Positions 1-64,000 of a stretch of 64,000 nt of DNA are shown in pieces. The stretch is from Candidatus Izemoplasmatales bacterium. Lineage in GTDB: Bacteria; Bacillota_I; Bacilli_A; Izemoplasmatales; Hujiaoplasmataceae. The notes beneath the pieces were generated by a model. That model had not been told where the DNA came from. It ran no database searches and saw only the letters and a list, made by a program, of their open reading frames with translations. The stretch covers positions 24,479 to 88,478 of the forward strand of contig JBFXGX010000004.1 of assembly GCA_050177605.1 (NCBI GenBank). The letters run 5' to 3'. How positions within the stretch are numbered: the stretch's first letter is position 1; each line of letters opens with the position of its first letter. The translations under genes and the position numbers were made by a program.

Positions 1-2
1 TG

Positions 3-686
3 ATGAAGATGGCAGGGTATCTTGACTTATTAATACCAAGGGGTAGTGCTTCGTTAATTGAAACAGTGAAAAAAGAAAGTAAGGTACCAGTAATTGAAAC
101 AGGCAGTGGTGTGTGTCATTTATATGTTGATAAAGAAGCAGATATCGATATGGCGGTGAAAGTTGCCTACAATGCGAAAGTTGATCGTCCTGCAGTATGT
201 AATTCAATTGAAACCATTCTTGTAGATGAAACAGTGAAAGTTGCTTTCTTAGATAAACTAGCAAAAAGTATGAAAGATATCGTGGTATTCAAGGGGTGTC
301 CAAAAACAAAAGAAATCCTCAAGGATATCGAGGAAGCAAAAGAAGAAGATTATTATAAAGAATATGATGATCTTTTTATCAATATCAAAGTGACTTCATC
401 TTTAACGGAGGCAATTGATCACATAAACACGCATTCAACCCATCATAGCGAAACAATTATTTCATCAAATGATCAAACGACAAAGTTGTTTTTTGAGTTT
501 GTCGATTCAGCCGTTGTTTATCAAAATGCATCGACAAGGTTTAGCGATGGTTTTGAATTTGGATACGGCGCAGAAGTTGGGATATCAACGCAAAAGTTAC
601 ATGCTAGAGGTCCAATGGGACTTTTTGCACTGACAACGACAAAATACTATGTCTATGGTTCAGGACAGATAAGGAAAACATCATGA
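3..686 (+). CDS. proA: Gamma-glutamyl phosphate reductase (5'-truncated by the window edge)
   Basis: Motifs IPRGSASLI, PVIETGSGVCH, CNSIETILV, NASTRFSDGFEFGYGAEVGISTQKLHARGPMGL. Confidence 0.97.
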   Translation: MKMAGYLDLLIPRGSASLIETVKKESKVPVIETGSGVCHLYVDKEADIDMAVKVAYNAKVDRPAVCNSIETILVDETVKVAFLDKLAKSMKDIVVFKGCPKTKEILKDIEEAKEEDYYKEYDDLFINIKVTSSLTEAIDHINTHSTHHSETIISSNDQTTKLFFEFVDSAVVYQNASTRFSDGFEFGYGAEVGISTQKLHARGPMGLFALTTTKYYVYGSGQIRKTS

Positions 687-1489
687 GCGAACGAATTGGG
701 ATTATTGGTGGCGGAACGATGGGAGAAGCCATCACTTCAGGATTATTAAAAGCAGGACAATATAGTCGAAATCAACTCTTTTTATATGATCCACATCTAG
801 AAAAAAGAATGTATATGAAAGAACAATACAATATTCAAATCGTTAGTAACAATATCGAATTAGTCAAATCAGTTGATGTGATTATACTTGCGATTAAACC
901 ATATGCATTTGATGCACTCTTTCAAGAGATTCAGCCTGTATTAGCGGAAAGCCAGTTATTGATTTCAATCGCTGCAGGGATGACGATTAAAAAAATAGAA
1001 TCGTTCACATCAAACCAGATGAAGATTGCACGGACAATGCCAAATACAGCATCAAGAATTCGTGAAGGAATTACTGGGTATACGATGAATAAAAACTGCA
1101 CAAGAAAAGAAGAAGTTATTTTACTGAACATACTATCAAGTATCGGAAGTGCTATCAAATTAAAAGAAGCACAATTCGATGTGTTCACATCAATTTGTGC
1201 TTCTTCACCAGCCTTTCTATATTACTTTATTGAAGCCTTGTCTAGTGTCGGCGAAGAAGAGGGTCTTACCAAAGAAGAATCCTACATGGTTGTCGCAAAG
1301 GCAATGAAAGGTGCCGCTTTGATGATATTAAATACAATGACTGAACCTAGTCTACTCCGTGATAAAGTCTGTACAAAAGGTGGTACAACGATTGAGGGAA
1401 TCAAAGTGTTAGAAGAAAATCATTTTTATGATATTTTAAGAGAAGCTGCGATTAAAACAGCACTTCGTAGTAAAGAACTATCCAAATAG
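683..1489 (+). CDS. proC: Pyrroline-5-carboxylate reductase
   Basis: IGIIGGGTMG Rossmann motif, LAIKP, ISIAAG, RTMPNT, VCTKGGTTIEG; ATGA overlap with proA. Confidence 0.96.
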   Translation: MSERIGIIGGGTMGEAITSGLLKAGQYSRNQLFLYDPHLEKRMYMKEQYNIQIVSNNIELVKSVDVIILAIKPYAFDALFQEIQPVLAESQLLISIAAGMTIKKIESFTSNQMKIARTMPNTASRIREGITGYTMNKNCTRKEEVILLNILSSIGSAIKLKEAQFDVFTSICASSPAFLYYFIEALSSVGEEEGLTKEESYMVVAKAMKGAALMILNTMTEPSLLRDKVCTKGGTTIEGIKVLEENHFYDILREAAIKTALRSKELSK

Positions 1490-1499
1490 GAGGAAAGGC

Positions 1500-3416
1500 A
1501 TGAATTTAACGTATAAAATATTATCATCTCACCTCCTTGAAGGTGAGTTAAAAAAAGGAAATGAAATTAAAATAAAAATTGACCAAACGTTAACCCAAGA
1601 TAGTACTGGAACGATGGTCTATTTACAATTAGAAGCTTTCAATGTGAAAGAAAAAAAGACTGATTTAAGCGTCGCTTATATTGATCATAATATGTTACAA
1701 ACCGACTTCATGAATGCGGATGATCATGAATATATCAAAGGGGTCGCGCTTAAGCATGGTATCATTTATTCTAAAGCTGGAGGAGGGATTTGTCACCAAG
1801 TTCATTTAGAACGATTTGCAAAACCAGGGAGTACGCTCATTGGTTCTGATTCACATACACCAACAGCTGGAGGAATCAGCGCTCTAGCAATCGGTGCAGG
1901 TGGACTAGATGTAGCGATTGCGATAGCGAGAGGGTATTACTATGTAACAGTTCCTAAAGTGATTAATATCATACTTAAGAACAAATTAAATCCTTTTGTA
2001 AGTGCGAAAGATGTAATACTCGTAATCCTTAAACAATTGACTGTAAAAGGTGGCGTAGGAAGTGTCTTAGAATATTCTGGAGAAGGGATGAAATCTTTAT
2101 CAGTTACAGACCGAGCAACCATCACGAATATGGGTGCTGAACTTGGCGCAACTTCTTCTATATTTCCAACGGACGAATACACCTTAGATTTTTTAATTCG
2201 GCAAAACAGAACATCAGATATGGGTTATTTTGTAGCGGATGATGACGTAACCTATGATGAGGTTATTACGATTGATTTAAGTTTAATCGAACCAAGCGTT
2301 GCCTTACCACATAGCCCTGACAATGTCGATTTAGTTAAAAATCACCAAATAAAAGTTAACCAAGTCATTGTAGGATCTTGTACAAATTCAAGTTATACCG
2401 ATATGATGAAAGTCGCACATATATTAAAAGGGAAGAAAATCCATCCCGATGTCAGTTTTTCAGTCAGTCCTGGATCATCGAATATTTTAAGAATGCTCGC
2501 AGAAAATGGTGCGCTCGCAGTGATGATTTCTGCTGGCGCACGAATCCTTGAAAGTGGGTGTGGCCCTTGTATTGGTATGGGACAAGCTCCCTTTACAAAC
2601 GGAGTGTCACTAAGGACAATGAATCGTAATTTCAAAGGAAGAAGTGGAACAACGTCGGCGGACGTTTATCTTGTCTCGCCAGAAACCGCCGCAGTATCTG
2701 CGCTTTATGGCGAATTAACAGATCCTCGAAAACTAACAGAGGAACTTCATGTTGCCTTACCACCATCCTACCTTGTCAATGAAACGTATTTTATCTACCC
2801 AACAGAAGAAGACAAAACAAAAGAGATTAAACGAGGACCAAATATTTTACCATTTCCACTTGGAGATAGACTTGAAGATACTTTTCGTAAAACAGTTCTT
2901 CTGAAAGTGGGAGACAATATCACAACGGATGATATTACACCCTCTAGCGCCAACCTTTTACCATATCGATCAAATATACCTTATTTGAGTACGTTTTGTT
3001 TTGGAACGATTACCACAGAATTTAAACAGCGTGCAACTGCGTTTGATGGCGGCATTATTGTCGCTGGAGAGAATTATGGACAAGGTTCAAGCCGGGAACA
3101 TGCGGCGCTCGTTCCGCTTTATCTGAAAGTAAAAGCTGTTCTTGCGAAATCATTCGCAAGAATTCATAAAGCTAATTTGATTAATGCAGGGATCCTTCCA
3201 TTAACGTTTGTTCACGCTGATGATCATCAATCAATCGATGAATTTGATATCCTTCTTTTTGAAGATGTTCTGTCATCAATTGAAAAAAATCTAGAAATCC
3301 GAATATGGAATGAAACCAAACAAAAAATGATTTATACGGTGTTCACCGGTTCAGCGAAGGATCGACAAGTCCTACTTCTTGGTGGAACAATCCACCAAGT
3401 GAAAGGAGAAATGTAA
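1500..3416 (+). CDS. Aconitate hydratase (compact single-chain type)
   Basis: TQDSTGT, GICHQVHLE, GSDSHT, GSCTN, GCGPCIGMG, NRNFKGRSG, NYGQGSSREHA; clustered with IDH and citrate synthase. Confidence 0.93.
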   Translation: MNLTYKILSSHLLEGELKKGNEIKIKIDQTLTQDSTGTMVYLQLEAFNVKEKKTDLSVAYIDHNMLQTDFMNADDHEYIKGVALKHGIIYSKAGGGICHQVHLERFAKPGSTLIGSDSHTPTAGGISALAIGAGGLDVAIAIARGYYYVTVPKVINIILKNKLNPFVSAKDVILVILKQLTVKGGVGSVLEYSGEGMKSLSVTDRATITNMGAELGATSSIFPTDEYTLDFLIRQNRTSDMGYFVADDDVTYDEVITIDLSLIEPSVALPHSPDNVDLVKNHQIKVNQVIVGSCTNSSYTDMMKVAHILKGKKIHPDVSFSVSPGSSNILRMLAENGALAVMISAGARILESGCGPCIGMGQAPFTNGVSLRTMNRNFKGRSGTTSADVYLVSPETAAVSALYGELTDPRKLTEELHVALPPSYLVNETYFIYPTEEDKTKEIKRGPNILPFPLGDRLEDTFRKTVLLKVGDNITTDDITPSSANLLPYRSNIPYLSTFCFGTITTEFKQRATAFDGGIIVAGENYGQGSSREHAALVPLYLKVKAVLAKSFARIHKANLINAGILPLTFVHADDHQSIDEFDILLFEDVLSSIEKNLEIRIWNETKQKMIYTVFTGSAKDRQVLLLGGTIHQVKGEM

Positions 3417-4412
3417 ATGAGAAAGATTGTTACGTTAATCCCTGGAGATGGCATTGGACCTGAAATTAGTGAAGCACTGATGTTTGTTATGGATAAAATC
3501 AAATGTGATATTGATTTTGAGATTGTAGATGCTGGATTAACATACTTAGAAAAAGGGGGACAGTTAATCCCAAACGATGTCTATGATAGTATTGAAAAAA
3601 CAAGATGTGTCATCAAGGGTCCAATCACAACACCGATTCAAGAAGGATTTCGAAGTATTAATGTCTTCTTAAGAAAAAAATATGATTTATATCAAAATAT
3701 CCGCCCTGTAAAAGGAATCAGTCCTTCACTTATCGACTTTGTTATATTTCGTGAAAACACGGAAGGACTGTATATTGGTGAAGAGAAAGATTTAGGAAAT
3801 GGTATTACAGAAGCAACGAAGAGAATTACCCGCGTTGGAAGTAATCGCATTATTCAGGCAGCGTTTGAATATGCGTCTATGAATCACCGGAAAAAAGTGA
3901 CGGTGATTCACAAAGCGAATATTTTAAAAGTGACAGATGGACTCTTTTTATCGGTCGCAAGAGAAATCAAGGAACATTTCCCTGAAGTACAATATGAAGA
4001 AATGATTATCGATAATGCTTGTATGCAAATGGTCATGAATCCTATGCAATTTGATGTCATTGTCACAATGAACTTATATGGTGATATCTTATCCGATCTA
4101 GGTGCTGGACTGGTGGGTGGATTAGGTCTCGCACCAGGAGCGAATATTGGAAGTGAGTGTGCTATCTTTGAAGCAGTTCATGGAAGTGCACCAAACATTG
4201 CAGGAAAAGGAATCGCTAATCCGGTAGCCCTACTCAGAAGCGCCGTGATGATGTTATCGTATTTAGGCGAAACTGAGAATTCTAACAAACTTGATCTAGC
4301 AATCAACCAAGTCCTTGAAGAAAAAATGATCAGAACTCCTGATTTAGGAGGAACAAACACAACCATGGAGATGGCAGAAGTTATCACTAAAAGATTTGAG
4401 ATGATACGATGA
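3417..4412 (+). CDS. Isocitrate dehydrogenase (NAD-type isocitrate/isopropylmalate dehydrogenase family)
   Basis: IPGDGIGPE, KGPITTP, RENTEGLY, HKANI, NLYGDILSD, FEAVHGSAP; sits between aconitase and citrate synthase. Confidence 0.92.
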   Translation: MRKIVTLIPGDGIGPEISEALMFVMDKIKCDIDFEIVDAGLTYLEKGGQLIPNDVYDSIEKTRCVIKGPITTPIQEGFRSINVFLRKKYDLYQNIRPVKGISPSLIDFVIFRENTEGLYIGEEKDLGNGITEATKRITRVGSNRIIQAAFEYASMNHRKKVTVIHKANILKVTDGLFLSVAREIKEHFPEVQYEEMIIDNACMQMVMNPMQFDVIVTMNLYGDILSDLGAGLVGGLGLAPGANIGSECAIFEAVHGSAPNIAGKGIANPVALLRSAVMMLSYLGETENSNKLDLAINQVLEEKMIRTPDLGGTNTTMEMAEVITKRFEMIR

Positions 4413-5737
4413 ACGAATTTATTAAAAGGCATGTGGAAGAATCGATTCAAAATAACCGAATTGATTCTTCCCTTTATAAAACCTATAATGTAAAAAGTGG
4501 TCTACGAAACGAAAATGGGACCGGTGTTTTGGTAGGTCTTAGTCAAGTCTCGAATGTAGTAGGTTATCATCTGGAAGATGGCAAAAAGATGAATATGAGT
4601 GGGATGCTCTACTACCGGGGATATAATATCACCGACATTGTTTCTTCAATTAAAAAGGAAAAAAGACATGGCTTTGAAGAAGTGATGTATTTACTGATTT
4701 TTGGCGCTTTACCTAAACAAGAAGCGTTGACTGAATTTAAACTTATTTTAGGGAAATATCGAGATTTACCAAAGAGTTTTGTCGAAAATATGATTTTAAA
4801 AAATCCTTCAATCAATGTGATGAATAAACTGATGCGTTCTATCTTGGTGTTATATTCATATGATAAGAACCCAGAAGATCAAACGATTGAAAATGTCTTA
4901 AATGAAAGTATCAGACTTATTTCAAGATTCCCTACAATCGTTGCCTATGGGTATCAAGCAAAGAAACATTATTATGATAATGAGTCGTTAATTATTCATA
5001 TGCCAAAAGCAGACCTTTCAACGGCGGAGTATTTACTTTATTTAATTCGTCCTGATAAATTATATACTGAAAAAGAAGCAGAAGTACTCGATATTTGTTT
5101 GTTACTACACGCCGATCATGGAGCGAATAACTCAAGTTTCGCTACCCATGTGGTCTCTTCAACTGGAACGGATCTTTATTCAACGATTTGTACTGCCGTA
5201 GGAAGTCTCAAGGGTCCAAAACATGGTGGCGCAAACCTGAATGTAAAATCGATGATCGATGATATAAAGAAAAACGTTGAATACACAGATAAAGTGAAAC
5301 TAAAAGACTATTTATCAAAAATCCTTGATAAGGAAGTGTTTGATCGTGCTGGATTAATCTACGGAATGGGTCACGCCGTATATACATTAAGTGATCCACG
5401 CGCTGAAATATTAAGGGGATATGCTTATGAGCTAGCACTAGAAAAAAATAAGGTTCATGAGTATGAACTTTATGTATCCATCGAACAATTAACGAAGGAA
5501 CTCTTTATTGAAAGAAAAGGGATTGATATCTGTAGTAATGTCGATTTATATTCTGGCTTTGTTTATTCTATGTTAAATATTCCAGAAGAACTCTACACAC
5601 CAATCTTTGCTATTTCAAGAGTAGCTGGATGGGTGGCTCATCGCATCGAACAAGTCATGTCGGATAATAAGATTATTCGTCCTGCTTATCAGTTTGTACT
5701 AGAGTATAAAGACTTTGTTGATTTACACAACCGATAA
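4409..5737 (+). CDS. Citrate synthase (citrate/2-methylcitrate synthase family)
   Basis: LYYRGY, LHADHG, GPKHGGAN, GMGHAVY, DPRA, NVDLYSG, RVAGWVAH, KIIRP. Confidence 0.94.
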   Translation: MNEFIKRHVEESIQNNRIDSSLYKTYNVKSGLRNENGTGVLVGLSQVSNVVGYHLEDGKKMNMSGMLYYRGYNITDIVSSIKKEKRHGFEEVMYLLIFGALPKQEALTEFKLILGKYRDLPKSFVENMILKNPSINVMNKLMRSILVLYSYDKNPEDQTIENVLNESIRLISRFPTIVAYGYQAKKHYYDNESLIIHMPKADLSTAEYLLYLIRPDKLYTEKEAEVLDICLLLHADHGANNSSFATHVVSSTGTDLYSTICTAVGSLKGPKHGGANLNVKSMIDDIKKNVEYTDKVKLKDYLSKILDKEVFDRAGLIYGMGHAVYTLSDPRAEILRGYAYELALEKNKVHEYELYVSIEQLTKELFIERKGIDICSNVDLYSGFVYSMLNIPEELYTPIFAISRVAGWVAHRIEQVMSDNKIIRPAYQFVLEYKDFVDLHNR

Positions 5738-5752
5738 ATACAATTTATAATG

Positions 5753-5792
5753 AAAGCCATAGAGGATAGGAATCTTACGTATGGCTTTTTTT
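5753..5792 (+). terminator. Intrinsic terminator of the pro/TCA operon
   Basis: AAAGCCATA...TATGGCTTT stem followed by a T run. Confidence 0.8.
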
Positions 5793-5844
5793 ATTGAGAG
5801 AAAATCATTAAATTCTTTTAGATTATTTTAGATTATTTTTATTA

Positions 5845-5873
5845 TTGACATTTTTGAACATTTATAGTAAAAT
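5845..5873 (+). promoter_or_regulatory. Sigma-A/70 promoter
   Basis: TTGACA-17 nt-TAAAAT; implies that the TTG start at 5845 in the ORF track is not the real start. Confidence 0.75.
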
Positions 5874-5895
5874 AAAAAAAGAGGGGGATGATTTT

Positions 5896-8361
5896 ATGTT
5901 AAATACGAAATCTCATCAATTACACAAAAAATATAGATATCACTATCTACTTATTTTGTTTGTATTAATTTTTAGTATTACCTTAGTCGGCTGTGAGAAA
6001 ACGACTGTAAGCACAGACACCACTGTGAGTGTTGATTGGGATAAAAACAAATTGTATGCGCCACTTCACACTGTAGAACTATATTATGGGTATAGCACCT
6101 GGGAGCCACTCAACTACATCCGACTAGTCACAGAAGAGTCACTCTATTTAGGGGATATTACAGTAAGTGGTTACGTTGATGTTACAGTCCTTGGTGAATA
6201 CGATGTAACTTACTCTATTGAACTCTATGGGGAAGAACTAAGTGATACTGTCACTTTTATTGTTATAGATAATGTTGCGCCATCAATCACTTTTACGAGT
6301 GATAGTAGCAAGTTTGTTTATGATGTTGGAGGAGTGATTGACTTAATGTCTGTCATTACTTCGGTAGACGATAATTATGATTCATTAGATATTAGTAATG
6401 TTGAAATAGTTACTGAAATTGATGCAATGACTGCAGGGGAGTACGATATTATCTTTCGGATTACTGATTTATCTGGTAATTACCGAGATTATATAAAAAC
6501 ATTCGTTGTCATGGGTTTCACACCGGAAACGATTATTACTCATTTAGATGGAATTGAGATTCTAAAATATATCCATTTAGACAATGGTGATGATTTATAT
6601 ATGATTCGCTATCAAAACTTAGATCGTCTCTATGTTTTTCATGATGATGAGATTGCTTATTCGAAATCATCCACCATTGGTGTTACCTACATTCTAGATT
6701 ATTTTGATAGTACCCATGTATTCATTTCCGAAGTAGCTAAAAATGGTCTCAGCAGTTTTGCGGTGATTTCAGTTTACGACACACAGACGCAAGAAGAATC
6801 AAGTTTCACAAGTGGGAATATCTATCAGATTTCAACCAATCAAGCAAGATATTCTGAAAGAGACAATTATACCTTTATTTTAAAAGATGGATTTGATTTA
6901 TATCATATCAACCAGGATTTATCTTTATCACTGATTTATGATTTTGATGATGATGTTGTTTCTTGGGATGTTTTGATGGTAGATCAGGCGAATGATTTAA
7001 CTTATTTACAGTATTCATTTATTCATGAAGACGGGACGTTAACCACGCTTCTTGTTCATCCTGAAGATGGATCATTAATTCAATCATATAACGAAGAAGT
7101 AGAGCTTTCTCCAAAAGTAACTTGTTATCATGAATTGGTTCTTTTAGTCTATCCTCAACCAGAGGATATCCTTAATCCTTATCGTATCGAAGTATTTGAT
7201 CAAGACGGTCGTTTAATCTATAGTCATTCATTGATTCAGTATAATCTATCTGAAGGGAATGCAGCGGTATTCTATCAATCAGAGTCGACAAGATTCGTCT
7301 ATTCATTTAATGATATTTTTGAATTAGTCTCAACCTATTCAACAAAGTCTTTGGTTGATGAAGTTCATTTTGACGCGATAGGAAATGGCTATGTATTACT
7401 TTCAGATCAATCGATTGAATGGATTCACCCTGACGGTACTGTCACAACTGATAATACAACAGTGAGCCCTCGAGTACTTAATACTTTATCAGAGGAGTTA
7501 TTTGCTTATGAGGATAATCAAGTTTATACAGTCTATAATCGTGGAGAGAAAACAACCTTTTCCTGTTCAAAGACCTATACGAATATCTTAAGAGTCGAAA
7601 CGCCTTCAGGTGATACATTTGTACTATATAGTGATGTCTCTTTCAATCAAGTAGAAATGCTTGTTACAAGAGGGGATAACGCACCAGTCTTGGAACAAAC
7701 GATTTCGTGTTTTGATCATTTTAATTATGTAAATACGGACATGTCTAATCTCTTATTTATAAGTTCAAATGAAGTTCAAACGATTGCTTTTTACCTAAAT
7801 GCTGACACGCTTGAATTACAAAGTGCGACTATAAATTATTCACTTGATTTGACGGATAATGTCAGAATAGTTCGTCACGATTCAGAGATTATCATTCTAA
7901 GTAATAAAGGAATGTATATTGCTCCTTATAATGATTTCAATAACGAACTTCAAGACATCATTTTTGATGCTTATGTTGTGAATGTTTATTTGCTTCTTGA
8001 TATTGCCTATAATAATAATGATTTCTTGTTTATTGAGTATAAAAGCGATGAATGGAAGTATCATAACTCAAGAGTCTATTATGGAAATGTGGAAAATGGA
8101 CTTGATTATATGGGAATGAGTGATTTTGGTGATGCTAGTCTAGATTACTTCATTACGTTTCAACAAGAAGGTGTTAACCTGTTCTTTTTGTATGACGAAA
8201 AGATAGATGAAATCTATTATCTTGAAACATTATCCAATTCACCATTTTATGGAGTGCTTTACAAGGACTTTCTTATCTATGATCCAAATCTACCTGATAC
8301 ACTCATTTATATAGATGTTTTCACTTATGATCTTCGTTATTTCGATGGACTCGAAAAGTAA
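5896..8361 (+). CDS. Large lipoprotein with two N-terminal Ig-like (DUF5011-like) domains
   Basis: RBS GAGGGG then ATG at 5896; lipobox LVGC plus Thr-rich linker; VDVTVLGEYDVTY and IDAMTAGEYDIIFRITDLSGN repeats. Confidence 0.75.
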   Translation: MLNTKSHQLHKKYRYHYLLILFVLIFSITLVGCEKTTVSTDTTVSVDWDKNKLYAPLHTVELYYGYSTWEPLNYIRLVTEESLYLGDITVSGYVDVTVLGEYDVTYSIELYGEELSDTVTFIVIDNVAPSITFTSDSSKFVYDVGGVIDLMSVITSVDDNYDSLDISNVEIVTEIDAMTAGEYDIIFRITDLSGNYRDYIKTFVVMGFTPETIITHLDGIEILKYIHLDNGDDLYMIRYQNLDRLYVFHDDEIAYSKSSTIGVTYILDYFDSTHVFISEVAKNGLSSFAVISVYDTQTQEESSFTSGNIYQISTNQARYSERDNYTFILKDGFDLYHINQDLSLSLIYDFDDDVVSWDVLMVDQANDLTYLQYSFIHEDGTLTTLLVHPEDGSLIQSYNEEVELSPKVTCYHELVLLVYPQPEDILNPYRIEVFDQDGRLIYSHSLIQYNLSEGNAAVFYQSESTRFVYSFNDIFELVSTYSTKSLVDEVHFDAIGNGYVLLSDQSIEWIHPDGTVTTDNTTVSPRVLNTLSEELFAYEDNQVYTVYNRGEKTTFSCSKTYTNILRVETPSGDTFVLYSDVSFNQVEMLVTRGDNAPVLEQTISCFDHFNYVNTDMSNLLFISSNEVQTIAFYLNADTLELQSATINYSLDLTDNVRIVRHDSEIIILSNKGMYIAPYNDFNNELQDIIFDAYVVNVYLLLDIAYNNNDFLFIEYKSDEWKYHNSRVYYGNVENGLDYMGMSDFGDASLDYFITFQQEGVNLFFLYDEKIDEIYYLETLSNSPFYGVLYKDFLIYDPNLPDTLIYIDVFTYDLRYFDGLEK

Positions 8362-8487
8362 TTGAATATTTTCATGTGTTTTGTTTGATTGTCCTTGCAC
8401 AAATTCAAGGATTTATAGTAAAATGACAATATTAAGATATTAATCTTTTTTAGATTCACTAATATAGATTATCTAGGAGGGGACCTT

Positions 8488-10986
8488 ATGTTTAAGGGAA
8501 ATCAATTATTGAAAGCATTTAGGTTATTGTTATTTATTCTTTTTCTAAGCATCTTTACAGTTGGATGTGAGAAGACAACAACGACGACAGAAACAACTAC
8601 ATCCTCTCTTTCAACAAGTTTTGATTCAGACAGGAATTATATTACTTCGATTCAGGAGACAGTGTACTTAGAAGTCAACACTAAGACCTTTGATCCACTC
8701 ACCTATATTATACTTGGAACATTTGACCAATCGATTACGCTCGATGATGTTATTCTTTCAGGAAGTGTCGATATTGCAAAACTCGGAGAATATACCATCA
8801 CCTATAAAGTAGTGATTGATGGGCACTTATTATCTACTTGGGTCAAATTCATCGTTCGTGATACAGTGTTACCTACGATTCAGTTTTCTGAAAGAAGCAG
8901 TGATTATGAATATTTAGTTGGTTCAAATATCAATTATTTATCTCTAATTATTGCTCTCGATGATAATTATAAGACATTAACAGTAGATGACGTGGAGGTG
9001 GTAAATTACGCTGACACAACAACACCAGGAGATTATTCTGTAACATATAAAATCACAGATAAAGCTGGAAATTATCGGTCATATACAAAGTCTTTTAAGA
9101 TTGTGCCGCTTACTTCATCAACCATTCTCAATCAACAGTATAATATTGAACTCTATGATTTTGTGGCCCTAGATAACGGCAATATGATGTTTGTCGCAAG
9201 AATTTTAAATATTGTACAGGTCATTGTTTTCGAAGAAGACACAGTCGTATTTTCTATGACTGAGGATTTGATGTCTGATCAATTTTTTCAAATTGATGAA
9301 ATCAATTCTAACCAGATATTAATCAGTGTAACCTCCGAATATTATGTCTATCCTTATACATATATCTATGTTTATGATGTGGCTTCACATGAAGCAACTT
9401 ATTTTATGAATGGTAGTGTTTACGTTATTTCGGGAAATGAAGATCAATATTCAGAAAGGTCATACTATTATTTAATCTTAACAGGAGATAATGCTGTTTA
9501 TTTACTAAATGCTGATTTATCACTAGATTTACTATTTGAACTTGAGGATATATTTTTTATCGAAAGCATTGAGTATGTAGAAAACCTTGATGACACAGCA
9601 ATTGACGTGTTTGTGTTTAATCTGCAATCTTTTATGGGGATGTATAATACGCTTGTCATAGATTTGACGAATGGAATACTAGTTGAAAGAATTGATTCAG
9701 CTACGAAAAATGACGTGGATGTAGAAGTATGGGATAATCATATTTTTGTCCTATCAGCCTATGATAGTGTAAATCCAAGTTACCTTTCTATCTGGGACAC
9801 GGAACATACCAGTAATTTTGGTTCAATGTTGATATCTTATCAACTATCAACCATTGGAGAAGATCATATCATTCAATATTGGGTGAAATTTGAAGACATA
9901 AATTGTGTTTTGACGCTAGATAGTGAGTATCATCCTATCGGATCATATACTATCGAAGGAGAGGCCACTGTAGAGTTTGATAATCAAGGGAATGCATATG
10001 TTTTTAAATACAATAGTGTCGGGATAGACATTATACAAAAAGACGGCTCAGTCACTAGTGTTTCTACAGACTTTGGTCAAATCATCTATGATTTATATAG
10101 TGATGAGGTAGTTAGCTTCTATGATGGAGATACCGTTTATATCTATGATCAAGGAGAATTAACAACATTTGAAACGAGCGTTTCATATTTAGAAATAATT
10201 AAAATCGATTCTAGTGTCAGTGCGACCTCTTATCTTCTTTATAGCGATCCTATCGATAATCATACAACAATCGCCATCTTAAATAAAGAAACAGGGGAGT
10301 CTAGTGAATTTGTACTTGATACTTACTTTACGATGACTTATCTAGACCATGTTGAGTCCTATTATCTGTTTTTAAGTTATGGAAATCAAAATACCTATTT
10401 ATATTTAATTGATGTAGATAATCAGACCGTTCAAATGGTTAATTTATCTTATAGTTTTAATGAATTGAATCAAGTGACGATGAATGTATCTGGTGATCAG
10501 GTAATCATTTGTAGCACAAAGGGACTTTACGTTGCTTTGTTAAATGATTTCGAGAATCCTCTAGTGAATGTCAAGTTTGAGAAAGAGGCTAACTTCATTA
10601 ATCTTGTGATGGATATTAACACAGTGAACGGATACGATTTGTTAATGATGGAAGTTCCATCATCAATCAGGAATCAAACAGATGTTGTGACATATTATGG
10701 AAATATTGAAGATGGTTTAGATTCGATGTTACGTCATTTTATGGCATTCATGAAATACGATTATTTAGTTATTCAACCAGCAGAAGAAGGGCCAATCATT
10801 TATCTTTTTGATCCTTCCAGTTTTCAACTATGTCCAGTGAGTTTAGATACGAATACACGTGTAGAAACTGCGATTGATAAGAATCGTGTATGGTTCACTC
10901 GAAGCTACTTTGATGGAACATATCAACTGACTTTTTTTGAAGCCAATATCTATGATGGTTATCTTTTTGAATTACAACCTCGATAG
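8488..10986 (+). CDS. Large lipoprotein, paralogue of 5896-8361, with Ig-like domains
   Basis: RBS AGGAGG; lipobox TVGC plus poly-Thr; VDIAKLGEYTITY, DTTTPGDYSVTYKITDKAGN; shares YSER, SxKGxY and YYGNxExGLD blocks with its neighbour. Confidence 0.78.
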   Translation: MFKGNQLLKAFRLLLFILFLSIFTVGCEKTTTTTETTTSSLSTSFDSDRNYITSIQETVYLEVNTKTFDPLTYIILGTFDQSITLDDVILSGSVDIAKLGEYTITYKVVIDGHLLSTWVKFIVRDTVLPTIQFSERSSDYEYLVGSNINYLSLIIALDDNYKTLTVDDVEVVNYADTTTPGDYSVTYKITDKAGNYRSYTKSFKIVPLTSSTILNQQYNIELYDFVALDNGNMMFVARILNIVQVIVFEEDTVVFSMTEDLMSDQFFQIDEINSNQILISVTSEYYVYPYTYIYVYDVASHEATYFMNGSVYVISGNEDQYSERSYYYLILTGDNAVYLLNADLSLDLLFELEDIFFIESIEYVENLDDTAIDVFVFNLQSFMGMYNTLVIDLTNGILVERIDSATKNDVDVEVWDNHIFVLSAYDSVNPSYLSIWDTEHTSNFGSMLISYQLSTIGEDHIIQYWVKFEDINCVLTLDSEYHPIGSYTIEGEATVEFDNQGNAYVFKYNSVGIDIIQKDGSVTSVSTDFGQIIYDLYSDEVVSFYDGDTVYIYDQGELTTFETSVSYLEIIKIDSSVSATSYLLYSDPIDNHTTIAILNKETGESSEFVLDTYFTMTYLDHVESYYLFLSYGNQNTYLYLIDVDNQTVQMVNLSYSFNELNQVTMNVSGDQVIICSTKGLYVALLNDFENPLVNVKFEKEANFINLVMDINTVNGYDLLMMEVPSSIRNQTDVVTYYGNIEDGLDSMLRHFMAFMKYDYLVIQPAEEGPIIYLFDPSSFQLCPVSLDTNTRVETAIDKNRVWFTRSYFDGTYQLTFFEANIYDGYLFELQPR

Positions 10987-11017
10987 TGATAGGCTATTTT
11001 TGAATCTTGGAGGAATT

Positions 11018-11209
11018 ATGGATTTATTATTATCAATTTTGAAATGGAGTATGATTCTATTAATATTGATTATTTTCATCGCAATGAAGCAAGAAATTCT
11101 GTTCAAAGATTCAAAGAAACTAAACTAGATTACAATATTGATTTTGTATATTGTATTTGTTGTTTTCTTTGTACTAAACGATTATTACCATTTTCTTAGT
11201 ATTCACTAA
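11018..11209 (+). pseudogene. Small two-helix membrane protein interrupted by an in-frame TAG at 11126-11128
   Basis: RBS GGAGGA, ATG at 11018; MDLLLSILKWSMILLILIIFIAMKQEILFKDSKKLN*ITILILYIVFVVFFVLNDYYHFLSIH*; terminator follows. Confidence 0.55.
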
Positions 11210-11223
11210 GTAATATTTGATCC

Positions 11224-11261
11224 AAAAAAAATGCAATCCTCATATGAAGATTGCTTTTTTT
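11224..11261 (+). terminator. Intrinsic terminator
   Basis: GCAATC...GATTGC stem flanked by A and T runs. Confidence 0.7.
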
Positions 11262-11489
11262 AGAAAACAATGCGCATTTAATAATGAAAATACAATTACT
11301 TTTTTCTTTATTTTTATATATATTTATTGTATGATGAAGATGTAAATTAAATTCGTAGCCTTGTATCATTTTCGCATTACGACATTTGTGCTCTGTATTA
11401 ATTTTTTTGCTGTTCTAAAATTATGAATGTAGTGTAGCAGAAAAAAGGGATGATAATTTAGCATTATATACCCACAATTTTATATTTAT

Positions 11490-13922
11490 ATGGAGAATAT
11501 AGACATGATTGAATTAAAAAACATAAAGAAAACATATCTATTAAAAAAGGGACATTCGATAATTGCTCTTCATGATATCACTCTATCTTTGCCTAGTACA
11601 GGATTAATATCCATTGTAGGGCGTAGCGGTAGCGGGAAATCAACATTACTCAATCTTTTAGGAGGTATTGATACTCAAGATAGTGGACAAATTATCATTA
11701 ATGGTACTGACCTTGGACTATTTACGGATACGGATTGGGACAATTATCGGCAAACTTCAGTTGGCTTTGTTTTTCAAGATTACCATTTAATTCAAGAACT
11801 GTCTGTATATGAAAATATAGCTCTCGGGATACGTATTTCCAGTCAGTCAGAAGAAGGCTTGTATGAAGACATTAAGAGGATTTTACATGAACTGGATATG
11901 GAATCATATATTGATAATAAGGTAAATCAATTAAGTGGTGGGCAGATGCAAAGGGTAGCAATAGCTCGAGCTATCATTAAGAAACCTCGTATACTACTTG
12001 CGGATGAACCAACAGGTAATTTAGATGATGACAATGCCAAAGTGATTATGTCTATTTTAAAATCACTTTCCAAAGAGATTCTTGTCGTTCTTGTGACCCA
12101 TGATAAAGATATGGCGAATGATTTTTCTGATCAAGTAGTTAAATTATCAAGTGGCAAGATCGATAGTATTAGTATAAATGAGACAAAAACAATGAAAGAT
12201 GAGAATCCTGTCAATTTATTAGCTCGCGAGAAAATAGTATTCAACAAGATTCCTCGTCCTTATATTTTTCAACTACTTAAAATGAATTTGTTATTAAATA
12301 AAACAAGGGTATTGCTGACTGCGATTTTATTCACAATGTCGATCATTCTATCCTATTTAGTATTATCGATTGTATTTTTTAATTACCCAGAGGTTTCATC
12401 AAAAACATTTATTGCGAATGATATGACTAGGATTACCTTTAATTACAATGATGATTGTGGTGGTTTTTGTAGTTCTGAAAATCGTTTATTATATCAAAAG
12501 ATGACTTCTCTTCAAGAAGAATATACTGATTACCGTTTTTTTTATCTCCTCAACAATGCTATTTATTTTGATGATTTTGAAACCAGCATTTCTGATAATT
12601 CAGGTGACTTTATTGTCAGTAGAACCATTAATCAAGTTGCACTATATTCGGAATCTCTAGACATAGATCTTTTATATGGTTCGACTTCAAACGAACCCAA
12701 TGAAATATTGATTACTGACTACGTTGCGGACATGTTGATTCGTAATCGGATTTTATCAGTTTCTACGATAGAAGAAGCGATATCAAAACATGTATCAATT
12801 CCTGTTTTTGGATCTTTAGTCGATTTTGTTATTGTAGGAATTCTTGATACCGATTATGAAACTTATGATGTGCCTGTAGATGACTTAAGTCAATTTGATA
12901 TTTCAACTTTTTATTCGAATCTTAACACAATATATAGCATGATCTATTTCAGCGAGGATAACCTCCAGTATTGCTTTGGACAGTCAGGTTCCTTTCTAGT
13001 ATATCTTGTTGATTCAATGAATCAAATGTATATTAACCAAGTCGGTAATTTTGATTATCTAGAACAAAAATACGATAATCTTATATTGTATGGAAACAAT
13101 CCAATTTCCAATAAGGATATTGTTATTCCTTTATCTTTGTTGATTAATCTTAACAAAATTGATTATACTACCTTTGACGCTGACCAAACGCTTTATCTGA
13201 ACGAATGGATTGGACAGACCGTTAACTTTAGTGAGTTTGATGAATCCTATACACCATCCATTGATGGATATATAATTTCTGGTGTTGTGGATGACCGCGG
13301 ATTTGAGAGCGAAGATTACGGGAATAGAATAATTCTTGTGAACAATGAACTATTCAAACAAGAAATGCTTACATATGCATTTTCTATAAATGCCAACGGT
13401 CAAGTAGAATATCATTCTCAAACATCCTTATTGCCGGAGATTATCTCTAATTTAATGGATGCGGGTTATTATCATTCATTCGTCTACCTTAATGATTTTT
13501 ATGGGACTATATTACAACTTCGAGAACTAATTTTAGTGATAGCTTCCTTTTTAGTGATATGGATTTTAGGGCAAATTTTGTTGTATACATCAAATGCTGT
13601 GAAAGCTCGACAAAAACAAATCGGCATTTTAAGAACATTAGGTGCATCTAAATCCGAATGTAACCAATTGTTCAGTTTAGAGATTATTGGAACAGTGTTT
13701 ATTTCGTATTTAGTTTCATTTCCATTGATATGGATTTTTAATCAATGGATGGATCATTATCTATCGAGCATTTATGACTACAGTTTTGTTATTTTTTACT
13801 ACTCATTCGATAAGATTGTACTGATTATTATTATTACGATGTTGATCTCACTTGGAAGCTCAATTTTAGCAATCAAGAAGTTAACCAAAAAGAATCCAAT
13901 GAATACGATTCGGCAGACTTGA
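11490..13922 (+). CDS. ABC transporter, fused ATP-binding and FtsX/MacB-type permease (likely start 11505)
   Basis: GRSGSGKS, LSGGQMQRVAIARA, LLADEPTGNLD, VTHD; C-terminal IGILRTLGA permease motif. Confidence 0.9.
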   Translation: MENIDMIELKNIKKTYLLKKGHSIIALHDITLSLPSTGLISIVGRSGSGKSTLLNLLGGIDTQDSGQIIINGTDLGLFTDTDWDNYRQTSVGFVFQDYHLIQELSVYENIALGIRISSQSEEGLYEDIKRILHELDMESYIDNKVNQLSGGQMQRVAIARAIIKKPRILLADEPTGNLDDDNAKVIMSILKSLSKEILVVLVTHDKDMANDFSDQVVKLSSGKIDSISINETKTMKDENPVNLLAREKIVFNKIPRPYIFQLLKMNLLLNKTRVLLTAILFTMSIILSYLVLSIVFFNYPEVSSKTFIANDMTRITFNYNDDCGGFCSSENRLLYQKMTSLQEEYTDYRFFYLLNNAIYFDDFETSISDNSGDFIVSRTINQVALYSESLDIDLLYGSTSNEPNEILITDYVADMLIRNRILSVSTIEEAISKHVSIPVFGSLVDFVIVGILDTDYETYDVPVDDLSQFDISTFYSNLNTIYSMIYFSEDNLQYCFGQSGSFLVYLVDSMNQMYINQVGNFDYLEQKYDNLILYGNNPISNKDIVIPLSLLINLNKIDYTTFDADQTLYLNEWIGQTVNFSEFDESYTPSIDGYIISGVVDDRGFESEDYGNRIILVNNELFKQEMLTYAFSINANGQVEYHSQTSLLPEIISNLMDAGYYHSFVYLNDFYGTILQLRELILVIASFLVIWILGQILLYTSNAVKARQKQIGILRTLGASKSECNQLFSLEIIGTVFISYLVSFPLIWIFNQWMDHYLSSIYDYSFVIFYYSFDKIVLIIIITMLISLGSSILAIKKLTKKNPMNTIRQT

Positions 13923-13945
13923 ATATTCTTACTGAATGCAAAAAG

Positions 13946-13993
13946 AAAATTACCAATTGAGATGAAAGGCACCAACAATTGGTAATTTTTTTT
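13946..13993 (+). terminator. Intrinsic terminator
   Basis: AAAATTACCAATTG...CAATTGGTAATTTT followed by a T run. Confidence 0.8.
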
Positions 13994-14204
13994 ATTTTCG
14001 CCTTAATTTTATAAAGGATTGTAATATTATAGATAGAGTAGACTAGATATAAAGATATTTTTATATTCATATATAGGTAACTCTATTTGAGAATTATCAT
14101 TATATCGATAGACTTAATTGTAATTGGTCGACAATATCTTGTTTGATTTAGGACAAGTATGTCTTTTAGCAATAACTCATTAGTATTTGAATAGATATTT
14201 ATAT

Positions 14205-14241
14205 AAAAAGTATGACTCTATTGATAGAATCATACTTTTTT
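14205..14241 (-). terminator. Terminator of the minus-strand lipoprotein gene (bidirectional shape)
   Basis: AAAAAGTATGACTCTA...TAGAATCATACTTTTT. Confidence 0.7.
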
Positions 14242-14275
14242 CTATTTAATTACTTATAGTTAAGAAGAAGTCATG

Positions 14276-17257
14276 TTACTCTACTTTACTGATGGAAGGA
14301 ATGACTAATACCAGTAAGGTTTCTGTGTATCCAGGAGTAAACTCAATATAGTAATTTCCTGGAGCGAGCGTCACACTGTTCATCCAATCGTAGCTAATTA
14401 CACTACCACTACTATCATATAATTCCGCATTTTGGTATGAATAACCAAAATCAGAATAGATCGTTTCTAAAGTATAACTGCCGGAGGAAGTAATTGTAAA
14501 GTTTACATGTGCAATTGGACTTTCTTCAGTCATCCAAAGAATTGGAGAAGTTGATAAATCCACCCAATCATAGGTATTATCAAAAGCGCCAGTAGGAACC
14601 GAAATATATTCATACGTAAATCCAAAAGTTCCAGAGAAATAACCATTTAATTGTAAATCAATCTCTGTGTCTTTTGGAAGATATAAGTAACAAGGCTCTG
14701 GTTCAAACATACTTGTAAGATTAAATCCACCATAGATATGAAGCTCCTCCAGTTGTTCATCCACCATGAGCATATCATCTTCACTCATATCCGAAACCAA
14801 ATAAGGATGAATGATTAAGACACGGTCTTCATTGCTAGATGGAACAGTAATAGTACTGCCTGAGATTCCTTCTAAAACGACGGTTGCTTCAAATGTACCA
14901 TCAAATGGATCCAAATCAAAGTAATAAAATTCTGGTAGGTAGAAATCATCAATATAAATATCTGCACTTTGTGAAAAAGGACAATATATTTTAAGGTAAT
15001 AATATCCATCATTTGGGGCGGTAAACGTGCCATCAAATTCTATCACATTCATGTCTTCATCCATAACCGTGATTGAAGGGTTACTATAATCTGCTCGTAC
15101 TGTAACGCTATAGTTTCCTGCTTTCAGATCTAGTTTCATATAGGAATATCCTGCACCCAGTACATATCTACCACTCGATGGGCCTGTGTTAAACAAAATG
15201 TTATCAATGGATTGTGGAAGTTGGAATATAAGATATCCTAAATCCAGTGGAGAAATCACAGTGACTTCTTCAACAGTTGTCACTTCAGTAGAAGTGATTT
15301 CTACAAGGAATTCATCCATGGATAATCCGGTAATTTCAAAGGAGATTTGATAAGATGAATAATCTTCACTAAATGTATAAGTTATTTTGATATCTTGATC
15401 AGATAAGCCATTGATTCCTTCTTGCTGGAACAGTGTATTTAAATCGACACCATTACTTCCAAGGAACTTTGAAGTTACCATGAGTTCATAGGTTGTATCA
15501 TTTACTTTCGTGACGGTTCTTACATAAGAAAAATCACCACTATTAAAAACTTCGTTAAACTGTTCAAAGAATTTTTCAGAACTTGCTTCTTCAGAGAGAA
15601 TATTATAACGGACTACGGGACCATCGATTTCGTATTCGACAAGATTTCCTTTTGTACCATCGATGTAATAACTATATTCTTCAAAGACGCCACTACCAGA
15701 AATCCTTGTATAGTTTCTGATATACATTTGAACAAGATCGATGCTTAGTGAATTCTCTGAAGAAGTTGTCGCAAGAACGTTATGATCATTATCAAGTATT
15801 TTAATCAACGTTGTAGAAGTAGAACTTAGACTTGGGGTGGTGTTTAGATGATTTGCGAAGGAGGATAATGCTGCACTAAAGCTAGCGACATCTCCAGTTG
15901 CAACAATTGGTTCTTCATTGAGTCCTTCTAAATCATTTCGAATATCTTGATCGATGTAAAGGTACAGCTCTCGATGTAAATCAGTAGCGAAGAAATCAAG
16001 ATTGTCGACGCTGAATTTACTCTTTATTTGTTCGAAACTATCAATATCAACAAGATTAAAGAATTCGATGTTTGCTTTTGGATGATCTAGATTCATACCA
16101 TATTGATTTAGACTAAAGATTTCATTGGTCAAATCTTCTTTACTGTCTAGATGAATCCATAAACCAAGATGTCCATAGGTAGGGGTATAAGTATAATTAA
16201 ACCAATCATCATATATCTTTGTGCCATCATTTAAAAAGATTCCGGTTAGGGGGTCAATTTCTTCACTGGAAGCGTCACTCGCCACGACATAGTCCCAACC
16301 TGTTGCAGTAACGAAATTGACTTGAAGACGGATGGCGTTATTATAGTCTTCATAGCGATACACTTGACCATATTCATCGAATATATCATACGTTTCATTG
16401 ATGATTTCATCACCTACCACAGTTAAATAGGACTGGGTATTGAGTGCTCGGTCATAGAAATTCAAGATGTATCCATTTTGAGCTTCTTCAATTCCTTCTA
16501 GTGAATCTCCTGTAGAGATTGTAAATTGTTGGTCACGCTCAATACTGGTGTATTGTACACTAGAGTTTCCGCTTGAATAGACAATATGAGTTGCTTCTTT
16601 ATTTTCAATGAACTTAAATAAAGTAAAGTCCATTTCAATCTCATCTTTTGGACTTAAGGAATTGCCAGCGTAATAGTAGGTTAATTCTGAGTATTCTAAT
16701 AAGTCTTCATTTAATCCTATTTTTAAGTATAAATGCATTGTGTCTACTAAAGCATCAATGAGGATATATCCCTCTTCTGAGAGGATAAGGGTGAATGTTT
16801 TGTCCTCTTGATCTAAAGGATGAAAAGGCTCAAATAAAGGAATATCTTCTTGGTCTTCAATTAATTCTTTAATATAAGATACAAAGGCTTGTGTTGTGAC
16901 GAGTTGTTCTAGATAGGAGTCATACACCATATCAAAATGAGTATTATAATGTGAAGCGAGAATTTCTTCTCTTGTGATTGTTTTGATCCAGTCATTCACA
17001 TCATTTGAAAGGGTAGGGTTGATATGAGATGTTTTTGGTGCCCATCTAGGTTCGATAGGATCACTACCTACAATCTCATTGAGTCGTGATTCATATACGA
17101 CGATATCTTCATAAAATTCTTGAATCGAAATAGAGGTGTTTGAAGAAGTCGTTGTACTGTCCTCATTTTGAGTCGTAGTTGTATCCTCTTTTTGATTACA
17201 TCCGATGAAGGTAGTTGTTAGTAAGATAAGGAAGATGGTTACAATATATTTTTTCAT
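14276..17257 (-). CDS. Large acidic lipoprotein, beta-rich, with C-terminal PPC-like sandwich segments
   Basis: MKK plus hydrophobic stretch plus FIGC lipobox; Thr/Ser linker; LKAGNYSVTV and LAPGNYYIEF motifs; RBS AGAGGA on the minus strand. Confidence 0.7.
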   Translation of the reverse strand: MKKYIVTIFLILLTTTFIGCNQKEDTTTTQNEDSTTTSSNTSISIQEFYEDIVVYESRLNEIVGSDPIEPRWAPKTSHINPTLSNDVNDWIKTITREEILASHYNTHFDMVYDSYLEQLVTTQAFVSYIKELIEDQEDIPLFEPFHPLDQEDKTFTLILSEEGYILIDALVDTMHLYLKIGLNEDLLEYSELTYYYAGNSLSPKDEIEMDFTLFKFIENKEATHIVYSSGNSSVQYTSIERDQQFTISTGDSLEGIEEAQNGYILNFYDRALNTQSYLTVVGDEIINETYDIFDEYGQVYRYEDYNNAIRLQVNFVTATGWDYVVASDASSEEIDPLTGIFLNDGTKIYDDWFNYTYTPTYGHLGLWIHLDSKEDLTNEIFSLNQYGMNLDHPKANIEFFNLVDIDSFEQIKSKFSVDNLDFFATDLHRELYLYIDQDIRNDLEGLNEEPIVATGDVASFSAALSSFANHLNTTPSLSSTSTTLIKILDNDHNVLATTSSENSLSIDLVQMYIRNYTRISGSGVFEEYSYYIDGTKGNLVEYEIDGPVVRYNILSEEASSEKFFEQFNEVFNSGDFSYVRTVTKVNDTTYELMVTSKFLGSNGVDLNTLFQQEGINGLSDQDIKITYTFSEDYSSYQISFEITGLSMDEFLVEITSTEVTTVEEVTVISPLDLGYLIFQLPQSIDNILFNTGPSSGRYVLGAGYSYMKLDLKAGNYSVTVRADYSNPSITVMDEDMNVIEFDGTFTAPNDGYYYLKIYCPFSQSADIYIDDFYLPEFYYFDLDPFDGTFEATVVLEGISGSTITVPSSNEDRVLIIHPYLVSDMSEDDMLMVDEQLEELHIYGGFNLTSMFEPEPCYLYLPKDTEIDLQLNGYFSGTFGFTYEYISVPTGAFDNTYDWVDLSTSPILWMTEESPIAHVNFTITSSGSYTLETIYSDFGYSYQNAELYDSSGSVISYDWMNSVTLAPGNYYIEFTPGYTETLLVLVIPSISKVE

Positions 17258-17642
17258 TTTATATCCTCTTTACAATCTATATATTTTGAAAGCTTATAAT
17301 TCATTATATCACTTGGCAAATAATTATTATAGTCTGTATTAGAGGAAATTATATTATTATTGTTTGTAGATTAGTTATTCTCTAATATCTACTTTTCTTT
17401 TTTATCAAATAGGTATAAAATAGTCAAGAAGACTAGATATAAATACAACTTTATATCTTCATTTGCGGGGGTAAAAACAAAAAATCGAGATTCCCTTGAG
17501 TCTCCTGTTATGAAATTTGTAATACTACTTAATGAAGTGTTGTCAACAGCAACATTTATAAAAGACAAATATATCAATGTTAAAAATTACTAAGTTCTAT
17601 AGATCGTTATTGTAGAAAAATATTCATTTTGAAAGGGAACAT

Positions 17643-18767
17643 ATGAAAATAAACATTTACCCAATTGTATCCTCATTACATGAAGATACTCTTATCAATC
17701 AAGAAACAACGACATTATTAAATGAATTACAATCATTAGGTAACTTTGAGATTAATATTACTGACTTAGATAATCTGTATAATGCAGATTTATCCTTAAT
17801 CCTTGTACAAAGCGGTGGATCAGAAAATCAATTTCGAAAGATCTTTCCTCATATTAAAGAACCTGTATATTTGCTAACATATGGAGGAAATAACTCCCTT
17901 GCAGCGAGTATGGAAATATTGACATTCCTTCAAAATGATGATTTTGAAGGAGAAATATTACATGGTTCTAATGAATCCTTAGTAAAAAGGATGAACGAAC
18001 TCGTTCATCCAAAGAAAAAAGATATCATTAATATGGGTGTGATTGGAAAGCCTAGTGATTGGTTAATCGGTAGTTACGTCAATTATGATGATGTTGAAAA
18101 TGAATTAGGAATAAGACTTGTTGATATTGAAATAGAAGAACTCATTGATTTTTTTCATAAAGAAGAAACACCGATTGTTCCTAATCAGTTTGACTTCAAC
18201 AAGAATGAATTAAGAGAAAGCATGAAGGTATATCATGCTTTAGAAAAAATCTTATCAAAATATGATTTAAAAGGATTTACCATTAGGTGCTTTGATTTAT
18301 TAGTCAGTATACATACAACAGGATGTATGGCGCTTTCTTTGTTCAATCAAAGAGGGATTGTCGCCACTTGTGAAGGCGACATTCCTGCGATGATTAGTAT
18401 GTATCAAATGTATAAGAAAACAGGTCAAATCGGATTTCAAGCAAATCCATCAAAGATTGATGTAGAAAAGAATGAAATTACCTTTGCACATTGTACTGTT
18501 CCTTTTAATATGGTAAAGAACTATAAGTTACTGACTCACTTTGAATCAGGTATTGGTGTGGCTATTCAAGGAGAACTTGAAAAGAAAGAAGTTTTAATCT
18601 ATAAGTTAAGCAATAACCTAAAAGATTATTACTTAGCTGAAGGAAAGATTGTTGAAACACCAAAGAAAAACAATTTGTGTAGAACACAAATCGTTGTTAA
18701 AGTAAACGATACAGATTACTTCTTAAAGCATCCATATGGAAATCACCACGTAATCGTATACAAATAG
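17643..18767 (+). CDS. L-fucose/L-arabinose isomerase-like protein
   Basis: SGGSE, NSLAASME, TIRCFDL...TTGC, CEGD, FAHCTVP, THFESG, CRTQI. Confidence 0.7.
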   Translation: MKINIYPIVSSLHEDTLINQETTTLLNELQSLGNFEINITDLDNLYNADLSLILVQSGGSENQFRKIFPHIKEPVYLLTYGGNNSLAASMEILTFLQNDDFEGEILHGSNESLVKRMNELVHPKKKDIINMGVIGKPSDWLIGSYVNYDDVENELGIRLVDIEIEELIDFFHKEETPIVPNQFDFNKNELRESMKVYHALEKILSKYDLKGFTIRCFDLLVSIHTTGCMALSLFNQRGIVATCEGDIPAMISMYQMYKKTGQIGFQANPSKIDVEKNEITFAHCTVPFNMVKNYKLLTHFESGIGVAIQGELEKKEVLIYKLSNNLKDYYLAEGKIVETPKKNNLCRTQIVVKVNDTDYFLKHPYGNHHVIVYK

Positions 18768-18842
18768 AATACAACAAGATAGAGTTCAATACGATGAGTT
18801 GTATCATAAACCAAACAAAAGAAAACGAAGTCATATATTCTG

Positions 18843-18873
18843 AAAAGCACCTTCAAACTGAAGTTGTTTTTTT
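18843..18873 (+). terminator. Probable intrinsic terminator
   Basis: CTTCA-AAC-TGAAG core stem with an imperfect extension, followed by a T run. Confidence 0.55.
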
Positions 18874-18985
18874 AATAAATACATTAAAATCAACTTTCAT
18901 TTTAATCATCTCTATATTATAATGAATATATATAGGGGATATTTTTGATTTTAATTGAATATCTAAAAATAAAAGGAGATTTCAA

Positions 18986-19897
18986 ATGAATAAAAAACTT
19001 TTTCTTTTTGCTTTCATGGTATTATTGTCTTTTACGTTAATTGGTTGCGATTTATTTAATAGTGAAGATACAACAACTGCGACTACATCTACCACTGTTT
19101 CAGAAGTTGATATCCATGACTTGGATGCATGGCTTAATTCTGATTTAGCAATTGATTTAAATGGAGACAGAAGAATTAATGAACTAGATTTTGAACTATA
19201 CAAACTCCAAAATATATATGATTATTGGAAACAATCAGATTATGCATTTGATAATAATCTTGATCGTTTAATTAATGAAGACGATTTTGAAATCTATCGA
19301 CTTCAAAATAATTATGAATACTGGAAAACATCCACTGAAGCATTTGATTTAAATGAAGATAATCTGATTAATCAAACCGATTATGATATTTACCTTAATT
19401 ACGATTTTTGGAGATATTCTTTATTAGCAGAAGATTTAAACTTAGATTATGTTATCAATCTTGATGATTATGAACTCTATTTAGAATTTGCGGAATTTGT
19501 AGGAACCTATACATTTACAAATTATGTATATGTTGGAGAGGAAACCTATGCTTTTATTTTAGATGATGGATACTTATTCTTAAAAGATTTTGGGCAGTAT
19601 CTTTCAAGGATTATTCTGTCAGTGAGTGGTGATGGATCGATATCCGTTACCATCCCTTCAGATGTTCAAGCAGTTTTTGGCTCAATGTATGGAAAGATGG
19701 TAGAAGGAACTGAAAACTTAACAATCACTCGAATTTCACCATATATTGTAGGAATTGATACTTTTGTTGTGATTGAAGAGGTAGAAGTTCAAGTTACCAT
19801 TTACTTAACAGAAACAGAAAATGGATATCATGCGACTTATGTGATGGGTATGTTTGAAGGAAATCCAACCATTTCGTTTGACATTATCATAAATTAA
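18986..19897 (+). CDS. Lipoprotein with four dockerin/EF-hand-like Ca-binding repeats
   Basis: Lipobox LIGC; DLNGDRRINELD, DNNLDRLINEDD, DLNEDNLINQTD, DLNLDYVINLDD. Confidence 0.75.
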   Translation: MNKKLFLFAFMVLLSFTLIGCDLFNSEDTTTATTSTTVSEVDIHDLDAWLNSDLAIDLNGDRRINELDFELYKLQNIYDYWKQSDYAFDNNLDRLINEDDFEIYRLQNNYEYWKTSTEAFDLNEDNLINQTDYDIYLNYDFWRYSLLAEDLNLDYVINLDDYELYLEFAEFVGTYTFTNYVYVGEETYAFILDDGYLFLKDFGQYLSRIILSVSGDGSISVTIPSDVQAVFGSMYGKMVEGTENLTITRISPYIVGIDTFVVIEEVEVQVTIYLTETENGYHATYVMGMFEGNPTISFDIIIN

Positions 19898-19985
19898 TAT
19901 CGATAGTGACATAGGTGGCCTGTTTTTCTAGATATTTTACTTATAATCGAAGATATTGAAAGAGCAGATTAAGGAGAATACTCAG

Positions 19986-20675
19986 ATGAAAAAACTTATT
20001 TCAATTACACTTATCGTTATCGTTTTGATGTTTTTGGTAGCGTGTGAAGAAGAAACCACTACTCTTGTTTCTGATTATGATGTTTGGAAATTATCCGATA
20101 TAGCATATGATTATAACGGGGATCGAAAGATTGATGCAATAGATTACGAAGAATATTTGCTTCAAAATAGTTATAGTTATTGGCGTGAGTCCTTAGTAGC
20201 TTATGATTACAACGGAGATCATCAAATTAATGAATCAGATTATGATTTATATCTTAATTTATTAGAGTTTGTCGGTTCTTACCGGATAACGAATTATACT
20301 TATGATGGTCTTCCAAGAAACTCTTTGTTAACAGGGACTTCTCGAATTTACTTAAAGGATTTAGGGCTATATTTTGCTCAAATGACAATTAAAGTCGAAT
20401 TGAATGGAGAAATCAATCTCGTTATACCTAGTGATTTAGCTACTTCTTTAGGAGACTTGTATTCATATATGATGGAAGCTTCAGAAAACATGACTATTAC
20501 TAGAATTTCTCCGGTACTCGCTAGTATAGACACTTCTATCATATTAGATGATATTGAAGTTCAGTTTTCAATTTATTTTCAACAATATGAAGGAGGATAT
20601 TCTACCTCATTTGTGATTGGCTTTTTTCCAGAACAACCAACCATTACATTTGATTTAGATAAAATAATTGAATGA
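19986..20675 (+). CDS. Paralogous lipoprotein with two dockerin/EF-hand-like repeats
   Basis: RBS AAGGAG then ATG at 19986; lipobox LVAC; DYNGDRKIDAID, DYNGDHQINESD; C-terminal domain homologous to its neighbour (EFVGxY, TITRISP, PTIxFD). Confidence 0.75.
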   Translation: MKKLISITLIVIVLMFLVACEEETTTLVSDYDVWKLSDIAYDYNGDRKIDAIDYEEYLLQNSYSYWRESLVAYDYNGDHQINESDYDLYLNLLEFVGSYRITNYTYDGLPRNSLLTGTSRIYLKDLGLYFAQMTIKVELNGEINLVIPSDLATSLGDLYSYMMEASENMTITRISPVLASIDTSIILDDIEVQFSIYFQQYEGGYSTSFVIGFFPEQPTITFDLDKIIE

Positions 20676-21277
20676 AGAAATCTAAAACTGAAGAAACAGT
20701 TATAGAAGTACTATGGGTTAAATTAGTAAGCTATTCGATTTTTACACTTGTATTAGTATTCTTATTAATCTTTGTCCCAAAACAAGTATTCGAGGATAAC
20801 ATGGCTTATACGATGGCTTCGTCTATGGCGATACCAGACTCATCGAATCTGTTGTTATATGATTATGATGTCTATGCAACAGAAGCGAGATTTACTGAAG
20901 GACTCATTGTGGATGTTAATACTGTGAAAGCAGAATTTATGGAACGAAGTGAAATTCTTGCGGTGATGATTTGTGGCGATGAATACAAGGTTGAATATAA
21001 AGAAGATTATCTTTTTATTGTTAATCCAGACACACCTGAATTAAATATCGAGTATTACCTAGCAAAAGACCTATCCGTCAATAATATGAATGTGTCCTGT
21101 CGTACTTTTATCATGTTATTTGAAGACATTTCAACTTTAGTCAATACGGTTTATATCGGCGTACTTACACTTTTCTTTGGATTAACATTTATACCTTTTG
21201 TAGTAAAACTAACAAGATTGATTATTGGATTGAAAATGAAAAACAAGTCGCAAATTGAAGAAATTATCAAAGATTAA
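20672..21277 (+). CDS. Hypothetical membrane protein (two TM helices)
   Basis: N- and C-terminal hydrophobic segments; ATGA overlap with the upstream gene. Confidence 0.7.
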   Translation: MKKSKTEETVIEVLWVKLVSYSIFTLVLVFLLIFVPKQVFEDNMAYTMASSMAIPDSSNLLLYDYDVYATEARFTEGLIVDVNTVKAEFMERSEILAVMICGDEYKVEYKEDYLFIVNPDTPELNIEYYLAKDLSVNNMNVSCRTFIMLFEDISTLVNTVYIGVLTLFFGLTFIPFVVKLTRLIIGLKMKNKSQIEEIIKD

Positions 21278-21285
21278 TAAAGTAT

Positions 21286-21312
21286 AAAAACCTACATTTT
21301 TGTAGGTTTTTT
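21286..21312 (+). terminator. Intrinsic terminator
   Basis: AAAAACCTACA-TTTT-TGTAGGTTTTT. Confidence 0.85.
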
Positions 21313-21447
21313 GATTGGTTTTTCTTTGTATTATATTATGGAATTTATTCTATAGATAATCTCTTCTTTTCTATATCCTCTTAATTCATATATTTTCGCA
21401 GATTTGTCTGTGATATAATAGGCTTAAGAAATAGAGGGTGGAAAAAC

Positions 21448-22122
21448 ATGAATCAACTACAGAATATTGATTTTTCTGATGTCAATGAAAGATTAAAACA
21501 TGTTTACTTTATTAATGGTACAGCCTATGCAGGAAAATCAACCATATGTAAAATGCTCGCGAAAAACTTTCATATGTTTCTTTGTGAAGAAAACTACCAT
21601 ATGAATGATTTTCTAGAACAAACTAATCCTTCAACGCATCCTAACTTGCATTACTTTACAACAATGAGTGGATGGGAAGAATTTGTGACAAGGGATAAAT
21701 ATACCTATGTGAAATGGCTAGAAGGTACTGCGATTGAAACAACACCATTAGAGATAGAATATTTACTATCCTTACCTAATGATAAATTAGTCATTGTCGA
21801 TACAAATATCCCTCATGATGTCTTAATCAAGATAAGCGATCCGAAAAGGATTGCTTATATGGTCACAACTCCAGAAATATCAAGAGATGAATTTTTTAAT
21901 CGATTGGACAGAGAAAAACAATTCTTATTAAGTGTCATAGAAAAAACAGATCATCCAGAGGAGAATCTTCAAAACTATAAAGATATACTCTTATATGCAA
22001 ATCGACAAGAAGTTATCGATAGATTTACAAAATCTGGTATTTTTTATACAATGAGAAAAACAATCGAAGATGATATTTATCAAAAGTATGATCAAATTTG
22101 TAAACATTTTGAGTTTATATAA
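21448..22122 (+). CDS. P-loop NTPase/kinase-like protein
   Basis: YFINGTAYAGKST Walker A near the N-terminus; VIVD Walker-B-like motif. Confidence 0.7.
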   Translation: MNQLQNIDFSDVNERLKHVYFINGTAYAGKSTICKMLAKNFHMFLCEENYHMNDFLEQTNPSTHPNLHYFTTMSGWEEFVTRDKYTYVKWLEGTAIETTPLEIEYLLSLPNDKLVIVDTNIPHDVLIKISDPKRIAYMVTTPEISRDEFFNRLDREKQFLLSVIEKTDHPEENLQNYKDILLYANRQEVIDRFTKSGIFYTMRKTIEDDIYQKYDQICKHFEFI

Positions 22123-22152
22123 TTAATTGAATAATATGAAATAAAATAGTAG

Positions 22153-22182
22153 AAAATCCTATGCGCTAACATAGGATTTTTT
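22153..22182. terminator. Bidirectional terminator between convergent genes
   Basis: AAAATCCTATG...CATAGGATTTT. Confidence 0.8.
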
Positions 22183-22203
22183 AATTATGGATGACCATTT
22201 GAA

Positions 22204-23577
22204 TTAAGTCGTTACTGGATTCTTAGTAGATTGGATTGAAGCTCTAATCTGACGTATTAGAATGTCAATTCCTGCGATGCTAAATAGTAGTATCCCTTCT
22301 GCCCGATAGGGAGGTATATTAGTCACATATATGCTCAGAAGAATAGAAATAACAATAAGAAATATCCAAGCAAACAGAAAACGATATTTATATAAAAAAG
22401 AATTTTTAAATTCTGACTGAACTATTTTTCTATTTTCTTTTCTGAGGATTTTTAGATAAAGAGTTTCTAAATGAATGATTATAAAATAGAATAGATATAA
22501 AAACAAAAATTGATAACCCTCGATGGATATTATATAGGCCCCTGTAAATGGATTTATTGGTAAAAACAAATGTTGAATACTACCTATTGATATACTATAA
22601 ATTCCTGCAATTGCGTCTGAAGGAGAACTAAATACATTCAAGCCATAATCTTGGAGAAATAAAGCGATTAGTACAGTGATTGATAATATGATAAGAACAT
22701 CAAAAGGGAGGATTAAAAACCGTTTATTATGTACATGAATCGCTATCTTATGATAGGCATTTGATATTAAAGATATAGACCAGAGCAAATATGCTATTTC
22801 ACACACGAAAGCAATAACAATCGAAATGACATATAAATGATAAAATCTTGTTAAAATGATTGCACTGATGATAATCGTTGGTAGAACAAACATCTTATTG
22901 ATTTCATTTGGATAAGCTTTAAATATAAAGAAAGCAGATGGACTAAGATAAAACAATATAGCAGCATCTCGTTCAAATGGAAAAAGATAAGATTCTAAGT
23001 TATAAAGTGGAAAGAATACATCATCATAGAGTGTTAGGAAGAATAAATAGAGTCCAATCATAACACTGGTAGGTAGATAGGATACCCATTTCGTTCTATG
23101 ATACGCTGAAGATAGCGGTTGATTGTCTTGCCAAGATTTTGGCAGAACAAGAGCCAAGGATACTCTTGACAAAACTGTGATCAATACACCATATAGCAAG
23201 AAGCTTCCATAAATGAGTACAGATTTACCTTTGCTAATAGCGAGCACATCACCATATTTGAATCCAACGAATAAAAATAATACGAACGCAAATAGGGTAA
23301 ACAAATATATAAGCAGTTCAAGGATGCGTAGTTTACGTATTTCAATGTTGTTTGTAGATGTTGGCTCTGGAATCGTTGGCTCATCCTCGCCCAGAAGCCA
23401 AGGTATACTTACATCTAATTCTTTCGCAATTTGCGGAAGAATATGGATGTCAGGATTTCCTGCGCCTGTTTCCCATTTACTGACGGCTTGTACTGTAACA
23501 AATAATTGATCCGCTAGTTGTTGCTGGGTCAGTTTGAGTGTCTTTCTTTGTAAGGCTATTTTTTCTCCAATGTTCAT
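22204..23577 (-). CDS. XRE-family HTH protein fused to a multi-pass membrane domain
   Basis: RKTLKLTQQQLADQLFVTVQAVSKWETG..PD; many hydrophobic helices downstream; RBS GAGGTG. Confidence 0.85.
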   Translation of the reverse strand: MNIGEKIALQRKTLKLTQQQLADQLFVTVQAVSKWETGAGNPDIHILPQIAKELDVSIPWLLGEDEPTIPEPTSTNNIEIRKLRILELLIYLFTLFAFVLFLFVGFKYGDVLAISKGKSVLIYGSFLLYGVLITVLSRVSLALVLPKSWQDNQPLSSAYHRTKWVSYLPTSVMIGLYLFFLTLYDDVFFPLYNLESYLFPFERDAAILFYLSPSAFFIFKAYPNEINKMFVLPTIIISAIILTRFYHLYVISIVIAFVCEIAYLLWSISLISNAYHKIAIHVHNKRFLILPFDVLIILSITVLIALFLQDYGLNVFSSPSDAIAGIYSISIGSIQHLFLPINPFTGAYIISIEGYQFLFLYLFYFIIIHLETLYLKILRKENRKIVQSEFKNSFLYKYRFLFAWIFLIVISILLSIYVTNIPPYRAEGILLFSIAGIDILIRQIRASIQSTKNPVTT

Positions 23578-23618
23578 ACGATCACCTCTATGATCTAATC
23601 ATAATGCTTTGTGAGAAG

Positions 23619-23674
23619 AATGACTATCAACTTCATATCAACGAATCGTTGAATAGGAGATTAATGACTATCAA
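23619..23674. promoter_or_regulatory. Candidate operator for the XRE regulator
   Basis: Perfect 7-1-7 palindrome TCAACGA-A-TCGTTGA (23638-23652) between two AATGACTATCAA direct repeats (23619, 23663). Confidence 0.55.
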
Positions 23675-23737
23675 ACTCAAGATTATCATATCACATAATA
23701 CTGATTTTGAATTGATGTTCTATGAATATATATATTA

Positions 23738-23941
23738 TTTATAATCAATTTTTGATATTATTCTTTTATTTTACGCCAGAATGTATTATGATAGAAAAGA
23801 AGCCTTTGTATAAGCGTTTTATTTTTCAACTATGGGGATAATCTTATTCATACCAAATGTATAGTATTCATTAAGTCTTTAAGGGAAAGATTGATGAACA
23901 ATATACAGCTTTTTGTGTTATGAAGAAGATTATTTTTTTAT
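23738..23941 (+). repeat. ~205 bp promoter plus long-hairpin module, copy 1
   Basis: Homologous to 29014-29221; hairpin core 23838-23933 followed by a T run. Confidence 0.9.
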
Positions 23942-24021
23942 TTGAAATGATTGTTTAGAACAATAACCTTGTATATATAGAAGCAAAAACGAGTACTACC
24001 AAGAATTGATAGGAGAAGAAC

Positions 24022-26415
24022 ATGCTAAGAATAGAAAAAGTAAATAAAACATATAACCAAGGTAAAAGTCGCAAAGAAGCATTATCTAATATTTCCCTAG
24101 AACTTAATCATACAGGGATGGTTTTTATCCTCGGAAAAAGCGGTAGTGGGAAGTCGACATTACTGAATATTATTGGTGGATTGGATTCATTTGATAATGG
24201 CGAAATTACTTACTTTGATAGAAGTCTAGCCAAGATGACAGATCGTGAATTAGATCAATACAGAAATTATGAGATTGGGATGGTATTTCAAGAATTTAAT
24301 CTTCTTGAGCGCTTTAATGTTTATGATAATTTATCATTTTGTCTTGAACTACAACATACCCACCTAAATCAAGATCAATTCATCAATGACGCTCTAGCGA
24401 GAGTTAATCTTGACGGTTTTAGTTCTCGAGATGTTAGGGAGTTGAGCGGGGGAGAAAAACAAAGAGTAGCGATAGCTAGAGCAATTTTGAAAAATCCAAA
24501 AATTATTTTAGCCGATGAGCCAACCGGGAATCTGGATTCGGAAAATGGTCAAATGATTCTTTCAATCTTAAAGGAGATTTCAAAAACAAAATTAGTTATA
24601 GTTGTTACACATGATCTTGAGAATGCATTGGCATTTGCGGATAGGATTATTTCAATTAGCGATGGAGTGATTACCAAAGATGAGAAACGTTCTAGTAATG
24701 ACACTTCAGATTATCTAAAAATCGGTAACATTCATGAAATGATTCAAAAACGAGAACATATATCTTTTAAGTACATACTCAATCTAGCTCTTACTAATTT
24801 AAAATCAAAAAAAGGAAGAATAATCATTACGATATTTTCCTTTGTTCTCTCGTTGTTTCTAATCAATATGGGACTAACCTATATTTTCTTTAACTATGAA
24901 AAATCATCTATCAATACGTTTGAAACCGCTGAATTAAGAGAATATCCTTTATTTAAAACTGATTCAAGTTTAGAAGATGTATACTATCGTTCGTATCAAG
25001 ATAATGAAATATCTAGTTTGATTAATGAGTATCCAGACATCTCCTTCTATAAAAACTATTATAGACCAGTCTATGGCTTTTTTACTTTGGACTATGTATA
25101 TTCATTCTCTCCATACCAAACCGATTGTGATGCAGATTTGTTAACGTCTTCAAACGTAATTATCTTGAATTCAAATGCTGCACCAGCTACTTTAATTGAT
25201 GGACAATACCCGATTGAAACGGGTGATATAGCGATTACTGATTATACTGCAGAAATGCTAGTAAAATATCATGTGTTTCAAGGTGTTGAGGATATTCATG
25301 ATTTACTAGGAAAAACGATTACTAAAAATAATGAGCTAATGCAAATTACTGGAATATTAGGAACCAATTATCTTGATGAATATTCATCATCGAAAGATTT
25401 ACAGGAATTGATAGATTCAGGATATATGGTATTGCTTAATTCTATATATACTTCTATTTATATGACACAAGACACCTTTGATAGTATTTTTAATACTACA
25501 GGCTATATGATTAACACAGTGAATGATCATCAGTATAATATTGGTATTGGATCTCCTGAATATAGTATAGATGAGTATACTCTTGTTGGGGATATGCCTA
25601 TAAAGGAAAACGAAGTCGTAGTTTCATTGTCAATGCTTAGTAATTACATAGGAAATGAAGTCGTTCCAGGTGACATTACAGGAGATGCAGTTCGTATATC
25701 CAATTATATTGGTGAGACAATATCAATCAATGAATCTTATTATGGCCTTGGTGAAGAAGAGTACATCATCACAGGAATTATTGATGATTTTAATATGTCG
25801 AACAGGGTTCAGCTTGTTTTTAACAAAAGTATGTATGAATTCTTAGTCTATCAAAATATGACCAGCGGTATTCAAGTTGCTCTATTTGCCCAAATGAATC
25901 AAGATAATGTGAGTTATGATGAAATAGTCAGATTAACCGAGGATAGGAATGCGGAGCATTATACTGTATATAGTATTCAACTTTATGGATTAAAGGATGT
26001 AATGACGAAAACTGGTGGACTAGTAAGTGGAATTGGTGCCGTTTTAATCATTATTTCAGGCTTTTTGATTTATTCATATATTTCACAATCTATTTATACT
26101 AAGCAAAAAGAAATAGGAATTATGCGTGCACTTGGTGCAACAAAGAATGAAGTATCAAAAATCTATTTGCTTGAGTCGTTCATAGTCGTCTTAATTTCAT
26201 ATTTGTTATCTATAATTTTAGTGTATATAGCAGTTCAACTGCAAAATAATTCAATTACTCACTCATGGAATTTATCAATTAGGTTACTATATATTGATTA
26301 TAAAACAATACTCACAGGATGTGGTATTGCAATATTAGCATCCCTATTATCTGCATATATTCCAATTAGAAAAATGATCTTATTGACACCGATAACAGCA
26401 ATCAGAAAAATTTAG
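24022..26415 (+). CDS. ABC transporter, fused ATP-binding and FtsX/MacB-type permease
   Basis: GKSGSGKS, LSGGEKQRVAIARA, ADEPTGNLD, KEIGIMRALGA. Confidence 0.9.
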   Translation: MLRIEKVNKTYNQGKSRKEALSNISLELNHTGMVFILGKSGSGKSTLLNIIGGLDSFDNGEITYFDRSLAKMTDRELDQYRNYEIGMVFQEFNLLERFNVYDNLSFCLELQHTHLNQDQFINDALARVNLDGFSSRDVRELSGGEKQRVAIARAILKNPKIILADEPTGNLDSENGQMILSILKEISKTKLVIVVTHDLENALAFADRIISISDGVITKDEKRSSNDTSDYLKIGNIHEMIQKREHISFKYILNLALTNLKSKKGRIIITIFSFVLSLFLINMGLTYIFFNYEKSSINTFETAELREYPLFKTDSSLEDVYYRSYQDNEISSLINEYPDISFYKNYYRPVYGFFTLDYVYSFSPYQTDCDADLLTSSNVIILNSNAAPATLIDGQYPIETGDIAITDYTAEMLVKYHVFQGVEDIHDLLGKTITKNNELMQITGILGTNYLDEYSSSKDLQELIDSGYMVLLNSIYTSIYMTQDTFDSIFNTTGYMINTVNDHQYNIGIGSPEYSIDEYTLVGDMPIKENEVVVSLSMLSNYIGNEVVPGDITGDAVRISNYIGETISINESYYGLGEEEYIITGIIDDFNMSNRVQLVFNKSMYEFLVYQNMTSGIQVALFAQMNQDNVSYDEIVRLTEDRNAEHYTVYSIQLYGLKDVMTKTGGLVSGIGAVLIIISGFLIYSYISQSIYTKQKEIGIMRALGATKNEVSKIYLLESFIVVLISYLLSIILVYIAVQLQNNSITHSWNLSIRLLYIDYKTILTGCGIAILASLLSAYIPIRKMILLTPITAIRKI

Positions 26416-26583
26416 CCTATTTAATAATATTCCCTATAACATTTTAGGTGACTAAACCACCTCCTATGGTAATATTCCATGGATGAAGACTTGATGGGCT
26501 GAATTGTCAAAGTATTCATGAAAATCACATCATTAATTTTAATCCAGACCAGTAAAAGGTAAAAGTAGGAACAAAGGAGAATT

Positions 26584-28881
26584 ATGATTAAACTAGTGAA
26601 TGTAACTAAACAATTTAAAACTAATAAGAAGATTACGACTTTATTTAAAGACGTTACCTATTCATTTCCAGACAAAGGAATTGTCATTCTTCATGGAAAG
26701 AGTGGCGTTGGAAAAACAACACTACTTAATTTAATCAGCAAATATGACGAATTCTATGAAGGATCAATATTGTTTAAAAATAAGGATATCAGAACTATCA
26801 ACTCAGATGACTATCGTCTGAATCATATTGGATTTATATTTCAAGAATTCTATTTGCTTGATGATTTATCAGTCATAGATAATATTGCCTTATCAGCAGA
26901 AATCAAAGGTGTAACAAAAGAAGCAGCCATTTTAAAAAGTGAGTTGTTACTGAATGAAATGGGTATGCAGGATATTCAACATCAAAAAGTAAATACATTG
27001 AGCGGAGGAGAGAAACAAAGAGTTTCGTTTCTTCGTGCTATGATAAAAGAACCAGATCTCATTATCGCAGATGAACCAACAGGAAATCTTGATGATGATA
27101 ATACAAAAATGATACTAGAATTACTAAAGCGGTATGCTAAAGAACATCTTGTCATCATAGTAACTCATGAATTATCTATTATTGAGCAACTGAATTGTGA
27201 AAACATTGAAATAGATGGCATGAATTTGATAACTACAGAGAAGCATGAATCTTCTCTTGAAAATGATAATATAAAAATAATGAAACCAAAAACGCCAATA
27301 TCGTTTTTGTTTCATCTAGCTTTAAACAGTTTTAGAACTATGAAATTCAAATTTGTTATTTCAACCCTTATCCTCTGGTTAAGTTTTGTCCTCTTTGGTT
27401 TAGTATTTTATTTAGCGACATATCCACAAAATCAGATTGCGGCTAATGCTTATATTGACTCTAACAACCCTTCATTTCGATTGAATCTAGAAACAGACAA
27501 TTGCGGAATTTCCGAGATTTGGGGTGGATGCTATGAAGAAAGTTTACCTATTCGAGATAGTGAAATAGAGATGCTTTCTCAAATCAATAAGGATATTTCT
27601 ATTAATAAGGTAATCCCTAAACAAAATATCCAAGTGGCAGTGCAAGATAAATCCGAATTAGATGATTTATATGAATCTATTGTTGTCATAGATCGTAGCG
27701 AAAATTCGCTACCGATCTATGTAGGAAAGTACCCCTCTAGCGAAAATGAGATTCTTTTGACAGATTATCTCTATGACCAATTGTTTCCTGAACGAAATAA
27801 TACATTCATTCAAAACCTTTCTGTTGAACTAAATGGTGTAAACTTCATAATCAGTGGGGTAGTGAAAACAAATTATGATCAATATAATTTGCTTTGTTTT
27901 AGTGAACCCTATACAGAAGAACGGTTCTACACTGATTTCATGTTTAATTTAGGAACTGTTTACATTACTTTGGATGGATTAAGTTATCTTTCAAGAAATA
28001 CTGTTCAATTTACTGTTCGAAATTCAATAGCCCAATTCACACCTAGATTTAATACATTTATCAATGCTTCAACTTTTAATCCAACTATCCTCTACGGAAA
28101 AGCACCTGAAAATAGAAATGAAATTATATTGCCTACTACAGTAGGAGTTTATAGTGAAGCAGAATATATAAATATGCTTAATACACAAATCACAGTTGAG
28201 TTTTCTTTACCAAGCACTTACAGTTATCCCTATACTGAGGACAAAACCTACACTGTAGTTGGTTTTTATGAACCGGAAGATATTACTGGAATTGTACTAC
28301 ATACTGATGAGTTTTCATCATACTTCATCAACTCAGTTGATCCAATTCAAGTTGATGTTATTTTTGATAAGGATGCAAGTTCCCTCACTGATTTTTTAAA
28401 TGTTGTAAGTGAAAGCAATTATAAACATGCAAGCGCAATTTCTCCTTCCCTACATTTTGTAACAGAAGTATTTTCAAGTTTACGCAGTGTACTGCTTGGA
28501 ATTACGCTGTCATTTTCTTTTCTTAGTAGTTTTATTTTAATTAGTTATTTCAATAATAGCTTGAAACTAAGAAGAAAAGAAATAGGTGTCCTAAAATCTC
28601 TAGGTGTTAGTAGAAATAAAGTTTCAGTTATCTTCGTTATTGAAGGAATAATCATTTCGATTTCTGCATATTTCCTATCAGTTATCTCTATTGCTTTTAT
28701 ATTTGAACAGGTTAATAATCTTTTTAATTCTGAATTTGAAACATCCATTAATCTGTTTTCGATAAATGCTTATTTGATTATCTCTATATTTGTTTATGCA
28801 GCAATAATTATTTTCATTTCTTCAATAGCTCCTGTTAGAAAATTACTCAAGTTAAATAGTATTGATATTATCAGGATATGA
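26584..28881 (+). CDS. ABC transporter, fused ATP-binding and FtsX/MacB-type permease
   Basis: GKSGVGKT, LSGGEKQR, ADEPTGNLD, KEIGVLKSLG. Confidence 0.9.
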   Translation: MIKLVNVTKQFKTNKKITTLFKDVTYSFPDKGIVILHGKSGVGKTTLLNLISKYDEFYEGSILFKNKDIRTINSDDYRLNHIGFIFQEFYLLDDLSVIDNIALSAEIKGVTKEAAILKSELLLNEMGMQDIQHQKVNTLSGGEKQRVSFLRAMIKEPDLIIADEPTGNLDDDNTKMILELLKRYAKEHLVIIVTHELSIIEQLNCENIEIDGMNLITTEKHESSLENDNIKIMKPKTPISFLFHLALNSFRTMKFKFVISTLILWLSFVLFGLVFYLATYPQNQIAANAYIDSNNPSFRLNLETDNCGISEIWGGCYEESLPIRDSEIEMLSQINKDISINKVIPKQNIQVAVQDKSELDDLYESIVVIDRSENSLPIYVGKYPSSENEILLTDYLYDQLFPERNNTFIQNLSVELNGVNFIISGVVKTNYDQYNLLCFSEPYTEERFYTDFMFNLGTVYITLDGLSYLSRNTVQFTVRNSIAQFTPRFNTFINASTFNPTILYGKAPENRNEIILPTTVGVYSEAEYINMLNTQITVEFSLPSTYSYPYTEDKTYTVVGFYEPEDITGIVLHTDEFSSYFINSVDPIQVDVIFDKDASSLTDFLNVVSESNYKHASAISPSLHFVTEVFSSLRSVLLGITLSFSFLSSFILISYFNNSLKLRRKEIGVLKSLGVSRNKVSVIFVIEGIIISISAYFLSVISIAFIFEQVNNLFNSEFETSINLFSINAYLIISIFVYAAIIIFISSIAPVRKLLKLNSIDIIRI

Positions 28882-29013
28882 TTAAGCGAAATATTACAAT
28901 GACGATTAAAAATGTGGTGGATTAGTTGCATTTGAACCAACTCAAGTGATATTTGTATGAAATATATAATGATATATAGCAAAGTAGGATTGAATCCTCT
29001 TTATTTGTCTCAT

Positions 29014-29221
29014 TTTATAATTAAATTTCAATAATAATCTTTTATTTTATAAAACAATGTATTATGATAGATTAGAAGTCTAGATAAAAGTGCAATTTTA
29101 TATCAAAATATGGGGATAATCTTATTCATACCAATTGTATAGTTTTCATTAAGTCTTTAGGGGAAAGATTGATGAACAATATATACAGTTTTTTGTGTTA
29201 TGAAGAAGATTATTTTTTTAT
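29014..29221 (+). repeat. ~205 bp promoter plus long-hairpin module, copy 2
   Basis: Homologous to 23738-23941; hairpin core 29116-29213 followed by a T run, then RBS AAGGAGG of the MBL gene. Confidence 0.9.
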
Positions 29222-29241
29222 GTTTATAAGGAGGAAAAGGT

Positions 29242-30342
29242 ATGAATATTTTTGAGTTTCATTCAGTCGGACAAGGTTTATTTTATAGTGGACAAATCGA
29301 CGGCTACAGATTTGTATACGATTGCGGAGCATTATCAACTTTACGGAAAACGCCACCAACAACAAATAATGAACCGGCGCTTTTTAAAGCCATTGATCAA
29401 TACTCAAACAAAAATGAAGGTAAATATATTGATTTGTTGGTAGTATCACATTTGGATGCTGACCATGTTAATGGAATTCTAGAATTAGCATCTAGATTAA
29501 AAATTAAAAAAGTGGTGTTACCGTATTTTATGCCAATACTATTACGCTCATTTGTATTTAAGGCATACTTATTGGTATTAGGTTTAGATAGAAATGCGTA
29601 TGATTATTTCTTGGATGGTTACGAAAAAGCAATGTCTGAAAATACAGAAACGAACTCTGATATTATTTTTGAGGATACACAATTTTTTCTTTATCCAACG
29701 AAACATTCGGAAGCAGTTGAAAACTGGCAATTTGTGTTCCTTAATAATCCATATAATATAAGCCCGACTCAAATACAATCATTAGAGGCGAACATCGTTA
29801 AACTTTTGAATGCATATGGAATATCTGATTTGGTTGAAGGTTTTCATGATTTTACATTTATCTCCAATTTAAAAAAAATATTTAAAACAATTTTTTCATA
29901 TATCAATCAAACAAGTCTAGTCATGATTCATTACCCACTTATATATAGAAATGTGTATTATGAGTTTGATTGGTTTTTCGAACGGAAATATCTGTTTTTA
30001 AGAAGGGAAACTGAGATTTATCCTCCTTCTGTAACGATGCTTACAGGAGACATAAATTTTGATAAAACAGGAAGCATGGCTGTAGAAGTCAATGATGAGA
30101 TTATTTTGAGTAATTTATCTTTACAAGTCTGTTCGCTACCTCATCATGGATCATACTATAACTTTATTAGTTTTATTTCCTGCATTAATATTTCCAATAG
30201 TAATTTAGTAATGAATTATGGACTAAAAAACATTAAGAGTAAGTTTCCCGATTTTCGAACTATCACTGAAATAAACAAAATTCCAAATCGACTAATATAT
30301 GTATATGAATACAGCAATTATATATATGAGATAATCACATAA
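29242..30342 (+). CDS. MBL-fold metallo-hydrolase (ComEC/Rec2-like nuclease type)
   Basis: HSVGQG, VYDCG, SHLDADHVNG (HxDxDH), LTGD, LPHHGS. Confidence 0.82.
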   Translation: MNIFEFHSVGQGLFYSGQIDGYRFVYDCGALSTLRKTPPTTNNEPALFKAIDQYSNKNEGKYIDLLVVSHLDADHVNGILELASRLKIKKVVLPYFMPILLRSFVFKAYLLVLGLDRNAYDYFLDGYEKAMSENTETNSDIIFEDTQFFLYPTKHSEAVENWQFVFLNNPYNISPTQIQSLEANIVKLLNAYGISDLVEGFHDFTFISNLKKIFKTIFSYINQTSLVMIHYPLIYRNVYYEFDWFFERKYLFLRRETEIYPPSVTMLTGDINFDKTGSMAVEVNDEIILSNLSLQVCSLPHHGSYYNFISFISCINISNSNLVMNYGLKNIKSKFPDFRTITEINKIPNRLIYVYEYSNYIYEIIT

Positions 30343-30417
30343 TAATTAAATGTATGATTGTATAAACATTTATTTGGATTTATGAATTAATGTATATTTT
30401 GTAGAGCAGGTGATTCA

Positions 30418-31107
30418 ATGAATAAAAACATAAATTCTAAAAAAATAGTAGAACTTGAGTCATTACTAAACCCAAATTATTATTATGTTTTTCGAGCTGA
30501 TGGAGTTGATTTTAAAGAGTTTAGAGTGGGGAAACTTGATGCCAATGAGTTAGTCCAGTTAGGAGAGGTATTTCATGAAATCTCAAAATTAGTTTTCAAA
30601 ACATTTCATTTCGTAAAATTCATATATTATTTCGATGATGAAATCAATCTAGCGTTCAAAGGAAATCAAATTGGATTTGGAAGAAGAGTACAGAAAAACC
30701 TTTCTATTTTGTCAGCGTATATCTCAGTTGAATTTAATAGACTTATATCTTTGACTTCGTTTGACGATAAATTGAAAAGAAAAGGCGAATACTATTTTGA
30801 CGGAAGATTTGTTGAGATAAAGAAATATGAAGCACTTATAGATTATTTCGAAAAGGAACAAACAAAAAGCTATGTTCAGGTTAAAAATTTACTTACGCAT
30901 CGTGGAATGCTAAGTAAGAAACCTAGCATTAATTATATTATCGCTAACTATTTAGATGATGAAGATGATTTAAGAAGTTATAAATGTCTATTTGGGTGTT
31001 TCCTTTCCAGTAATCTCGAAGAAAGACATATGATTTCGACTGAAGAAGAACTAATTTTAGATATTACTTCGTTGATTGAAAAATCATTTAGTAAGAAACC
31101 CAAATAG
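30418..31107 (+). CDS. Thg1-like protein (tRNA-His guanylyltransferase / 3'-5' polymerase family), divergent
   Basis: RADGxxF, DDEINL, FGRRVQKxxS, FN, FDGRF correspond to Thg1 RxDG, SDEIS, GRxQKxxS and FDxR motifs. Confidence 0.72.
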   Translation: MNKNINSKKIVELESLLNPNYYYVFRADGVDFKEFRVGKLDANELVQLGEVFHEISKLVFKTFHFVKFIYYFDDEINLAFKGNQIGFGRRVQKNLSILSAYISVEFNRLISLTSFDDKLKRKGEYYFDGRFVEIKKYEALIDYFEKEQTKSYVQVKNLLTHRGMLSKKPSINYIIANYLDDEDDLRSYKCLFGCFLSSNLEERHMISTEEELILDITSLIEKSFSKKPK

Positions 31108-31128
31108 TATAGATATATTTCGGAGGTT

Positions 31129-31575
31129 TTGATGAGTCATAAAAGTAGATTCAATCAAGAATTGAAAAAATCTGGATTAACACCTATCGGTTTTTTGATA
31201 GGCATTGTTGCTTTTGTTATATCTGGAGCTTGGGTTATTTTTATTTCTATATTATTTATTCTACTTATATATATTATTGTTAATCATTATATTCAAAACA
31301 AGTTGTGCTCTAGTATTATATCCTACTATATTACTTCTGTTGTTATGTCAATTATGGAACTCTTAATTAATTATTTTCCGAATTCCATAGGCGGAGGATT
31401 ATTTGAGTCTGGATATATTGTTGCTGATTTTATCACACTAAGTAGTATAATTGATTGGATTATCAAAATACAAACAGATTCTTGGGGCATTATATATGAT
31501 TGGATTATTGTAATGTCAGCTGTTATAGTGACTATCGTGTGTTTAATTATTTCGAAAAATAGGCTAAAAAAATGA
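31129..31575 (+). CDS. Small multi-pass membrane protein (likely start 31132)
   Basis: RBS GGAGG; about four hydrophobic helices. Confidence 0.7.
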   Translation: MMSHKSRFNQELKKSGLTPIGFLIGIVAFVISGAWVIFISILFILLIYIIVNHYIQNKLCSSIISYYITSVVMSIMELLINYFPNSIGGGLFESGYIVADFITLSSIIDWIIKIQTDSWGIIYDWIIVMSAVIVTIVCLIISKNRLKK

Positions 31576-31730
31576 AGTTGAATTTATAATAATCATTCTA
31601 TTAATGCGAATTGATATATAGATAGATATTTGTTTTTCGGCGTATTTTCTATATGAATGTGTAATAATATGCTTCGTTTTCCAAGAATCAAGGATTAGTT
31701 TCGAATAGGATAATATATTTATGAAAGGCG

Positions 31731-34499
31731 ATGTTGGCGTTGTTTATAATTCAAGAGGATTCATTTCATAACAAGAGTAAAGAGGAAATTAGCAGATATG
31801 TGTATGGATCATACAACAAGTTTAAGTATATGATTTATTATAACGCTTCATACCTAATCTACAAAAAGAGAATAGTAGAATTTGAAAATGATGGTAAAAA
31901 AGAAAGAAAAATTCAAGCGCTAATCGATTTTATTTATGGAGATTTATCCGATGAAAATTATATTGATTATCTTCTTGATAGAATCGACTATTATCCAGTT
32001 ATTAAGAAAGAAACGATAATAAACGGATCTAAACATATCGCTTTAAATTACTTTATAGATATTCCTGTTGAACTACATATAATTGATGTTATGTGGACCA
32101 TAATCAAAGGATTGTCATTCAAAAATGATGAAATGGAAAAGTTTTGGTACGGTAATTTGTTGAATAAAAAGCAATTATACAAACAAAATGCTCATACTCT
32201 CAATGATATATTATGGGAAACGAATTTTCTATTCAATAAATACATTAAGGATTATAATAAATGGATATCTGAGTCTTTGAAATGCATTAAAAATCAATGC
32301 AATATTAATGATGATTTAACGCTGGTATCTTCTGACTTAAAACGATTTTATTACTCTACGAATTCACCATTTAGAGAATTCCCATCAACTACTTATAACT
32401 CAATTATCGAGCCTTATTTGAGTGCTCTTACAGTAGTTATTGAAAAAATGTATCAAAAATATCATTCTATGATAGCTTCTATATCAAAAATCGACATGGG
32501 TGAATGTATCCTTCCCATTGGACTAACATCATCAATGTTAATCGCAAACGCATATCTCTCCGATTTTGATGATTCGATTTCAAAACTTGATGATGTAATT
32601 TTTTATGGAAGATATGTAGATGATATGATAATTATTTTTAAGAAAGAAGTTAAACTAGAAGAAGCGAAGAAATTACTTAAATCACTCCTTGAAGAAAATC
32701 AGTATAATGTTTCAATTAATGAGGAGAAAACTGCTGTTTTTTCTTATCATAATTACAATTTTCTTTCTACCGAAGAACGATTTATTAACTATATAAAAAC
32801 TAAATCGAATAGTTATGTTGGAAATGAAGACTTAGAAGAAGTATCATTTGAAAGGTATTTTGAATTCGAAAAAAAATACCTCAACAACAATTTGATTTCT
32901 AATTCACAATTATCCGAAGATATGTTTGTAAAGATTGACGTACATGATGCAATTATATTTATGAACTATATTTACGATTTGATTGATTTTAGTCATGAAG
33001 TTAGAGAAGTTATTTACAATAAGATCACTACATTTATAAACACCACAACCAAATTTACTATGTGGAAAGAAATTTATAGATGGGTGAACTCATTCCAAAT
33101 CCAAAATGATAGTGTTTTAGAAATTGAAAAACTATTGCAGGAAAGATTCAAGAATATGATTGAAAACAATATTGAAGAAATTAATGCCGTCTTTTCAGAT
33201 AATGTTCATAAGAAACTTATGAGTACATATGAGGAAATTAATGAGATATCAAAAATACTAGCTCGAGTTGAAGAAAACACACCTTATGCAAGGGCATTTG
33301 AATTATCAGGAATGTGTAGAAAAGACAGTATTATCAAACATCTGGTAATCAATTATAGAGAAAATAAGAAACTATTCAATAATTCGACTGAGTATTATAA
33401 GGATTACTATGGAAATTATTTACCTTTTATTCACCTATGGGAAGTCGTACTTTTTGACCAGTTAGTGAATTTATCTAAGAAGAACCATAAATCTTATCAA
33501 GAATCAGTGCGAACATTTACCGAGTTAAACCATATTAATGAATTTGATAATATCTATTTTGCTAAATCTATAGAGATGGATAATCTGAATGGAGACGTGA
33601 TTGTTATCGGTGATCAACAAAAAATGAATTCTTTTGTTGTTAGTCATCCTAATATTAATCTAGATTCTGATGAGTTCATTCCTTTATCAAAACATCATGT
33701 AATACCTAGCACTACTGACACAAGACTGTTTATAAGGAATTTACTCGACTCATTTGAAAATAATACTAGTACACTGGTATTACCAGAATTATATGTAAAG
33801 TTAGAATGGTTGCCTATCGTTGCCAGAATAGCTCATCATAAAGAATTTAACGTGTCGATGGGTGTTGAAAATCTAGTGTTAGGGCGTCGGTTTTACAATG
33901 TAATGATTTCGTTGTATTCTTTTAGGGATTCATTTTCTCATAGAAACCTTTTTCCAATAGTGCGTGAGAAGAACTTTTATTCATATATTGAACAGGAATG
34001 GTGCGATCAACCTTCAGTTAAGCTTATATGTAGAAATCCATCTACTCCGAAGTACTATCTTGTGAAAAATAAAGGTATTTCATTTGTGGATTATCTATGC
34101 TTTGAGATAACGGATATATTTTCGAGAGCCTTATTCAAAGGGATGGCTGATGTCACTATCTTGCCAATGTTAAATAGAGATACTACCTATTTTGATAACA
34201 TAATTCAATCTCTTAGTAGAGATTTATCTTGTTGTGTTATTACATCAAATTCTGCAACATGGGGTAATTCATCAATCATTCTTCCGAGATCGTCTCATGA
34301 AAAAGTGTTAACTGATTTTAAAGGAGGATTTAATAACTATCTTGTATCTTCTCTTTTACCAGTTTATGAATTAATAAATTTTAATAATAGTTTTTATTGG
34401 AAGAATAAAAATATTCCATTTAAGAAACATCCAGCAAATTATAATCATATATCAATCGACTCACATGAGAAAGAGGATTATAAATTGGATTGGGAGTAG
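31731..34499 (+). CDS. Reverse transcriptase fused to a C-terminal nitrilase (C-N hydrolase) domain; UG1/DRT1-like defence RT
   Basis: RT motifs DLKRFYYS, LPIGLTSS..IAN, YGRYVDD; nitrilase E-K-C triad in LPEL, REKNFYS, LCFE. Confidence 0.85.
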   Translation: MLALFIIQEDSFHNKSKEEISRYVYGSYNKFKYMIYYNASYLIYKKRIVEFENDGKKERKIQALIDFIYGDLSDENYIDYLLDRIDYYPVIKKETIINGSKHIALNYFIDIPVELHIIDVMWTIIKGLSFKNDEMEKFWYGNLLNKKQLYKQNAHTLNDILWETNFLFNKYIKDYNKWISESLKCIKNQCNINDDLTLVSSDLKRFYYSTNSPFREFPSTTYNSIIEPYLSALTVVIEKMYQKYHSMIASISKIDMGECILPIGLTSSMLIANAYLSDFDDSISKLDDVIFYGRYVDDMIIIFKKEVKLEEAKKLLKSLLEENQYNVSINEEKTAVFSYHNYNFLSTEERFINYIKTKSNSYVGNEDLEEVSFERYFEFEKKYLNNNLISNSQLSEDMFVKIDVHDAIIFMNYIYDLIDFSHEVREVIYNKITTFINTTTKFTMWKEIYRWVNSFQIQNDSVLEIEKLLQERFKNMIENNIEEINAVFSDNVHKKLMSTYEEINEISKILARVEENTPYARAFELSGMCRKDSIIKHLVINYRENKKLFNNSTEYYKDYYGNYLPFIHLWEVVLFDQLVNLSKKNHKSYQESVRTFTELNHINEFDNIYFAKSIEMDNLNGDVIVIGDQQKMNSFVVSHPNINLDSDEFIPLSKHHVIPSTTDTRLFIRNLLDSFENNTSTLVLPELYVKLEWLPIVARIAHHKEFNVSMGVENLVLGRRFYNVMISLYSFRDSFSHRNLFPIVREKNFYSYIEQEWCDQPSVKLICRNPSTPKYYLVKNKGISFVDYLCFEITDIFSRALFKGMADVTILPMLNRDTTYFDNIIQSLSRDLSCCVITSNSATWGNSSIILPRSSHEKVLTDFKGGFNNYLVSSLLPVYELINFNNSFYWKNKNIPFKKHPANYNHISIDSHEKEDYKLDWE

Positions 34500-34850
34500 T
34501 TATTTGATAAATTCCTATTTTGAACATAACATTCAAACAAATTTCTTTCATTATATTCACAATTCCGTCTGAGAGTATATATTTCCTATTTCAAGATAAG
34601 TACCAAAAAGATGTTTGCGTTGTCGAAAAATCATTCTGATAAACGTCCCATTTATCCGGTAAATTCTCAGTATAATTTGTTTATAATAGATATGGGATTT
34701 AGCAACAAAGCAATTATATTATTATTCGCACATATATTAGACTATAGTTAATGTAGTTACAATCTAGTTAATTAATGAAATTAATAGTGAGGTTTAATTA
34801 TTGCAAAATATCTATAGCGTTATAATCATAGAAATATGGAGAAGAGAAAA

Positions 34851-36893
34851 ATGAAAATCGAGAAGATTGAACTAAAGAACTACAGACTTATGCAAAATAC
34901 TAGTCTTCGTTTAGAGGATTTGGAGACTGTAATTGTAGGAAAAAACAATACTGGAAAGACTTCTTTAATGTCTTTTTTGCATCTAATAACTGGAGACAAA
35001 TCAAAAACTTTTCTATTTGATGATTACCCGGTTCCCTATAGAAATAGTATTTATGACTTTATACTTACTATAGATTTATTATCTCTTGATGATAATGAAG
35101 TCAGAAAAGTTTTTAAAGAACCGGAATTGCGAATAGAAATTGATTATAGTGATTTTGATGAAAATTCATCTTTGGGTGGATTGAGACCATTTGTAATTGA
35201 TTTGGAAGAGACAGTTAAGAAAACAATTGTGCTTGCTAGATATGATTATATTTTACCGATTACTTCATTACTGTTGATGATTAAAAATATTAGAATACAA
35301 AAAGAGTATATTGAAGGTGATGAAAGTGTAAAAAGGACAATTATCCGTGAACGAATATCATCGTATTTTCCAAATTTTTACAAACTAAATATTTATGCAG
35401 TTAATCCGATGACTGAGACAGATATTCAATTAAAAACACAAGAAGACTTAAAGAACCTTCTTTCAATCTACTTTGTAAGAGCAGAAAGAGCTATGGATGA
35501 ATCCGATCAAGGGAATAATAAGCAACTTGAAAAACTCTTGGATAGAATATTCAGTCCATTAACTGAACTTGATGAAGTAGATGAAACTGATACAACGCCT
35601 GAAGGAATCAAAAGAGCAGAAATTTTTCGGATGCGAAGCGGAATACAAGAAATGGTTTCAAGCTTTAATTCTGATATAAATGAAAAAATAGATATTAAAA
35701 TGGTAGAACTAATAAAAAAATCAATCGGATTTGGATATCCAGACAGTGAAGAAATATCACTTTCTGCAAAGTCTAACATACATATTGATGATTTAATTCG
35801 AAGAAATACTGACCTTTGGTATGTAGACCCATTAACAAATGAAGTATTACCTAGTTCATTGAACGGGTTAGGATATAAAAATTTGTTGAAAATCGAGTTT
35901 GAATTAGTAAACTATTTTCAAACAGTTGAAAACGACAAAGAAGGGCGACTTTATTTGCTTTTTATTGAAGAACCTGAATCACATATGCATCCACAGCTTC
36001 AACAAAAATTCGTTTCTTTTTTATCTGAATTTTTAAAAGGACTGTCATCCAAAAAAATTCAGGTGATTTTGACTACACATTCTTCTCATATTGTCAATCA
36101 AGTCAAATTTTCAAGCATAAGATATGCAAAAAAAACCGGTCTGTCATTAGAATTAAAGGATTTCAAAGAATTCAGCACAGATAATCCTGATAATGCTGAG
36201 TTTATTCAAAAATATTTAACACTATATAGATGCGACTTATTTTTCGCGGATAAAGCAATATTATTCGAAGGATCATCCGAACGAATATTAATACCTGAAG
36301 TCATTAGAAGACTAGCCCAAAACAATAAATTTGTTGGTACTAGTGTGCCACTCGACAGACAATATATATCACTTATTGAAGTTGGTGGCGCATATGCTTA
36401 TCTATTCTTTGAATTTCTTAAATTCCTTGAACTACCATCTTTAATTATTACTGATATTGATTCGATTGATAGTGAACGAAAAAAGTGTGTTGTTAGCGAG
36501 GGGGTGTCTTCTTCAAATGCAACAATAAAAAAATGGTTTGAACTATATATAAATCCAGATGATAGATCCAAAGATGAAACTTCTTTAGCTAAGATAATAG
36601 AACTATCTGAGGACGAAAAAACTCAAGGTAACATTCATATAACATATCAAACTGAGGAGAACTCTATCATTGCAAGAAGTTTAGAGGAGTCAATAATCAA
36701 TATTAATAGAGTTTACTTTAAATGCTCACCAGATTCCAATGAAGAAGAAATCAAATGCAAAAATTCATCTAAAATCGATTTTGCATTGAATCTCATATTT
36801 GATAACCCCAATTTTGTCATTCCTCATTACATTGAAAGTGGGTTGACTTGGCTAAATAGTGCAAATAAAAGTGAGGTTATTCATCGTGAATAA
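34851..36893 (+). CDS. gajA: OLD-family ATP-dependent nuclease (ABC ATPase plus TOPRIM), Gabija GajA-like
   Basis: VGKNNTGKTS, IEEPESHMHPQLQ, TTHSSHI, LFEGSSE, TDID; RBS GGAG before ATG 34851; followed by a UvrD gene. Confidence 0.8.
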   Translation: MKIEKIELKNYRLMQNTSLRLEDLETVIVGKNNTGKTSLMSFLHLITGDKSKTFLFDDYPVPYRNSIYDFILTIDLLSLDDNEVRKVFKEPELRIEIDYSDFDENSSLGGLRPFVIDLEETVKKTIVLARYDYILPITSLLLMIKNIRIQKEYIEGDESVKRTIIRERISSYFPNFYKLNIYAVNPMTETDIQLKTQEDLKNLLSIYFVRAERAMDESDQGNNKQLEKLLDRIFSPLTELDEVDETDTTPEGIKRAEIFRMRSGIQEMVSSFNSDINEKIDIKMVELIKKSIGFGYPDSEEISLSAKSNIHIDDLIRRNTDLWYVDPLTNEVLPSSLNGLGYKNLLKIEFELVNYFQTVENDKEGRLYLLFIEEPESHMHPQLQQKFVSFLSEFLKGLSSKKIQVILTTHSSHIVNQVKFSSIRYAKKTGLSLELKDFKEFSTDNPDNAEFIQKYLTLYRCDLFFADKAILFEGSSERILIPEVIRRLAQNNKFVGTSVPLDRQYISLIEVGGAYAYLFFEFLKFLELPSLIITDIDSIDSERKKCVVSEGVSSSNATIKKWFELYINPDDRSKDETSLAKIIELSEDEKTQGNIHITYQTEENSIIARSLEESIININRVYFKCSPDSNEEEIKCKNSSKIDFALNLIFDNPNFVIPHYIESGLTWLNSANKSEVIHRE

Positions 36894-38592
36894 TAGAAAA
36901 TTAGCAATAGAAGAAGCTAATAAGATTGATTTTGAAATAATCGAGGCTCTACAAAAGGGTTCGCATTTTAGGGTTGACGCTGGGGCTGGTAGTGGAAAAA
37001 CATATTCATTAATTAGAGCTGTTGAGTGGCTACAGGAAAATAAATGGAATGAGTTCAATAGAATGAATCAAAAGGTTGCATGTATCACTTATACGAATGC
37101 AGCAGTAGATGTAATTCGAAGTCGTTTAAAAAATGATTCATTCATCATACCATCAACAATTCATTCATTTGTCTGGGAAGCAATGAAGCAGTTTCAAATT
37201 GATTTACTTAGAAATGCAAAGGAGATTTTGATTGATAAAGATTACATAGATTTTAATTATGTAAAAAAAATAGAATATACATTAGGAAAAAGATATCAAG
37301 ATGGTGATACTCTATATTTATTCCATGATGATGTAATTAAGTTATTCGTTATATTAATTGATAAGCCAAAATTTAGAACGATATTAAGTAATCAATATCC
37401 TATAATTCTGATTGATGAATACCAAGATTCATTTAAATCTATCGTAGATAAATTTGTTGAGTATTTCATTGAAAACAAGTCTACACCTCAATTTGGATTT
37501 TTTGGTGATTCTTGGCAAACCATTTATCAAATGCAAGGAGCTGTTGGTGAGATTAATAGCGATAATATAGTCATAATTCAAAAGAAATCAAACTTTCGCT
37601 CTGCAAGCAAAATTGTAGAAATGCTTAATAGAATAAGACCGGAATTACAACAAATAACCGCTGAAGACAATTATGAAGGAAGTACTACAATAATTGATTG
37701 CAGTGATTATAAGGGTAGTAGAATTCAGGGTGGACTGTTTTCAAATGATTTGCCAAACGACGTACTAATGGAGCGTATAGAGAATTTAGAAAATGTACTG
37801 TATAGAGACTTAACTAAAACCTGTAAGACTTTATTTTTAACACATCGAATAATTGCCAGTAATGAAGGTTACCCTGACTTGTTAAATCTTTTTGATGATG
37901 GTTTTAAAGACAAAACAGATGCTTTTTTGCTCTTTTTTATGGAGAAAGTTGAACTTATTGTCAGTGGTTTAGAACAGGGATTAACACAACAAATTTTTGA
38001 TGTCTTAGGTTTAAAGCAATATCCTATTAACGCGATTTCTGATAAGAAAAAATGGTATAAATTTAAAGATGACATATTTACAAGCAGAAATAAAAAAGTT
38101 ATCGATGTACTAGATTCAATTAATAACAGTGGATTGCTTACATTTCCGGAAGAGATTGAAAAAATATATAGTAATTATCCAAAAAATAATGAAGAACCCT
38201 ACAGAAATGGGTCAATAGGTAAATTAATGAATCTAGATTATTCACAGATATTAGCTGCAATCTCTTATCATAAACCAAACTCACTAGTGTCAACAAATCA
38301 TGGTGTTAAAGGCGAAGAATACGATAATGTAATTTTTGTTGTCAGCAAAGGTTGGAATAACTACAATTTTGATAAGTATCTACCAATGAGCCAAAAAGAA
38401 CAAAAAGATAATTATGAATCATACAAAAGAAATAGAAACTTGTTTTATGTTTGCTGCTCTAGAGCTAAGTCAAATTTCATCATGTTCATAACATACCCCG
38501 TGTCAAATGGGTTTAAAGAATATTTGACTAATTTGGTAGGTATCAATAACTACATGAGTTATGATCAATATATTAAACAGAATAATGCTTAA
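36886..38592 (+). CDS. gajB: UvrD-like helicase, Gabija GajB-like
   Basis: AGAGSGKT, ITYTNAA, IDEYQD, FGDSWQTIY, NFRS, HGVKGEEY, FYVCCSRAK; GTG start at 36886 with RBS GAGGT overlaps the GajA stop. Confidence 0.8.
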   Translation: MNNRKLAIEEANKIDFEIIEALQKGSHFRVDAGAGSGKTYSLIRAVEWLQENKWNEFNRMNQKVACITYTNAAVDVIRSRLKNDSFIIPSTIHSFVWEAMKQFQIDLLRNAKEILIDKDYIDFNYVKKIEYTLGKRYQDGDTLYLFHDDVIKLFVILIDKPKFRTILSNQYPIILIDEYQDSFKSIVDKFVEYFIENKSTPQFGFFGDSWQTIYQMQGAVGEINSDNIVIIQKKSNFRSASKIVEMLNRIRPELQQITAEDNYEGSTTIIDCSDYKGSRIQGGLFSNDLPNDVLMERIENLENVLYRDLTKTCKTLFLTHRIIASNEGYPDLLNLFDDGFKDKTDAFLLFFMEKVELIVSGLEQGLTQQIFDVLGLKQYPINAISDKKKWYKFKDDIFTSRNKKVIDVLDSINNSGLLTFPEEIEKIYSNYPKNNEEPYRNGSIGKLMNLDYSQILAAISYHKPNSLVSTNHGVKGEEYDNVIFVVSKGWNNYNFDKYLPMSQKEQKDNYESYKRNRNLFYVCCSRAKSNFIMFITYPVSNGFKEYLTNLVGINNYMSYDQYIKQNNA

Positions 38593-38967
38593 ATAGCGAT
38601 TTATTATGTTATTCTGAAACAAGGGTTATTCACTTGTTTATTTGTAAAGTTGTGTTAAATGTAGATTTCAGTTGTAGTTATATATTTTCTTTGTTCGGTT
38701 CTATACTGACAATATTATTTTAAGGAATAGAGCCTTTTTTATTACGAATCTTGAAATATGTCTCTATCATTGCTGATTATTCTGAAAATTAACAAATGTC
38801 TTCTCTTTGAAAAAAATCGGAATTCAGATATTATGATATATGCGCAATTATAGTGAATTAATTACTCAACCTCAAAGATAGATTCTTAAGGAACAAGAAT
38901 TTGAACAATACAAGTAATTATTTCGTATGCAGGTTAAATAGATTTGCTTTAATCAGGGGGTATTCAA

Positions 38968-39408
38968 TTGATGAAAAAGGAAGATGTAGAGAAGAAAATA
39001 GAACAATTATGTTCTTTCATAGGAACACGTATTAATAAAAATTTGGCTACAACAGCCATAACTTGTTCTGGTTATGCTGCTGAACATAATATTCCTAGTC
39101 AAGACTCGTTAGCAATTGTTGGAGATCATGTTATAAAATTGTTAATTTCTTCGTCAAATTACAAAAAAACGCCTGTTATATCGAAAGAGAAACTACATCA
39201 AGCCGTAGATAAAAATGGACAAAATGAATTTTTGGAAAAAATAGGACAAGAGCAAAATATTGATAAATTTCTACTATATATAAACACTGATCTAGAAGGC
39301 AAAAAGAAAAGAGCTACATCTCTTGAAGCTATTATTGGCGCTGTTTATCTATCAAAGGGAAGCAAAGCAGTTGAAAAATTAGCACATAAGTTAAAAATAC
39401 TTGAATAG
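38968..39408 (+). CDS. Stand-alone RNase III domain protein (Mini-III-like, no dsRBD)
   Basis: LAIVGDHV and ATSLEAIIGAVYL match the Mini-III pattern LAxxGD / TxxEAxxGxxYL. Confidence 0.75.
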   Translation: MMKKEDVEKKIEQLCSFIGTRINKNLATTAITCSGYAAEHNIPSQDSLAIVGDHVIKLLISSSNYKKTPVISKEKLHQAVDKNGQNEFLEKIGQEQNIDKFLLYINTDLEGKKKRATSLEAIIGAVYLSKGSKAVEKLAHKLKILE

Positions 39409-39445
39409 ATATTGCTAAGGATTTTACGAGTTCTATAATAAAATT

Positions 39446-39586
39446 AGAAAAAATAACTGAGGATTGCATTTCCTCAATAAGAGTTGATATCTCTTAAATG
39501 AACTATAACAGTTGGCGCTCTTATCAAGTTGCAATGCCAAACCTTAATGACAAATAAACCAAGGCAGTAAAATGTTTTGGTTTTTT
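39446..39586 (+). ncRNA. Candidate ~140 nt structured sRNA with its own promoter and terminator
   Basis: TTGCTA-16-TATAAT (39412-39439); three hairpins with complementary loops; terminator AAACCAAGGCA/TGTTTTGGTTT plus T run (39556-39586). Confidence 0.55.
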
Positions 39587-39683
39587 GTTCCTCAATATTC
39601 AAAATAATTATATATCTCATATTTATGTTGATTAGTATAAAATATTTCTTTATATTTACGATAAATAATGCTATAATCAAGTT

Positions 39684-39770
39684 GCGGAACGTAAACACTA
39701 TGGGTGTACTCCTTCGTTCCGCAAAACTATAGGTGTACACCTCCATATAATTAATTTGCACTCTTTTTCA
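39684..39770 (+). ncRNA. Candidate short RNA A (3' end uncertain)
   Basis: Extended -10 TGCTATAAT (39669-39677); stem GCGGAACG/CGTTCCGC; two CTATRGGTGTAC copies. Confidence 0.45.
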
Positions 39771-39814
39771 AAAAAATGATTGCAATTTTTTATTTTTGGG
39801 ATTATACTGTAATT

Positions 39815-40045
39815 GCGGAACGAGGGCGGTCATCGTTTTTAAAAGACCGAAACCCAAAAAGGTTACTATTAATTTATTAGTAATCTGAGTAGGATGTACA
39901 CCTATATATATTCACACGAAATGTGTGAACGAAAGGCAGAAAGACTCCAAAATTGGATTGTTTTTTGATTTCTTTTCGCTCGAGAGAAAAGAATGCAGAA
40001 ACGATCAATATGAGTTTATCTGTACACCAATATATATAGGAGAAG
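39815..40045 (+). ncRNA. Candidate structured leader or ncRNA B of the viperin operon
   Basis: TTGCAA-17-TATACT (39780-39808); at least four hairpins; two TGAGT-N4/5-TGTACACC-WATATATA motifs. Confidence 0.55.
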
Positions 40046-40050
40046 ATAAA

Positions 40051-40506
40051 ATGAACTATTTTTTAGTGAAGTGTAAATTTGGCCATGTAGGAAGAAACAA
40101 GTATTTACCTTTATTGATTCCAGTGATTGCTGAAAACGCAAAAGAAGCTAGTAGCCAAGCAAAAAAGATTGGTGGAGTAAAAAAAGATCATAAGGATTGG
40201 TGTTTAGAGTATCCAAAACAAGTAGAATTCAATGAATATCAAAAAGCATATATTGATTTTAGAAATGATATCTATTTTGAAAAGAAAAGCAGATCTCGTA
40301 TTGAGTTATTTACAGGAAGACTCGTTGATGAGCCAAACTACTCAAATATCAATGGCATAAAAACTAACAAACCGATTATTTATCATAAAAGAAATAGAGA
40401 TGTAATAGAGTATAAGAAGAAAAGAGAGCAGGAGTACCTTTCAACTATCAGCCCTTATAGACTTAGAATACTTAACAGTACCTCGAAGCCAAAAGGAGTT
40501 GCGTAG
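40051..40506 (+). CDS. Basic hypothetical protein (151 aa), first gene of the viperin operon
   Basis: RBS AGGAG at 40038 then ATG at 40051; KCKFGHVGRNKY...VIAENAKEA; family not recognised. Confidence 0.75.
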   Translation: MNYFLVKCKFGHVGRNKYLPLLIPVIAENAKEASSQAKKIGGVKKDHKDWCLEYPKQVEFNEYQKAYIDFRNDIYFEKKSRSRIELFTGRLVDEPNYSNINGIKTNKPIIYHKRNRDVIEYKKKREQEYLSTISPYRLRILNSTSKPKGVA

Positions 40507-40507
40507 T

Positions 40508-41341
40508 ATGGGACAGTATCCATTTCACGTGTTCAATTTTCACCTTACAGAAAAATGTAATTATCAATGTAAATATTGCTTTGCCAAGTTTAACAATCAA
40601 TCTGAACTCAATCTAAAACAATGGAAAGAGGCTGTTGACTTAACGAATCAATATTTTATAAGAAATAATATTAGAAATGGAAGAATCAACCTGGCAGGGG
40701 GAGAACCATTAATTCTTCCCTTTCTAGATGAATTAATCGATTATATTCATTCTCTAGACATTATTGTCTCGATTATCACAAACGCTTCACTGCTTACGGA
40801 AGAAAAGATACAAAAATGGATTGGTAAGGTTGACACAATTGGTGTAAGCATCGATTCCATAAATTATAAAACAAATCTGAAAATAGGCCGACATAACAAT
40901 GGACAAGTAATAGATGTTGAAAACATTATTTCATTGCTCCAACTAGCGAAGAAAAATAATATCAAGGTTAAGATTAACACAGTTGTTTCTGCGCTAAATA
41001 TAAATGAAAGAATAGATCAAATATATAAACGAGTTCAACCCGATAGAATTAAAATACTACAGATGAGGGTAAACCAAAATTGCAATGAACATTCTATTAT
41101 GCTTCAAACTTCTGATGAAGATTTCCATAAACATTGTAGATATTTGAATAATTACCAAAATGTTGTGATTGAGAACTCGCAAGAATTAGAATGCTCATAT
41201 CTAATAGTTGACTCAATGGGGAATATGCTTTCCAACAAAAATAATGTTCAAAATATTGTAGGGAATATCTTGAAAGATGATATAGAAAAGATGATTGATG
41301 CTGCCGAAATAAATCATTTTACATACGCAAAAAGATACTAA
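40508..41341 (+). CDS. Prokaryotic viperin (radical SAM antiviral enzyme, pVip)
   Basis: NFHLTEKCNYQCKYCFA, INLAGGEP, SIITNASLL, GVSIDS, KINTVV, RIKILQ, SYLIVDSMG; RBS AAAGGAG then ATG at 40508. Confidence 0.88.
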   Translation: MGQYPFHVFNFHLTEKCNYQCKYCFAKFNNQSELNLKQWKEAVDLTNQYFIRNNIRNGRINLAGGEPLILPFLDELIDYIHSLDIIVSIITNASLLTEEKIQKWIGKVDTIGVSIDSINYKTNLKIGRHNNGQVIDVENIISLLQLAKKNNIKVKINTVVSALNINERIDQIYKRVQPDRIKILQMRVNQNCNEHSIMLQTSDEDFHKHCRYLNNYQNVVIENSQELECSYLIVDSMGNMLSNKNNVQNIVGNILKDDIEKMIDAAEINHFTYAKRY

Positions 41342-41357
41342 TTTTTGAGGAGGAAAT

Positions 41358-43925
41358 ATGGAACTTATTTTAAAACTGTCATATAACAATAAAGATTCAA
41401 ACCCAGGGCTACTGGAGTGGTATAACGATTTAATTACAAATAAGAACATTTTAACTGCCAAACTTTCAACTAAAAGACTAGACATCGAAAGAGATACTAA
41501 AGATGCAAGAAATATCAAATCACTTAGAAAAATAGAAATCGCTATAGAACTAGTTGAAGGTTTTCTTGTTTTGAAAGGTCATCTGGGGTGTTCATATAAA
41601 CAACCTTTTGGTGGAGAATTCTATATTATTGATTATAAAGAAATTTCTAACGGAAAATTTTCATCGCTGAATGGAGTTCCGGTTGATTTAATGTTTGATA
41701 ATAACTATCCCACAACAATTGAGAATATGTATACATACTTATATGTGATTAGCAGTGATTCTAATTTTGTATTCAATATCGGACAATTTGACGAATTTAT
41801 GGAAGTTTTCAAATTTTATAAAACACTCTCAGATGAAATTAATAATAGTGCAACTTACGAAATTAAAGAAGTAAGCTCACCTTATTATTATCTGCCAGTT
41901 GATACGAAAGAACTTTTCGATGAAGAAAATAATATACTTTCAAATTATGTAGGAATTGTAACAATAAATGATAAAGAAGATCTTATAAAAGGATATCGTA
42001 TTCCAAACTATATTTATGATCGCTTTAATAATGAATTAAAGGACATTACAATGAGTTTAGTCGATATCCATATCGATTATCAAGAACATGCGTTACGGAA
42101 GATTCAAAAAATGAGAGATAATATTTTTGTAAGTGATTACAAATTAGTCGATGAAAAAAACGCTAAAAATATAAGAGAACTTGAATTCGTCAATTTGTAT
42201 AGACAAAAAGACAGGATAATAATCAATGTGAATGAAAGCCATGTAATCAAAGAGAAATTTCTTAACCTATATGATATGGGCCAAAAAATAAAAATAGAAT
42301 CCATCGAAAATTCATTGAGATTAATAAACCAAGGGAACACAGGCGCATCCATGAAAATGATTGAGTATCTTATCGGAGATGAAGCTATGCCAAGTGCTAA
42401 TAGTAGGCATATTAGTAATCAAGCATACATTCAATCTGAATTACGCGTGAATAAAGTTAAGGAAAAATATATTAAAGAATTAAACGAGTCTCAACAAATA
42501 GCCTTTTTAAAGTCGGTTGATGGGTTGCCTGTAACACTTATTAAAGGTCCACCAGGCACAGGAAAAACGCATGTAATTAATGCGGTTACACAGTATATAA
42601 CAAAAGAGCTCCATGAAAAAGTAGTTATATCTTCTCAAACCCATGTAGCTATAGATAATGTTCTTGATAAGTTAATGGAAAACTATGATTTAGTCATTCC
42701 AAATAGGATTACTAATCGACGCAACAAGTATAGTTTGGAGGAAATTGATAAAACAATTTATAAAAATTGGGGTTTAAAAATTGATAATCATCTTTCAAGG
42801 TGCACAGATCAAACCTTGGTAAGTAGAGTGAAAGATAATCTTAAGAATTTCAATGGAAAGCAAGAGATTGAGTATTCAAGAAATATGATTAACGAATTCT
42901 CAGTTATTGGAGCAACAACTACCACAAGCGCTATATCTGGAAAGAAAGGTCTTGAATTACTTAAAGATTATAAATGGTTAATTATTGATGAAGTATCAAA
43001 ATCGCCTATTACTGAAGTCTTAAGATACTTGCCTTATGTAGATAATATCATTTTGGTTGGCGATGATTATCAATTATCTCCTCTTCTAGAATTTTCAAAA
43101 GAGGATGTAAAACATTTACCTTCTTATGATGATGAGATGTATGATAAATTACAAACAATCTATGAACAATCTATCTTCTCAAAAACAATTAATAAAGCAA
43201 GAGCTGCTGGACGACTCATTGTTCTTGAAGAAAATTATCGATCTGTGAAAGATGTTTTAGCAGCGTACAATGTATTTTACGATGGAAAACTTAAGAATAT
43301 GAGAGAAAATATTAATCCGAGAAAAGTACAGTTTGGCAGTCAATCGTCTCTTTCAAATAACTATGATGTCTTTTTTGTAGAACCTCTTGGTGCGACAGAA
43401 AAAGATGATTCGAAATCTCATTCTAGATATAATATTCAAGAAGCGCAGGCGACCGCATTGATACTAGAAGATATATTGAAAAATGTGATTAATCCTAGTT
43501 CGGTTTCTGCCTCGGCAATATTTCCATACGCTGCTCAAATTGAGTATTTCACAAAAAACTATAAAGACCTAATAAACCGGGCAAAGAAAGTTTTGAAAAG
43601 TTTTGAATTGGATACAGTGGATGCGTTTCAAGGTCGCGAAACAGACATTGTCTTAGTTAATACAGTAGTCACAAGACTCGATAAAAAGAACTTTCTAAAG
43701 GATTTTAGAAGAATCAATGTTTCAATGTCTAGAGCAAAAGACAAACTTGTTGTATTTGGGTCTCGCGACCTAATGCGTCTAGAAATGGATACCCCTGATG
43801 GAGGAACAAGACAATATTTTAGATCGATTATTGAAGCAATCACAAGAGATGGAAAAACGATTAAAGTGAACCAAAAAGGAGAGATAATTAGCAATGAAAG
43901 TACAAGTAAGACTAAATTTGCCTGA
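41358..43925 (+). CDS. SF1B DNA2/NAM7 (Upf1-like) helicase with a long uncharacterised N-terminal region
   Basis: GPPGTGKT, SSQTHVAIDN, IIDEVS, VGDDYQLSP, NYRS, PYAAQ, TVDAFQGRE, RRINVSMSRAK. Confidence 0.88.
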   Translation: MELILKLSYNNKDSNPGLLEWYNDLITNKNILTAKLSTKRLDIERDTKDARNIKSLRKIEIAIELVEGFLVLKGHLGCSYKQPFGGEFYIIDYKEISNGKFSSLNGVPVDLMFDNNYPTTIENMYTYLYVISSDSNFVFNIGQFDEFMEVFKFYKTLSDEINNSATYEIKEVSSPYYYLPVDTKELFDEENNILSNYVGIVTINDKEDLIKGYRIPNYIYDRFNNELKDITMSLVDIHIDYQEHALRKIQKMRDNIFVSDYKLVDEKNAKNIRELEFVNLYRQKDRIIINVNESHVIKEKFLNLYDMGQKIKIESIENSLRLINQGNTGASMKMIEYLIGDEAMPSANSRHISNQAYIQSELRVNKVKEKYIKELNESQQIAFLKSVDGLPVTLIKGPPGTGKTHVINAVTQYITKELHEKVVISSQTHVAIDNVLDKLMENYDLVIPNRITNRRNKYSLEEIDKTIYKNWGLKIDNHLSRCTDQTLVSRVKDNLKNFNGKQEIEYSRNMINEFSVIGATTTTSAISGKKGLELLKDYKWLIIDEVSKSPITEVLRYLPYVDNIILVGDDYQLSPLLEFSKEDVKHLPSYDDEMYDKLQTIYEQSIFSKTINKARAAGRLIVLEENYRSVKDVLAAYNVFYDGKLKNMRENINPRKVQFGSQSSLSNNYDVFFVEPLGATEKDDSKSHSRYNIQEAQATALILEDILKNVINPSSVSASAIFPYAAQIEYFTKNYKDLINRAKKVLKSFELDTVDAFQGRETDIVLVNTVVTRLDKKNFLKDFRRINVSMSRAKDKLVVFGSRDLMRLEMDTPDGGTRQYFRSIIEAITRDGKTIKVNQKGEIISNESTSKTKFA

Positions 43926-45321
43926 AATTAAATATAAATTAATTATGAAATATAATACCTTTGAAAAGGTGTCGTTTGATAAATATTTGATTGCGTCTTT
44001 AATTTACTCCTCTACTAGTCAAAATTCGGCCTATCAGTTTATTGATCAATTATCTGGTGATGGAAGTTTGAACGAGCATTTTAAAAAGTTATATCTTGAG
44101 ATTAATGAAATGTCAAAGGATGAAATATATAGTATTCTTCAAAATTCACAATATCCAGTTCTTAAAATAAGTGAAGAATGGTTTAGGTATTATCCGCTAT
44201 TAAATATATCCAAATATCATAATCATATCTATTGTGATAATCTTGCAAATGATAAGAGTTTTCCGCTGCAACTTATTGAACAGGGTGGTACATATGTATC
44301 TCATAATTATGAACAAGGACAACCTGAATCCAATGTTGATCGATACGATGTAATATTAGAGCCGAATAAAATACAATTAAAAGTTGTAAATGATTTCTAT
44401 CCGATTTCTGAGTTAGACTTTCAACGAATAGTAGTTAAGGATTCAATTGATTTGAGCGCCTTTCGTGGAGATATACTAAAAGCGTTGACTGGAAATGATT
44501 GGATACAAATGAGCCAATCTAATTATAGAAATATTATGGATGCAAAGGATTACTATTACGAAAATGGCAATCATTTTGGAATCTATAATGATTATGTGAA
44601 GGAATCTTCGATTGCATTCGCATGGGGGCTATATTGGCTGAAGGAGAGAACATATTATTATCGTGATCCATCCTCAAAAGAGCAGTGCACGAAAGTAGCC
44701 AATGTATTACTTGAAACCGGAATGATCAATGAGTTCAAGACAAAATCACTTGTTGAAATATTAAAGAATATATCTAGAGATTTACAGCAGACAATTGTTA
44801 ATTACATTTTACAAAGAAAAGATTCAAAAGACCTAATCAACGTTGGTTACATTTTGATGGATAAGGGTTATGAAAAGGGCTGGTTTGAGAGTTCGCTCCT
44901 TGCTTTTTACAAATACAGAACATCTACTGAACAATTAATTAAAGTATACTCTCACTTCGACTCGGACATTTATACAATATCTGATCTGCTTGAGATTGAA
45001 AAATATGATAAGTCTGTACTTAGACATAATCATTCAATACAACTTGAAGTATACCATTCGGACCGTAATAAAATAATTAATACTATCACTTCAAGAGTAG
45101 GTGTTGTTACGTCATCTAGTGTGCGTGATAATATAGGTAGATTAAGACAAGATGAGGAAACAAAGAGACTTAAAAAATTAATGAACAAATATATTGGGCA
45201 TATGCAGAAAGATATTAACACTCAAAGCTTAGAGCAACTCAAGAAAATTGAAAATGATGTAGAGGAAATGTATCTTCTACATCTTCGAGTTAAGCAGGAG
45301 TTAGAGAGGTTACTTCAATAA
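43894..45321 (+). CDS. Hypothetical protein (475 aa) overlapping the helicase 3' end
   Basis: Long ORF; AGGAG RBS upstream; helical/coiled-coil C-terminus; family not recognised. Confidence 0.75.
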   Translation: MKVQVRLNLPEIKYKLIMKYNTFEKVSFDKYLIASLIYSSTSQNSAYQFIDQLSGDGSLNEHFKKLYLEINEMSKDEIYSILQNSQYPVLKISEEWFRYYPLLNISKYHNHIYCDNLANDKSFPLQLIEQGGTYVSHNYEQGQPESNVDRYDVILEPNKIQLKVVNDFYPISELDFQRIVVKDSIDLSAFRGDILKALTGNDWIQMSQSNYRNIMDAKDYYYENGNHFGIYNDYVKESSIAFAWGLYWLKERTYYYRDPSSKEQCTKVANVLLETGMINEFKTKSLVEILKNISRDLQQTIVNYILQRKDSKDLINVGYILMDKGYEKGWFESSLLAFYKYRTSTEQLIKVYSHFDSDIYTISDLLEIEKYDKSVLRHNHSIQLEVYHSDRNKIINTITSRVGVVTSSSVRDNIGRLRQDEETKRLKKLMNKYIGHMQKDINTQSLEQLKKIENDVEEMYLLHLRVKQELERLLQ

Positions 45322-45368
45322 CAAAAATTAAACAATAAGTCATAAAATAATTGAAAGGGGGTGTACGT

Positions 45369-45512
45369 ATGTCGAAACAAAACATTAGTCCAAAGAACAA
45401 CTCAGCTAATATGCAAAACGCGAATAAAGGAACAAGTGGAGTAAATAAACAATACTCACAAGTTCAAGGAAACCGTGGAGCACAAATGAATCCGAACAAA
45501 AAAGGAAAGTAG
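45369..45512 (+). CDS. 47-aa Asn/Gln/Gly/Lys-rich small protein (absent from the ORF track)
   Basis: RBS AAAGGGGGTG; MSKQNISPKNNSANMQNANKGTSGVNKQYSQVQGNRGAQMNPNKKGK*; terminator follows. Confidence 0.75.
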   Translation: MSKQNISPKNNSANMQNANKGTSGVNKQYSQVQGNRGAQMNPNKKGK

Positions 45513-45578
45513 GATAATTTGTTGCAACCCGCAAGAAAAAAATCATCGTTACTTTTTTGATATACTCAAATTGATTTC

Positions 45579-45605
45579 AATGCTTCCAATCGGAAGCATT
45601 TTTTT
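45579..45605 (+). terminator. Intrinsic terminator closing the viperin operon
   Basis: AATGCTTCC-AATC-GGAAGCATT plus T run. Confidence 0.85.
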
Positions 45606-45747
45606 AATACATTTTTTTGGGAGTTTATTTGAGGGAAATGAATTGTAACACGGGAATTCTTCGTAGAATTTTTTATTAATGGATATTTTTTATAGCAAAT
45701 TTATTGTATAATTAAACATAGAGTAACATAACTTTATAATTTAATTA

Positions 45748-48700
45748 ATGTCTTTTTTTGCGGGGTTATCTATGATTGTATTTCTTGATGTAGAAGTTTC
45801 TTTAGATAGTAAAAAAATAGTAGACTACGGCTGTTTGCGTGAAAATGGGGATTCTTTTCATACCGCTTCGGTGAGTGAGTTTATTAAATTTACCAAAAAA
45901 GCAGATATTTTTGTTGGACATAATATCATTTTTCATGATGTAAAATATCTGCAAAAAGTACTTCCAAGAAATTATATAAAAGAAATCAACTGTGTTGATA
46001 CACTTTTTCTATCGACACTATTATTCCCTGAGAACCCATACCATGCCCTTCTAAAAGATGATAAAACAGATAGCGATGATGCTAATAATCCTCTGAATGA
46101 TTCAATAAAAGCAAAACTTCTATTTGATGATGAAGTATCAACTTTTGAAAAACTAGATAATGATATTCAAGAGATATATTACAATTTGCTTTGGAATCAA
46201 CCAGGATTTGCAGCTTTTTTCAAGTATATCAAGTTCGATAGAAAACTAAAAAATTTAGCTGAAGTTATTAAATCCAAATATTATAATTTAATCTGTTCGA
46301 ATACAGATTTGGACAATGTTATTAAAAATTCTCCGATTGAATTAGCATATTGCTTGGCCTTAATTAGGACTAAAAAACTAAACTCATTAATGCCTGGATG
46401 GGTTTTAGTGAATTATCCTCAAGTTGAAGAAATTATGACTCAACTCCGTAATACTCCTTGTGCGATAGGATGTTCCTATTGTAATCAAAAACTAAATGCA
46501 ATTACTGAATTAAATCGCTTCTTTGATTATCCAAATTTCAAAGAATATAATGGAATTCCTCTTCAAGAAAAAGCTGTGAAAGCTGCGATGGAAGGAAAGT
46601 CGTTAATCGCTGTTTTTCCAACTGGAGGAGGAAAATCATTAACTTATCAATTGCCAGCATTAATCAGTCGAGAAAGTACAAGGGGACTCACTGTTGTAAT
46701 ATCACCTCTACAATCATTGATGAAAGATCAAGTTGATAATCTTGAAAGCAAAAATATTAATGCTTCAGTAACAATAAACGGTTTACTAGACCCTCTTGCA
46801 AGAAAAACAGCAATTGAGCGTGTAGAGAACGGCTCTGCAGGTATTTTATATATCGCTCCCGAATCACTCCGATCAAAGACTATTGAGAGATTATTGGTAC
46901 ATAGACACGTTGTTCGATTTGTAATAGATGAAGCACATTGCTTTTCTGCATGGGGTCAAGATTTCAGAGTTGACTATTTATATATCGCCGATTTTATAAA
47001 GAATATCCAAAATATTAAAGGGAATCGTAGTCCCATACCTGTATCCTGTTTTACTGCAACAGCAAAGCAGAATGTTATCAAGGATATTGAAGATTATTTC
47101 AGGAAAAAATTAGGTATTTCAATGCTTTTATTCGAAGCTAGTGGTAAAAGAGAAAATTTACACTATAAAGTCTACGATTTAAAAACAGAAGATGACAAAT
47201 ATAAACTGATGAGGAATTTGATTGATCAAGAAAATTGCCCATCCATTGTCTATGCTTCTAGAAGAAAGACTGTAGAAGAGATATATGAACGACTTTTAAA
47301 CGACAATTATAAAGTTTCTAGATTCCATGGTGGTATGCAATCAGAGGAAAAGGAATCTGAACAAAACAAGTTTATGAGTGGCGAATCCACGATAATGATT
47401 GCTACTTCAGCTTTTGGTATGGGCGTTGACAAAAAAGATGTAGGATGTGTTATTCACTATGAAATTTCAAGTTCGCTTGAAGATTATGTTCAAGAATCTG
47501 GAAGAGCAGGTAGAGACCAAGACATTTTTGCAAACTGTTATATTTTGTATCAAGAAGACGATTTGAATAAACATTTTAATCTACTGAATCAAAGTAAAAT
47601 TACTGTTAAGGAAATTCAGCAAGTATGGAAAGGAATTAAGGATTTAAGCAAGATTCAGAACAACATTTCGCACTCAGCACTTGAAATTGCGAAAGCGGCT
47701 GGATGGGATGACAGTATATATGATTTGCAAACTCGCGTTACAACAGCTGTTGCAGTTTTGGAACAGTCAGGATATCTGAAAAGGGGACAAAATTCTCCAA
47801 AAGTATATGCGAATAGTATTTTGTCTCGAAGTGTAATTGATGCGCGCAAAATAATTGAATCGAGTGAAATTGTACCGAAAGACGATATCGATAATACAGT
47901 GCGAGTATTTTCAAAATTAATTTCAGCAAAATCCAATAAATATTCAAATGAAGAAATTCCTGAAGTTCGAATAGATTATATTTCGGAGCATCTAGGAATT
48001 CAAAAAAATGAAGTAGTTAGATTAGTCAATTATTTAAGGGAACTCAAGATTTTAGATGACGCTAAAGACTTATCTGCATATTTTAGAAGAACTTCAAAGC
48101 AAAATATTGCAAATAAAATACTACTATCATACATAGAACTCATCAAAAATATAATTAATGACTTTAGTACTGATTGGCAAATATATAACGTCAAAGAGAT
48201 TAATGAGAGAAATAGTGGAGATAATGTAGAATCAAATCTCAGAAAGATTAAGAATACAATCAACTTTTTAGAAATCGAAAACTATATTGAAATTCAAAAA
48301 CTAGAAAAAGATTATTTAAAAATTAGATTAAAAAAGCAAATTGAAGATACAGTTTTTTCACTTGAGCATATGTGGTCAATTTCCAGTGTAATCCTAACTT
48401 ATTTTGATTTAATCTCTAAAGATAAAATTAGAGAAGATATCGAATACATTGGAGTTAATTTTTCGGTAATAGAATTAAGAGATTATTACGAGACTAATAA
48501 ATCTTTACTCGACACAAAAAGCACATTAGATGAAATAGAAGATTCTCTATTGTTTTTACATAAAATTGAGGCCATTAAACTTCAAGGCGGATTTTTCGTG
48601 TTATACAGTCCTATGAAAATTGATAGAATTGAAATGGATAATCGAAAGCAATACACTAAGGCGGATTATGAAAAATTAGATCAATATTATAAGTCGAAAA

Positions 48701-50586
48701 TGCAACAAATTCATATAGTAGGCGAATATGCGAATAAAATGATTGAGAATTATCAAAGTGCTTTGAAGTTCGTGGATGATTATTTTAAACTTGATTACAA
48801 AGAATTTTTGAATAAGTATTTTGTTGGGCAACGAAAGAAAGATATTGAAAATAATATGTCTCCGAAAAAATTCAAAGAATTATTCGGTTCTTTATCACCT
48901 GAACAAATTCAAGTAATTCAAGAGAAAGAGCATAGTAATGTCATTGTAGCTGCCGGCCCAGGAAGTGGAAAAACACGAGTGCTAGTACATAAGCTTGCAT
49001 CAATACTATATACTGAGGATATTCGACATGAACAATTACTGATGTTGACATTCTCAAGAGCAGCTGTTACTGAATTTAAAGAAAGACTAAAAAAGCTAAT
49101 ACACAGTTCAGCAAATTATATAGATATAAAAACATTCCATTCATTTTGCTTTGATGTATTAGGAAGAGTGGGATCACTTGAAAAGACAGATGAAATCATT
49201 AATCAAACAATTCAGCAGATTCGTGATAACGAAGTCGATCCTAGTAGAATCACCAAAATGGTACTTGTTATAGATGAAGCACAAGATATCGATTTGGCAG
49301 AATTTAACTTAATTCAAGAATTAATCTCATTTAATGAAAACTTAAGAATCATTGCTGTAGGTGATGATGATCAAAATATCTATCAATTTAGAGGAGCATC
49401 ATCGGAGTATCTTATGAAATTAAATGATGAAGATGGGGTTTTAATTGAATTGTCAACGAATTATCGTAGCAAGAATAACCTCGTTGATTATACGAACACT
49501 TTTGTGTCAAGAATAAGTAATAGAATAAAAAGGAATACAATTAAAGCTAAAACATCTGAGAATGGGAATATTAGCATGACTAAGTATTCTTCTCCAAATT
49601 TTATGGATGCAATCATTCAAAAGTATAATCTCCTAAATGAGTCTGGTACTACATGCATATTGACTAGAACTAATGATGAAGCAACAAGCATCCTTGGATT
49701 GTTAAACTACAATAACATTCCAGCACAACTCATCCAAAATAATGATGATTTCAATTTATATAATTTGGTTGAGTTACGTTATTTTGTAGATTTATTACGC
49801 ACAGATAAACTAATTGTAGTAATCACCGATGAACTATGGAAAGAAGCACTTGAGAATTTTAGAGTTAAATATGAGTCCAGTGGAGACTATTCTTTTTCAT
49901 TGATGCTTTTAAATAAATTTTATAGTACCACAACAGGAAAATTTTATATTTCTGATTTAATTGATTTTATTAATGACTCTAATTTTAGCGATTTTCTTGC
50001 CGAAAGCCAAGTGTATGTTTCAACTTTGCATAAGGCAAAAGGAAAAGAATTTGAAAATGTGCAATTAATTTACACAAATACCAAATATGTTGATGATAAT
50101 GAAAAGAGACTATTATATGTTGGCATGACACGCGCAAAGAATAATTTGCATATTCACTATACCGGAAATTTCTTTGATCAGTTTATTAGTGATCATGTAG
50201 AATATAAATATGATAGTGAAGAGTATGAAATTCCACCTAGATTATTAATTCAGATGTCAATGAAAGATATCAATTTAGGATATTTTAAGTATGTTCAATC
50301 AAGTAACTCAAATCTTGTTTCTGGCCAAGAAGTCCAACTAAGCGACGAAAAGACTATTTCTGTTAATGGAAGGAAAATCCTTCAATTTTCTAAAGGATTT
50401 TCACTAAAATTTGAAGAGATTCAAAAAATGGGCTATCAAGTAGCTAATATTTATATTAAGCATCGTATGTTTTGGTATGATAAAGAAGAAGAGAAAGAGT
50501 ATCTAGTTTGCTTGCCTGAAATTGTTTTCAACTATGATCCAATTACTGAAGTAAACAATACTGATGAGTCAATAGTTAGTGATTAG
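45748..50586 (+). CDS. DEDD-exonuclease-like / RecQ helicase / UvrD helicase fusion (likely start 45772)
   Basis: Exonuclease-like FLDVEV, GHNIIFHD; RecQ PTGGGKS, DEAHC..WGQDFR, ATSAFGMGVDK, QESGRAGRD; UvrD AGPGSGKT, DEAQD, VGDDDQNIYQFRGA, HKAKGKEF, YVGMTRAK. Confidence 0.88.
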   Translation: MSFFAGLSMIVFLDVEVSLDSKKIVDYGCLRENGDSFHTASVSEFIKFTKKADIFVGHNIIFHDVKYLQKVLPRNYIKEINCVDTLFLSTLLFPENPYHALLKDDKTDSDDANNPLNDSIKAKLLFDDEVSTFEKLDNDIQEIYYNLLWNQPGFAAFFKYIKFDRKLKNLAEVIKSKYYNLICSNTDLDNVIKNSPIELAYCLALIRTKKLNSLMPGWVLVNYPQVEEIMTQLRNTPCAIGCSYCNQKLNAITELNRFFDYPNFKEYNGIPLQEKAVKAAMEGKSLIAVFPTGGGKSLTYQLPALISRESTRGLTVVISPLQSLMKDQVDNLESKNINASVTINGLLDPLARKTAIERVENGSAGILYIAPESLRSKTIERLLVHRHVVRFVIDEAHCFSAWGQDFRVDYLYIADFIKNIQNIKGNRSPIPVSCFTATAKQNVIKDIEDYFRKKLGISMLLFEASGKRENLHYKVYDLKTEDDKYKLMRNLIDQENCPSIVYASRRKTVEEIYERLLNDNYKVSRFHGGMQSEEKESEQNKFMSGESTIMIATSAFGMGVDKKDVGCVIHYEISSSLEDYVQESGRAGRDQDIFANCYILYQEDDLNKHFNLLNQSKITVKEIQQVWKGIKDLSKIQNNISHSALEIAKAAGWDDSIYDLQTRVTTAVAVLEQSGYLKRGQNSPKVYANSILSRSVIDARKIIESSEIVPKDDIDNTVRVFSKLISAKSNKYSNEEIPEVRIDYISEHLGIQKNEVVRLVNYLRELKILDDAKDLSAYFRRTSKQNIANKILLSYIELIKNIINDFSTDWQIYNVKEINERNSGDNVESNLRKIKNTINFLEIENYIEIQKLEKDYLKIRLKKQIEDTVFSLEHMWSISSVILTYFDLISKDKIREDIEYIGVNFSVIELRDYYETNKSLLDTKSTLDEIEDSLLFLHKIEAIKLQGGFFVLYSPMKIDRIEMDNRKQYTKADYEKLDQYYKSKMQQIHIVGEYANKMIENYQSALKFVDDYFKLDYKEFLNKYFVGQRKKDIENNMSPKKFKELFGSLSPEQIQVIQEKEHSNVIVAAGPGSGKTRVLVHKLASILYTEDIRHEQLLMLTFSRAAVTEFKERLKKLIHSSANYIDIKTFHSFCFDVLGRVGSLEKTDEIINQTIQQIRDNEVDPSRITKMVLVIDEAQDIDLAEFNLIQELISFNENLRIIAVGDDDQNIYQFRGASSEYLMKLNDEDGVLIELSTNYRSKNNLVDYTNTFVSRISNRIKRNTIKAKTSENGNISMTKYSSPNFMDAIIQKYNLLNESGTTCILTRTNDEATSILGLLNYNNIPAQLIQNNDDFNLYNLVELRYFVDLLRTDKLIVVITDELWKEALENFRVKYESSGDYSFSLMLLNKFYSTTTGKFYISDLIDFINDSNFSDFLAESQVYVSTLHKAKGKEFENVQLIYTNTKYVDDNEKRLLYVGMTRAKNNLHIHYTGNFFDQFISDHVEYKYDSEEYEIPPRLLIQMSMKDINLGYFKYVQSSNSNLVSGQEVQLSDEKTISVNGRKILQFSKGFSLKFEEIQKMGYQVANIYIKHRMFWYDKEEEKEYLVCLPEIVFNYDPITEVNNTDESIVSD

Positions 50587-50979
50587 ATACGGTAAAATAA
50601 ATATTTGAATTAGTATATTTTTAAGATTAGTAATAACAATTATTGAGTTGTGATCTCATTGATTACACCATATAACAAGCTAGGTTTGATACATGTCTAC
50701 TTTTATAGTACCAGTTCATAGGTGTCAGGCCTTTTTTCCGCTAAATAGCGGTATTTTAGACTTTTCATTATATATTTACCAGTAAAAAATGTATCGTAAA
50801 TAGAGAGAAACATAGAAGGATGAATGAACTTCAACATGATTACACTCCAATTTACACGATATAAATTAAAGATCATATATTTATAAAATTTCATTTAAAT
50901 CAAACAATTAATTTAAGGAACTTTCATAAATTGATAAAAAAGTGGTATAATTTTGACATAAGAGTGAGGTGATTATGTA

Positions 50980-51168
50980 ATGACATATGCTGAAGCTATC
51001 AAAGAACTAAGAAAGAAGCTTATTTTATCTCAAGATGAATTTGCGAAATTATTAGAGGTTTCTATTCAATCAATTAATAGATGGGAAAAAGGTAAGCATG
51101 AACCTACAATCAAATTAAAAAGAAGATTGGCCACTTATTTTAAGAAATACGGAATAGAGGTTGAATAG
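50980..51168 (+). CDS. XRE-family HTH regulator heading the R-M operon
   Basis: LRKKLILSQDEFAKLLEVSIQSINRWEKG; RBS GAGGTG; TGGTATAAT upstream. Confidence 0.85.
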   Translation: MTYAEAIKELRKKLILSQDEFAKLLEVSIQSINRWEKGKHEPTIKLKRRLATYFKKYGIEVE

Positions 51169-51171
51169 CTT

Positions 51172-54100
51172 ATGGAGTTGCTAGATAACAAGACAAAATT
51201 ACTAGGTGATGATCTGCGAAAAGAGATATTACCAGGGAGTAAAGTCAAAATAGTTGCTTCTTTTTTCTCGATTTACGCATATGAGACTTTAAAGAAAGAA
51301 CTCGAATCTGTTGAAGAACTTGAGTTTATTTTTCCTGCACCTACATTTGTAAATGATGGTATCAAAGGCACGATTAAAAAGGAAGCAAAAGAATTCTACA
51401 TTCCTAAACAAATTCGAGAAAGTTCATTGTATGGAACAGAGTTTGAAATACGACTAAGAAATCAACTTACTCAGCGGGTAATTGCTAGAGAATGTGCTGA
51501 ATGGATAAAGAATAAAGTCAAGTTCAAATCTAACATTACACCGAGAGGTTTACAGAATTTTATCTACATAGATAATCTGAAAAAGAAAATTGCATATACT
51601 CCTATTGAAGGATTCACGGCTGTTGACCTGGGTTATGAACAGAATAATATGTATTTTCAAGGTATTATGAAGCAAGATGACGATAATTATTCTTCTTTCT
51701 TCTTTAGTCAGTTTAAGTCCTTGTGGAATGACGACAGTAAATTGGAAGATGTGACCGAATCAATAGTTGAATATATTTCAACAGCGTATAAAGAGAATTC
51801 TCCAGAATTTATTTATTTCGTTACTCTATATAATATCTTTGCTGAATTTCTTCAGGATTCTATGTTTGAAGATACATTTCCTAATGAGTTGACTGGTTAT
51901 CAAAACTCATTAATTTGGAAAAAACTATATTCATTCCAAAAAGATGGAGCTATAGGTATAATCAATAAATTAGAAAAGTACAATGGTTGCATATTGGCTG
52001 ATTCTGTTGGATTGGGAAAAACATTTACAGCGCTTGCTGTAATGAAGTATTATTCATCAAGAAACAAAAATATATTAGTGTTAACACCAAAGAAATTGGC
52101 TGATAACTGGAACCGATATAAAAACAATACAAAAACAAACCTATTCTTCAATGATCATATTCGCTTTGATGTTCTATATCATACGGATTTAGGTAGAAGT
52201 AGAGGGTATAGTAATGGAATCAATCTGCAGAATTTTAATTGGGATAACTATGATTTAGTAGTAATTGATGAATCACATAACTTCAGAAATAATCCTCAAT
52301 ATCGAGATAAAGACACAAGATATTCTTTCTTGCTTAATAAGGTTATAAAAAATGGTGTTAAGTCAAAAGTGTTGATGCTTTCTGCCACACCGGTTAACAA
52401 TAGATTTACAGATTTGAAAAATCAAATCGCTCTAGCTTATGGTGATGATCCAGATGAGTTTAATGAAAAACTAGACACAAAAAACAGTGTTAGTGTCATT
52501 TTGGCTCAAGCTCAAAGAGCATTTAATGATTGGACCAAACTGCCCAAAAGCGAGCGTAATGCGAAACAGTTGATGAAATCATTGGATCTTGATTTTTCTA
52601 TATTGCTTGATAATGTGACAATCGCTAGAAGTAGAAAACACGTGACCAAGTACTATGATGTTTCAGAAATAGGTGATTTTCCAAAAAGATTGCATCCAAA
52701 ATCATTTTACACTGATATTGCATCTAATGAAGATACGATTGGATACAAAGCGATATATGAAGAATTGATGAACTTAACAATGGGGGTGTACGCACCAACA
52801 GCATATATACAACCGTCAAAGTTATCAAAATACGAAAAGTTATACGATATTGATGTGGTTGGAAAACCGACACTAAGACAGTATAATCGTGAAAAAGCAC
52901 TACAAAGATTAATGACGATCAATATGCTCAAGAGATTAGAATCTTGTGTGGATTCTTTTAGAATAACAATTTTAAATGTAAAGTCAGCTTCTGATAAAAC
53001 AATGGCTTTAATTGAAGATTTCGAACATAATGATAATTTTAATCCAACTCATGAATTTGACAATATAGATATCGATGATTTTGATGATGAAGATTTTGAT
53101 ATGTATGAAAGTGGGACCATAGGCAAGATAAAAATCGACTTTCGCGACATGGACTTAAGGCGTTATAAAGCTGACTTGAATCGTGATATTCAAGTCCTTG
53201 AGACACTGTACGACATAATGTGTTATATAACACCGGAGAAAGACTTAAAACTGCAAAAATTAATTGAGGAAGTCTCAAAGAAAATTGAAAATCCAATCAA
53301 CGATGGAAACAAGAAAGTTCTTATTTTCTCTGCCTTCACTGATACGACAAACTATCTTTACAAGCACTTATCTAGACATGTAAAAGATAAATATGGTTTG
53401 GAGTCAGCTAGAATTCAAGGTAATTCAAACGGTAATGCTGCAACAATTCCTGGTAGCAGGGACACCGATCGATTACTTACCATGTTTTCACCTATCTCAA
53501 AAGAACGCGATTTGATCTATACGGATGAAAAGTACAATATAGATTTGTTGGTAGCTACTGACTGTGTATCAGAAGGGCAGAACCTTCAAGACTGTGATAC
53601 ATGCATCAACTATGATATTCATTGGAACCCAGTAAGAATCGTTCAAAGGTTTGGTCGAATTGATCGAATTGGAAGTAAGAATAAACTTGTCCAGCTAATG
53701 AATTTCTGGCCAAACATCTCACTTGATGAATACATTAAATTGAATTCAAGAGTTGAAAATCGAATGGTATTGGTTGATGCTACAGCTACGGCTGATGATA
53801 ATATACTTACTCAGGAACAAATAGATCTCGATTATCGAGCAGTCCAACTCAAAAAATTGCAAGAAGGCTCATTGCAAGATCTGGAAGATGTAGACGGTCA
53901 AATAACAATTACTGATTTAGGACTTAATGAATTTAAGATGGATATGATCCAGTATGTTAATACTCATGGAGAGCCATCAAATATTCCAAATGGATTATAC
54001 GCTGTTGTTGAAGAGGATATTGAAAAAAATATCCATAAAGGAACAATCTTCGTATTGAGAAATCGAGATGAGGGCATTAATATTGAAAAGCAAAATAGAC

Positions 54101-54435
54101 TACATCCGTATTACTTACTATATTTGAAAGAAAACGGAGATGTTTTTGTTGATCATACTGACCCTAAGTTAATCCTTGATATATTGAGAACCACATGTAA
54201 ACATCAATTAGTACCAATTAAGGAATTGTGTGCAAAGATGAATCAAGAAACTCTTGATGGGTATAAGATGGATAAATATTCAGTATTATTAAAAGAAGCA
54301 GTAAAAGTAATTGTACACAAAGAAGAACAAACTGATCTAGCCTCCATTTTTCTGAAAGGTAGCGAAGTTTTATTTGGAAACAATATTTCTGGAATCGATG
54401 ATTTTGAGCTGATTACGTTTGTGGTGGTGAAATAA
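51172..54435 (+). CDS. SNF2-family helicase associated with type III R-M
   Basis: LADSVGLGKT, IDESHNFRN, LSATPVNN, SEGQNLQ, QRFGRIDRIG. Confidence 0.88.
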   Translation: MELLDNKTKLLGDDLRKEILPGSKVKIVASFFSIYAYETLKKELESVEELEFIFPAPTFVNDGIKGTIKKEAKEFYIPKQIRESSLYGTEFEIRLRNQLTQRVIARECAEWIKNKVKFKSNITPRGLQNFIYIDNLKKKIAYTPIEGFTAVDLGYEQNNMYFQGIMKQDDDNYSSFFFSQFKSLWNDDSKLEDVTESIVEYISTAYKENSPEFIYFVTLYNIFAEFLQDSMFEDTFPNELTGYQNSLIWKKLYSFQKDGAIGIINKLEKYNGCILADSVGLGKTFTALAVMKYYSSRNKNILVLTPKKLADNWNRYKNNTKTNLFFNDHIRFDVLYHTDLGRSRGYSNGINLQNFNWDNYDLVVIDESHNFRNNPQYRDKDTRYSFLLNKVIKNGVKSKVLMLSATPVNNRFTDLKNQIALAYGDDPDEFNEKLDTKNSVSVILAQAQRAFNDWTKLPKSERNAKQLMKSLDLDFSILLDNVTIARSRKHVTKYYDVSEIGDFPKRLHPKSFYTDIASNEDTIGYKAIYEELMNLTMGVYAPTAYIQPSKLSKYEKLYDIDVVGKPTLRQYNREKALQRLMTINMLKRLESCVDSFRITILNVKSASDKTMALIEDFEHNDNFNPTHEFDNIDIDDFDDEDFDMYESGTIGKIKIDFRDMDLRRYKADLNRDIQVLETLYDIMCYITPEKDLKLQKLIEEVSKKIENPINDGNKKVLIFSAFTDTTNYLYKHLSRHVKDKYGLESARIQGNSNGNAATIPGSRDTDRLLTMFSPISKERDLIYTDEKYNIDLLVATDCVSEGQNLQDCDTCINYDIHWNPVRIVQRFGRIDRIGSKNKLVQLMNFWPNISLDEYIKLNSRVENRMVLVDATATADDNILTQEQIDLDYRAVQLKKLQEGSLQDLEDVDGQITITDLGLNEFKMDMIQYVNTHGEPSNIPNGLYAVVEEDIEKNIHKGTIFVLRNRDEGINIEKQNRLHPYYLLYLKENGDVFVDHTDPKLILDILRTTCKHQLVPIKELCAKMNQETLDGYKMDKYSVLLKEAVKVIVHKEEQTDLASIFLKGSEVLFGNNISGIDDFELITFVVVK

Positions 54436-55088
54436 TGTTTAATTTTTCAAGTAAAACATATGTCGGTAAAGAGTATAAAGTATCTGATTTTCTATTTCAG
54501 ATAAAAGCTTCGAAAGAAGTAAGAGATGATGCAAAAAAAATCGAAAGTATCGCTTTCGAGAATGTGATTAGTGCTCAATCTTTGAATACGGTAGAAGATA
54601 AGGAATTTAAGAATATTTATGTTATTTATTTCGTTCTTAAAGAGCGAGTAATACCAAGACTTTTTATTGAGGAACTTGATAAAAATATTGCGTTTCACAC
54701 CTATTTTATTTTTGAATATAAAGATGAATTAGCTACAATGATTGCCTATAAAGAAATAGGTTCAACAACCAAAATCAACAGCAAATACTATATTAGTGAT
54801 TTCAAGAAGCAGCAGTTGATAGATATTCCAATGATCAACAATGTTAAGGAAATGTACAAATTCATACTGAGTTATGAAATCGGAATAATTGCCCGAGATA
54901 ATGAATCACCAGGCGAATATATCACACGAGTAAAAGCAATCAATAAAATAAATTTCCAAATTTCAAAAACGGAAAATGGGATCATTTATGAAACTCAACC
55001 AAAGAAGAAATTCGAGTACAATGAAAGACTAAGAAAATATAAAAAAGAAAAAGAAGAACTAATGAGAATGGAGAAAAATAATGGCTGA
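54435..55088 (+). CDS. DUF4391-like protein
   Basis: Position between the SNF2 and mod genes; C-terminal ETQPKKKFEYN coiled-coil pattern. Confidence 0.7.
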   Translation: MFNFSSKTYVGKEYKVSDFLFQIKASKEVRDDAKKIESIAFENVISAQSLNTVEDKEFKNIYVIYFVLKERVIPRLFIEELDKNIAFHTYFIFEYKDELATMIAYKEIGSTTKINSKYYISDFKKQQLIDIPMINNVKEMYKFILSYEIGIIARDNESPGEYITRVKAINKINFQISKTENGIIYETQPKKKFEYNERLRKYKKEKEELMRMEKNNG

Positions 55089-57006
55089 AAAATTAGAAAT
55101 GATGAGTAGCAATATCATACAAGAAAACATTGATTACATTGCTAATAAATTTCCTAATGCACTAAAAGAAGTAATAGAAAATGGTGAATTAGTGAAAAAA
55201 ATCGACTTTGATGTCTTAAAACAAGAACTTTCAACGGAGGTAATTGATGATAAACAAGAAAGATATCAAATGACTTGGCCAGACAAGAAGAAGTCCATTC
55301 TTTTAGCAAACAGTAGGATTAATGCTACTTTACGTCCAGTAATAGAGAAATCAGTTGATTTCGATAATACAAAAAACCTTTACATAGAAGGCGATAATCT
55401 AGATGTTCTCAAACTTTTAAGAGAAACATATCTAGGAAAAGTTAAAATGATTTATATTGATCCGCCATATAATACTGGGAATGATTTTGTGTATGAGGAT
55501 AATTTTACACAAACCACTGATGAATACCTAGAGAACAGTGGTCAATTTGATCAACAAGGAAATAGATTATTTCAAAACACAGATTCTAATGGGAGATTTC
55601 ATACAGATTGGTTGAATATGATGTATGCAAGACTTAAAATTGCAAAAGATTTGTTATCGGATGATGGTGCCTTTTTTATTAGTATAGACGATAATGAACA
55701 GGAAAATTTGAAAAAAATAATGAATGAGATTTTTGGTGATCATAATTTTGTCACTCAATTTGTTTGGGAAAAAAAGAAAAAACCTTCATTTCTCAATAAC
55801 AATATTGGATCAAAATTTGAATACATTTTAGTATTTGCAAAAAACAGAAGTATGTTGAAAGCGATGAGTGTCGAATTGACTACGATTGGTAAAAAGTTTC
55901 CATTAAATAACGCAGGGAATTCAATGAAGATACTAACATTTCCTGCTGGTTCAGTTGATTTTACTGATAAAAGAATTAAGTACACTCCATGTGATATGTC
56001 TGAGGGAAAAATAAAAACTATTCTTTTGGATGAAGTTATAGTCGAAAATCATAAAAATATCAATAGTTTCAGATTGGAAGGTGAGTGGAGATACTCACAA
56101 GAAAAATTAGACGAGATTATAGCTAATGGCGAACGAATTACTATTTCTAAAAATCCTTTTAGACCAAACCACGAAAAAGCTGGTGGTGAAATTAAGAAGA
56201 TGCACAATCTCCTTACTTTAAATAACTATGATGTTGGAAGTAATGAAGATGCTGATGCAGAACAAAGGATTTTGTTTGATGGGATTAATTATTTTGATTA
56301 TGCCAAACCAGCCTCACTAATTAGTTTGCTAGTAAAATCAATAACATATGACGATAATGATATTACAGTGTTAGATTTTTTTTCAGGATCAGCTACAACT
56401 GCACATTCATTAATGCAACTAAATAATGAAGACACAGGCAATAGAAAATTTATTATGATTCAACTCCCTGAACATACCGGAGAAAAAAGTTTGGCATTTC
56501 AAGCAGGATTTGAGACAATTTGCGATATCGGTGAAGAGCGTATTAGAAGAGCTGGTAAGAAAATCAAAGAAAATTCGGGGATGCTAAACAGCAATCTTGA
56601 TATTGGATTTCGAGTTCTAAAGCTAGATTCTTCTAATATGAATGAAGTATATTACAACCCAAATAAACTTAACCAAAACATACTAGATCAATTAGTAGGA
56701 AACGTTAAAGAAGATAGAACCCCACTTGATTTGTTATTTCAAGTGATGCTTGAACTTGGTATTGAATTGTCTGCGAAAATAGAAGAAAAAGATCTACAAG
56801 GTAAAAAGTATTTTATTGTAAATGAAAATGATATTGTTGCTTGTTTTGATGATGGAATTAATGATGATTTAGTTAAAGAACTTGCGAAAATAAAATCTAT
56901 ATATGCAGTATTCAAAGATTCTGCATTTGAGAGTGATGCAGCTAATATTAATTGTGAGCAAATCTTTAAATCTATCTCTCCATCAACAACAATAAAGGTG
57001 GTTTAA
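55081..57006 (+). CDS. mod: Type III R-M N6-adenine methyltransferase (Mod)
   Basis: IEGDNL, IYIDPPYNTG, SIDDNE, VLDFFSGSATT. Confidence 0.92.
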   Translation: MAEKLEMMSSNIIQENIDYIANKFPNALKEVIENGELVKKIDFDVLKQELSTEVIDDKQERYQMTWPDKKKSILLANSRINATLRPVIEKSVDFDNTKNLYIEGDNLDVLKLLRETYLGKVKMIYIDPPYNTGNDFVYEDNFTQTTDEYLENSGQFDQQGNRLFQNTDSNGRFHTDWLNMMYARLKIAKDLLSDDGAFFISIDDNEQENLKKIMNEIFGDHNFVTQFVWEKKKKPSFLNNNIGSKFEYILVFAKNRSMLKAMSVELTTIGKKFPLNNAGNSMKILTFPAGSVDFTDKRIKYTPCDMSEGKIKTILLDEVIVENHKNINSFRLEGEWRYSQEKLDEIIANGERITISKNPFRPNHEKAGGEIKKMHNLLTLNNYDVGSNEDADAEQRILFDGINYFDYAKPASLISLLVKSITYDDNDITVLDFFSGSATTAHSLMQLNNEDTGNRKFIMIQLPEHTGEKSLAFQAGFETICDIGEERIRRAGKKIKENSGMLNSNLDIGFRVLKLDSSNMNEVYYNPNKLNQNILDQLVGNVKEDRTPLDLLFQVMLELGIELSAKIEEKDLQGKKYFIVNENDIVACFDDGINDDLVKELAKIKSIYAVFKDSAFESDAANINCEQIFKSISPSTTIKVV

Positions 57007-57008
57007 AT

Positions 57009-60000
57009 ATGAAATTCAGGTTTAAAACACAACAATATCAAGTCGATGCTGTCAATGCAATTGTTGACGTATTTAAAGGACAACCATTAATTGGCTTTGA
57101 AGAGTATACCAGAGATTTAGGTGTATCAAATCAGCCTAAAGAACGACAGATTTCTATGTTTGATTCTGATGGAAATACACCATCCTTACTAGATGATACA
57201 GATGATATTGGATATTCAAATGCATCTATTAAAATATCTGATGAAAAGCTCTTGAGTAATATTCGTGACATACAAACGAAAACTAATTTGATGGAGTCAC
57301 GTCAATTGATCAACTCTTTGGGAACTGTATCTCTTGATGTTGAAATGGAGACTGGAACAGGAAAAACATATGTTTATACACGAACCATTTTTGAGCTTAA
57401 CAAGAGATATGGATGGAGTAAGTTTATAGTTGTCGTTCCCTCTATTGCCATTCGCGAAGGTGTACATAAATCACTAGAACAAACACAAGAACACTTTATG
57501 GACTTATATGGGAAAAAGATTCGATTTTTCATATATAACTCTAGTAACTTAGGATTGGTAGATCAGTTTAGTAAAGACAGTTCAATTAACGTTATGATTA
57601 TTAATATCCAAGCGTTTAATACAAGAGCAAAAGCAACTAGGATAATCTACGAAGTACAAGATGATTTTAATACAAGAAGACCAATTGACGTTATAGCAAA
57701 AAATAGACCTATTTTAATATTAGATGAACCACAAAAAATGGGTGGTGACGCCACTCAAGAATCTCTATATAATTTCAATCCATTGTTTGCCATAAATTAT
57801 TCAGCAACCCATCGTATTCAACATAACTTGGTACATGTACTAGATGCGCTAGATGCCTATAATCAAAAATTAGTTAAAAAAATTGAAGTCAAAGGATTTC
57901 AAATAAAGAATCTAAGAGGAACCAATGGATACCTTTATTTACAAAAAATAGCTGTTTCAACCAACAAGCCACCAAGAGCATTGATTGAAATCGAAATCGA
58001 CTATAATAAGTCTATTAATAGAGAAACACGGTGGTTTGATGTTGGCGATAATCTATACAATACTTCAAAGAATATGAATCAATATCAAAATGGATTCACT
58101 GTTTCGGAGATAAATCCAATCAATAATACAGTCACATTTCTAAACGGTGATGTTCTTTCAGTTGGAAACTCGACTGGGGATGTCGCTGAAAATGATATTA
58201 GAAGAATTCAAATCCGAGAGACAATTCTTTCTCATTTCGATAAAGAAGAAGAGTTGTTTGAAAGAGGAATTAAAGTTTTATCGCTTTTCTTTATTGATGA
58301 AGTTGCAAAGTATCGTGAATATGATGAAGATGGCAATCAAACCCTCGGAATTTATGGAAGAATTTTCGAAGAAGAATACATTAAAGCATTCAATGCACGA
58401 GGGCTTCTTTTAGACACGCCTTATGATAAATATTTAAAGTCTATCGAACCATCATCTACACACAATGGTTACTTCTCTATTGATAAAAAGGGACGTTCTA
58501 TTGATTCTCCTGTAAAAAGAAATAGTGATGAATCGGATGATATTTCAGCATATGATCTAATTCTGAAAGATAAGGAACGATTGCTTTCATTTGAAGAGCC
58601 AACACGCTTCATTTTTTCACATTCTGCTTTGAGAGAGGGTTGGGACAACCCAAACGTATTTCAAATATGCACATTAAAATATTCTGCGAATGATGTTCAA
58701 AGACATCAAGAAGTCGGTAGAGGTCTGAGAATCTGCGTAAACAAAGATGGTGAAAGAATGGATTCAACGATACCAAATCTAAGATTTCACCAAATTAATA
58801 AGCTGACTGTCATTGCTAATGAATCATATGATGATTTTGTTCGTGGACTACAAAGTCAAATAAGAGAAAATCTTTTTGATAGACCTACAAGTCTTAATGA
58901 AGCTTACTTTGTCAACAAATCAATTAAGACTAATGGCAATGATTCAGTAGTGAGCGTATCTACAAATCAAGCAAGACAAATATATTTCTATTTGGTATCA
59001 AACCAATATGTTGACATGGATGGCAAGGTGACAGATAATTATAAAAATGACATTGAGAATAATACTCTTAAACCACTTCCAGAAGCATTGCAACACATTT
59101 CAAATGGCATTCACACATTGGTTCAAAGAGTCTATGATAACTCTGTCGGTATGGACATCGAAAATGCAAATGCAACTAAAGTTGAAACGAATTCGTTGAA
59201 TGATAATTTCTATAAACAAGAATTTAAAGAATTGTGGAATTGCATCAATCATAAATATGCATATACAGTTCAATTCGATTCAGATGAATTAATCAAGAAT
59301 GCTGTTTTAGCAATTGATCAAGAACTAAGTGTCACACGTTTAATTTATACAGTTGCAACCGGTGAACAAAAAAATGATATGGAAAGAGAAGATATAGATA
59401 AAGGGCAATCGTTCAAGGTTGCAAAAACAAGAAGTGATACGATTAACTCTTTTGCTAGTGATAGTATCGAATATGATTTAATAGGCAAAATAAGAGAAAA
59501 AACTCAACTCACACGAAAATCTGTTGCTGAAATCTTGAAACGAATTAATCATGTGAAGTTCATGATGTTTAAAATCAATCCTGAAGAGTTTATTAAAAAA
59601 GTATCGAACATTATTAATGAGCAAAAGTCTACAATGATTGTTCAACATGTTACTTATAATAAAACACAAGAAGCACCATTCGATAGCGAAATATTTACGC
59701 AAGAAAAATCAAAAGCAGAGTTCATTAAAGCATTTAAGTCAAAGAAAAATGTACAAGACTATGTGTTCGAAGATTCTAAAGGTGAACGTAAATTTGCTGA
59801 AGAACTAGATAATGCTGATGAAGTCGTTGTTTATGCGAAACTTCCTAAAGGATTCTATATACCAACACCGGTAGGCAACTATTCACCAGACTGGGCAATA
59901 TCATTCAAAAAAGAAGCTGTTAAGCACGTATATTTCATCGCTGAAACGAAAGGTAGCCTTGATAATTTACAACTTAGAAAAATCGAGAGTGCAAAAATAG

Positions 60001-60098
60001 AGTGCGCTGCAAAACTTTTTGAATCCATGTCTAATAGCAATGTTAAGTATGGTAAGGTTACCAAGTATGAAGATCTGCTTAGTTTAATAAAGGAATAG
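57009..60098 (+). CDS. res: Type III R-M restriction subunit (Res)
   Basis: EMETGTGKT, ILDEPQ, SALREGWDNPNVFQIC, GRGLR, YSPDWA...AETKG (PD-(D/E)xK). Confidence 0.92.
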   Translation: MKFRFKTQQYQVDAVNAIVDVFKGQPLIGFEEYTRDLGVSNQPKERQISMFDSDGNTPSLLDDTDDIGYSNASIKISDEKLLSNIRDIQTKTNLMESRQLINSLGTVSLDVEMETGTGKTYVYTRTIFELNKRYGWSKFIVVVPSIAIREGVHKSLEQTQEHFMDLYGKKIRFFIYNSSNLGLVDQFSKDSSINVMIINIQAFNTRAKATRIIYEVQDDFNTRRPIDVIAKNRPILILDEPQKMGGDATQESLYNFNPLFAINYSATHRIQHNLVHVLDALDAYNQKLVKKIEVKGFQIKNLRGTNGYLYLQKIAVSTNKPPRALIEIEIDYNKSINRETRWFDVGDNLYNTSKNMNQYQNGFTVSEINPINNTVTFLNGDVLSVGNSTGDVAENDIRRIQIRETILSHFDKEEELFERGIKVLSLFFIDEVAKYREYDEDGNQTLGIYGRIFEEEYIKAFNARGLLLDTPYDKYLKSIEPSSTHNGYFSIDKKGRSIDSPVKRNSDESDDISAYDLILKDKERLLSFEEPTRFIFSHSALREGWDNPNVFQICTLKYSANDVQRHQEVGRGLRICVNKDGERMDSTIPNLRFHQINKLTVIANESYDDFVRGLQSQIRENLFDRPTSLNEAYFVNKSIKTNGNDSVVSVSTNQARQIYFYLVSNQYVDMDGKVTDNYKNDIENNTLKPLPEALQHISNGIHTLVQRVYDNSVGMDIENANATKVETNSLNDNFYKQEFKELWNCINHKYAYTVQFDSDELIKNAVLAIDQELSVTRLIYTVATGEQKNDMEREDIDKGQSFKVAKTRSDTINSFASDSIEYDLIGKIREKTQLTRKSVAEILKRINHVKFMMFKINPEEFIKKVSNIINEQKSTMIVQHVTYNKTQEAPFDSEIFTQEKSKAEFIKAFKSKKNVQDYVFEDSKGERKFAEELDNADEVVVYAKLPKGFYIPTPVGNYSPDWAISFKKEAVKHVYFIAETKGSLDNLQLRKIESAKIECAAKLFESMSNSNVKYGKVTKYEDLLSLIKE

Positions 60099-60101
60099 AA
60101 A

Positions 60102-60971
60102 ATGAAACGGATAATCACTGAGCCTGTACAAATACAAAGTAAAGATGGAAGAGTTATCGGAGAATATCTTTCTGATGGAAAAGTCAAGGTCTTTAAGGGA
60201 TCGTTTTTTAGAAATGTTGAAGTAAACTCTATTAGACAAAACGTGAGAAATGAAAGATTGTTTTTATTAAATAATGACTTTATAAGTAATAGTCAACTTT
60301 CAAAAGATTATGTATTTGAGAATCCAAGTTTAGCTATCTCAACACTTATGGGCCATATGGAAACCGGTAACCAGGCATTTGTAACTATGGATAATATCGA
60401 ACTTGGTTCTTATTTGGAGACAGATAGCATAAGCGCTTATGAACAACACACGAAATTAGCTACACTTTTGGAGACAATCAATCAGTCTAGAACAAATAAC
60501 GATGCACAGGTAAAGCTAATCGATGAAGATGATAATGCTGGTTCTATATCAACAAACGATATAGTTTCAATAACAACTGTTGAACCAGAATATATACCTT
60601 TAATTAAGCCCGAAAAGATTTTTGGAGATAAAGTCGCATATAAGCGAAAAATAGAAAAGGCAAAAAAATGTATTATTTTTTCAAATTTCAAATGTGATCT
60701 GGATAATGATCATGTATCTTTCACTTCAAAAAATGATAAACCCTATATGGAAGCCCATCACTTGGTTCCATTGAGCACTCAAGATTATTTTGATAACAGT
60801 CTTGATGTTGATGCCAATATTGTTTGTTTATGTCCGAATTGTCACAGGAAATTGCATTATGGAAAAGATATTCAATTCGATTTAAAAAAATTGTATGATT
60901 CAAGAGTTGAGTATTTAAATAAATCAGGTATTCATATATCTTTTGATGAACTGTATGAATTATATCAATAA
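60102..60971 (+). CDS. DUF4357-like domain plus HNH endonuclease (possible modification-dependent restriction)
   Basis: KVFKGS...DYVFENPSLA N-terminal domain; EAHHLVP...NIVCLCPNCHRKLH. Confidence 0.8.
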   Translation: MKRIITEPVQIQSKDGRVIGEYLSDGKVKVFKGSFFRNVEVNSIRQNVRNERLFLLNNDFISNSQLSKDYVFENPSLAISTLMGHMETGNQAFVTMDNIELGSYLETDSISAYEQHTKLATLLETINQSRTNNDAQVKLIDEDDNAGSISTNDIVSITTVEPEYIPLIKPEKIFGDKVAYKRKIEKAKKCIIFSNFKCDLDNDHVSFTSKNDKPYMEAHHLVPLSTQDYFDNSLDVDANIVCLCPNCHRKLHYGKDIQFDLKKLYDSRVEYLNKSGIHISFDELYELYQ

Positions 60972-61008
60972 ATTCGTTTTGCATTTTTTATGCACATAGA
61001 CTCATTAG

Positions 61009-61041
61009 AAAATATCCTATATAACAAGGGGTATTTTTTTT
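61009..61041 (+). terminator. Intrinsic terminator after the R-M/HNH operon
   Basis: AAAATATCCT...AGGGGTATTTT plus T run. Confidence 0.7.
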
Positions 61042-61240
61042 GGTCGGCTTTATACGTTATAGGGTAAACAGTTTGCATCATTTTTGCAGAGGTATTTGGA
61101 GTATAATGATGATAGTCACATCCATTTTGGACAAATTTGCCATTTATAATTGATGTATAAAGTGATATAATGACAATTAATAGGCTAATAATTCATGTTT
61201 AAAGCCATGTATTTGAAATTTACAGTAGAAAGGATACAAT

Positions 61241-61687
61241 ATGAAAAAATGTCCAAAATGTAATGAAATCATTAGTGATTCAGCTCGTTTTTGCCCCACA
61301 TGTGGGCGCCGATTTGATTCAAACGAAACTGCTTTTTCTAATGAAGATATAATCACACAGAAAACGCAATACACCTATCCATCAATTCAATTGGGTACTT
61401 CAAATACACAGGCTCGTAAAATTACCAACAACGATGATTCTGTAAATAATGTAACCAAGAGCAAAATTCCTAGTTATCAATTTTGGTTAATTGTACCTAG
61501 TGCTTTTTTGAATTGGCTAATCTTTGTTCCAATTATCGGTATCATTTTTTCATATATTGCATATTCGAAGATTGATGAGATTAAATCAGAATGCGTCGAT
61601 GTAGGGTCCATGAAAGGCTGGACTATTTTTGCCATTATAGTTCACCTGATTTTTTTGATTGCCGGCGCGATAGGAAACTATAACTAG
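61241..61687 (+). CDS. Zinc-ribbon membrane protein
   Basis: CPKC...FCPTCG; C-terminal TM helices. Confidence 0.8.
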   Translation: MKKCPKCNEIISDSARFCPTCGRRFDSNETAFSNEDIITQKTQYTYPSIQLGTSNTQARKITNNDDSVNNVTKSKIPSYQFWLIVPSAFLNWLIFVPIIGIIFSYIAYSKIDEIKSECVDVGSMKGWTIFAIIVHLIFLIAGAIGNYN

Positions 61688-61697
61688 AGGAGGATAT

Positions 61698-63281
61698 ATG
61701 ATGACTGATCCGTTTCAAGAGCTTATTCAGTCTGCGTCTGAAGAAAAAGACAGAGAATTAGCTCTTAATCATTCATGGGATGAGATTTGTAAACTACTTC
61801 GTACAGTACCTTTTCATCTTACGAAAGTCTATGTTGACAAAAGCGTTTTAGATTCAGCAGAAAGAACATTTCATAACATTGCAACTGGATCCTATTACAA
61901 AATAAATCCATTTGAAGTCAAAACAGTAGTCTTTATTTTGTTTTTGTCAATATCTGCATTGCAGAAATTTGAACAACAAGAAATCAAAAACAGCGAAAAT
62001 TTACAGTTTTTCGTTAACGGCGCAAAATATTATGAGACTTTATTGACAGAAAGAGAAGAGATAAAATATCTTTGCAATCAGTATTTTCCATCTAAATCGG
62101 TGAAAGATATTTTGAAAATGAAAGACGAAGAAATCAGCAAGATTGCTCCTATAAGAAAAGAGTTGGTTAATGAAATGGCATCCGTGAACAATGAATATAG
62201 GAAAGATAATGAAACATACCTAGTTAATAATACATTACAAGATGGTTGTTTGATTATACATATAGGGACATATATGTATAAAGAGACCAATTCTTTTGGA
62301 CAAACACATTCAAAAAAAGTTGCTCTTGTTTTCAAAAATATTAGTTCTAAGCGTATTTCTGCTTTTCATGGCGTTATTCGTTCAAATGATGCTTTTGGAA
62401 ACGCTTTGGAAAGCACTCCTTTTAAATTGTATGATTTAGAAAAATTTGTTTCTGGAGAGTATATCGGTGAGAGAACTTTTTTTGAGATTCCGACTGATGC
62501 TGTAAGTTTCAAGATTTATGTGGTCCAAATAGTATTTACTGATAAAAGTTCTGTTCTGTATTCCGACTACAAGACTATTGAAAAATCAGATATTTTGTTT
62601 TTAATTAACGAGGAAGAATATCCTATTTATAATTATTTCTGGACTCAATTCAATAATAGTTACCCTTTAAAATACAATTATTTCAAAACCATGAATTTAA
62701 TTCTGTGCCCTTGCGGGGCTATTAATCACTCTAATAACATTCAGTGTGTCGACTGTGGTGCGGACTTTGGCTTATTGGATAAACGCTTTTCAATAATTCA
62801 GATTAGTGATGAAATTCGTATTGAAGCACAATCTCGATTTGATAGCCTCATTCAATCGTCTCCAATTCTGATGGATACAGAAGAAGATAGCATCCGTCAA
62901 CAAATATCGTCATATGGAATTGATTTTCTTCTAGATCAAATAAAGACTGCTTTCCATATAACAAATCAGAATGAAGATATTATTAACGATAGAATCGGTA
63001 AAATAATTGGGCAAGATATTTATCAGTTTATATCTGAAAAAAAAGAATATATTGAACAAAAAGATAGTATATTTACAGATGAAATCATAGCAGAAGAACA
63101 TAGGCAACAACTTGAAAAAGAAGCTTATAGAAAACAAAGACAAGCGCAACTAGAAAGAGAAAAAAGAGAAAAAAGAAAAATTCAATCTGAAAAAACAAAA
63201 CAAGTTACTATGAAAATCCTGCCCTATATTATAGCGATAGTAGTTGGTTTGGTAATTCTTTTTGCATTTTACATAGCCTAG
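61698..63281 (+). CDS. Hypothetical protein with an internal zinc ribbon, a coiled coil and a C-terminal TM anchor
   Basis: CPCG...CVDCG; charged coiled coil; ILPYIIAIVVGLVILFAFY; RBS GAGGAGG. Confidence 0.72.
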   Translation: MMTDPFQELIQSASEEKDRELALNHSWDEICKLLRTVPFHLTKVYVDKSVLDSAERTFHNIATGSYYKINPFEVKTVVFILFLSISALQKFEQQEIKNSENLQFFVNGAKYYETLLTEREEIKYLCNQYFPSKSVKDILKMKDEEISKIAPIRKELVNEMASVNNEYRKDNETYLVNNTLQDGCLIIHIGTYMYKETNSFGQTHSKKVALVFKNISSKRISAFHGVIRSNDAFGNALESTPFKLYDLEKFVSGEYIGERTFFEIPTDAVSFKIYVVQIVFTDKSSVLYSDYKTIEKSDILFLINEEEYPIYNYFWTQFNNSYPLKYNYFKTMNLILCPCGAINHSNNIQCVDCGADFGLLDKRFSIIQISDEIRIEAQSRFDSLIQSSPILMDTEEDSIRQQISSYGIDFLLDQIKTAFHITNQNEDIINDRIGKIIGQDIYQFISEKKEYIEQKDSIFTDEIIAEEHRQQLEKEAYRKQRQAQLEREKREKRKIQSEKTKQVTMKILPYIIAIVVGLVILFAFYIA

Positions 63282-63329
63282 CATATACTCTAACTTATTT
63301 CCTTAAACATTAAAGAAGGAAGTACTGAA

Positions 63330-63500
63330 TATGATTCAAACGCATTCCGCAATACATTTGAATCTGTTACTTTACCTATACCTGAGAAAGACGGATATTC
63401 ATTTTGCGTTGGTATATAACCGCTGATTTTGAAGACGTAGAAAAAAAGTCTATTTTACCAAGGACTTAGGTAAAGTATTTGGTTTATGATAGATGAAGCG
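63330..63500 (+). pseudogene. Frameshifted remnant of an InlB B-repeat (Listeria-Bacteroides repeat) protein
   Basis: VTLPIPEKDGYSF in one frame (63366-63404) and WYITADFE in another (from 63410); resembles LPTPTKEGYTFxGWY. Confidence 0.45.
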
Positions 63501-64000
63501 TTAATCAATGTACAATTGAATATCGCTCATTGGGCGTGATGCAATTGGGGTTATTGAGTTCAATGAAGATGAAATTATTGATAATGTATATGTCGATTCC
63601 GCCTTATCTGCAATGCATACTTCATATAATAGACTTTTAAATGAGACACAACATTTAAGAACAACTTGGAGATAATACTTACAAAGATATATCTCTACCA
63701 ACTGAAGAGAAACAAGATTTTTTATAATACACTTAATACAGACATTATAATATCAATGCTGATATCGATGCAATTATACTCATTTCCTATCATTAAACGT
63801 ATTTTGCTAGAGGATTGATTTGGTGAAGTATTGATTTAGTCGTCTGTTATGTAAAAGGCAATCATCTATCTATTAGCAACCGGTAAGTATGTCAAGAGAT
63901 AAAAAATAAAAAAATCACATAAAAGTGATTTAAAACTTAATAAAAAGACATGCTTAAAAAAACTTGTTTTAAAAAAGAAAGTTATTCAAATATTACTTAT

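Follow-up and report, generated by a model that had tools for sequence, protein, structure and literature searches.

The window analysed here is a stretch of 64,000 nucleotides from a Candidatus Izemoplasmatales bacterium. Its + strand carries, at 40051-45512, five co-oriented and closely packed genes behind a non-coding region with two promoter-like sites. The features of the locus are the following:

39649-39677 (+): predicted promoter-like site of sRNA1, with an extended -10; a matching -10 lies at equal upstream distance in the related loci L002 and L003
39682-39797 (+): sRNA1, a putative upstream small RNA (fold, covariation and complementarity)
39780-39808 (+): predicted promoter-like site of the operon leader, whose -35 and -10 elements align in 10 loci
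39812-39896 (+): conserved leader RNA motif (covariance model R1)
39897-40050 (+): remainder of the 5' UTR, containing the complement of the sRNA1 tail (about 39895-39906), a weak hairpin with a T-run (about 39953-39966) and the RBS
40051-40506 (+): 151-aa basic protein, family F7 (ORF)
40499-41341 (+): pVip, a radical SAM protein of 280 aa starting at 40499 or 40508 (PADLOC, NCBIfam, Pfam)
41358-43925 (+): Upf1-like SF1B helicase, 855 aa (Pfam, PADLOC, NCBIfam, PDB relatives)
43894-45321 (+): partner protein of the helicase, 475 aa, the two genes sharing 32 nt (ORF)
45369-45512 (+): ORF of a 47-aa N/Q/K-rich peptide, doubtful as a member of the operon
45579-45610 (+): predicted intrinsic terminator-like hairpin (45579-45600) with T-run, at the operon end

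The intergenic gaps are 1, 16, -32 and 47 nt, the first measured from the ATG at 40508, and the ORF coordinates thus bear out the five tight genes described in the original prediction. The closing terminator and the two upstream promoters that it proposed were located by our scan as terminator-like and promoter-like sites, although the promoter scan is weak on its own, with 53 promoter-like sites against 43 expected by chance. The view of the genes as one tight operon inside a defence island is upheld: between 24 and 61 kb the window holds DRT, Gabija, HKD-Snf2 and type III and type IV restriction systems. Other loci of the family neighbour type I R-M, GmrSD, AbiE, NERD or Hhe-like genes, or sit in conjugative elements. 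The evidence for a defence role that comes from this neighbourhood is circumstantial.

The helicase is Upf1-like by Pfam (AAA_12, 112.6 bits; AAA_11, 87.1 bits; both above the cut-off of 27), and its nearest solved chains are those of Upf1/NAM7 (E 1e-20). The Walker A (GPPGTGKT) and Walker B (DEVSK) motifs are unchanged in 21 of 21 helicase sequences, and the N-terminus is formed by a conserved region of about 370 aa that is specific to the family. All 25 related genome loci contain the helicase with the 475-aa gene adjoining and overlapping it, and the pair is likewise adjacent and overlapping in the 11 RNA-bearing metagenome loci that reach that far (11/11). These two genes are the invariant core of the system. 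In one lineage the two RNAs accompany this pair; as it is found without them in 15 of the 25 genome loci, its function does not require them.

The partner protein gave no PADLOC match at E <= 0.01 and no significant Pfam or NCBIfam match, PLD included; Foldseek against the PDB returned nothing at E <= 0.001, the PDB sequence-profile search was negative and the ESM Atlas offered no usable match, so that no catalytic fold was recognisable in it by Foldseek, VIA or the PDB profile. In the wide VIA comparison, residues 387-475 had generic helical-bundle matches only (best Z 8.3), and a resemblance of residues 24-90 to BrxA (Z 6.6) was discarded as too weak to use. At E <= 0.001, a search of 1.84 billion proteins yielded 134 representatives of the family and no relatives beyond it. 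A complex prediction of helicase residues 1-372 with the 475-aa protein scored 0.01, which speaks neither for nor against an interaction.

The identity of pVip is clear from its score above the curated model NF038283 (viperin_w_prok, NCBIfam; 241 bits, cut-off 180), from the Pfam Radical_SAM model (73.5 bits, cut-off 29.5) and from a PADLOC match (E 6e-70) whose top model is that of viperins not associated with kinases. Close to the N-terminus the protein carries CNYQCKYC, the CxxxCxxC cluster motif of radical SAM enzymes. The gene is flanked by those of the 151-aa protein (gap of 1 nt) and the helicase (gap of 16 nt), and no terminator was found between them. In the family as a whole pVip is present in 3 of the 25 genome loci, at three differing positions, and in 2 of 23 metagenome loci. 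The position it takes in the window recurs only in L002/L041 and L033, where the order RNA, F7, pVip, helicase is repeated; the proteins of L033 share about 56-68% identity with the closest counterparts that the window and the genome loci encode. In other loci the stretch upstream of the helicase is filled by enzymes recognisable with Pfam, PADLOC or NCBIfam, the variable genes including pVip, Fic, a ThiC-like radical SAM enzyme and an ADP-ribosylglycohydrolase. pVip is therefore optional cargo, dispensable for the helicase family. The original prediction of a fixed five-gene viperin system stands for the helicase and the 475-aa protein, which co-occur strictly, and fails for pVip; as only those two genes do so, the locus is a helicase-centred system that sometimes carries a viperin and not a system with viperin at its centre.

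The small proteins do not co-occur as had been proposed either. In most loci the place of the 151-aa protein is taken by an unrelated 114-aa protein (family F2), a relationship between the two having been rejected by hhalign (probability 0.1%). The 151-aa protein has 44 homologues and no Pfam, PADLOC or NCBIfam match, and it falls only with unnamed clusters of the ESM Atlas. Its AF2 model (pLDDT 86.8) shows a weak likeness of the N-terminal 69 or so residues to ribosomal protein eL20/LX (Foldseek probability 0.72, best VIA Z 5.1), which can serve as a lead only. For the 47-aa peptide we obtained no PADLOC, Pfam or NCBIfam match and no significant homologue in 50 loci; as judged from sequence it is not conserved, and it is doubtful that it belongs to the operon. 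L003 and L007 encode another peptide, of 53 aa and N/Q-rich, at the equivalent place, with a faint likeness to it.

The approximately 370 nt of structured, mutually complementary non-coding DNA announced for the region upstream of the genes proved genuine: shuffle z-scores, covariation, covariance-model matches and conserved RNA-RNA complementarity all agree. The leader consists of ACGA at 39820, the hairpin P2 (39824-39855), an A-run, the hairpin P3 (39861-39885) and UGAGUAGG at 39886-39893. The segment 39812-40055 folds better than its shuffles (z -6.9), and the non-coding region is more conserved than the proteins when the window, L002 and L003 are compared. Besides the window, the motif occurs in 31 loci, 9 from genomes and 22 from metagenomes. 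The metagenomes were scanned with an exact DNA pattern, which misses diverged variants, and yielded 23 matches, 22 of them true; L043 matched the pattern, failed the covariance model and forms no P3, and was excluded from the counts. With L041 left out as a duplicate of L002, the model recovered 21 of the 22 metagenome matches searched, and its scores range from 31.8 to 89.1 bits over 31 loci including the window (71.9 bits). A helicase lies downstream in all 18 true-motif metagenome loci with enough downstream DNA. P2 and P3 fold in all 22 distinct true variants, using several differing stem sequences. In the leader, 89% of cells are paired, a value reached by none of 500 shuffles, and P3 is 97.9% paired with 3 compensatory pairs.

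The leader thus combines a position in the 5' UTR with a conserved, structured and covarying core, as riboswitches do. The words ACGA, CCAAAAAGGU and UCUGAGUAGG are invariant in the first alignment of 10 sequences, and the model used leaves them single-stranded or puts them at the ends of helices. Across the 31 matches aligned with the model they stay nearly invariant, with protein identities near 30%; this near-invariance is to be read in the knowledge that the metagenome members were chosen by a pattern containing these same words. Such strongly conserved unpaired bases, unexplained by pure antisense control, suggest contact with a ligand or a protein. A terminator-like hairpin with a T-run is present in the leader of 11 of 25 distinct loci, F2-type loci having such a platform, and the control mechanism is therefore not uniform. 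The minimum-free-energy fold of the window pairs the stretch after the motif with the RBS region, a pairing that, judged by eye, is not kept in L002. An extra AACGA/UCGUU helix seen by eye in the window-type leader was rejected, being absent as a conserved feature in F2-type loci. An Rfam cmscan of 38500-46000 at E <= 1 found no family, abiF and riboswitches included, in 39600-40050; in agreement with the original prediction, no described system or Rfam family matches the locus as a whole (PADLOC, NCBIfam, Rfam).

sRNA1 is predicted to have its own promoter and terminator, the latter a weak hairpin with a T-run at its 3' end. It contains the hairpin H1 (39682-39691 with 39715-39724) and a pseudoknot, H2, in which the loop 39702-39708 pairs with the tail 39736-39742; the fold of 39681-39800 has a z of -4.0 against shuffles. 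Across 15 sequences of type A the paired cells amount to 97.1% and 5 pairs show compensatory change; none of 500 shuffles scored as high. In its 3' half sRNA1 carries sequence antisense to the first 10-15 nt of the leader and to the 3' flank of P2, and in the subtype of the window its tail is additionally antisense to the sequence right after the leader motif. The perfect complement to the leader 5' end measures 10-15 nt in 28 of 28 distinct loci, compared with about 5 nt in controls. The paired leader segment takes 15 different forms, with several cores among them, and each form finds its complement in the sRNA1 of the same locus. Duplex energies give moderate z-scores only (-1.4 to -6.1), because AT-rich shuffles pair too, and the count of contiguous complement is the cleaner test. 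The strict co-variation of the leader 5' end with sRNA1 shows that selection maintains the RNA-RNA pairing, no matter what other partner binds. The description of the locus as RNA-gated is, on these sequence grounds, plausible in the sense of regulation of operon expression.

The same helicase pair is found behind other front ends. In 10 sister loci the RNAs are absent and their place is taken by a stand-alone CARF protein (E 5e-77) together with a protein that weakly resembles sigma70; a promoter-like box is shared by 9 of these 10 loci (11 upstream regions were aligned, L018 not among them). The front end of L007 consists of two Xre-type HTH genes. CARF is restricted to the 10 sister loci, and neither a CARF nor a SAVED sensor was found in the window; Cas10 was not found above cut-off in the genome of the window (89% complete), nor were cas genes among the scanned flanking ORFs of at least 140 aa. 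The distribution of the family is patchy, with 7 of 399 genomes and 6 of 172 genera. Searches of 72,556 plasmid and 50,697 phage records gave no match, and a scan of viral contigs was negative for the RNA motif.

Taken together, we favour, with a probability of about 0.55, the reading of the locus as a member of a rare, undescribed, modular and inducible candidate anti-phage operon, which combines an antisense-RNA/leader switch, swappable enzymes and the helicase pair. In this lineage the front end would be made of the structured 5' leader on the operon mRNA and the separately transcribed sRNA1. By pairing, sRNA1 would remodel the leader and so set read-through, translation or stability of the operon, following a logic like that of RNA antitoxins and type I TA: loss or displacement of sRNA1 during infection would switch the operon. 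A variable middle would follow, with a small basic protein, here that of 151 aa, and then the optional enzymes. pVip would contribute chain-terminating ddh-nucleotides to the response and would act together with the Upf1-like helicase and its 475-aa partner, which we infer to be the system's own nucleic-acid sensor or effector.

An unlikely alternative is that the genes are chance neighbours in a defence island, a self-sufficient pVip happening to have an unrelated small gene on one side and a Mokosh-like helicase system on the other, with the RNAs regulating only part of the string. The 22 genome loci that lack pVip and the three positions it occupies where present would fit such an accident, as would the best PADLOC model being that of viperins without kinases. 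According to work from 2021, pVips reportedly defend on their own, and the placement of this one may hence add nothing mechanistic. Against chance stand the terminator-free wedging of pVip at gaps of 1 and 16 nt, the recurrence of the order RNA, F7, pVip, helicase in L002/L041 and L033, and the recognisable enzymes that other loci carry at the corresponding place ahead of the helicase. We consider it very unlikely that the locus has no part in immunity and instead provides integrative or conjugative elements with a maintenance, addiction or exclusion module, in which the sRNA would be the antitoxin to a toxic helicase complex. Several loci do have serine recombinases, a TraG-like coupling protein, a Toprim/DUF3991 gene, ArdA or a MobL relaxase as neighbours, and an antisense RNA with a target leader resembles type I TA logic; the lack of matches in the plasmid and phage records and of the motif in viral contigs, together with the defence-gene neighbours in the window, L002, L003, L004, L008, L015 and L023, argues the other way, and addiction and abortive-infection roles are in any case mutually compatible.

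It is rather doubtful that binding and not antisense pairing is the primary switch, with the leader as a riboswitch-like or protein-binding sensor, of an infection-induced nucleotide for example or of a protein of the system held by the unpaired bases, and sRNA1 as a decoy or second half. The (near-)invariant ACGA, CCAAAAAGGU and UCUGAGUAGG, unpaired or at helix ends, the two covarying hairpins and the terminator-like platform of F2-type loci are in agreement with such a sensor, and sister loci place a ligand sensor, CARF, with the sigma-like protein at the same spot; the leader has no Rfam match, however, no ligand can be inferred, the platform occurs in just 11 of 25 loci, and the co-variation of the leader 5' end with sRNA1 shows selection on the pairing itself. 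A bolder and quite improbable idea has sRNA1 and leader forming one two-piece structured RNA that is the infection sensor of the system. sRNA1 would act as a splint, holding the leader 5' end, the flank of P2 and the sequence after the motif together in a closed junction surrounding the invariant CCAAAAAGG / UGAGUAGG loop, and this complex would perform with RNA the task of the CARF and sigma-like pair of the sister loci; it might either bind a nucleotide signal made during infection or be unwound by the Upf1-like helicase to fire the operon. If so, this would make bimolecular RNA immune switches a new class, here with viperin among the targets.

The modular, RNA-switched operon that we prefer would, if correct, represent a new helicase-based defence family whose partner protein has no relatives outside the family, and a new conserved bacterial RNA pair outside Rfam, with pairing maintained through many sequence variants. 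It would also offer a natural experiment, in which one effector pair stands behind an RNA switch, a CARF and sigma-like pair or HTH regulators, and different enzymes (pVip, Fic, the ThiC-like radical SAM enzyme, the ADP-ribosylglycohydrolase) are plugged in ahead of it. We know of no earlier case of a prokaryotic viperin under a dedicated RNA-controlled inducible operon, and such control would bear on how the self-toxicity of chain-terminator nucleotides is limited. Word searches of open-access text found no description of the gene set or the RNA, subscription journals and supplements being outside their scope.

Among known systems, type I Mokosh is similar in pairing an SF1 Upf1-like helicase with a second protein in a defence-island setting, and the helicase matches positions 506-1101 of the 1112 of the MkoA model (PADLOC, E 3e-68). 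It differs in that the N-terminal half of MkoA is left unmatched and that MkoB is a PLD nuclease, whereas the partner here has no PLD match; to our knowledge, Mokosh has neither an RNA front end nor swappable enzyme cargo. The 280-aa protein satisfies the curated pVip models and has the radical SAM cysteine motif, yet described pVips are, going by the model names, single or accompanied by nucleotide kinases, and this one lies within a helicase operon behind a structured leader. Type I TA shares with the locus a separate small RNA, predicted here, in which at least 10-15 nt are complementary to the start of the mRNA beside it. A type I toxin is small and hydrophobic, in contrast to the large soluble proteins of this operon: the first ORF encodes the basic, soluble-looking 151-aa protein, in some loci the helicase itself comes first, and no small hydrophobic toxin was found. 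Furthermore, the sRNA here stands in tandem on the same strand, and the conserved core of the leader is aptamer-like.

AbiF and the type III TA RNA antitoxins likewise have a (candidate) defence gene immediately preceded by a structured non-coding RNA, and for AbiF with the ncRNA RCd22/abiF motif this RNA is described as controlling the defence gene in cis and in trans (PMC12373285). As described there, the AbiF RNA neutralises its protein by direct binding through two repeated motifs, unlike the two RNAs of this locus, which are fitted to pair mutually. Finally, the sister loci resemble CalpL-CalpT-CalpS and other cOA-controlled transcription modules of type III CRISPR in placing a CARF protein with a weakly sigma70-like protein before the helicase pair, an analogy that suggests signal-controlled transcription. 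They differ from the Calp modules in that neither a SAVED-Lon protease nor an anti-sigma factor was seen, and the window uses RNAs instead.

The predicted operon, five tightly packed ORFs, lies within positions 39650-45610 of the plus strand; the ORFs are listed below together with the predicted signals around them.

Features of the operon in the window
39649-39677 and 39780-39808, plus strand: two promoter-like sites (signal scan)
40051-40506, plus strand: 151-aa basic protein, family F7 (ORF call)
40499 (TTG) or 40508 (ATG) to 41341, plus strand: 280-aa radical SAM protein (ORF call)
41358-43925, plus strand: 855-aa helicase (ORF call)
43894-45321, plus strand: 475-aa protein, overlapping the helicase gene by 32 nt
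45369-45512, plus strand: 47-aa ORF (ORF call)
45579, plus strand: terminator-like hairpin with a T-run (signal scan)

The ORF call and the signal scan confirm the five co-oriented, tightly spaced genes, the two promoter-like sites and the closing terminator-like hairpin of the original prediction; the promoter scan is weak when taken alone (53 sites, with 43 expected). The 280-aa radical SAM protein matches the PADLOC pVip model (E 6e-70) and NCBIfam viperin_w_prok (241 bits, cut-off 180) and is, judging by its sequence, a bona fide prokaryotic viperin (pVip). The 855-aa protein contains AAA_11 and AAA_12 domains, has Upf1/NAM7 as nearest solved chains (E 1e-20) and is classified on these matches as a Upf1-like helicase. 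In PADLOC its likeness to Mokosh MkoA is to the C-terminal half of that model (E 3e-68), and its N-terminal ~370 residues are family-specific and strongly conserved. The 151-aa, 475-aa and 47-aa products gave zero matches in Pfam, PADLOC and NCBIfam. The AF2 model of the 475-aa protein is confident (pLDDT 90.8), and neither Foldseek nor VIA returned a convincing match to its fold. Among 1.84 billion proteins its family has 134 representatives at E <= 0.001 and 81 at E <= 1e-30, with no fused forms, and is in these searches closed and small. In the 151-aa protein, residues 1-69 show a weak likeness to ribosomal protein eL20/LX (Z 5.1 with rmsd 2.4 Å across 63 residues; Foldseek probability 0.72); together with the basic tail of the protein, this likeness is a lead towards possible RNA binding and nothing more.

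Homologues numbered 64 for the 475-aa protein and 44 for the 151-aa protein, and most belong to assemblies of Acholeplasma-like bacteria and other Bacillota. Using one genome per species we obtained 25 related loci (L002-L026, some ending at a contig edge), and in 25/25 the helicase gene lies directly 5' of the 475-aa gene and overlaps it. pVip is present in only 3/25, placed in L002 as in the window, in L021 just downstream of the pair and in L025 as the first gene of a longer co-oriented string. F7 is found in 4/25, including L003, which carries F7, helicase and partner without any pVip. A 114-aa family, F2, unrelated to F7 (hhalign probability 0.1%), occurs in 15/25; its gene is first or early in the co-oriented string, preceded in some loci by Fic, ADP-ribosylglycohydrolase (ARH) or pVip genes. 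Variable inserts separate the first small gene from the helicase or closely flank the unit on either side; depending on the locus they encode a SoFic-like Fic protein, an ARH, a 377-aa protein weakly resembling DEDD exonucleases, or a ThiC-like radical SAM protein accompanied by a 185-aa protein. Because the other genes vary between loci while the pair stays constant, the unit is, on comparative grounds, a helicase pair with a variable front, and the five-gene set of the window is one configuration of it. The five-gene viperin system originally proposed therefore stands for the helicase and its 475-aa partner and not for pVip or F7: gene co-occurrence places the centre of the system in the helicase pair rather than in viperin, and the 47-aa peptide is probably outside it.

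Several neighbouring genes deserve separate description. The ThiC-like protein and its 185-aa companion lie in or beside the helicase operon at L017:3735-5442, L018:2482-4193 and L024:10378-12074. The former matches Pfam ThiC_Rad_SAM (E 3e-92) and falls under the NCBIfam ThiC cut-offs, and the latter has no known family; oddly placed for a ThiC relative, the ThiC-like protein may act in defence by modifying nucleotides. Immediately past the 475-aa gene, where the window has its 47-aa ORF, L003 (9484-9642) and L007 (9445-9603) encode two similar 53-aa N/Q/D-rich peptides with zero Pfam family matches and only a faint QMNPN-like likeness to the 47-aa ORF (tblastn E 0.18 and 8.9). In the metagenome loci L031 and L039 (both 6495-7937, minus strand) a 481-aa protein without a Pfam family replaces the small leader protein between RNA motif and helicase, and the start of its gene is seen in L038.

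In the alignment of the window with L002 and L003, the upstream 370 nt are better conserved than the proteins. A structured leader starts just past the second promoter, with invariant ACGA, CCAAAAAGGU and UCUGAGUAGG around hairpins P2 and P3; Rfam gave zero matches to it. A covariance model built from ten sequences and run over 26 sources returned the same ten only (52-89 bits), the next best match scoring 16.7 bits. Scanning metagenome contigs with an exact pattern gave 23 more loci, of which 22 are true motifs and one (L043) a false positive; of the 22 searched with the model, 21 were recovered, L041 having been kept out as identical to L002. In the model alignment, which was fitted to the model and so leans towards structure, 89% of cells are paired, with 0/500 shuffles as high and slid controls at <=47%; within P3 the paired share is 97.9%, and three of its pairs have changed on both sides. 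P2 and P3 also fold unaided in 22/22 distinct true variants, across several different P2 stem sequences. A helicase gene lies downstream in 18/18 true-motif metagenome loci with enough DNA (in four more the contig ends too early), and the 475-aa gene comes next in 11/11 that reach that far. The RNA is followed by F7-helicase, F2-helicase, the helicase directly, 481-aa protein-helicase or F7-pVip-helicase, the last order being found among metagenome loci in L033 and L041. A terminator-like platform is present in 11/25 distinct loci, mainly of F2 type, and in the minimum free energy fold of the window's leader the post-motif stretch pairs with the RBS region, a pairing that is not conserved.

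Upstream of the leader, a small RNA (sRNA1) is predicted with its own promoter and a hairpin with U-run, this terminator being strong in L003 and F2-type loci and weak in the window. Its two sequence types match the two leader types. Type A, which includes the window, forms a 10-bp hairpin with a loop-to-tail pseudoknot, 97.1% paired across 15 sequences, with five pairs changed on both sides and 0/500 shuffles scoring as high. Over its 3' half, sRNA1 reads as the reverse complement of two leader segments, the initial 10-15 nt and the P2 3' flank (GGGUGU opposite ACACCC, or GGAGUGUU opposite AACACUCC); the type A tail further complements the 12 nt directly after the leader motif. The longest perfect complement between leader 5' end and upstream region measures 10-15 nt (mean 12.5) in 28/28 distinct loci, compared with 4.8 and 5.6 nt in two controls.

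A coding explanation of this region is disfavoured, because in L002 one-base indels are compensated on both strands. The paired leader segments come in 15 different versions with several different cores, each matched by a complementary stretch of sRNA1 in its own locus, and by eye the bases concerned have no internal partner in the leader; their co-variation therefore argues that selection acts on RNA-RNA pairing in trans. On this comparative evidence the two RNAs are a novel interacting pair, and the earlier description of the region as structured and mutually complementary was right and, if anything, understated. For the switch itself we favour antisense control, in which sRNA1 binding would reshape the leader. 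The invariant unpaired leader bases hint at a further contact, be it a ligand or a protein, so a riboswitch-like or RNP mechanism may also apply.

The sRNA/leader front end is found in the window and 31 other loci. Ten genome loci (L014, L016, L017, L018, L019, L021 and L023-L026; e.g. L014:3921-5442) instead have a stand-alone CARF protein (matching PADLOC CARF2, E 5e-77) and, behind it, a ~295-aa protein, in every case placed directly 5' of the helicase pair; the RNAs and this CARF pair never occur in one locus. The sigma70/HTH likeness of the ~295-aa protein is weak but repeated (NCBIfam RpoD_Cterm E 2e-4; PDB SigA E 0.003; Sigma70_r3 in 5/10 members). Aligning 11 upstream regions, with L018 left out, revealed that 9/10 CARF loci have in common a promoter-like box (GTGTTAAGTT, spacer, CTATATAA) before their first gene, and that L007 and L009 lack it. 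The CARF and sigma-like pair may be a cOA-controlled transcription module without cas genes in the flanks examined. L007, without RNA motif or CARF, has two Xre-type HTH genes between F7 protein and helicase (4830-5366), which would constitute a third kind of regulatory front end. From this pattern we infer that the front end is regulatory and interchangeable.

The window's system is embedded in a long co-oriented defence island.

Defence-island genes around the system
24022-28881: two mad3/mad8-like ATPases, preceding the reverse transcriptase
Also preceding the reverse transcriptase: LmuA/MBL-like gene
31731-34499: 922-aa DRT-type UG5-nitrilase reverse transcriptase, carrying a nitrilase domain (PADLOC RT_UG5-nitrilase, E 2e-100)
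34836-38592: Gabija GajA and GajB
45748-50586: 1612-aa exonuclease-RecQ-UvrD giant, directly downstream of the system
Same island: HKD-Snf2 protein, type III R-M and type IV enzyme

In the giant, an exonuclease-like N-terminal part is joined to two helicases, one DEAD and RecQ/DpdF-like, the other UvrD/GajB-like. A 146-aa stand-alone RNase III-like (mini-III-like) gene (38968-39408), with its own terminator-like hairpin after it (39556-39583), separates Gabija from the RNA region; no related locus was found to have this gene. Counting the window's genome, the 475-aa family is present in 7/399 sampled genomes and 6/172 genera of the phylum. In two sampled genomes, G116 and G391, the 475-aa gene homologue contains three in-frame TGA codons, which suggests that the system also occurs in Mollicutes-like hosts reading TGA as tryptophan (code 4). 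Plasmid and phage records gave zero matches, nor did a scan of viral contigs turn up the RNA motif. Neighbours in other loci include type I R-M, GmrSD, D12 methylase, AbiEii, NERD, TmtA-like and Hhe/PDC-S37-like genes and, in several, the conjugative-element genes serine recombinase, TraG, ArdA and MobL, a pattern that fits, and does not prove, a mobile defence module.

From comparative genomics, with the observed anatomy, conservation, RNA structures and complementarity, family assignments and defence-island setting as its basis, we infer how the system may work. The interchangeable regulatory front ends point to an operon kept under tight, signal-dependent control, as expected of a costly or toxic defence. 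The helicase pair would be the constant executive part, with pVip, Fic, the ThiC-like enzyme or ARH as putative add-on effectors. We regard the locus as a genuine and conserved candidate defence system, so far undescribed, that includes a novel interacting RNA pair; the original observation is confirmed, and its interpretation is partly supported, with revision as to the centre of the system and the 47-aa peptide.

Word searches of open-access text found no description of this gene set or of its RNAs. The system would work like other helicase-centred defence pairs, but it departs from Mokosh type I in its partner, which gave no PLD match, and its helicase covers no more than half of MkoA. The viperin is an ordinary family member in an unusual context. 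The CARF and sigma-like sister loci recall the cOA-controlled transcription modules of type III CRISPR; no Cas10 above the cut-off was found in the window's genome (89% complete). The RNA part is reminiscent of RNA-controlled Abi and toxin-antitoxin systems, such as AbiF with RCd22 and type I TA pairing, but matches neither in sequence nor architecture: here the two RNAs follow one another on one strand, the conserved core is aptamer-like, and the operon goes without a small hydrophobic toxin.

Follow-up and report, generated by a model that had tools for sequence, protein, structure and literature searches.

FasX, like RoxS, is a small RNA of the type that protects the 5′ end of its target. 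RoxS base-pairs at the very 5′ end of the yflS RNA and thereby blocks RNase J1, as described in an excerpt of PMC5419742. The two predicted RNAs reported here, designated RNA A and RNA B, resemble the RoxS case in that their predicted pairing would include the target's predicted first nucleotides and the host lineage encodes RNase J. They have, however, no sequence relation to RoxS or FasX, RNA A is encoded directly upstream of its one target, whose 5′ end it duplicates as a decoy, and a second covarying site lies 80 nt downstream of the first. In par of pAD1 (RNA I and RNA II), several separated complementary sites connect a small RNA with a neighbouring leader; transcription of the two RNAs converges, and a small peptide serves as toxin. 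The present locus likewise has a small RNA and a neighbouring leader with more than one separated complementary site, whereas its RNA genes are arranged in tandem and large proteins are encoded. No ORF for a small hydrophobic toxin, of the kind found in type I toxin-antitoxin loci, was detected, the first ORFs encoding proteins of 151 aa or 461 aa or a helicase.

To our knowledge, very few defence systems beyond CRISPR, retrons, DRTs and type III toxin-antitoxin systems possess RNAs of their own. As in ToxIN, an RNA gene followed by a terminator is located directly upstream of effectors in a phage-defence setting, but the A/B locus has neither tandem repeats nor a ToxN-like nuclease and RNA B has its own promoter. 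No tandem repeat was found within positions 39409-40050, and no ToxN/AbiQ-type protein was identified with PADLOC or Pfam. Like crRNA:tracrRNA, retron and DRT RNAs, A and B are locus-encoded RNAs of a defence module, two of which pair together, although the conserved module is without a repeat array, Cas genes or a reverse transcriptase (RT). The RT of the window is 5 kb away, beyond Gabija, and has no counterpart in related loci. Synthetic toehold switches also have an unpaired segment (here CCUU) beside a stem, one strand of which gives way to a partner that is longer and pairs more stably; the A/B arrangement differs in being natural and in that the exchange would expose an identical 5′ copy rather than a ribosome-binding site.

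A small RNA with a neighbouring target leader is a known kind of element, while the RNA family, the link between this family and a helicase defence operon, and the decoy/strand-exchange design are new. No published description of the RNA pair was found in the literature, nor was any Mokosh-like or Upf1-like helicase system found to have been described with an RNA partner, and the Acholeplasma motif described in an excerpt of PMC8632094 is unrelated to A/B. The pair would constitute a new RNA family for databases. It resembles natural toehold-mediated strand exchange, in which the small RNA holds a decoy of the 5′ end of its target and three blocks co-evolve, and may offer a compact system, accessible to mutation, in which to study the restraint or activation of defence operons in RNase-J-type bacteria.

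Gene Content of the Locus

PADLOC and Pfam scans of the window, by which we mean the whole 64-kb stretch of DNA analyzed, placed the RNA pair inside a defence island of a low-GC genome. The genes surrounding it are as follows.

29242-34499: metallo-beta-lactamase-fold gene, Thg1-like gene and RT of UG5-nitrilase type
34836-38592: Gabija, GajA and GajB
38968-39408: RNase III-like gene, 146 aa (Pfam Ribonucleas_3_3, E 1.3e-14)
Between the RNase III-like gene and p151: gap of 642 nt without a convincing ORF
40051-40506, + strand: p151, first gene of the operon, family unassigned, optional in the module, 44 homologues
40499-41341, + strand: prokaryotic viperin (radical SAM; PADLOC pVip, E 6.3e-70), optional in the module
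41358-43925, + strand: Upf1-like SF1 helicase (MkoA-like; PADLOC MkoA, E 2.9e-68; Pfam AAA_11/AAA_12)
43894-45321, + strand: p475, partner of the helicase, which it follows; family unassigned, 64 homologue clusters

From its sequence, the p151/viperin/helicase/p475 operon is a candidate anti-phage operon. The helicase was found in every RNA-bearing locus of sufficient length, with 50-68% identity among related loci, and p475 succeeded it wherever an RNA-bearing locus reaches that far; p475 was observed after the helicase in the window, L004, L005, L006, L029, L030, G044 and G466. The first two genes were more variable, with p151 missing from L021, L023, L033 and L035, viperin missing from L004, L029 and L030, and a different 461-aa protein (p461) occupying the first position in L021, L023, L027 and L033. 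None of the 44 homologues of p151 matched any family library, all 64 homologue clusters of p475 were unnamed, and NCBIfam held no family for p151, p475 or p461. The predicted structure of p151 (pLDDT 82) gave no PDB match at E<=0.001.

Mokosh combines an MkoA-type helicase with a PLD nuclease, either as the separate protein MkoB or fused, as in MkoC. Pfam and PADLOC detected no PLD domain in the proteins neighbouring the helicase. A weak family match and weak ESM Atlas leads for its N-terminus place the helicase in the Upf1/IGHMBP2-like group, members of which act on RNA; the Atlas returned nothing for p475. The N-terminal region of the helicase was found in 4/400 genomes of the class.

Several further observations were made on the proteins of the module. 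Among PDB structures p151 most resembled, though weakly, the LX-type domain of an archaeal ribosomal protein (E 0.055), which is a lead only; its invariant residues include GHVGR and KDHKDWC, and the family also occurs as a solitary gene in L007-L020, where neither the RNAs nor the helicase accompany it and the setting is apparently chromosomal. The p461 genes (L021:967-2352; L023:2492-3880, minus strand; L033:2475-3863, minus strand) encode two invariant R-x4-H motifs at about residues 85-90 and 255-260, which may be HEPN-type RNase motifs, and the protein matched the PADLOC RTasHEPN model weakly (E 0.013-0.043). From these sequence features p461 may be a two-HEPN RNase. Profile comparison showed p475 and p461 to be unrelated, and the AlphaFold model of p461 (pLDDT 50) was too poor for a structure search.

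Promoters, Terminator and Predicted RNAs

The elements between the RNase III-like gene and p151, all on the + strand, are listed below.

39649-39677, +: promoter A, TTTATA-17-TATAAT with a TG extension at 39669-70 (consensus scan; 11/11 loci)
39684-39797, +: RNA A, predicted sRNA of ~110 nt (promoter, structured body and terminator; 13 other distinct sequences)
39684-39691, +: A 5′ arm GCGGAACG, forming stem S1 with 39715-22; copy of the B 5′ end
39702-39709, +: A segment GGGTGTAC, forming S2 with 39735-42 (pseudoknot with S1) or candidate I3 with B ACCC
39711-39724, +: A site for the B 5′ end, CCTTCGTTCCGCAA, I1 (165 Watson-Crick and 1 G-U of 166 cells)
39727-39739, +: A site CTATAGGTGTACA, forming I2 with B 39895-39906 (95% paired, 5 covarying pairs)
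39757-39797, +: RNA A terminator, weak hairpin 39757-84 and U tract 39786-97
39780-39808, +: promoter B, TTGCAA-17-TATACT, overlapping the A terminator; boxes kept in 11/11 loci
39815-39930, +: B conserved structured 5′ domain, 115 nt (alignments A3, A5 and A6), comprising the I1 site 39815-26, P1 39827-49, ACCC 39852-55, P2 39860-86, GAGTAGGA 39887-94, the I2 site 39895-906 and P3 39911-29
39931-40050, +: variable part of the leader, with stem 39962-40001, TGTACACC site 40021-32 and SD AGGAG 40038-42

A sequence-only reading of this region had proposed that two tandem promoters produce RNAs with the same 5′ end which are complementary at three sites. Every motif on which it drew was located where it had been placed: TGCTATAAT at 39669-77 and TTGCAA-17-TATACT at 39780-39808, GCGGAACG at 39684 and 39815 (each from the 7th base after the -10 box), CCTTCGTTCCGC at 39711-22, CTATRGGTGTAC at 39698 and 39727, TGTACACCTATA at 39895-906, TGTACACC at 40021 and AGGAG at 40038, together with the hairpins CGGTC/GACCG, AGGTTACTA/TAGTAATCT and TTCACAC/GTGTGAA and the long stem (39962-40001). 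The tandem promoters were also evident elsewhere, with -35 and -10 boxes at fixed distance in 11/11 loci; for both promoters the -35 box is 17 nt upstream of the -10 box, which ends 6 nt before the GC start. The -35 box of promoter B is a perfect TTGACA in five loci and the linker surrounding it is variable. Promoter, terminator and energy counts throughout rest on 11 loci, namely the window and 10 others.

A terminator for RNA A, consisting of a hairpin and U tract between the two modules, was found in 11/11 loci, with a dG of -4.1 kcal/mol for the window compared with -6.0 to -12.9 kcal/mol across the 10 other loci, and usually overlaps the -35 box or spacer of promoter B. With the promoters, that of A being of sigma-70 type, and this terminator conserved, the prediction for RNA A is a separate sRNA 100-130 nt in length. 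An own promoter and an own terminator, which are generic features of trans-acting sRNAs, were thereby recognized from sequence in 11/11 loci. The predicted start of RNA B is 131 nt downstream of that of RNA A, and RNA B heads the 236-nt leader of the operon. As no consistent terminator was found inside B before the first ORF across the 11 loci, B is most simply the leader of the operon, 186-274 nt in length. The sequence of the variable part of this leader (39931-40050) is not kept across loci.

Within the 64-kb window, TTGCGGAACG occurs exactly three times, all in this region; two copies are direct, each at the 7th base after a -10 box, and one is inverted. When one mismatch was allowed there were 5 matches against 1.0 expected, and 5 were reached in 0/100 shuffles. 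Matches to GGTGTACACC with <=2 mismatches numbered 10 against 5.8 expected, 4 of them within this 330-nt stretch; as 10 were reached by 6/100 shuffles, this motif is statistically weaker alone than TTGCGGAACG. The region is not a chance pattern, and the decisive support is comparative.

Occurrence in Other Genomes

A scan for relatives of p151, limited to one genome per species, recovered 17 loci. Three of these (L004, L005 and L006) continue with the same helicase and p475, and carry both RNA modules at the same distances to the start codon. Motif search and reading showed the other 14 to be unrelated contexts without the element, and a covariance model run on 13 of those 14 (L015 left out) gave a best E of 0.28. 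A gapped pattern built from the two invariant blocks of module B was then used to scan metagenomes, where it recovered 13 loci; the same scan of viral contigs gave 0 matches. Covariance model R1 (module B) scored 94 bits in the window and was positive in 2/151 genomes of the order, these being the window's own genome and G044. The resulting alignment A6 contains 14 distinct sequences, throughout which the two-part element lies upstream of the same helicase operon, and it recurs in these homologous loci with compensatory changes.

No Rfam 15 family was matched at its gathering score in the 64-kb window. A permissive Rfam search of 39300-40200 returned chance-level matches alone (E 0.37-8) and a search of six related loci returned nothing at E<=1. 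Likewise, blastn of the RNA region against plasmids and phages produced no match, a DNA search of relatives' genomes produced two 35-nt AT-rich chance-level matches alone, and among sequencing runs no RNA run was listed with this sequence.

In L044 (G466:C15), positions 4274-8411 encode a helicase of 51% identity, extended by 100 aa at its N-terminus, together with a p475 homologue; the genes upstream of them differ. Neither A nor B RNA was found in G466, the best B score being 9 bits in the locus, with E 0.5 for the whole genome.

Structure and Covariation of the RNA Pair

Module B contains three hairpins, P1, P2 and P3. P2 has 4 covarying pairs and an invariant G-U, and P1 has a compensatory G-C to C-G swap in L005. 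Between the hairpins run the invariant stretches (A)CACCCAAAAAGG and AAUCUGAGUAGGA; the single-stranded segments ACCCAAAAAGG and AAUCUGAGUAGGA, which flank P2, are invariant to a degree that exceeds the need of pairing with A, a hint that a protein or a tertiary contact is involved. For CUGAGUAGGA, a reading as hammerhead-like or kink-turn-like was discarded, the conserved positions misfitting when compared by eye with the consensus.

In RNA A the 5′-terminal stem S1 (8 bp) is paired in 100% of cells, with 3 covarying pairs, and is crossed by S2, in which GGGUGUAY pairs with RUACACCY (97% paired, 1 covarying pair). The minimum-energy fold of A contains either S1 or S2, varying by locus. S1, S2, P2 and P4 jointly were 98.7% paired.

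Between the RNAs, helix I1 joins CCUUCGUUCCGC of A with the first 12 nt of B (12-14 nt for I1 as a whole) and is 100% paired with 3 covarying pairs. Helix I2 joins CUAUAGGURUAC of A with GUAYACCUAUAG of B over 12-13 nt, ~80 nt further into B, with 148 Watson-Crick and 5 G-U of 161 cells and with mismatches that are mostly terminal. Taken together, I1, I2 and P2 were paired in 97.9% of cells compared with 89.2% in shuffles, a value reached by 0/500 of these, a statistic which, in a small sample of related members, overstates independence because several A6 rows are close kin; slid controls were 35-47% paired. Twelve pairs in these helices were changed on both sides, and compensatory complementarity, a generic feature of trans-acting sRNAs, was thus found in I1 (3 covarying pairs) and in I2 (5). 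I1 and I2 could form together only in a pseudoknot-like topology, which counts against the proposed pairing scheme.

The proposal that the predicted RNAs A and B share a 5′ end was supported by joint variation of the 8-mer across loci, where five joint variants of the A 5′ arm, A 3′ arm and B 5′ end were observed (GCGGAACG, GCGGACG, GCACAATG, GCGTAACG and GCACAACG). S1 is imperfect in some loci (G-U in L023 and L026, a bulge in L030), yet I1 is perfect there, so that the inter-RNA helix is apparently more constrained than S1. In L035, P4, a small hairpin within B, is broken by a change that has its compensation in A, and I2 is kept. By this comparison of sequences, the predicted RNAs A and B have co-evolved to base-pair with each other. 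All helices combined contained 53 G-U cells compared with 4 A-C cells; this preference, which includes the invariant G-U of P2, indicates constraint on the + strand RNA and not on DNA.

Of the three A-B contacts proposed in the sequence-only reading, two therefore stand as the covarying sites I1 and I2. The third, TGTACACC at 40021, is confined to the window: its energy there was reached by 0/200 shuffles, while in 10 other loci 17-98% of shuffles reached the energy of the corresponding RBS-proximal site, and it is specific to the window rather than a family feature. The core of a proposed sRNA/leader strand-exchange switch is accordingly retained in its promoters, terminator and two covarying sites, without the RBS-proximal site. 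Cofolding suggested another candidate contact, I3, in which GGGUGU of A pairs with ACACCC of B beside P1 and which would form a three-way junction with I1; both sides of I3 are invariant, and it consequently has no covariation support.

Predicted Strand Exchange

The duplex of the B 5′ end with A had a predicted energy of -22.6 to -25.7 kcal/mol in 11/11 loci, compared with -13.1 to -17.0 kcal/mol for A's own arms, making it 8-10 kcal/mol more stable. I2 (-14.5 to -22.2 kcal/mol) similarly exceeded S2 (-10.2 to -14.3 kcal/mol) in 11/11 loci, and cofolding of the two RNAs gave a gain of -7.8 to -22.8 kcal/mol in 11/11 loci. In most predicted folds without A, the B 5′ end was single-stranded. 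The CCUU beside the A stem, which is unpaired in free A and pairs with AAGG of B, is a predicted toehold, and the exchange of A onto B is predicted by these models to be favourable in 11/11 loci.

In the proposed mechanism, the A 5′ arm of free A would act as a decoy of the B 5′ end and hold the I1 segment through S1, and ACACC(U/C), a decoy of ACACCC of B, would hold its own segment through S2. With the B-binding segments of A held by internal decoys, binding of B would amount to strand exchange, beginning at the unpaired CCUU toehold. A would then pair with B at I1 and I2, possibly with a third contact, and these contacts would close the P1 and P2 hairpins of B into a compact junction.

Function of the RNA Pair and Alternative Explanations

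The RNA pair probably controls the helicase operon. The reading we favour, and to which we give a little more belief than doubt, is that a dedicated RNA pair precedes a candidate anti-phage operon and that A controls this operon post-transcriptionally through the 5′ end of B. The motifs with their conservation and covariation, the kept promoter and terminator signals and the energetics are results of the analysis; from them we infer the production of both RNAs, the position of their ends and the effect of their pairing. The preferred direction of control is one in which the duplex would shield the single-stranded 5′ end of the leader from RNase J, comparable to RoxS-yflS. The A:B pairing reaches the predicted +1 of B and two RNase J paralogues of the genome score above the curated cut-off; pairing at the extreme 5′ end, two RNase J genes and the RoxS-yflS precedent together favour control of leader stability. 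In the opposite direction, the duplex would mark the leader for decay, with A behaving like a labile antitoxin.

Two other outputs were considered and rejected. Occlusion of the RBS was modelled by blocking the A sites in silico, and the change in accessibility ranged from -0.03 to +0.23, inconsistently, over 11 loci. Attenuation would involve a terminator-like hairpin over I2, which was found only in L021, L033 and L035 and not in the other 8 loci. With no consistent RBS or terminator effect, regulatory output is left without a predicted read-out, and the conserved B domain, lying >100 nt from the start codon, also counts against a regulator.

These same inconsistencies speak for an explanation that is possible but which we hold unlikely, in which A and B form a bipartite structured RNA that is a working part of the defence machine as cofactor, scaffold or infection sensor; its protein partner could be the Upf1-like helicase, p475 or p151, and loading of the helicase on an exposed 5′ tail would be one example. 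It would accommodate the invariant single-stranded segments around P2, the weakly matched placement of the helicase in the RNA-acting Upf1/IGHMBP2-like group, and the fact that the helicase accompanies the RNAs wherever the locus is long enough, p151, viperin and p461 being optional. However, G466 carries a helicase of 51% identity and a p475 homologue without a B-like RNA, which fits a regulatory module better than an obligate cofactor, and B continues into the operon leader with no consistent terminator.

More specifically, and distinctly improbably in our estimation, A/B could serve an undescribed defence system of the Upf1-like helicase and p475 as its pseudoknotted cofactor or sensor, with infection read through the 5′ tail. 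The exchange would swap which RNA shows a free 5′-GCGGAACG tail, and infection would be read out by 5′-to-3′ loading of the helicase or by a phage factor that acts on the 5′ ends of RNA. Were this so, a natural toehold switch would form the core of a helicase immune system gated by RNA.

We are more doubtful still of A as a labile, antitoxin-like repressor which decays upon phage transcription shut-off and so releases a harmful operon. The layout is like that of type I/III toxin-antitoxin loci, with an sRNA gene and terminator directly upstream of effectors in a defence-island setting, and the window has an RNase III-like gene immediately upstream of the pair, but this gene is missing from all other loci, and there is no tandem repeat array, ToxN-like protein or small hydrophobic toxin ORF. 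In addition, the 5′ end of A is buried in a stem, which for RNase J substrates predicts a stable rather than a labile RNA.

Very unlikely is a single long RNA or leader transcribed from promoter A, with promoter B an AU-rich linker and the pairings intramolecular. The weak A terminator of the window (-4.1 kcal/mol) makes read-through transcripts likely there, and every pairing could also form in cis. Against this, the promoter B hexamers with 17-nt spacing are kept in 11/11 loci within a variable linker, five of them with a perfect TTGACA, and hairpins of -6.0 to -12.9 kcal/mol with U tracts precede promoter B in the 10 other loci.

That the repeats act on DNA, as repressor operators or as a 14-bp inverted repeat around an invertible promoter (both listed as alternatives in the sequence-only reading), is scarcely credible, for although AGGTGTACACCT is a perfect palindrome in the window, the 14-bp inverted repeat (39711-24, 39813-26) lies around a segment with promoter B and an ORF resembling a serine recombinase lies upstream in L031, other loci have the palindrome in imperfect form, the 53 G-U against 4 A-C cells are RNA-like rather than a DNA symmetry, no DNA-binding protein or recombinase is common to the loci, promoter B faces the operon in the one orientation in 17/17 loci with both repeats, no inversion joint was present in contigs of 3 runs (one contig spans the region; contigs drop rare variants) and 88 nt would be very short for an inverton.

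Additional Observations

The ORF upstream of RNA A in L031 (L031:138-752) begins MNYGYIRVSSDKQ and, by this motif, is presumably serine recombinase-like; it is missing from the near-identical L029 and L032 and from all other loci. The RNase III-like gene is found directly upstream of the RNA pair only in the window and is missing from all related loci. Between this gene and promoter A, a promoter-like site was noted at 39412-39439 and a terminator-like hairpin with a T run at 39556-39590. The sequence GCTCTTATCAAGTTGC at 39517-39532 repeats, in degenerate form, promoter A and its 5′ start (39670-85), and at 39496 AAATGAACTAT repeats the p151 start (40049) and opens a 19-codon ORF. The stretch 39412-39590 may represent an additional promoter and 5′ module that has since decayed.

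Elsewhere in the island, the genes at 29242-34499 encode, in one direction, a metallo-beta-lactamase-fold protein, a Thg1-like protein (PF04446, E 2.3e-14), a small membrane ORF and the RT of UG5-nitrilase type (922 aa, 31731-34499, PADLOC E 1.8e-100), and from their sequences are a candidate DRT-type system with a Thg1-like partner. Downstream of the operon, 45748-50586 encodes a 1612-aa protein with an N-terminal region judged by eye to be exonuclease-like; its helicase part is DpdF/RecQ-like (PADLOC DpdF, E 4.4e-96) and its C-terminus resembles UvrD/GajB. An Acholeplasma laidlawii record also contains homologues of both p151 and p475 (proteins P0005 and P0059; contig of 1,611,024 nt) and may represent a cultured carrier of the system.
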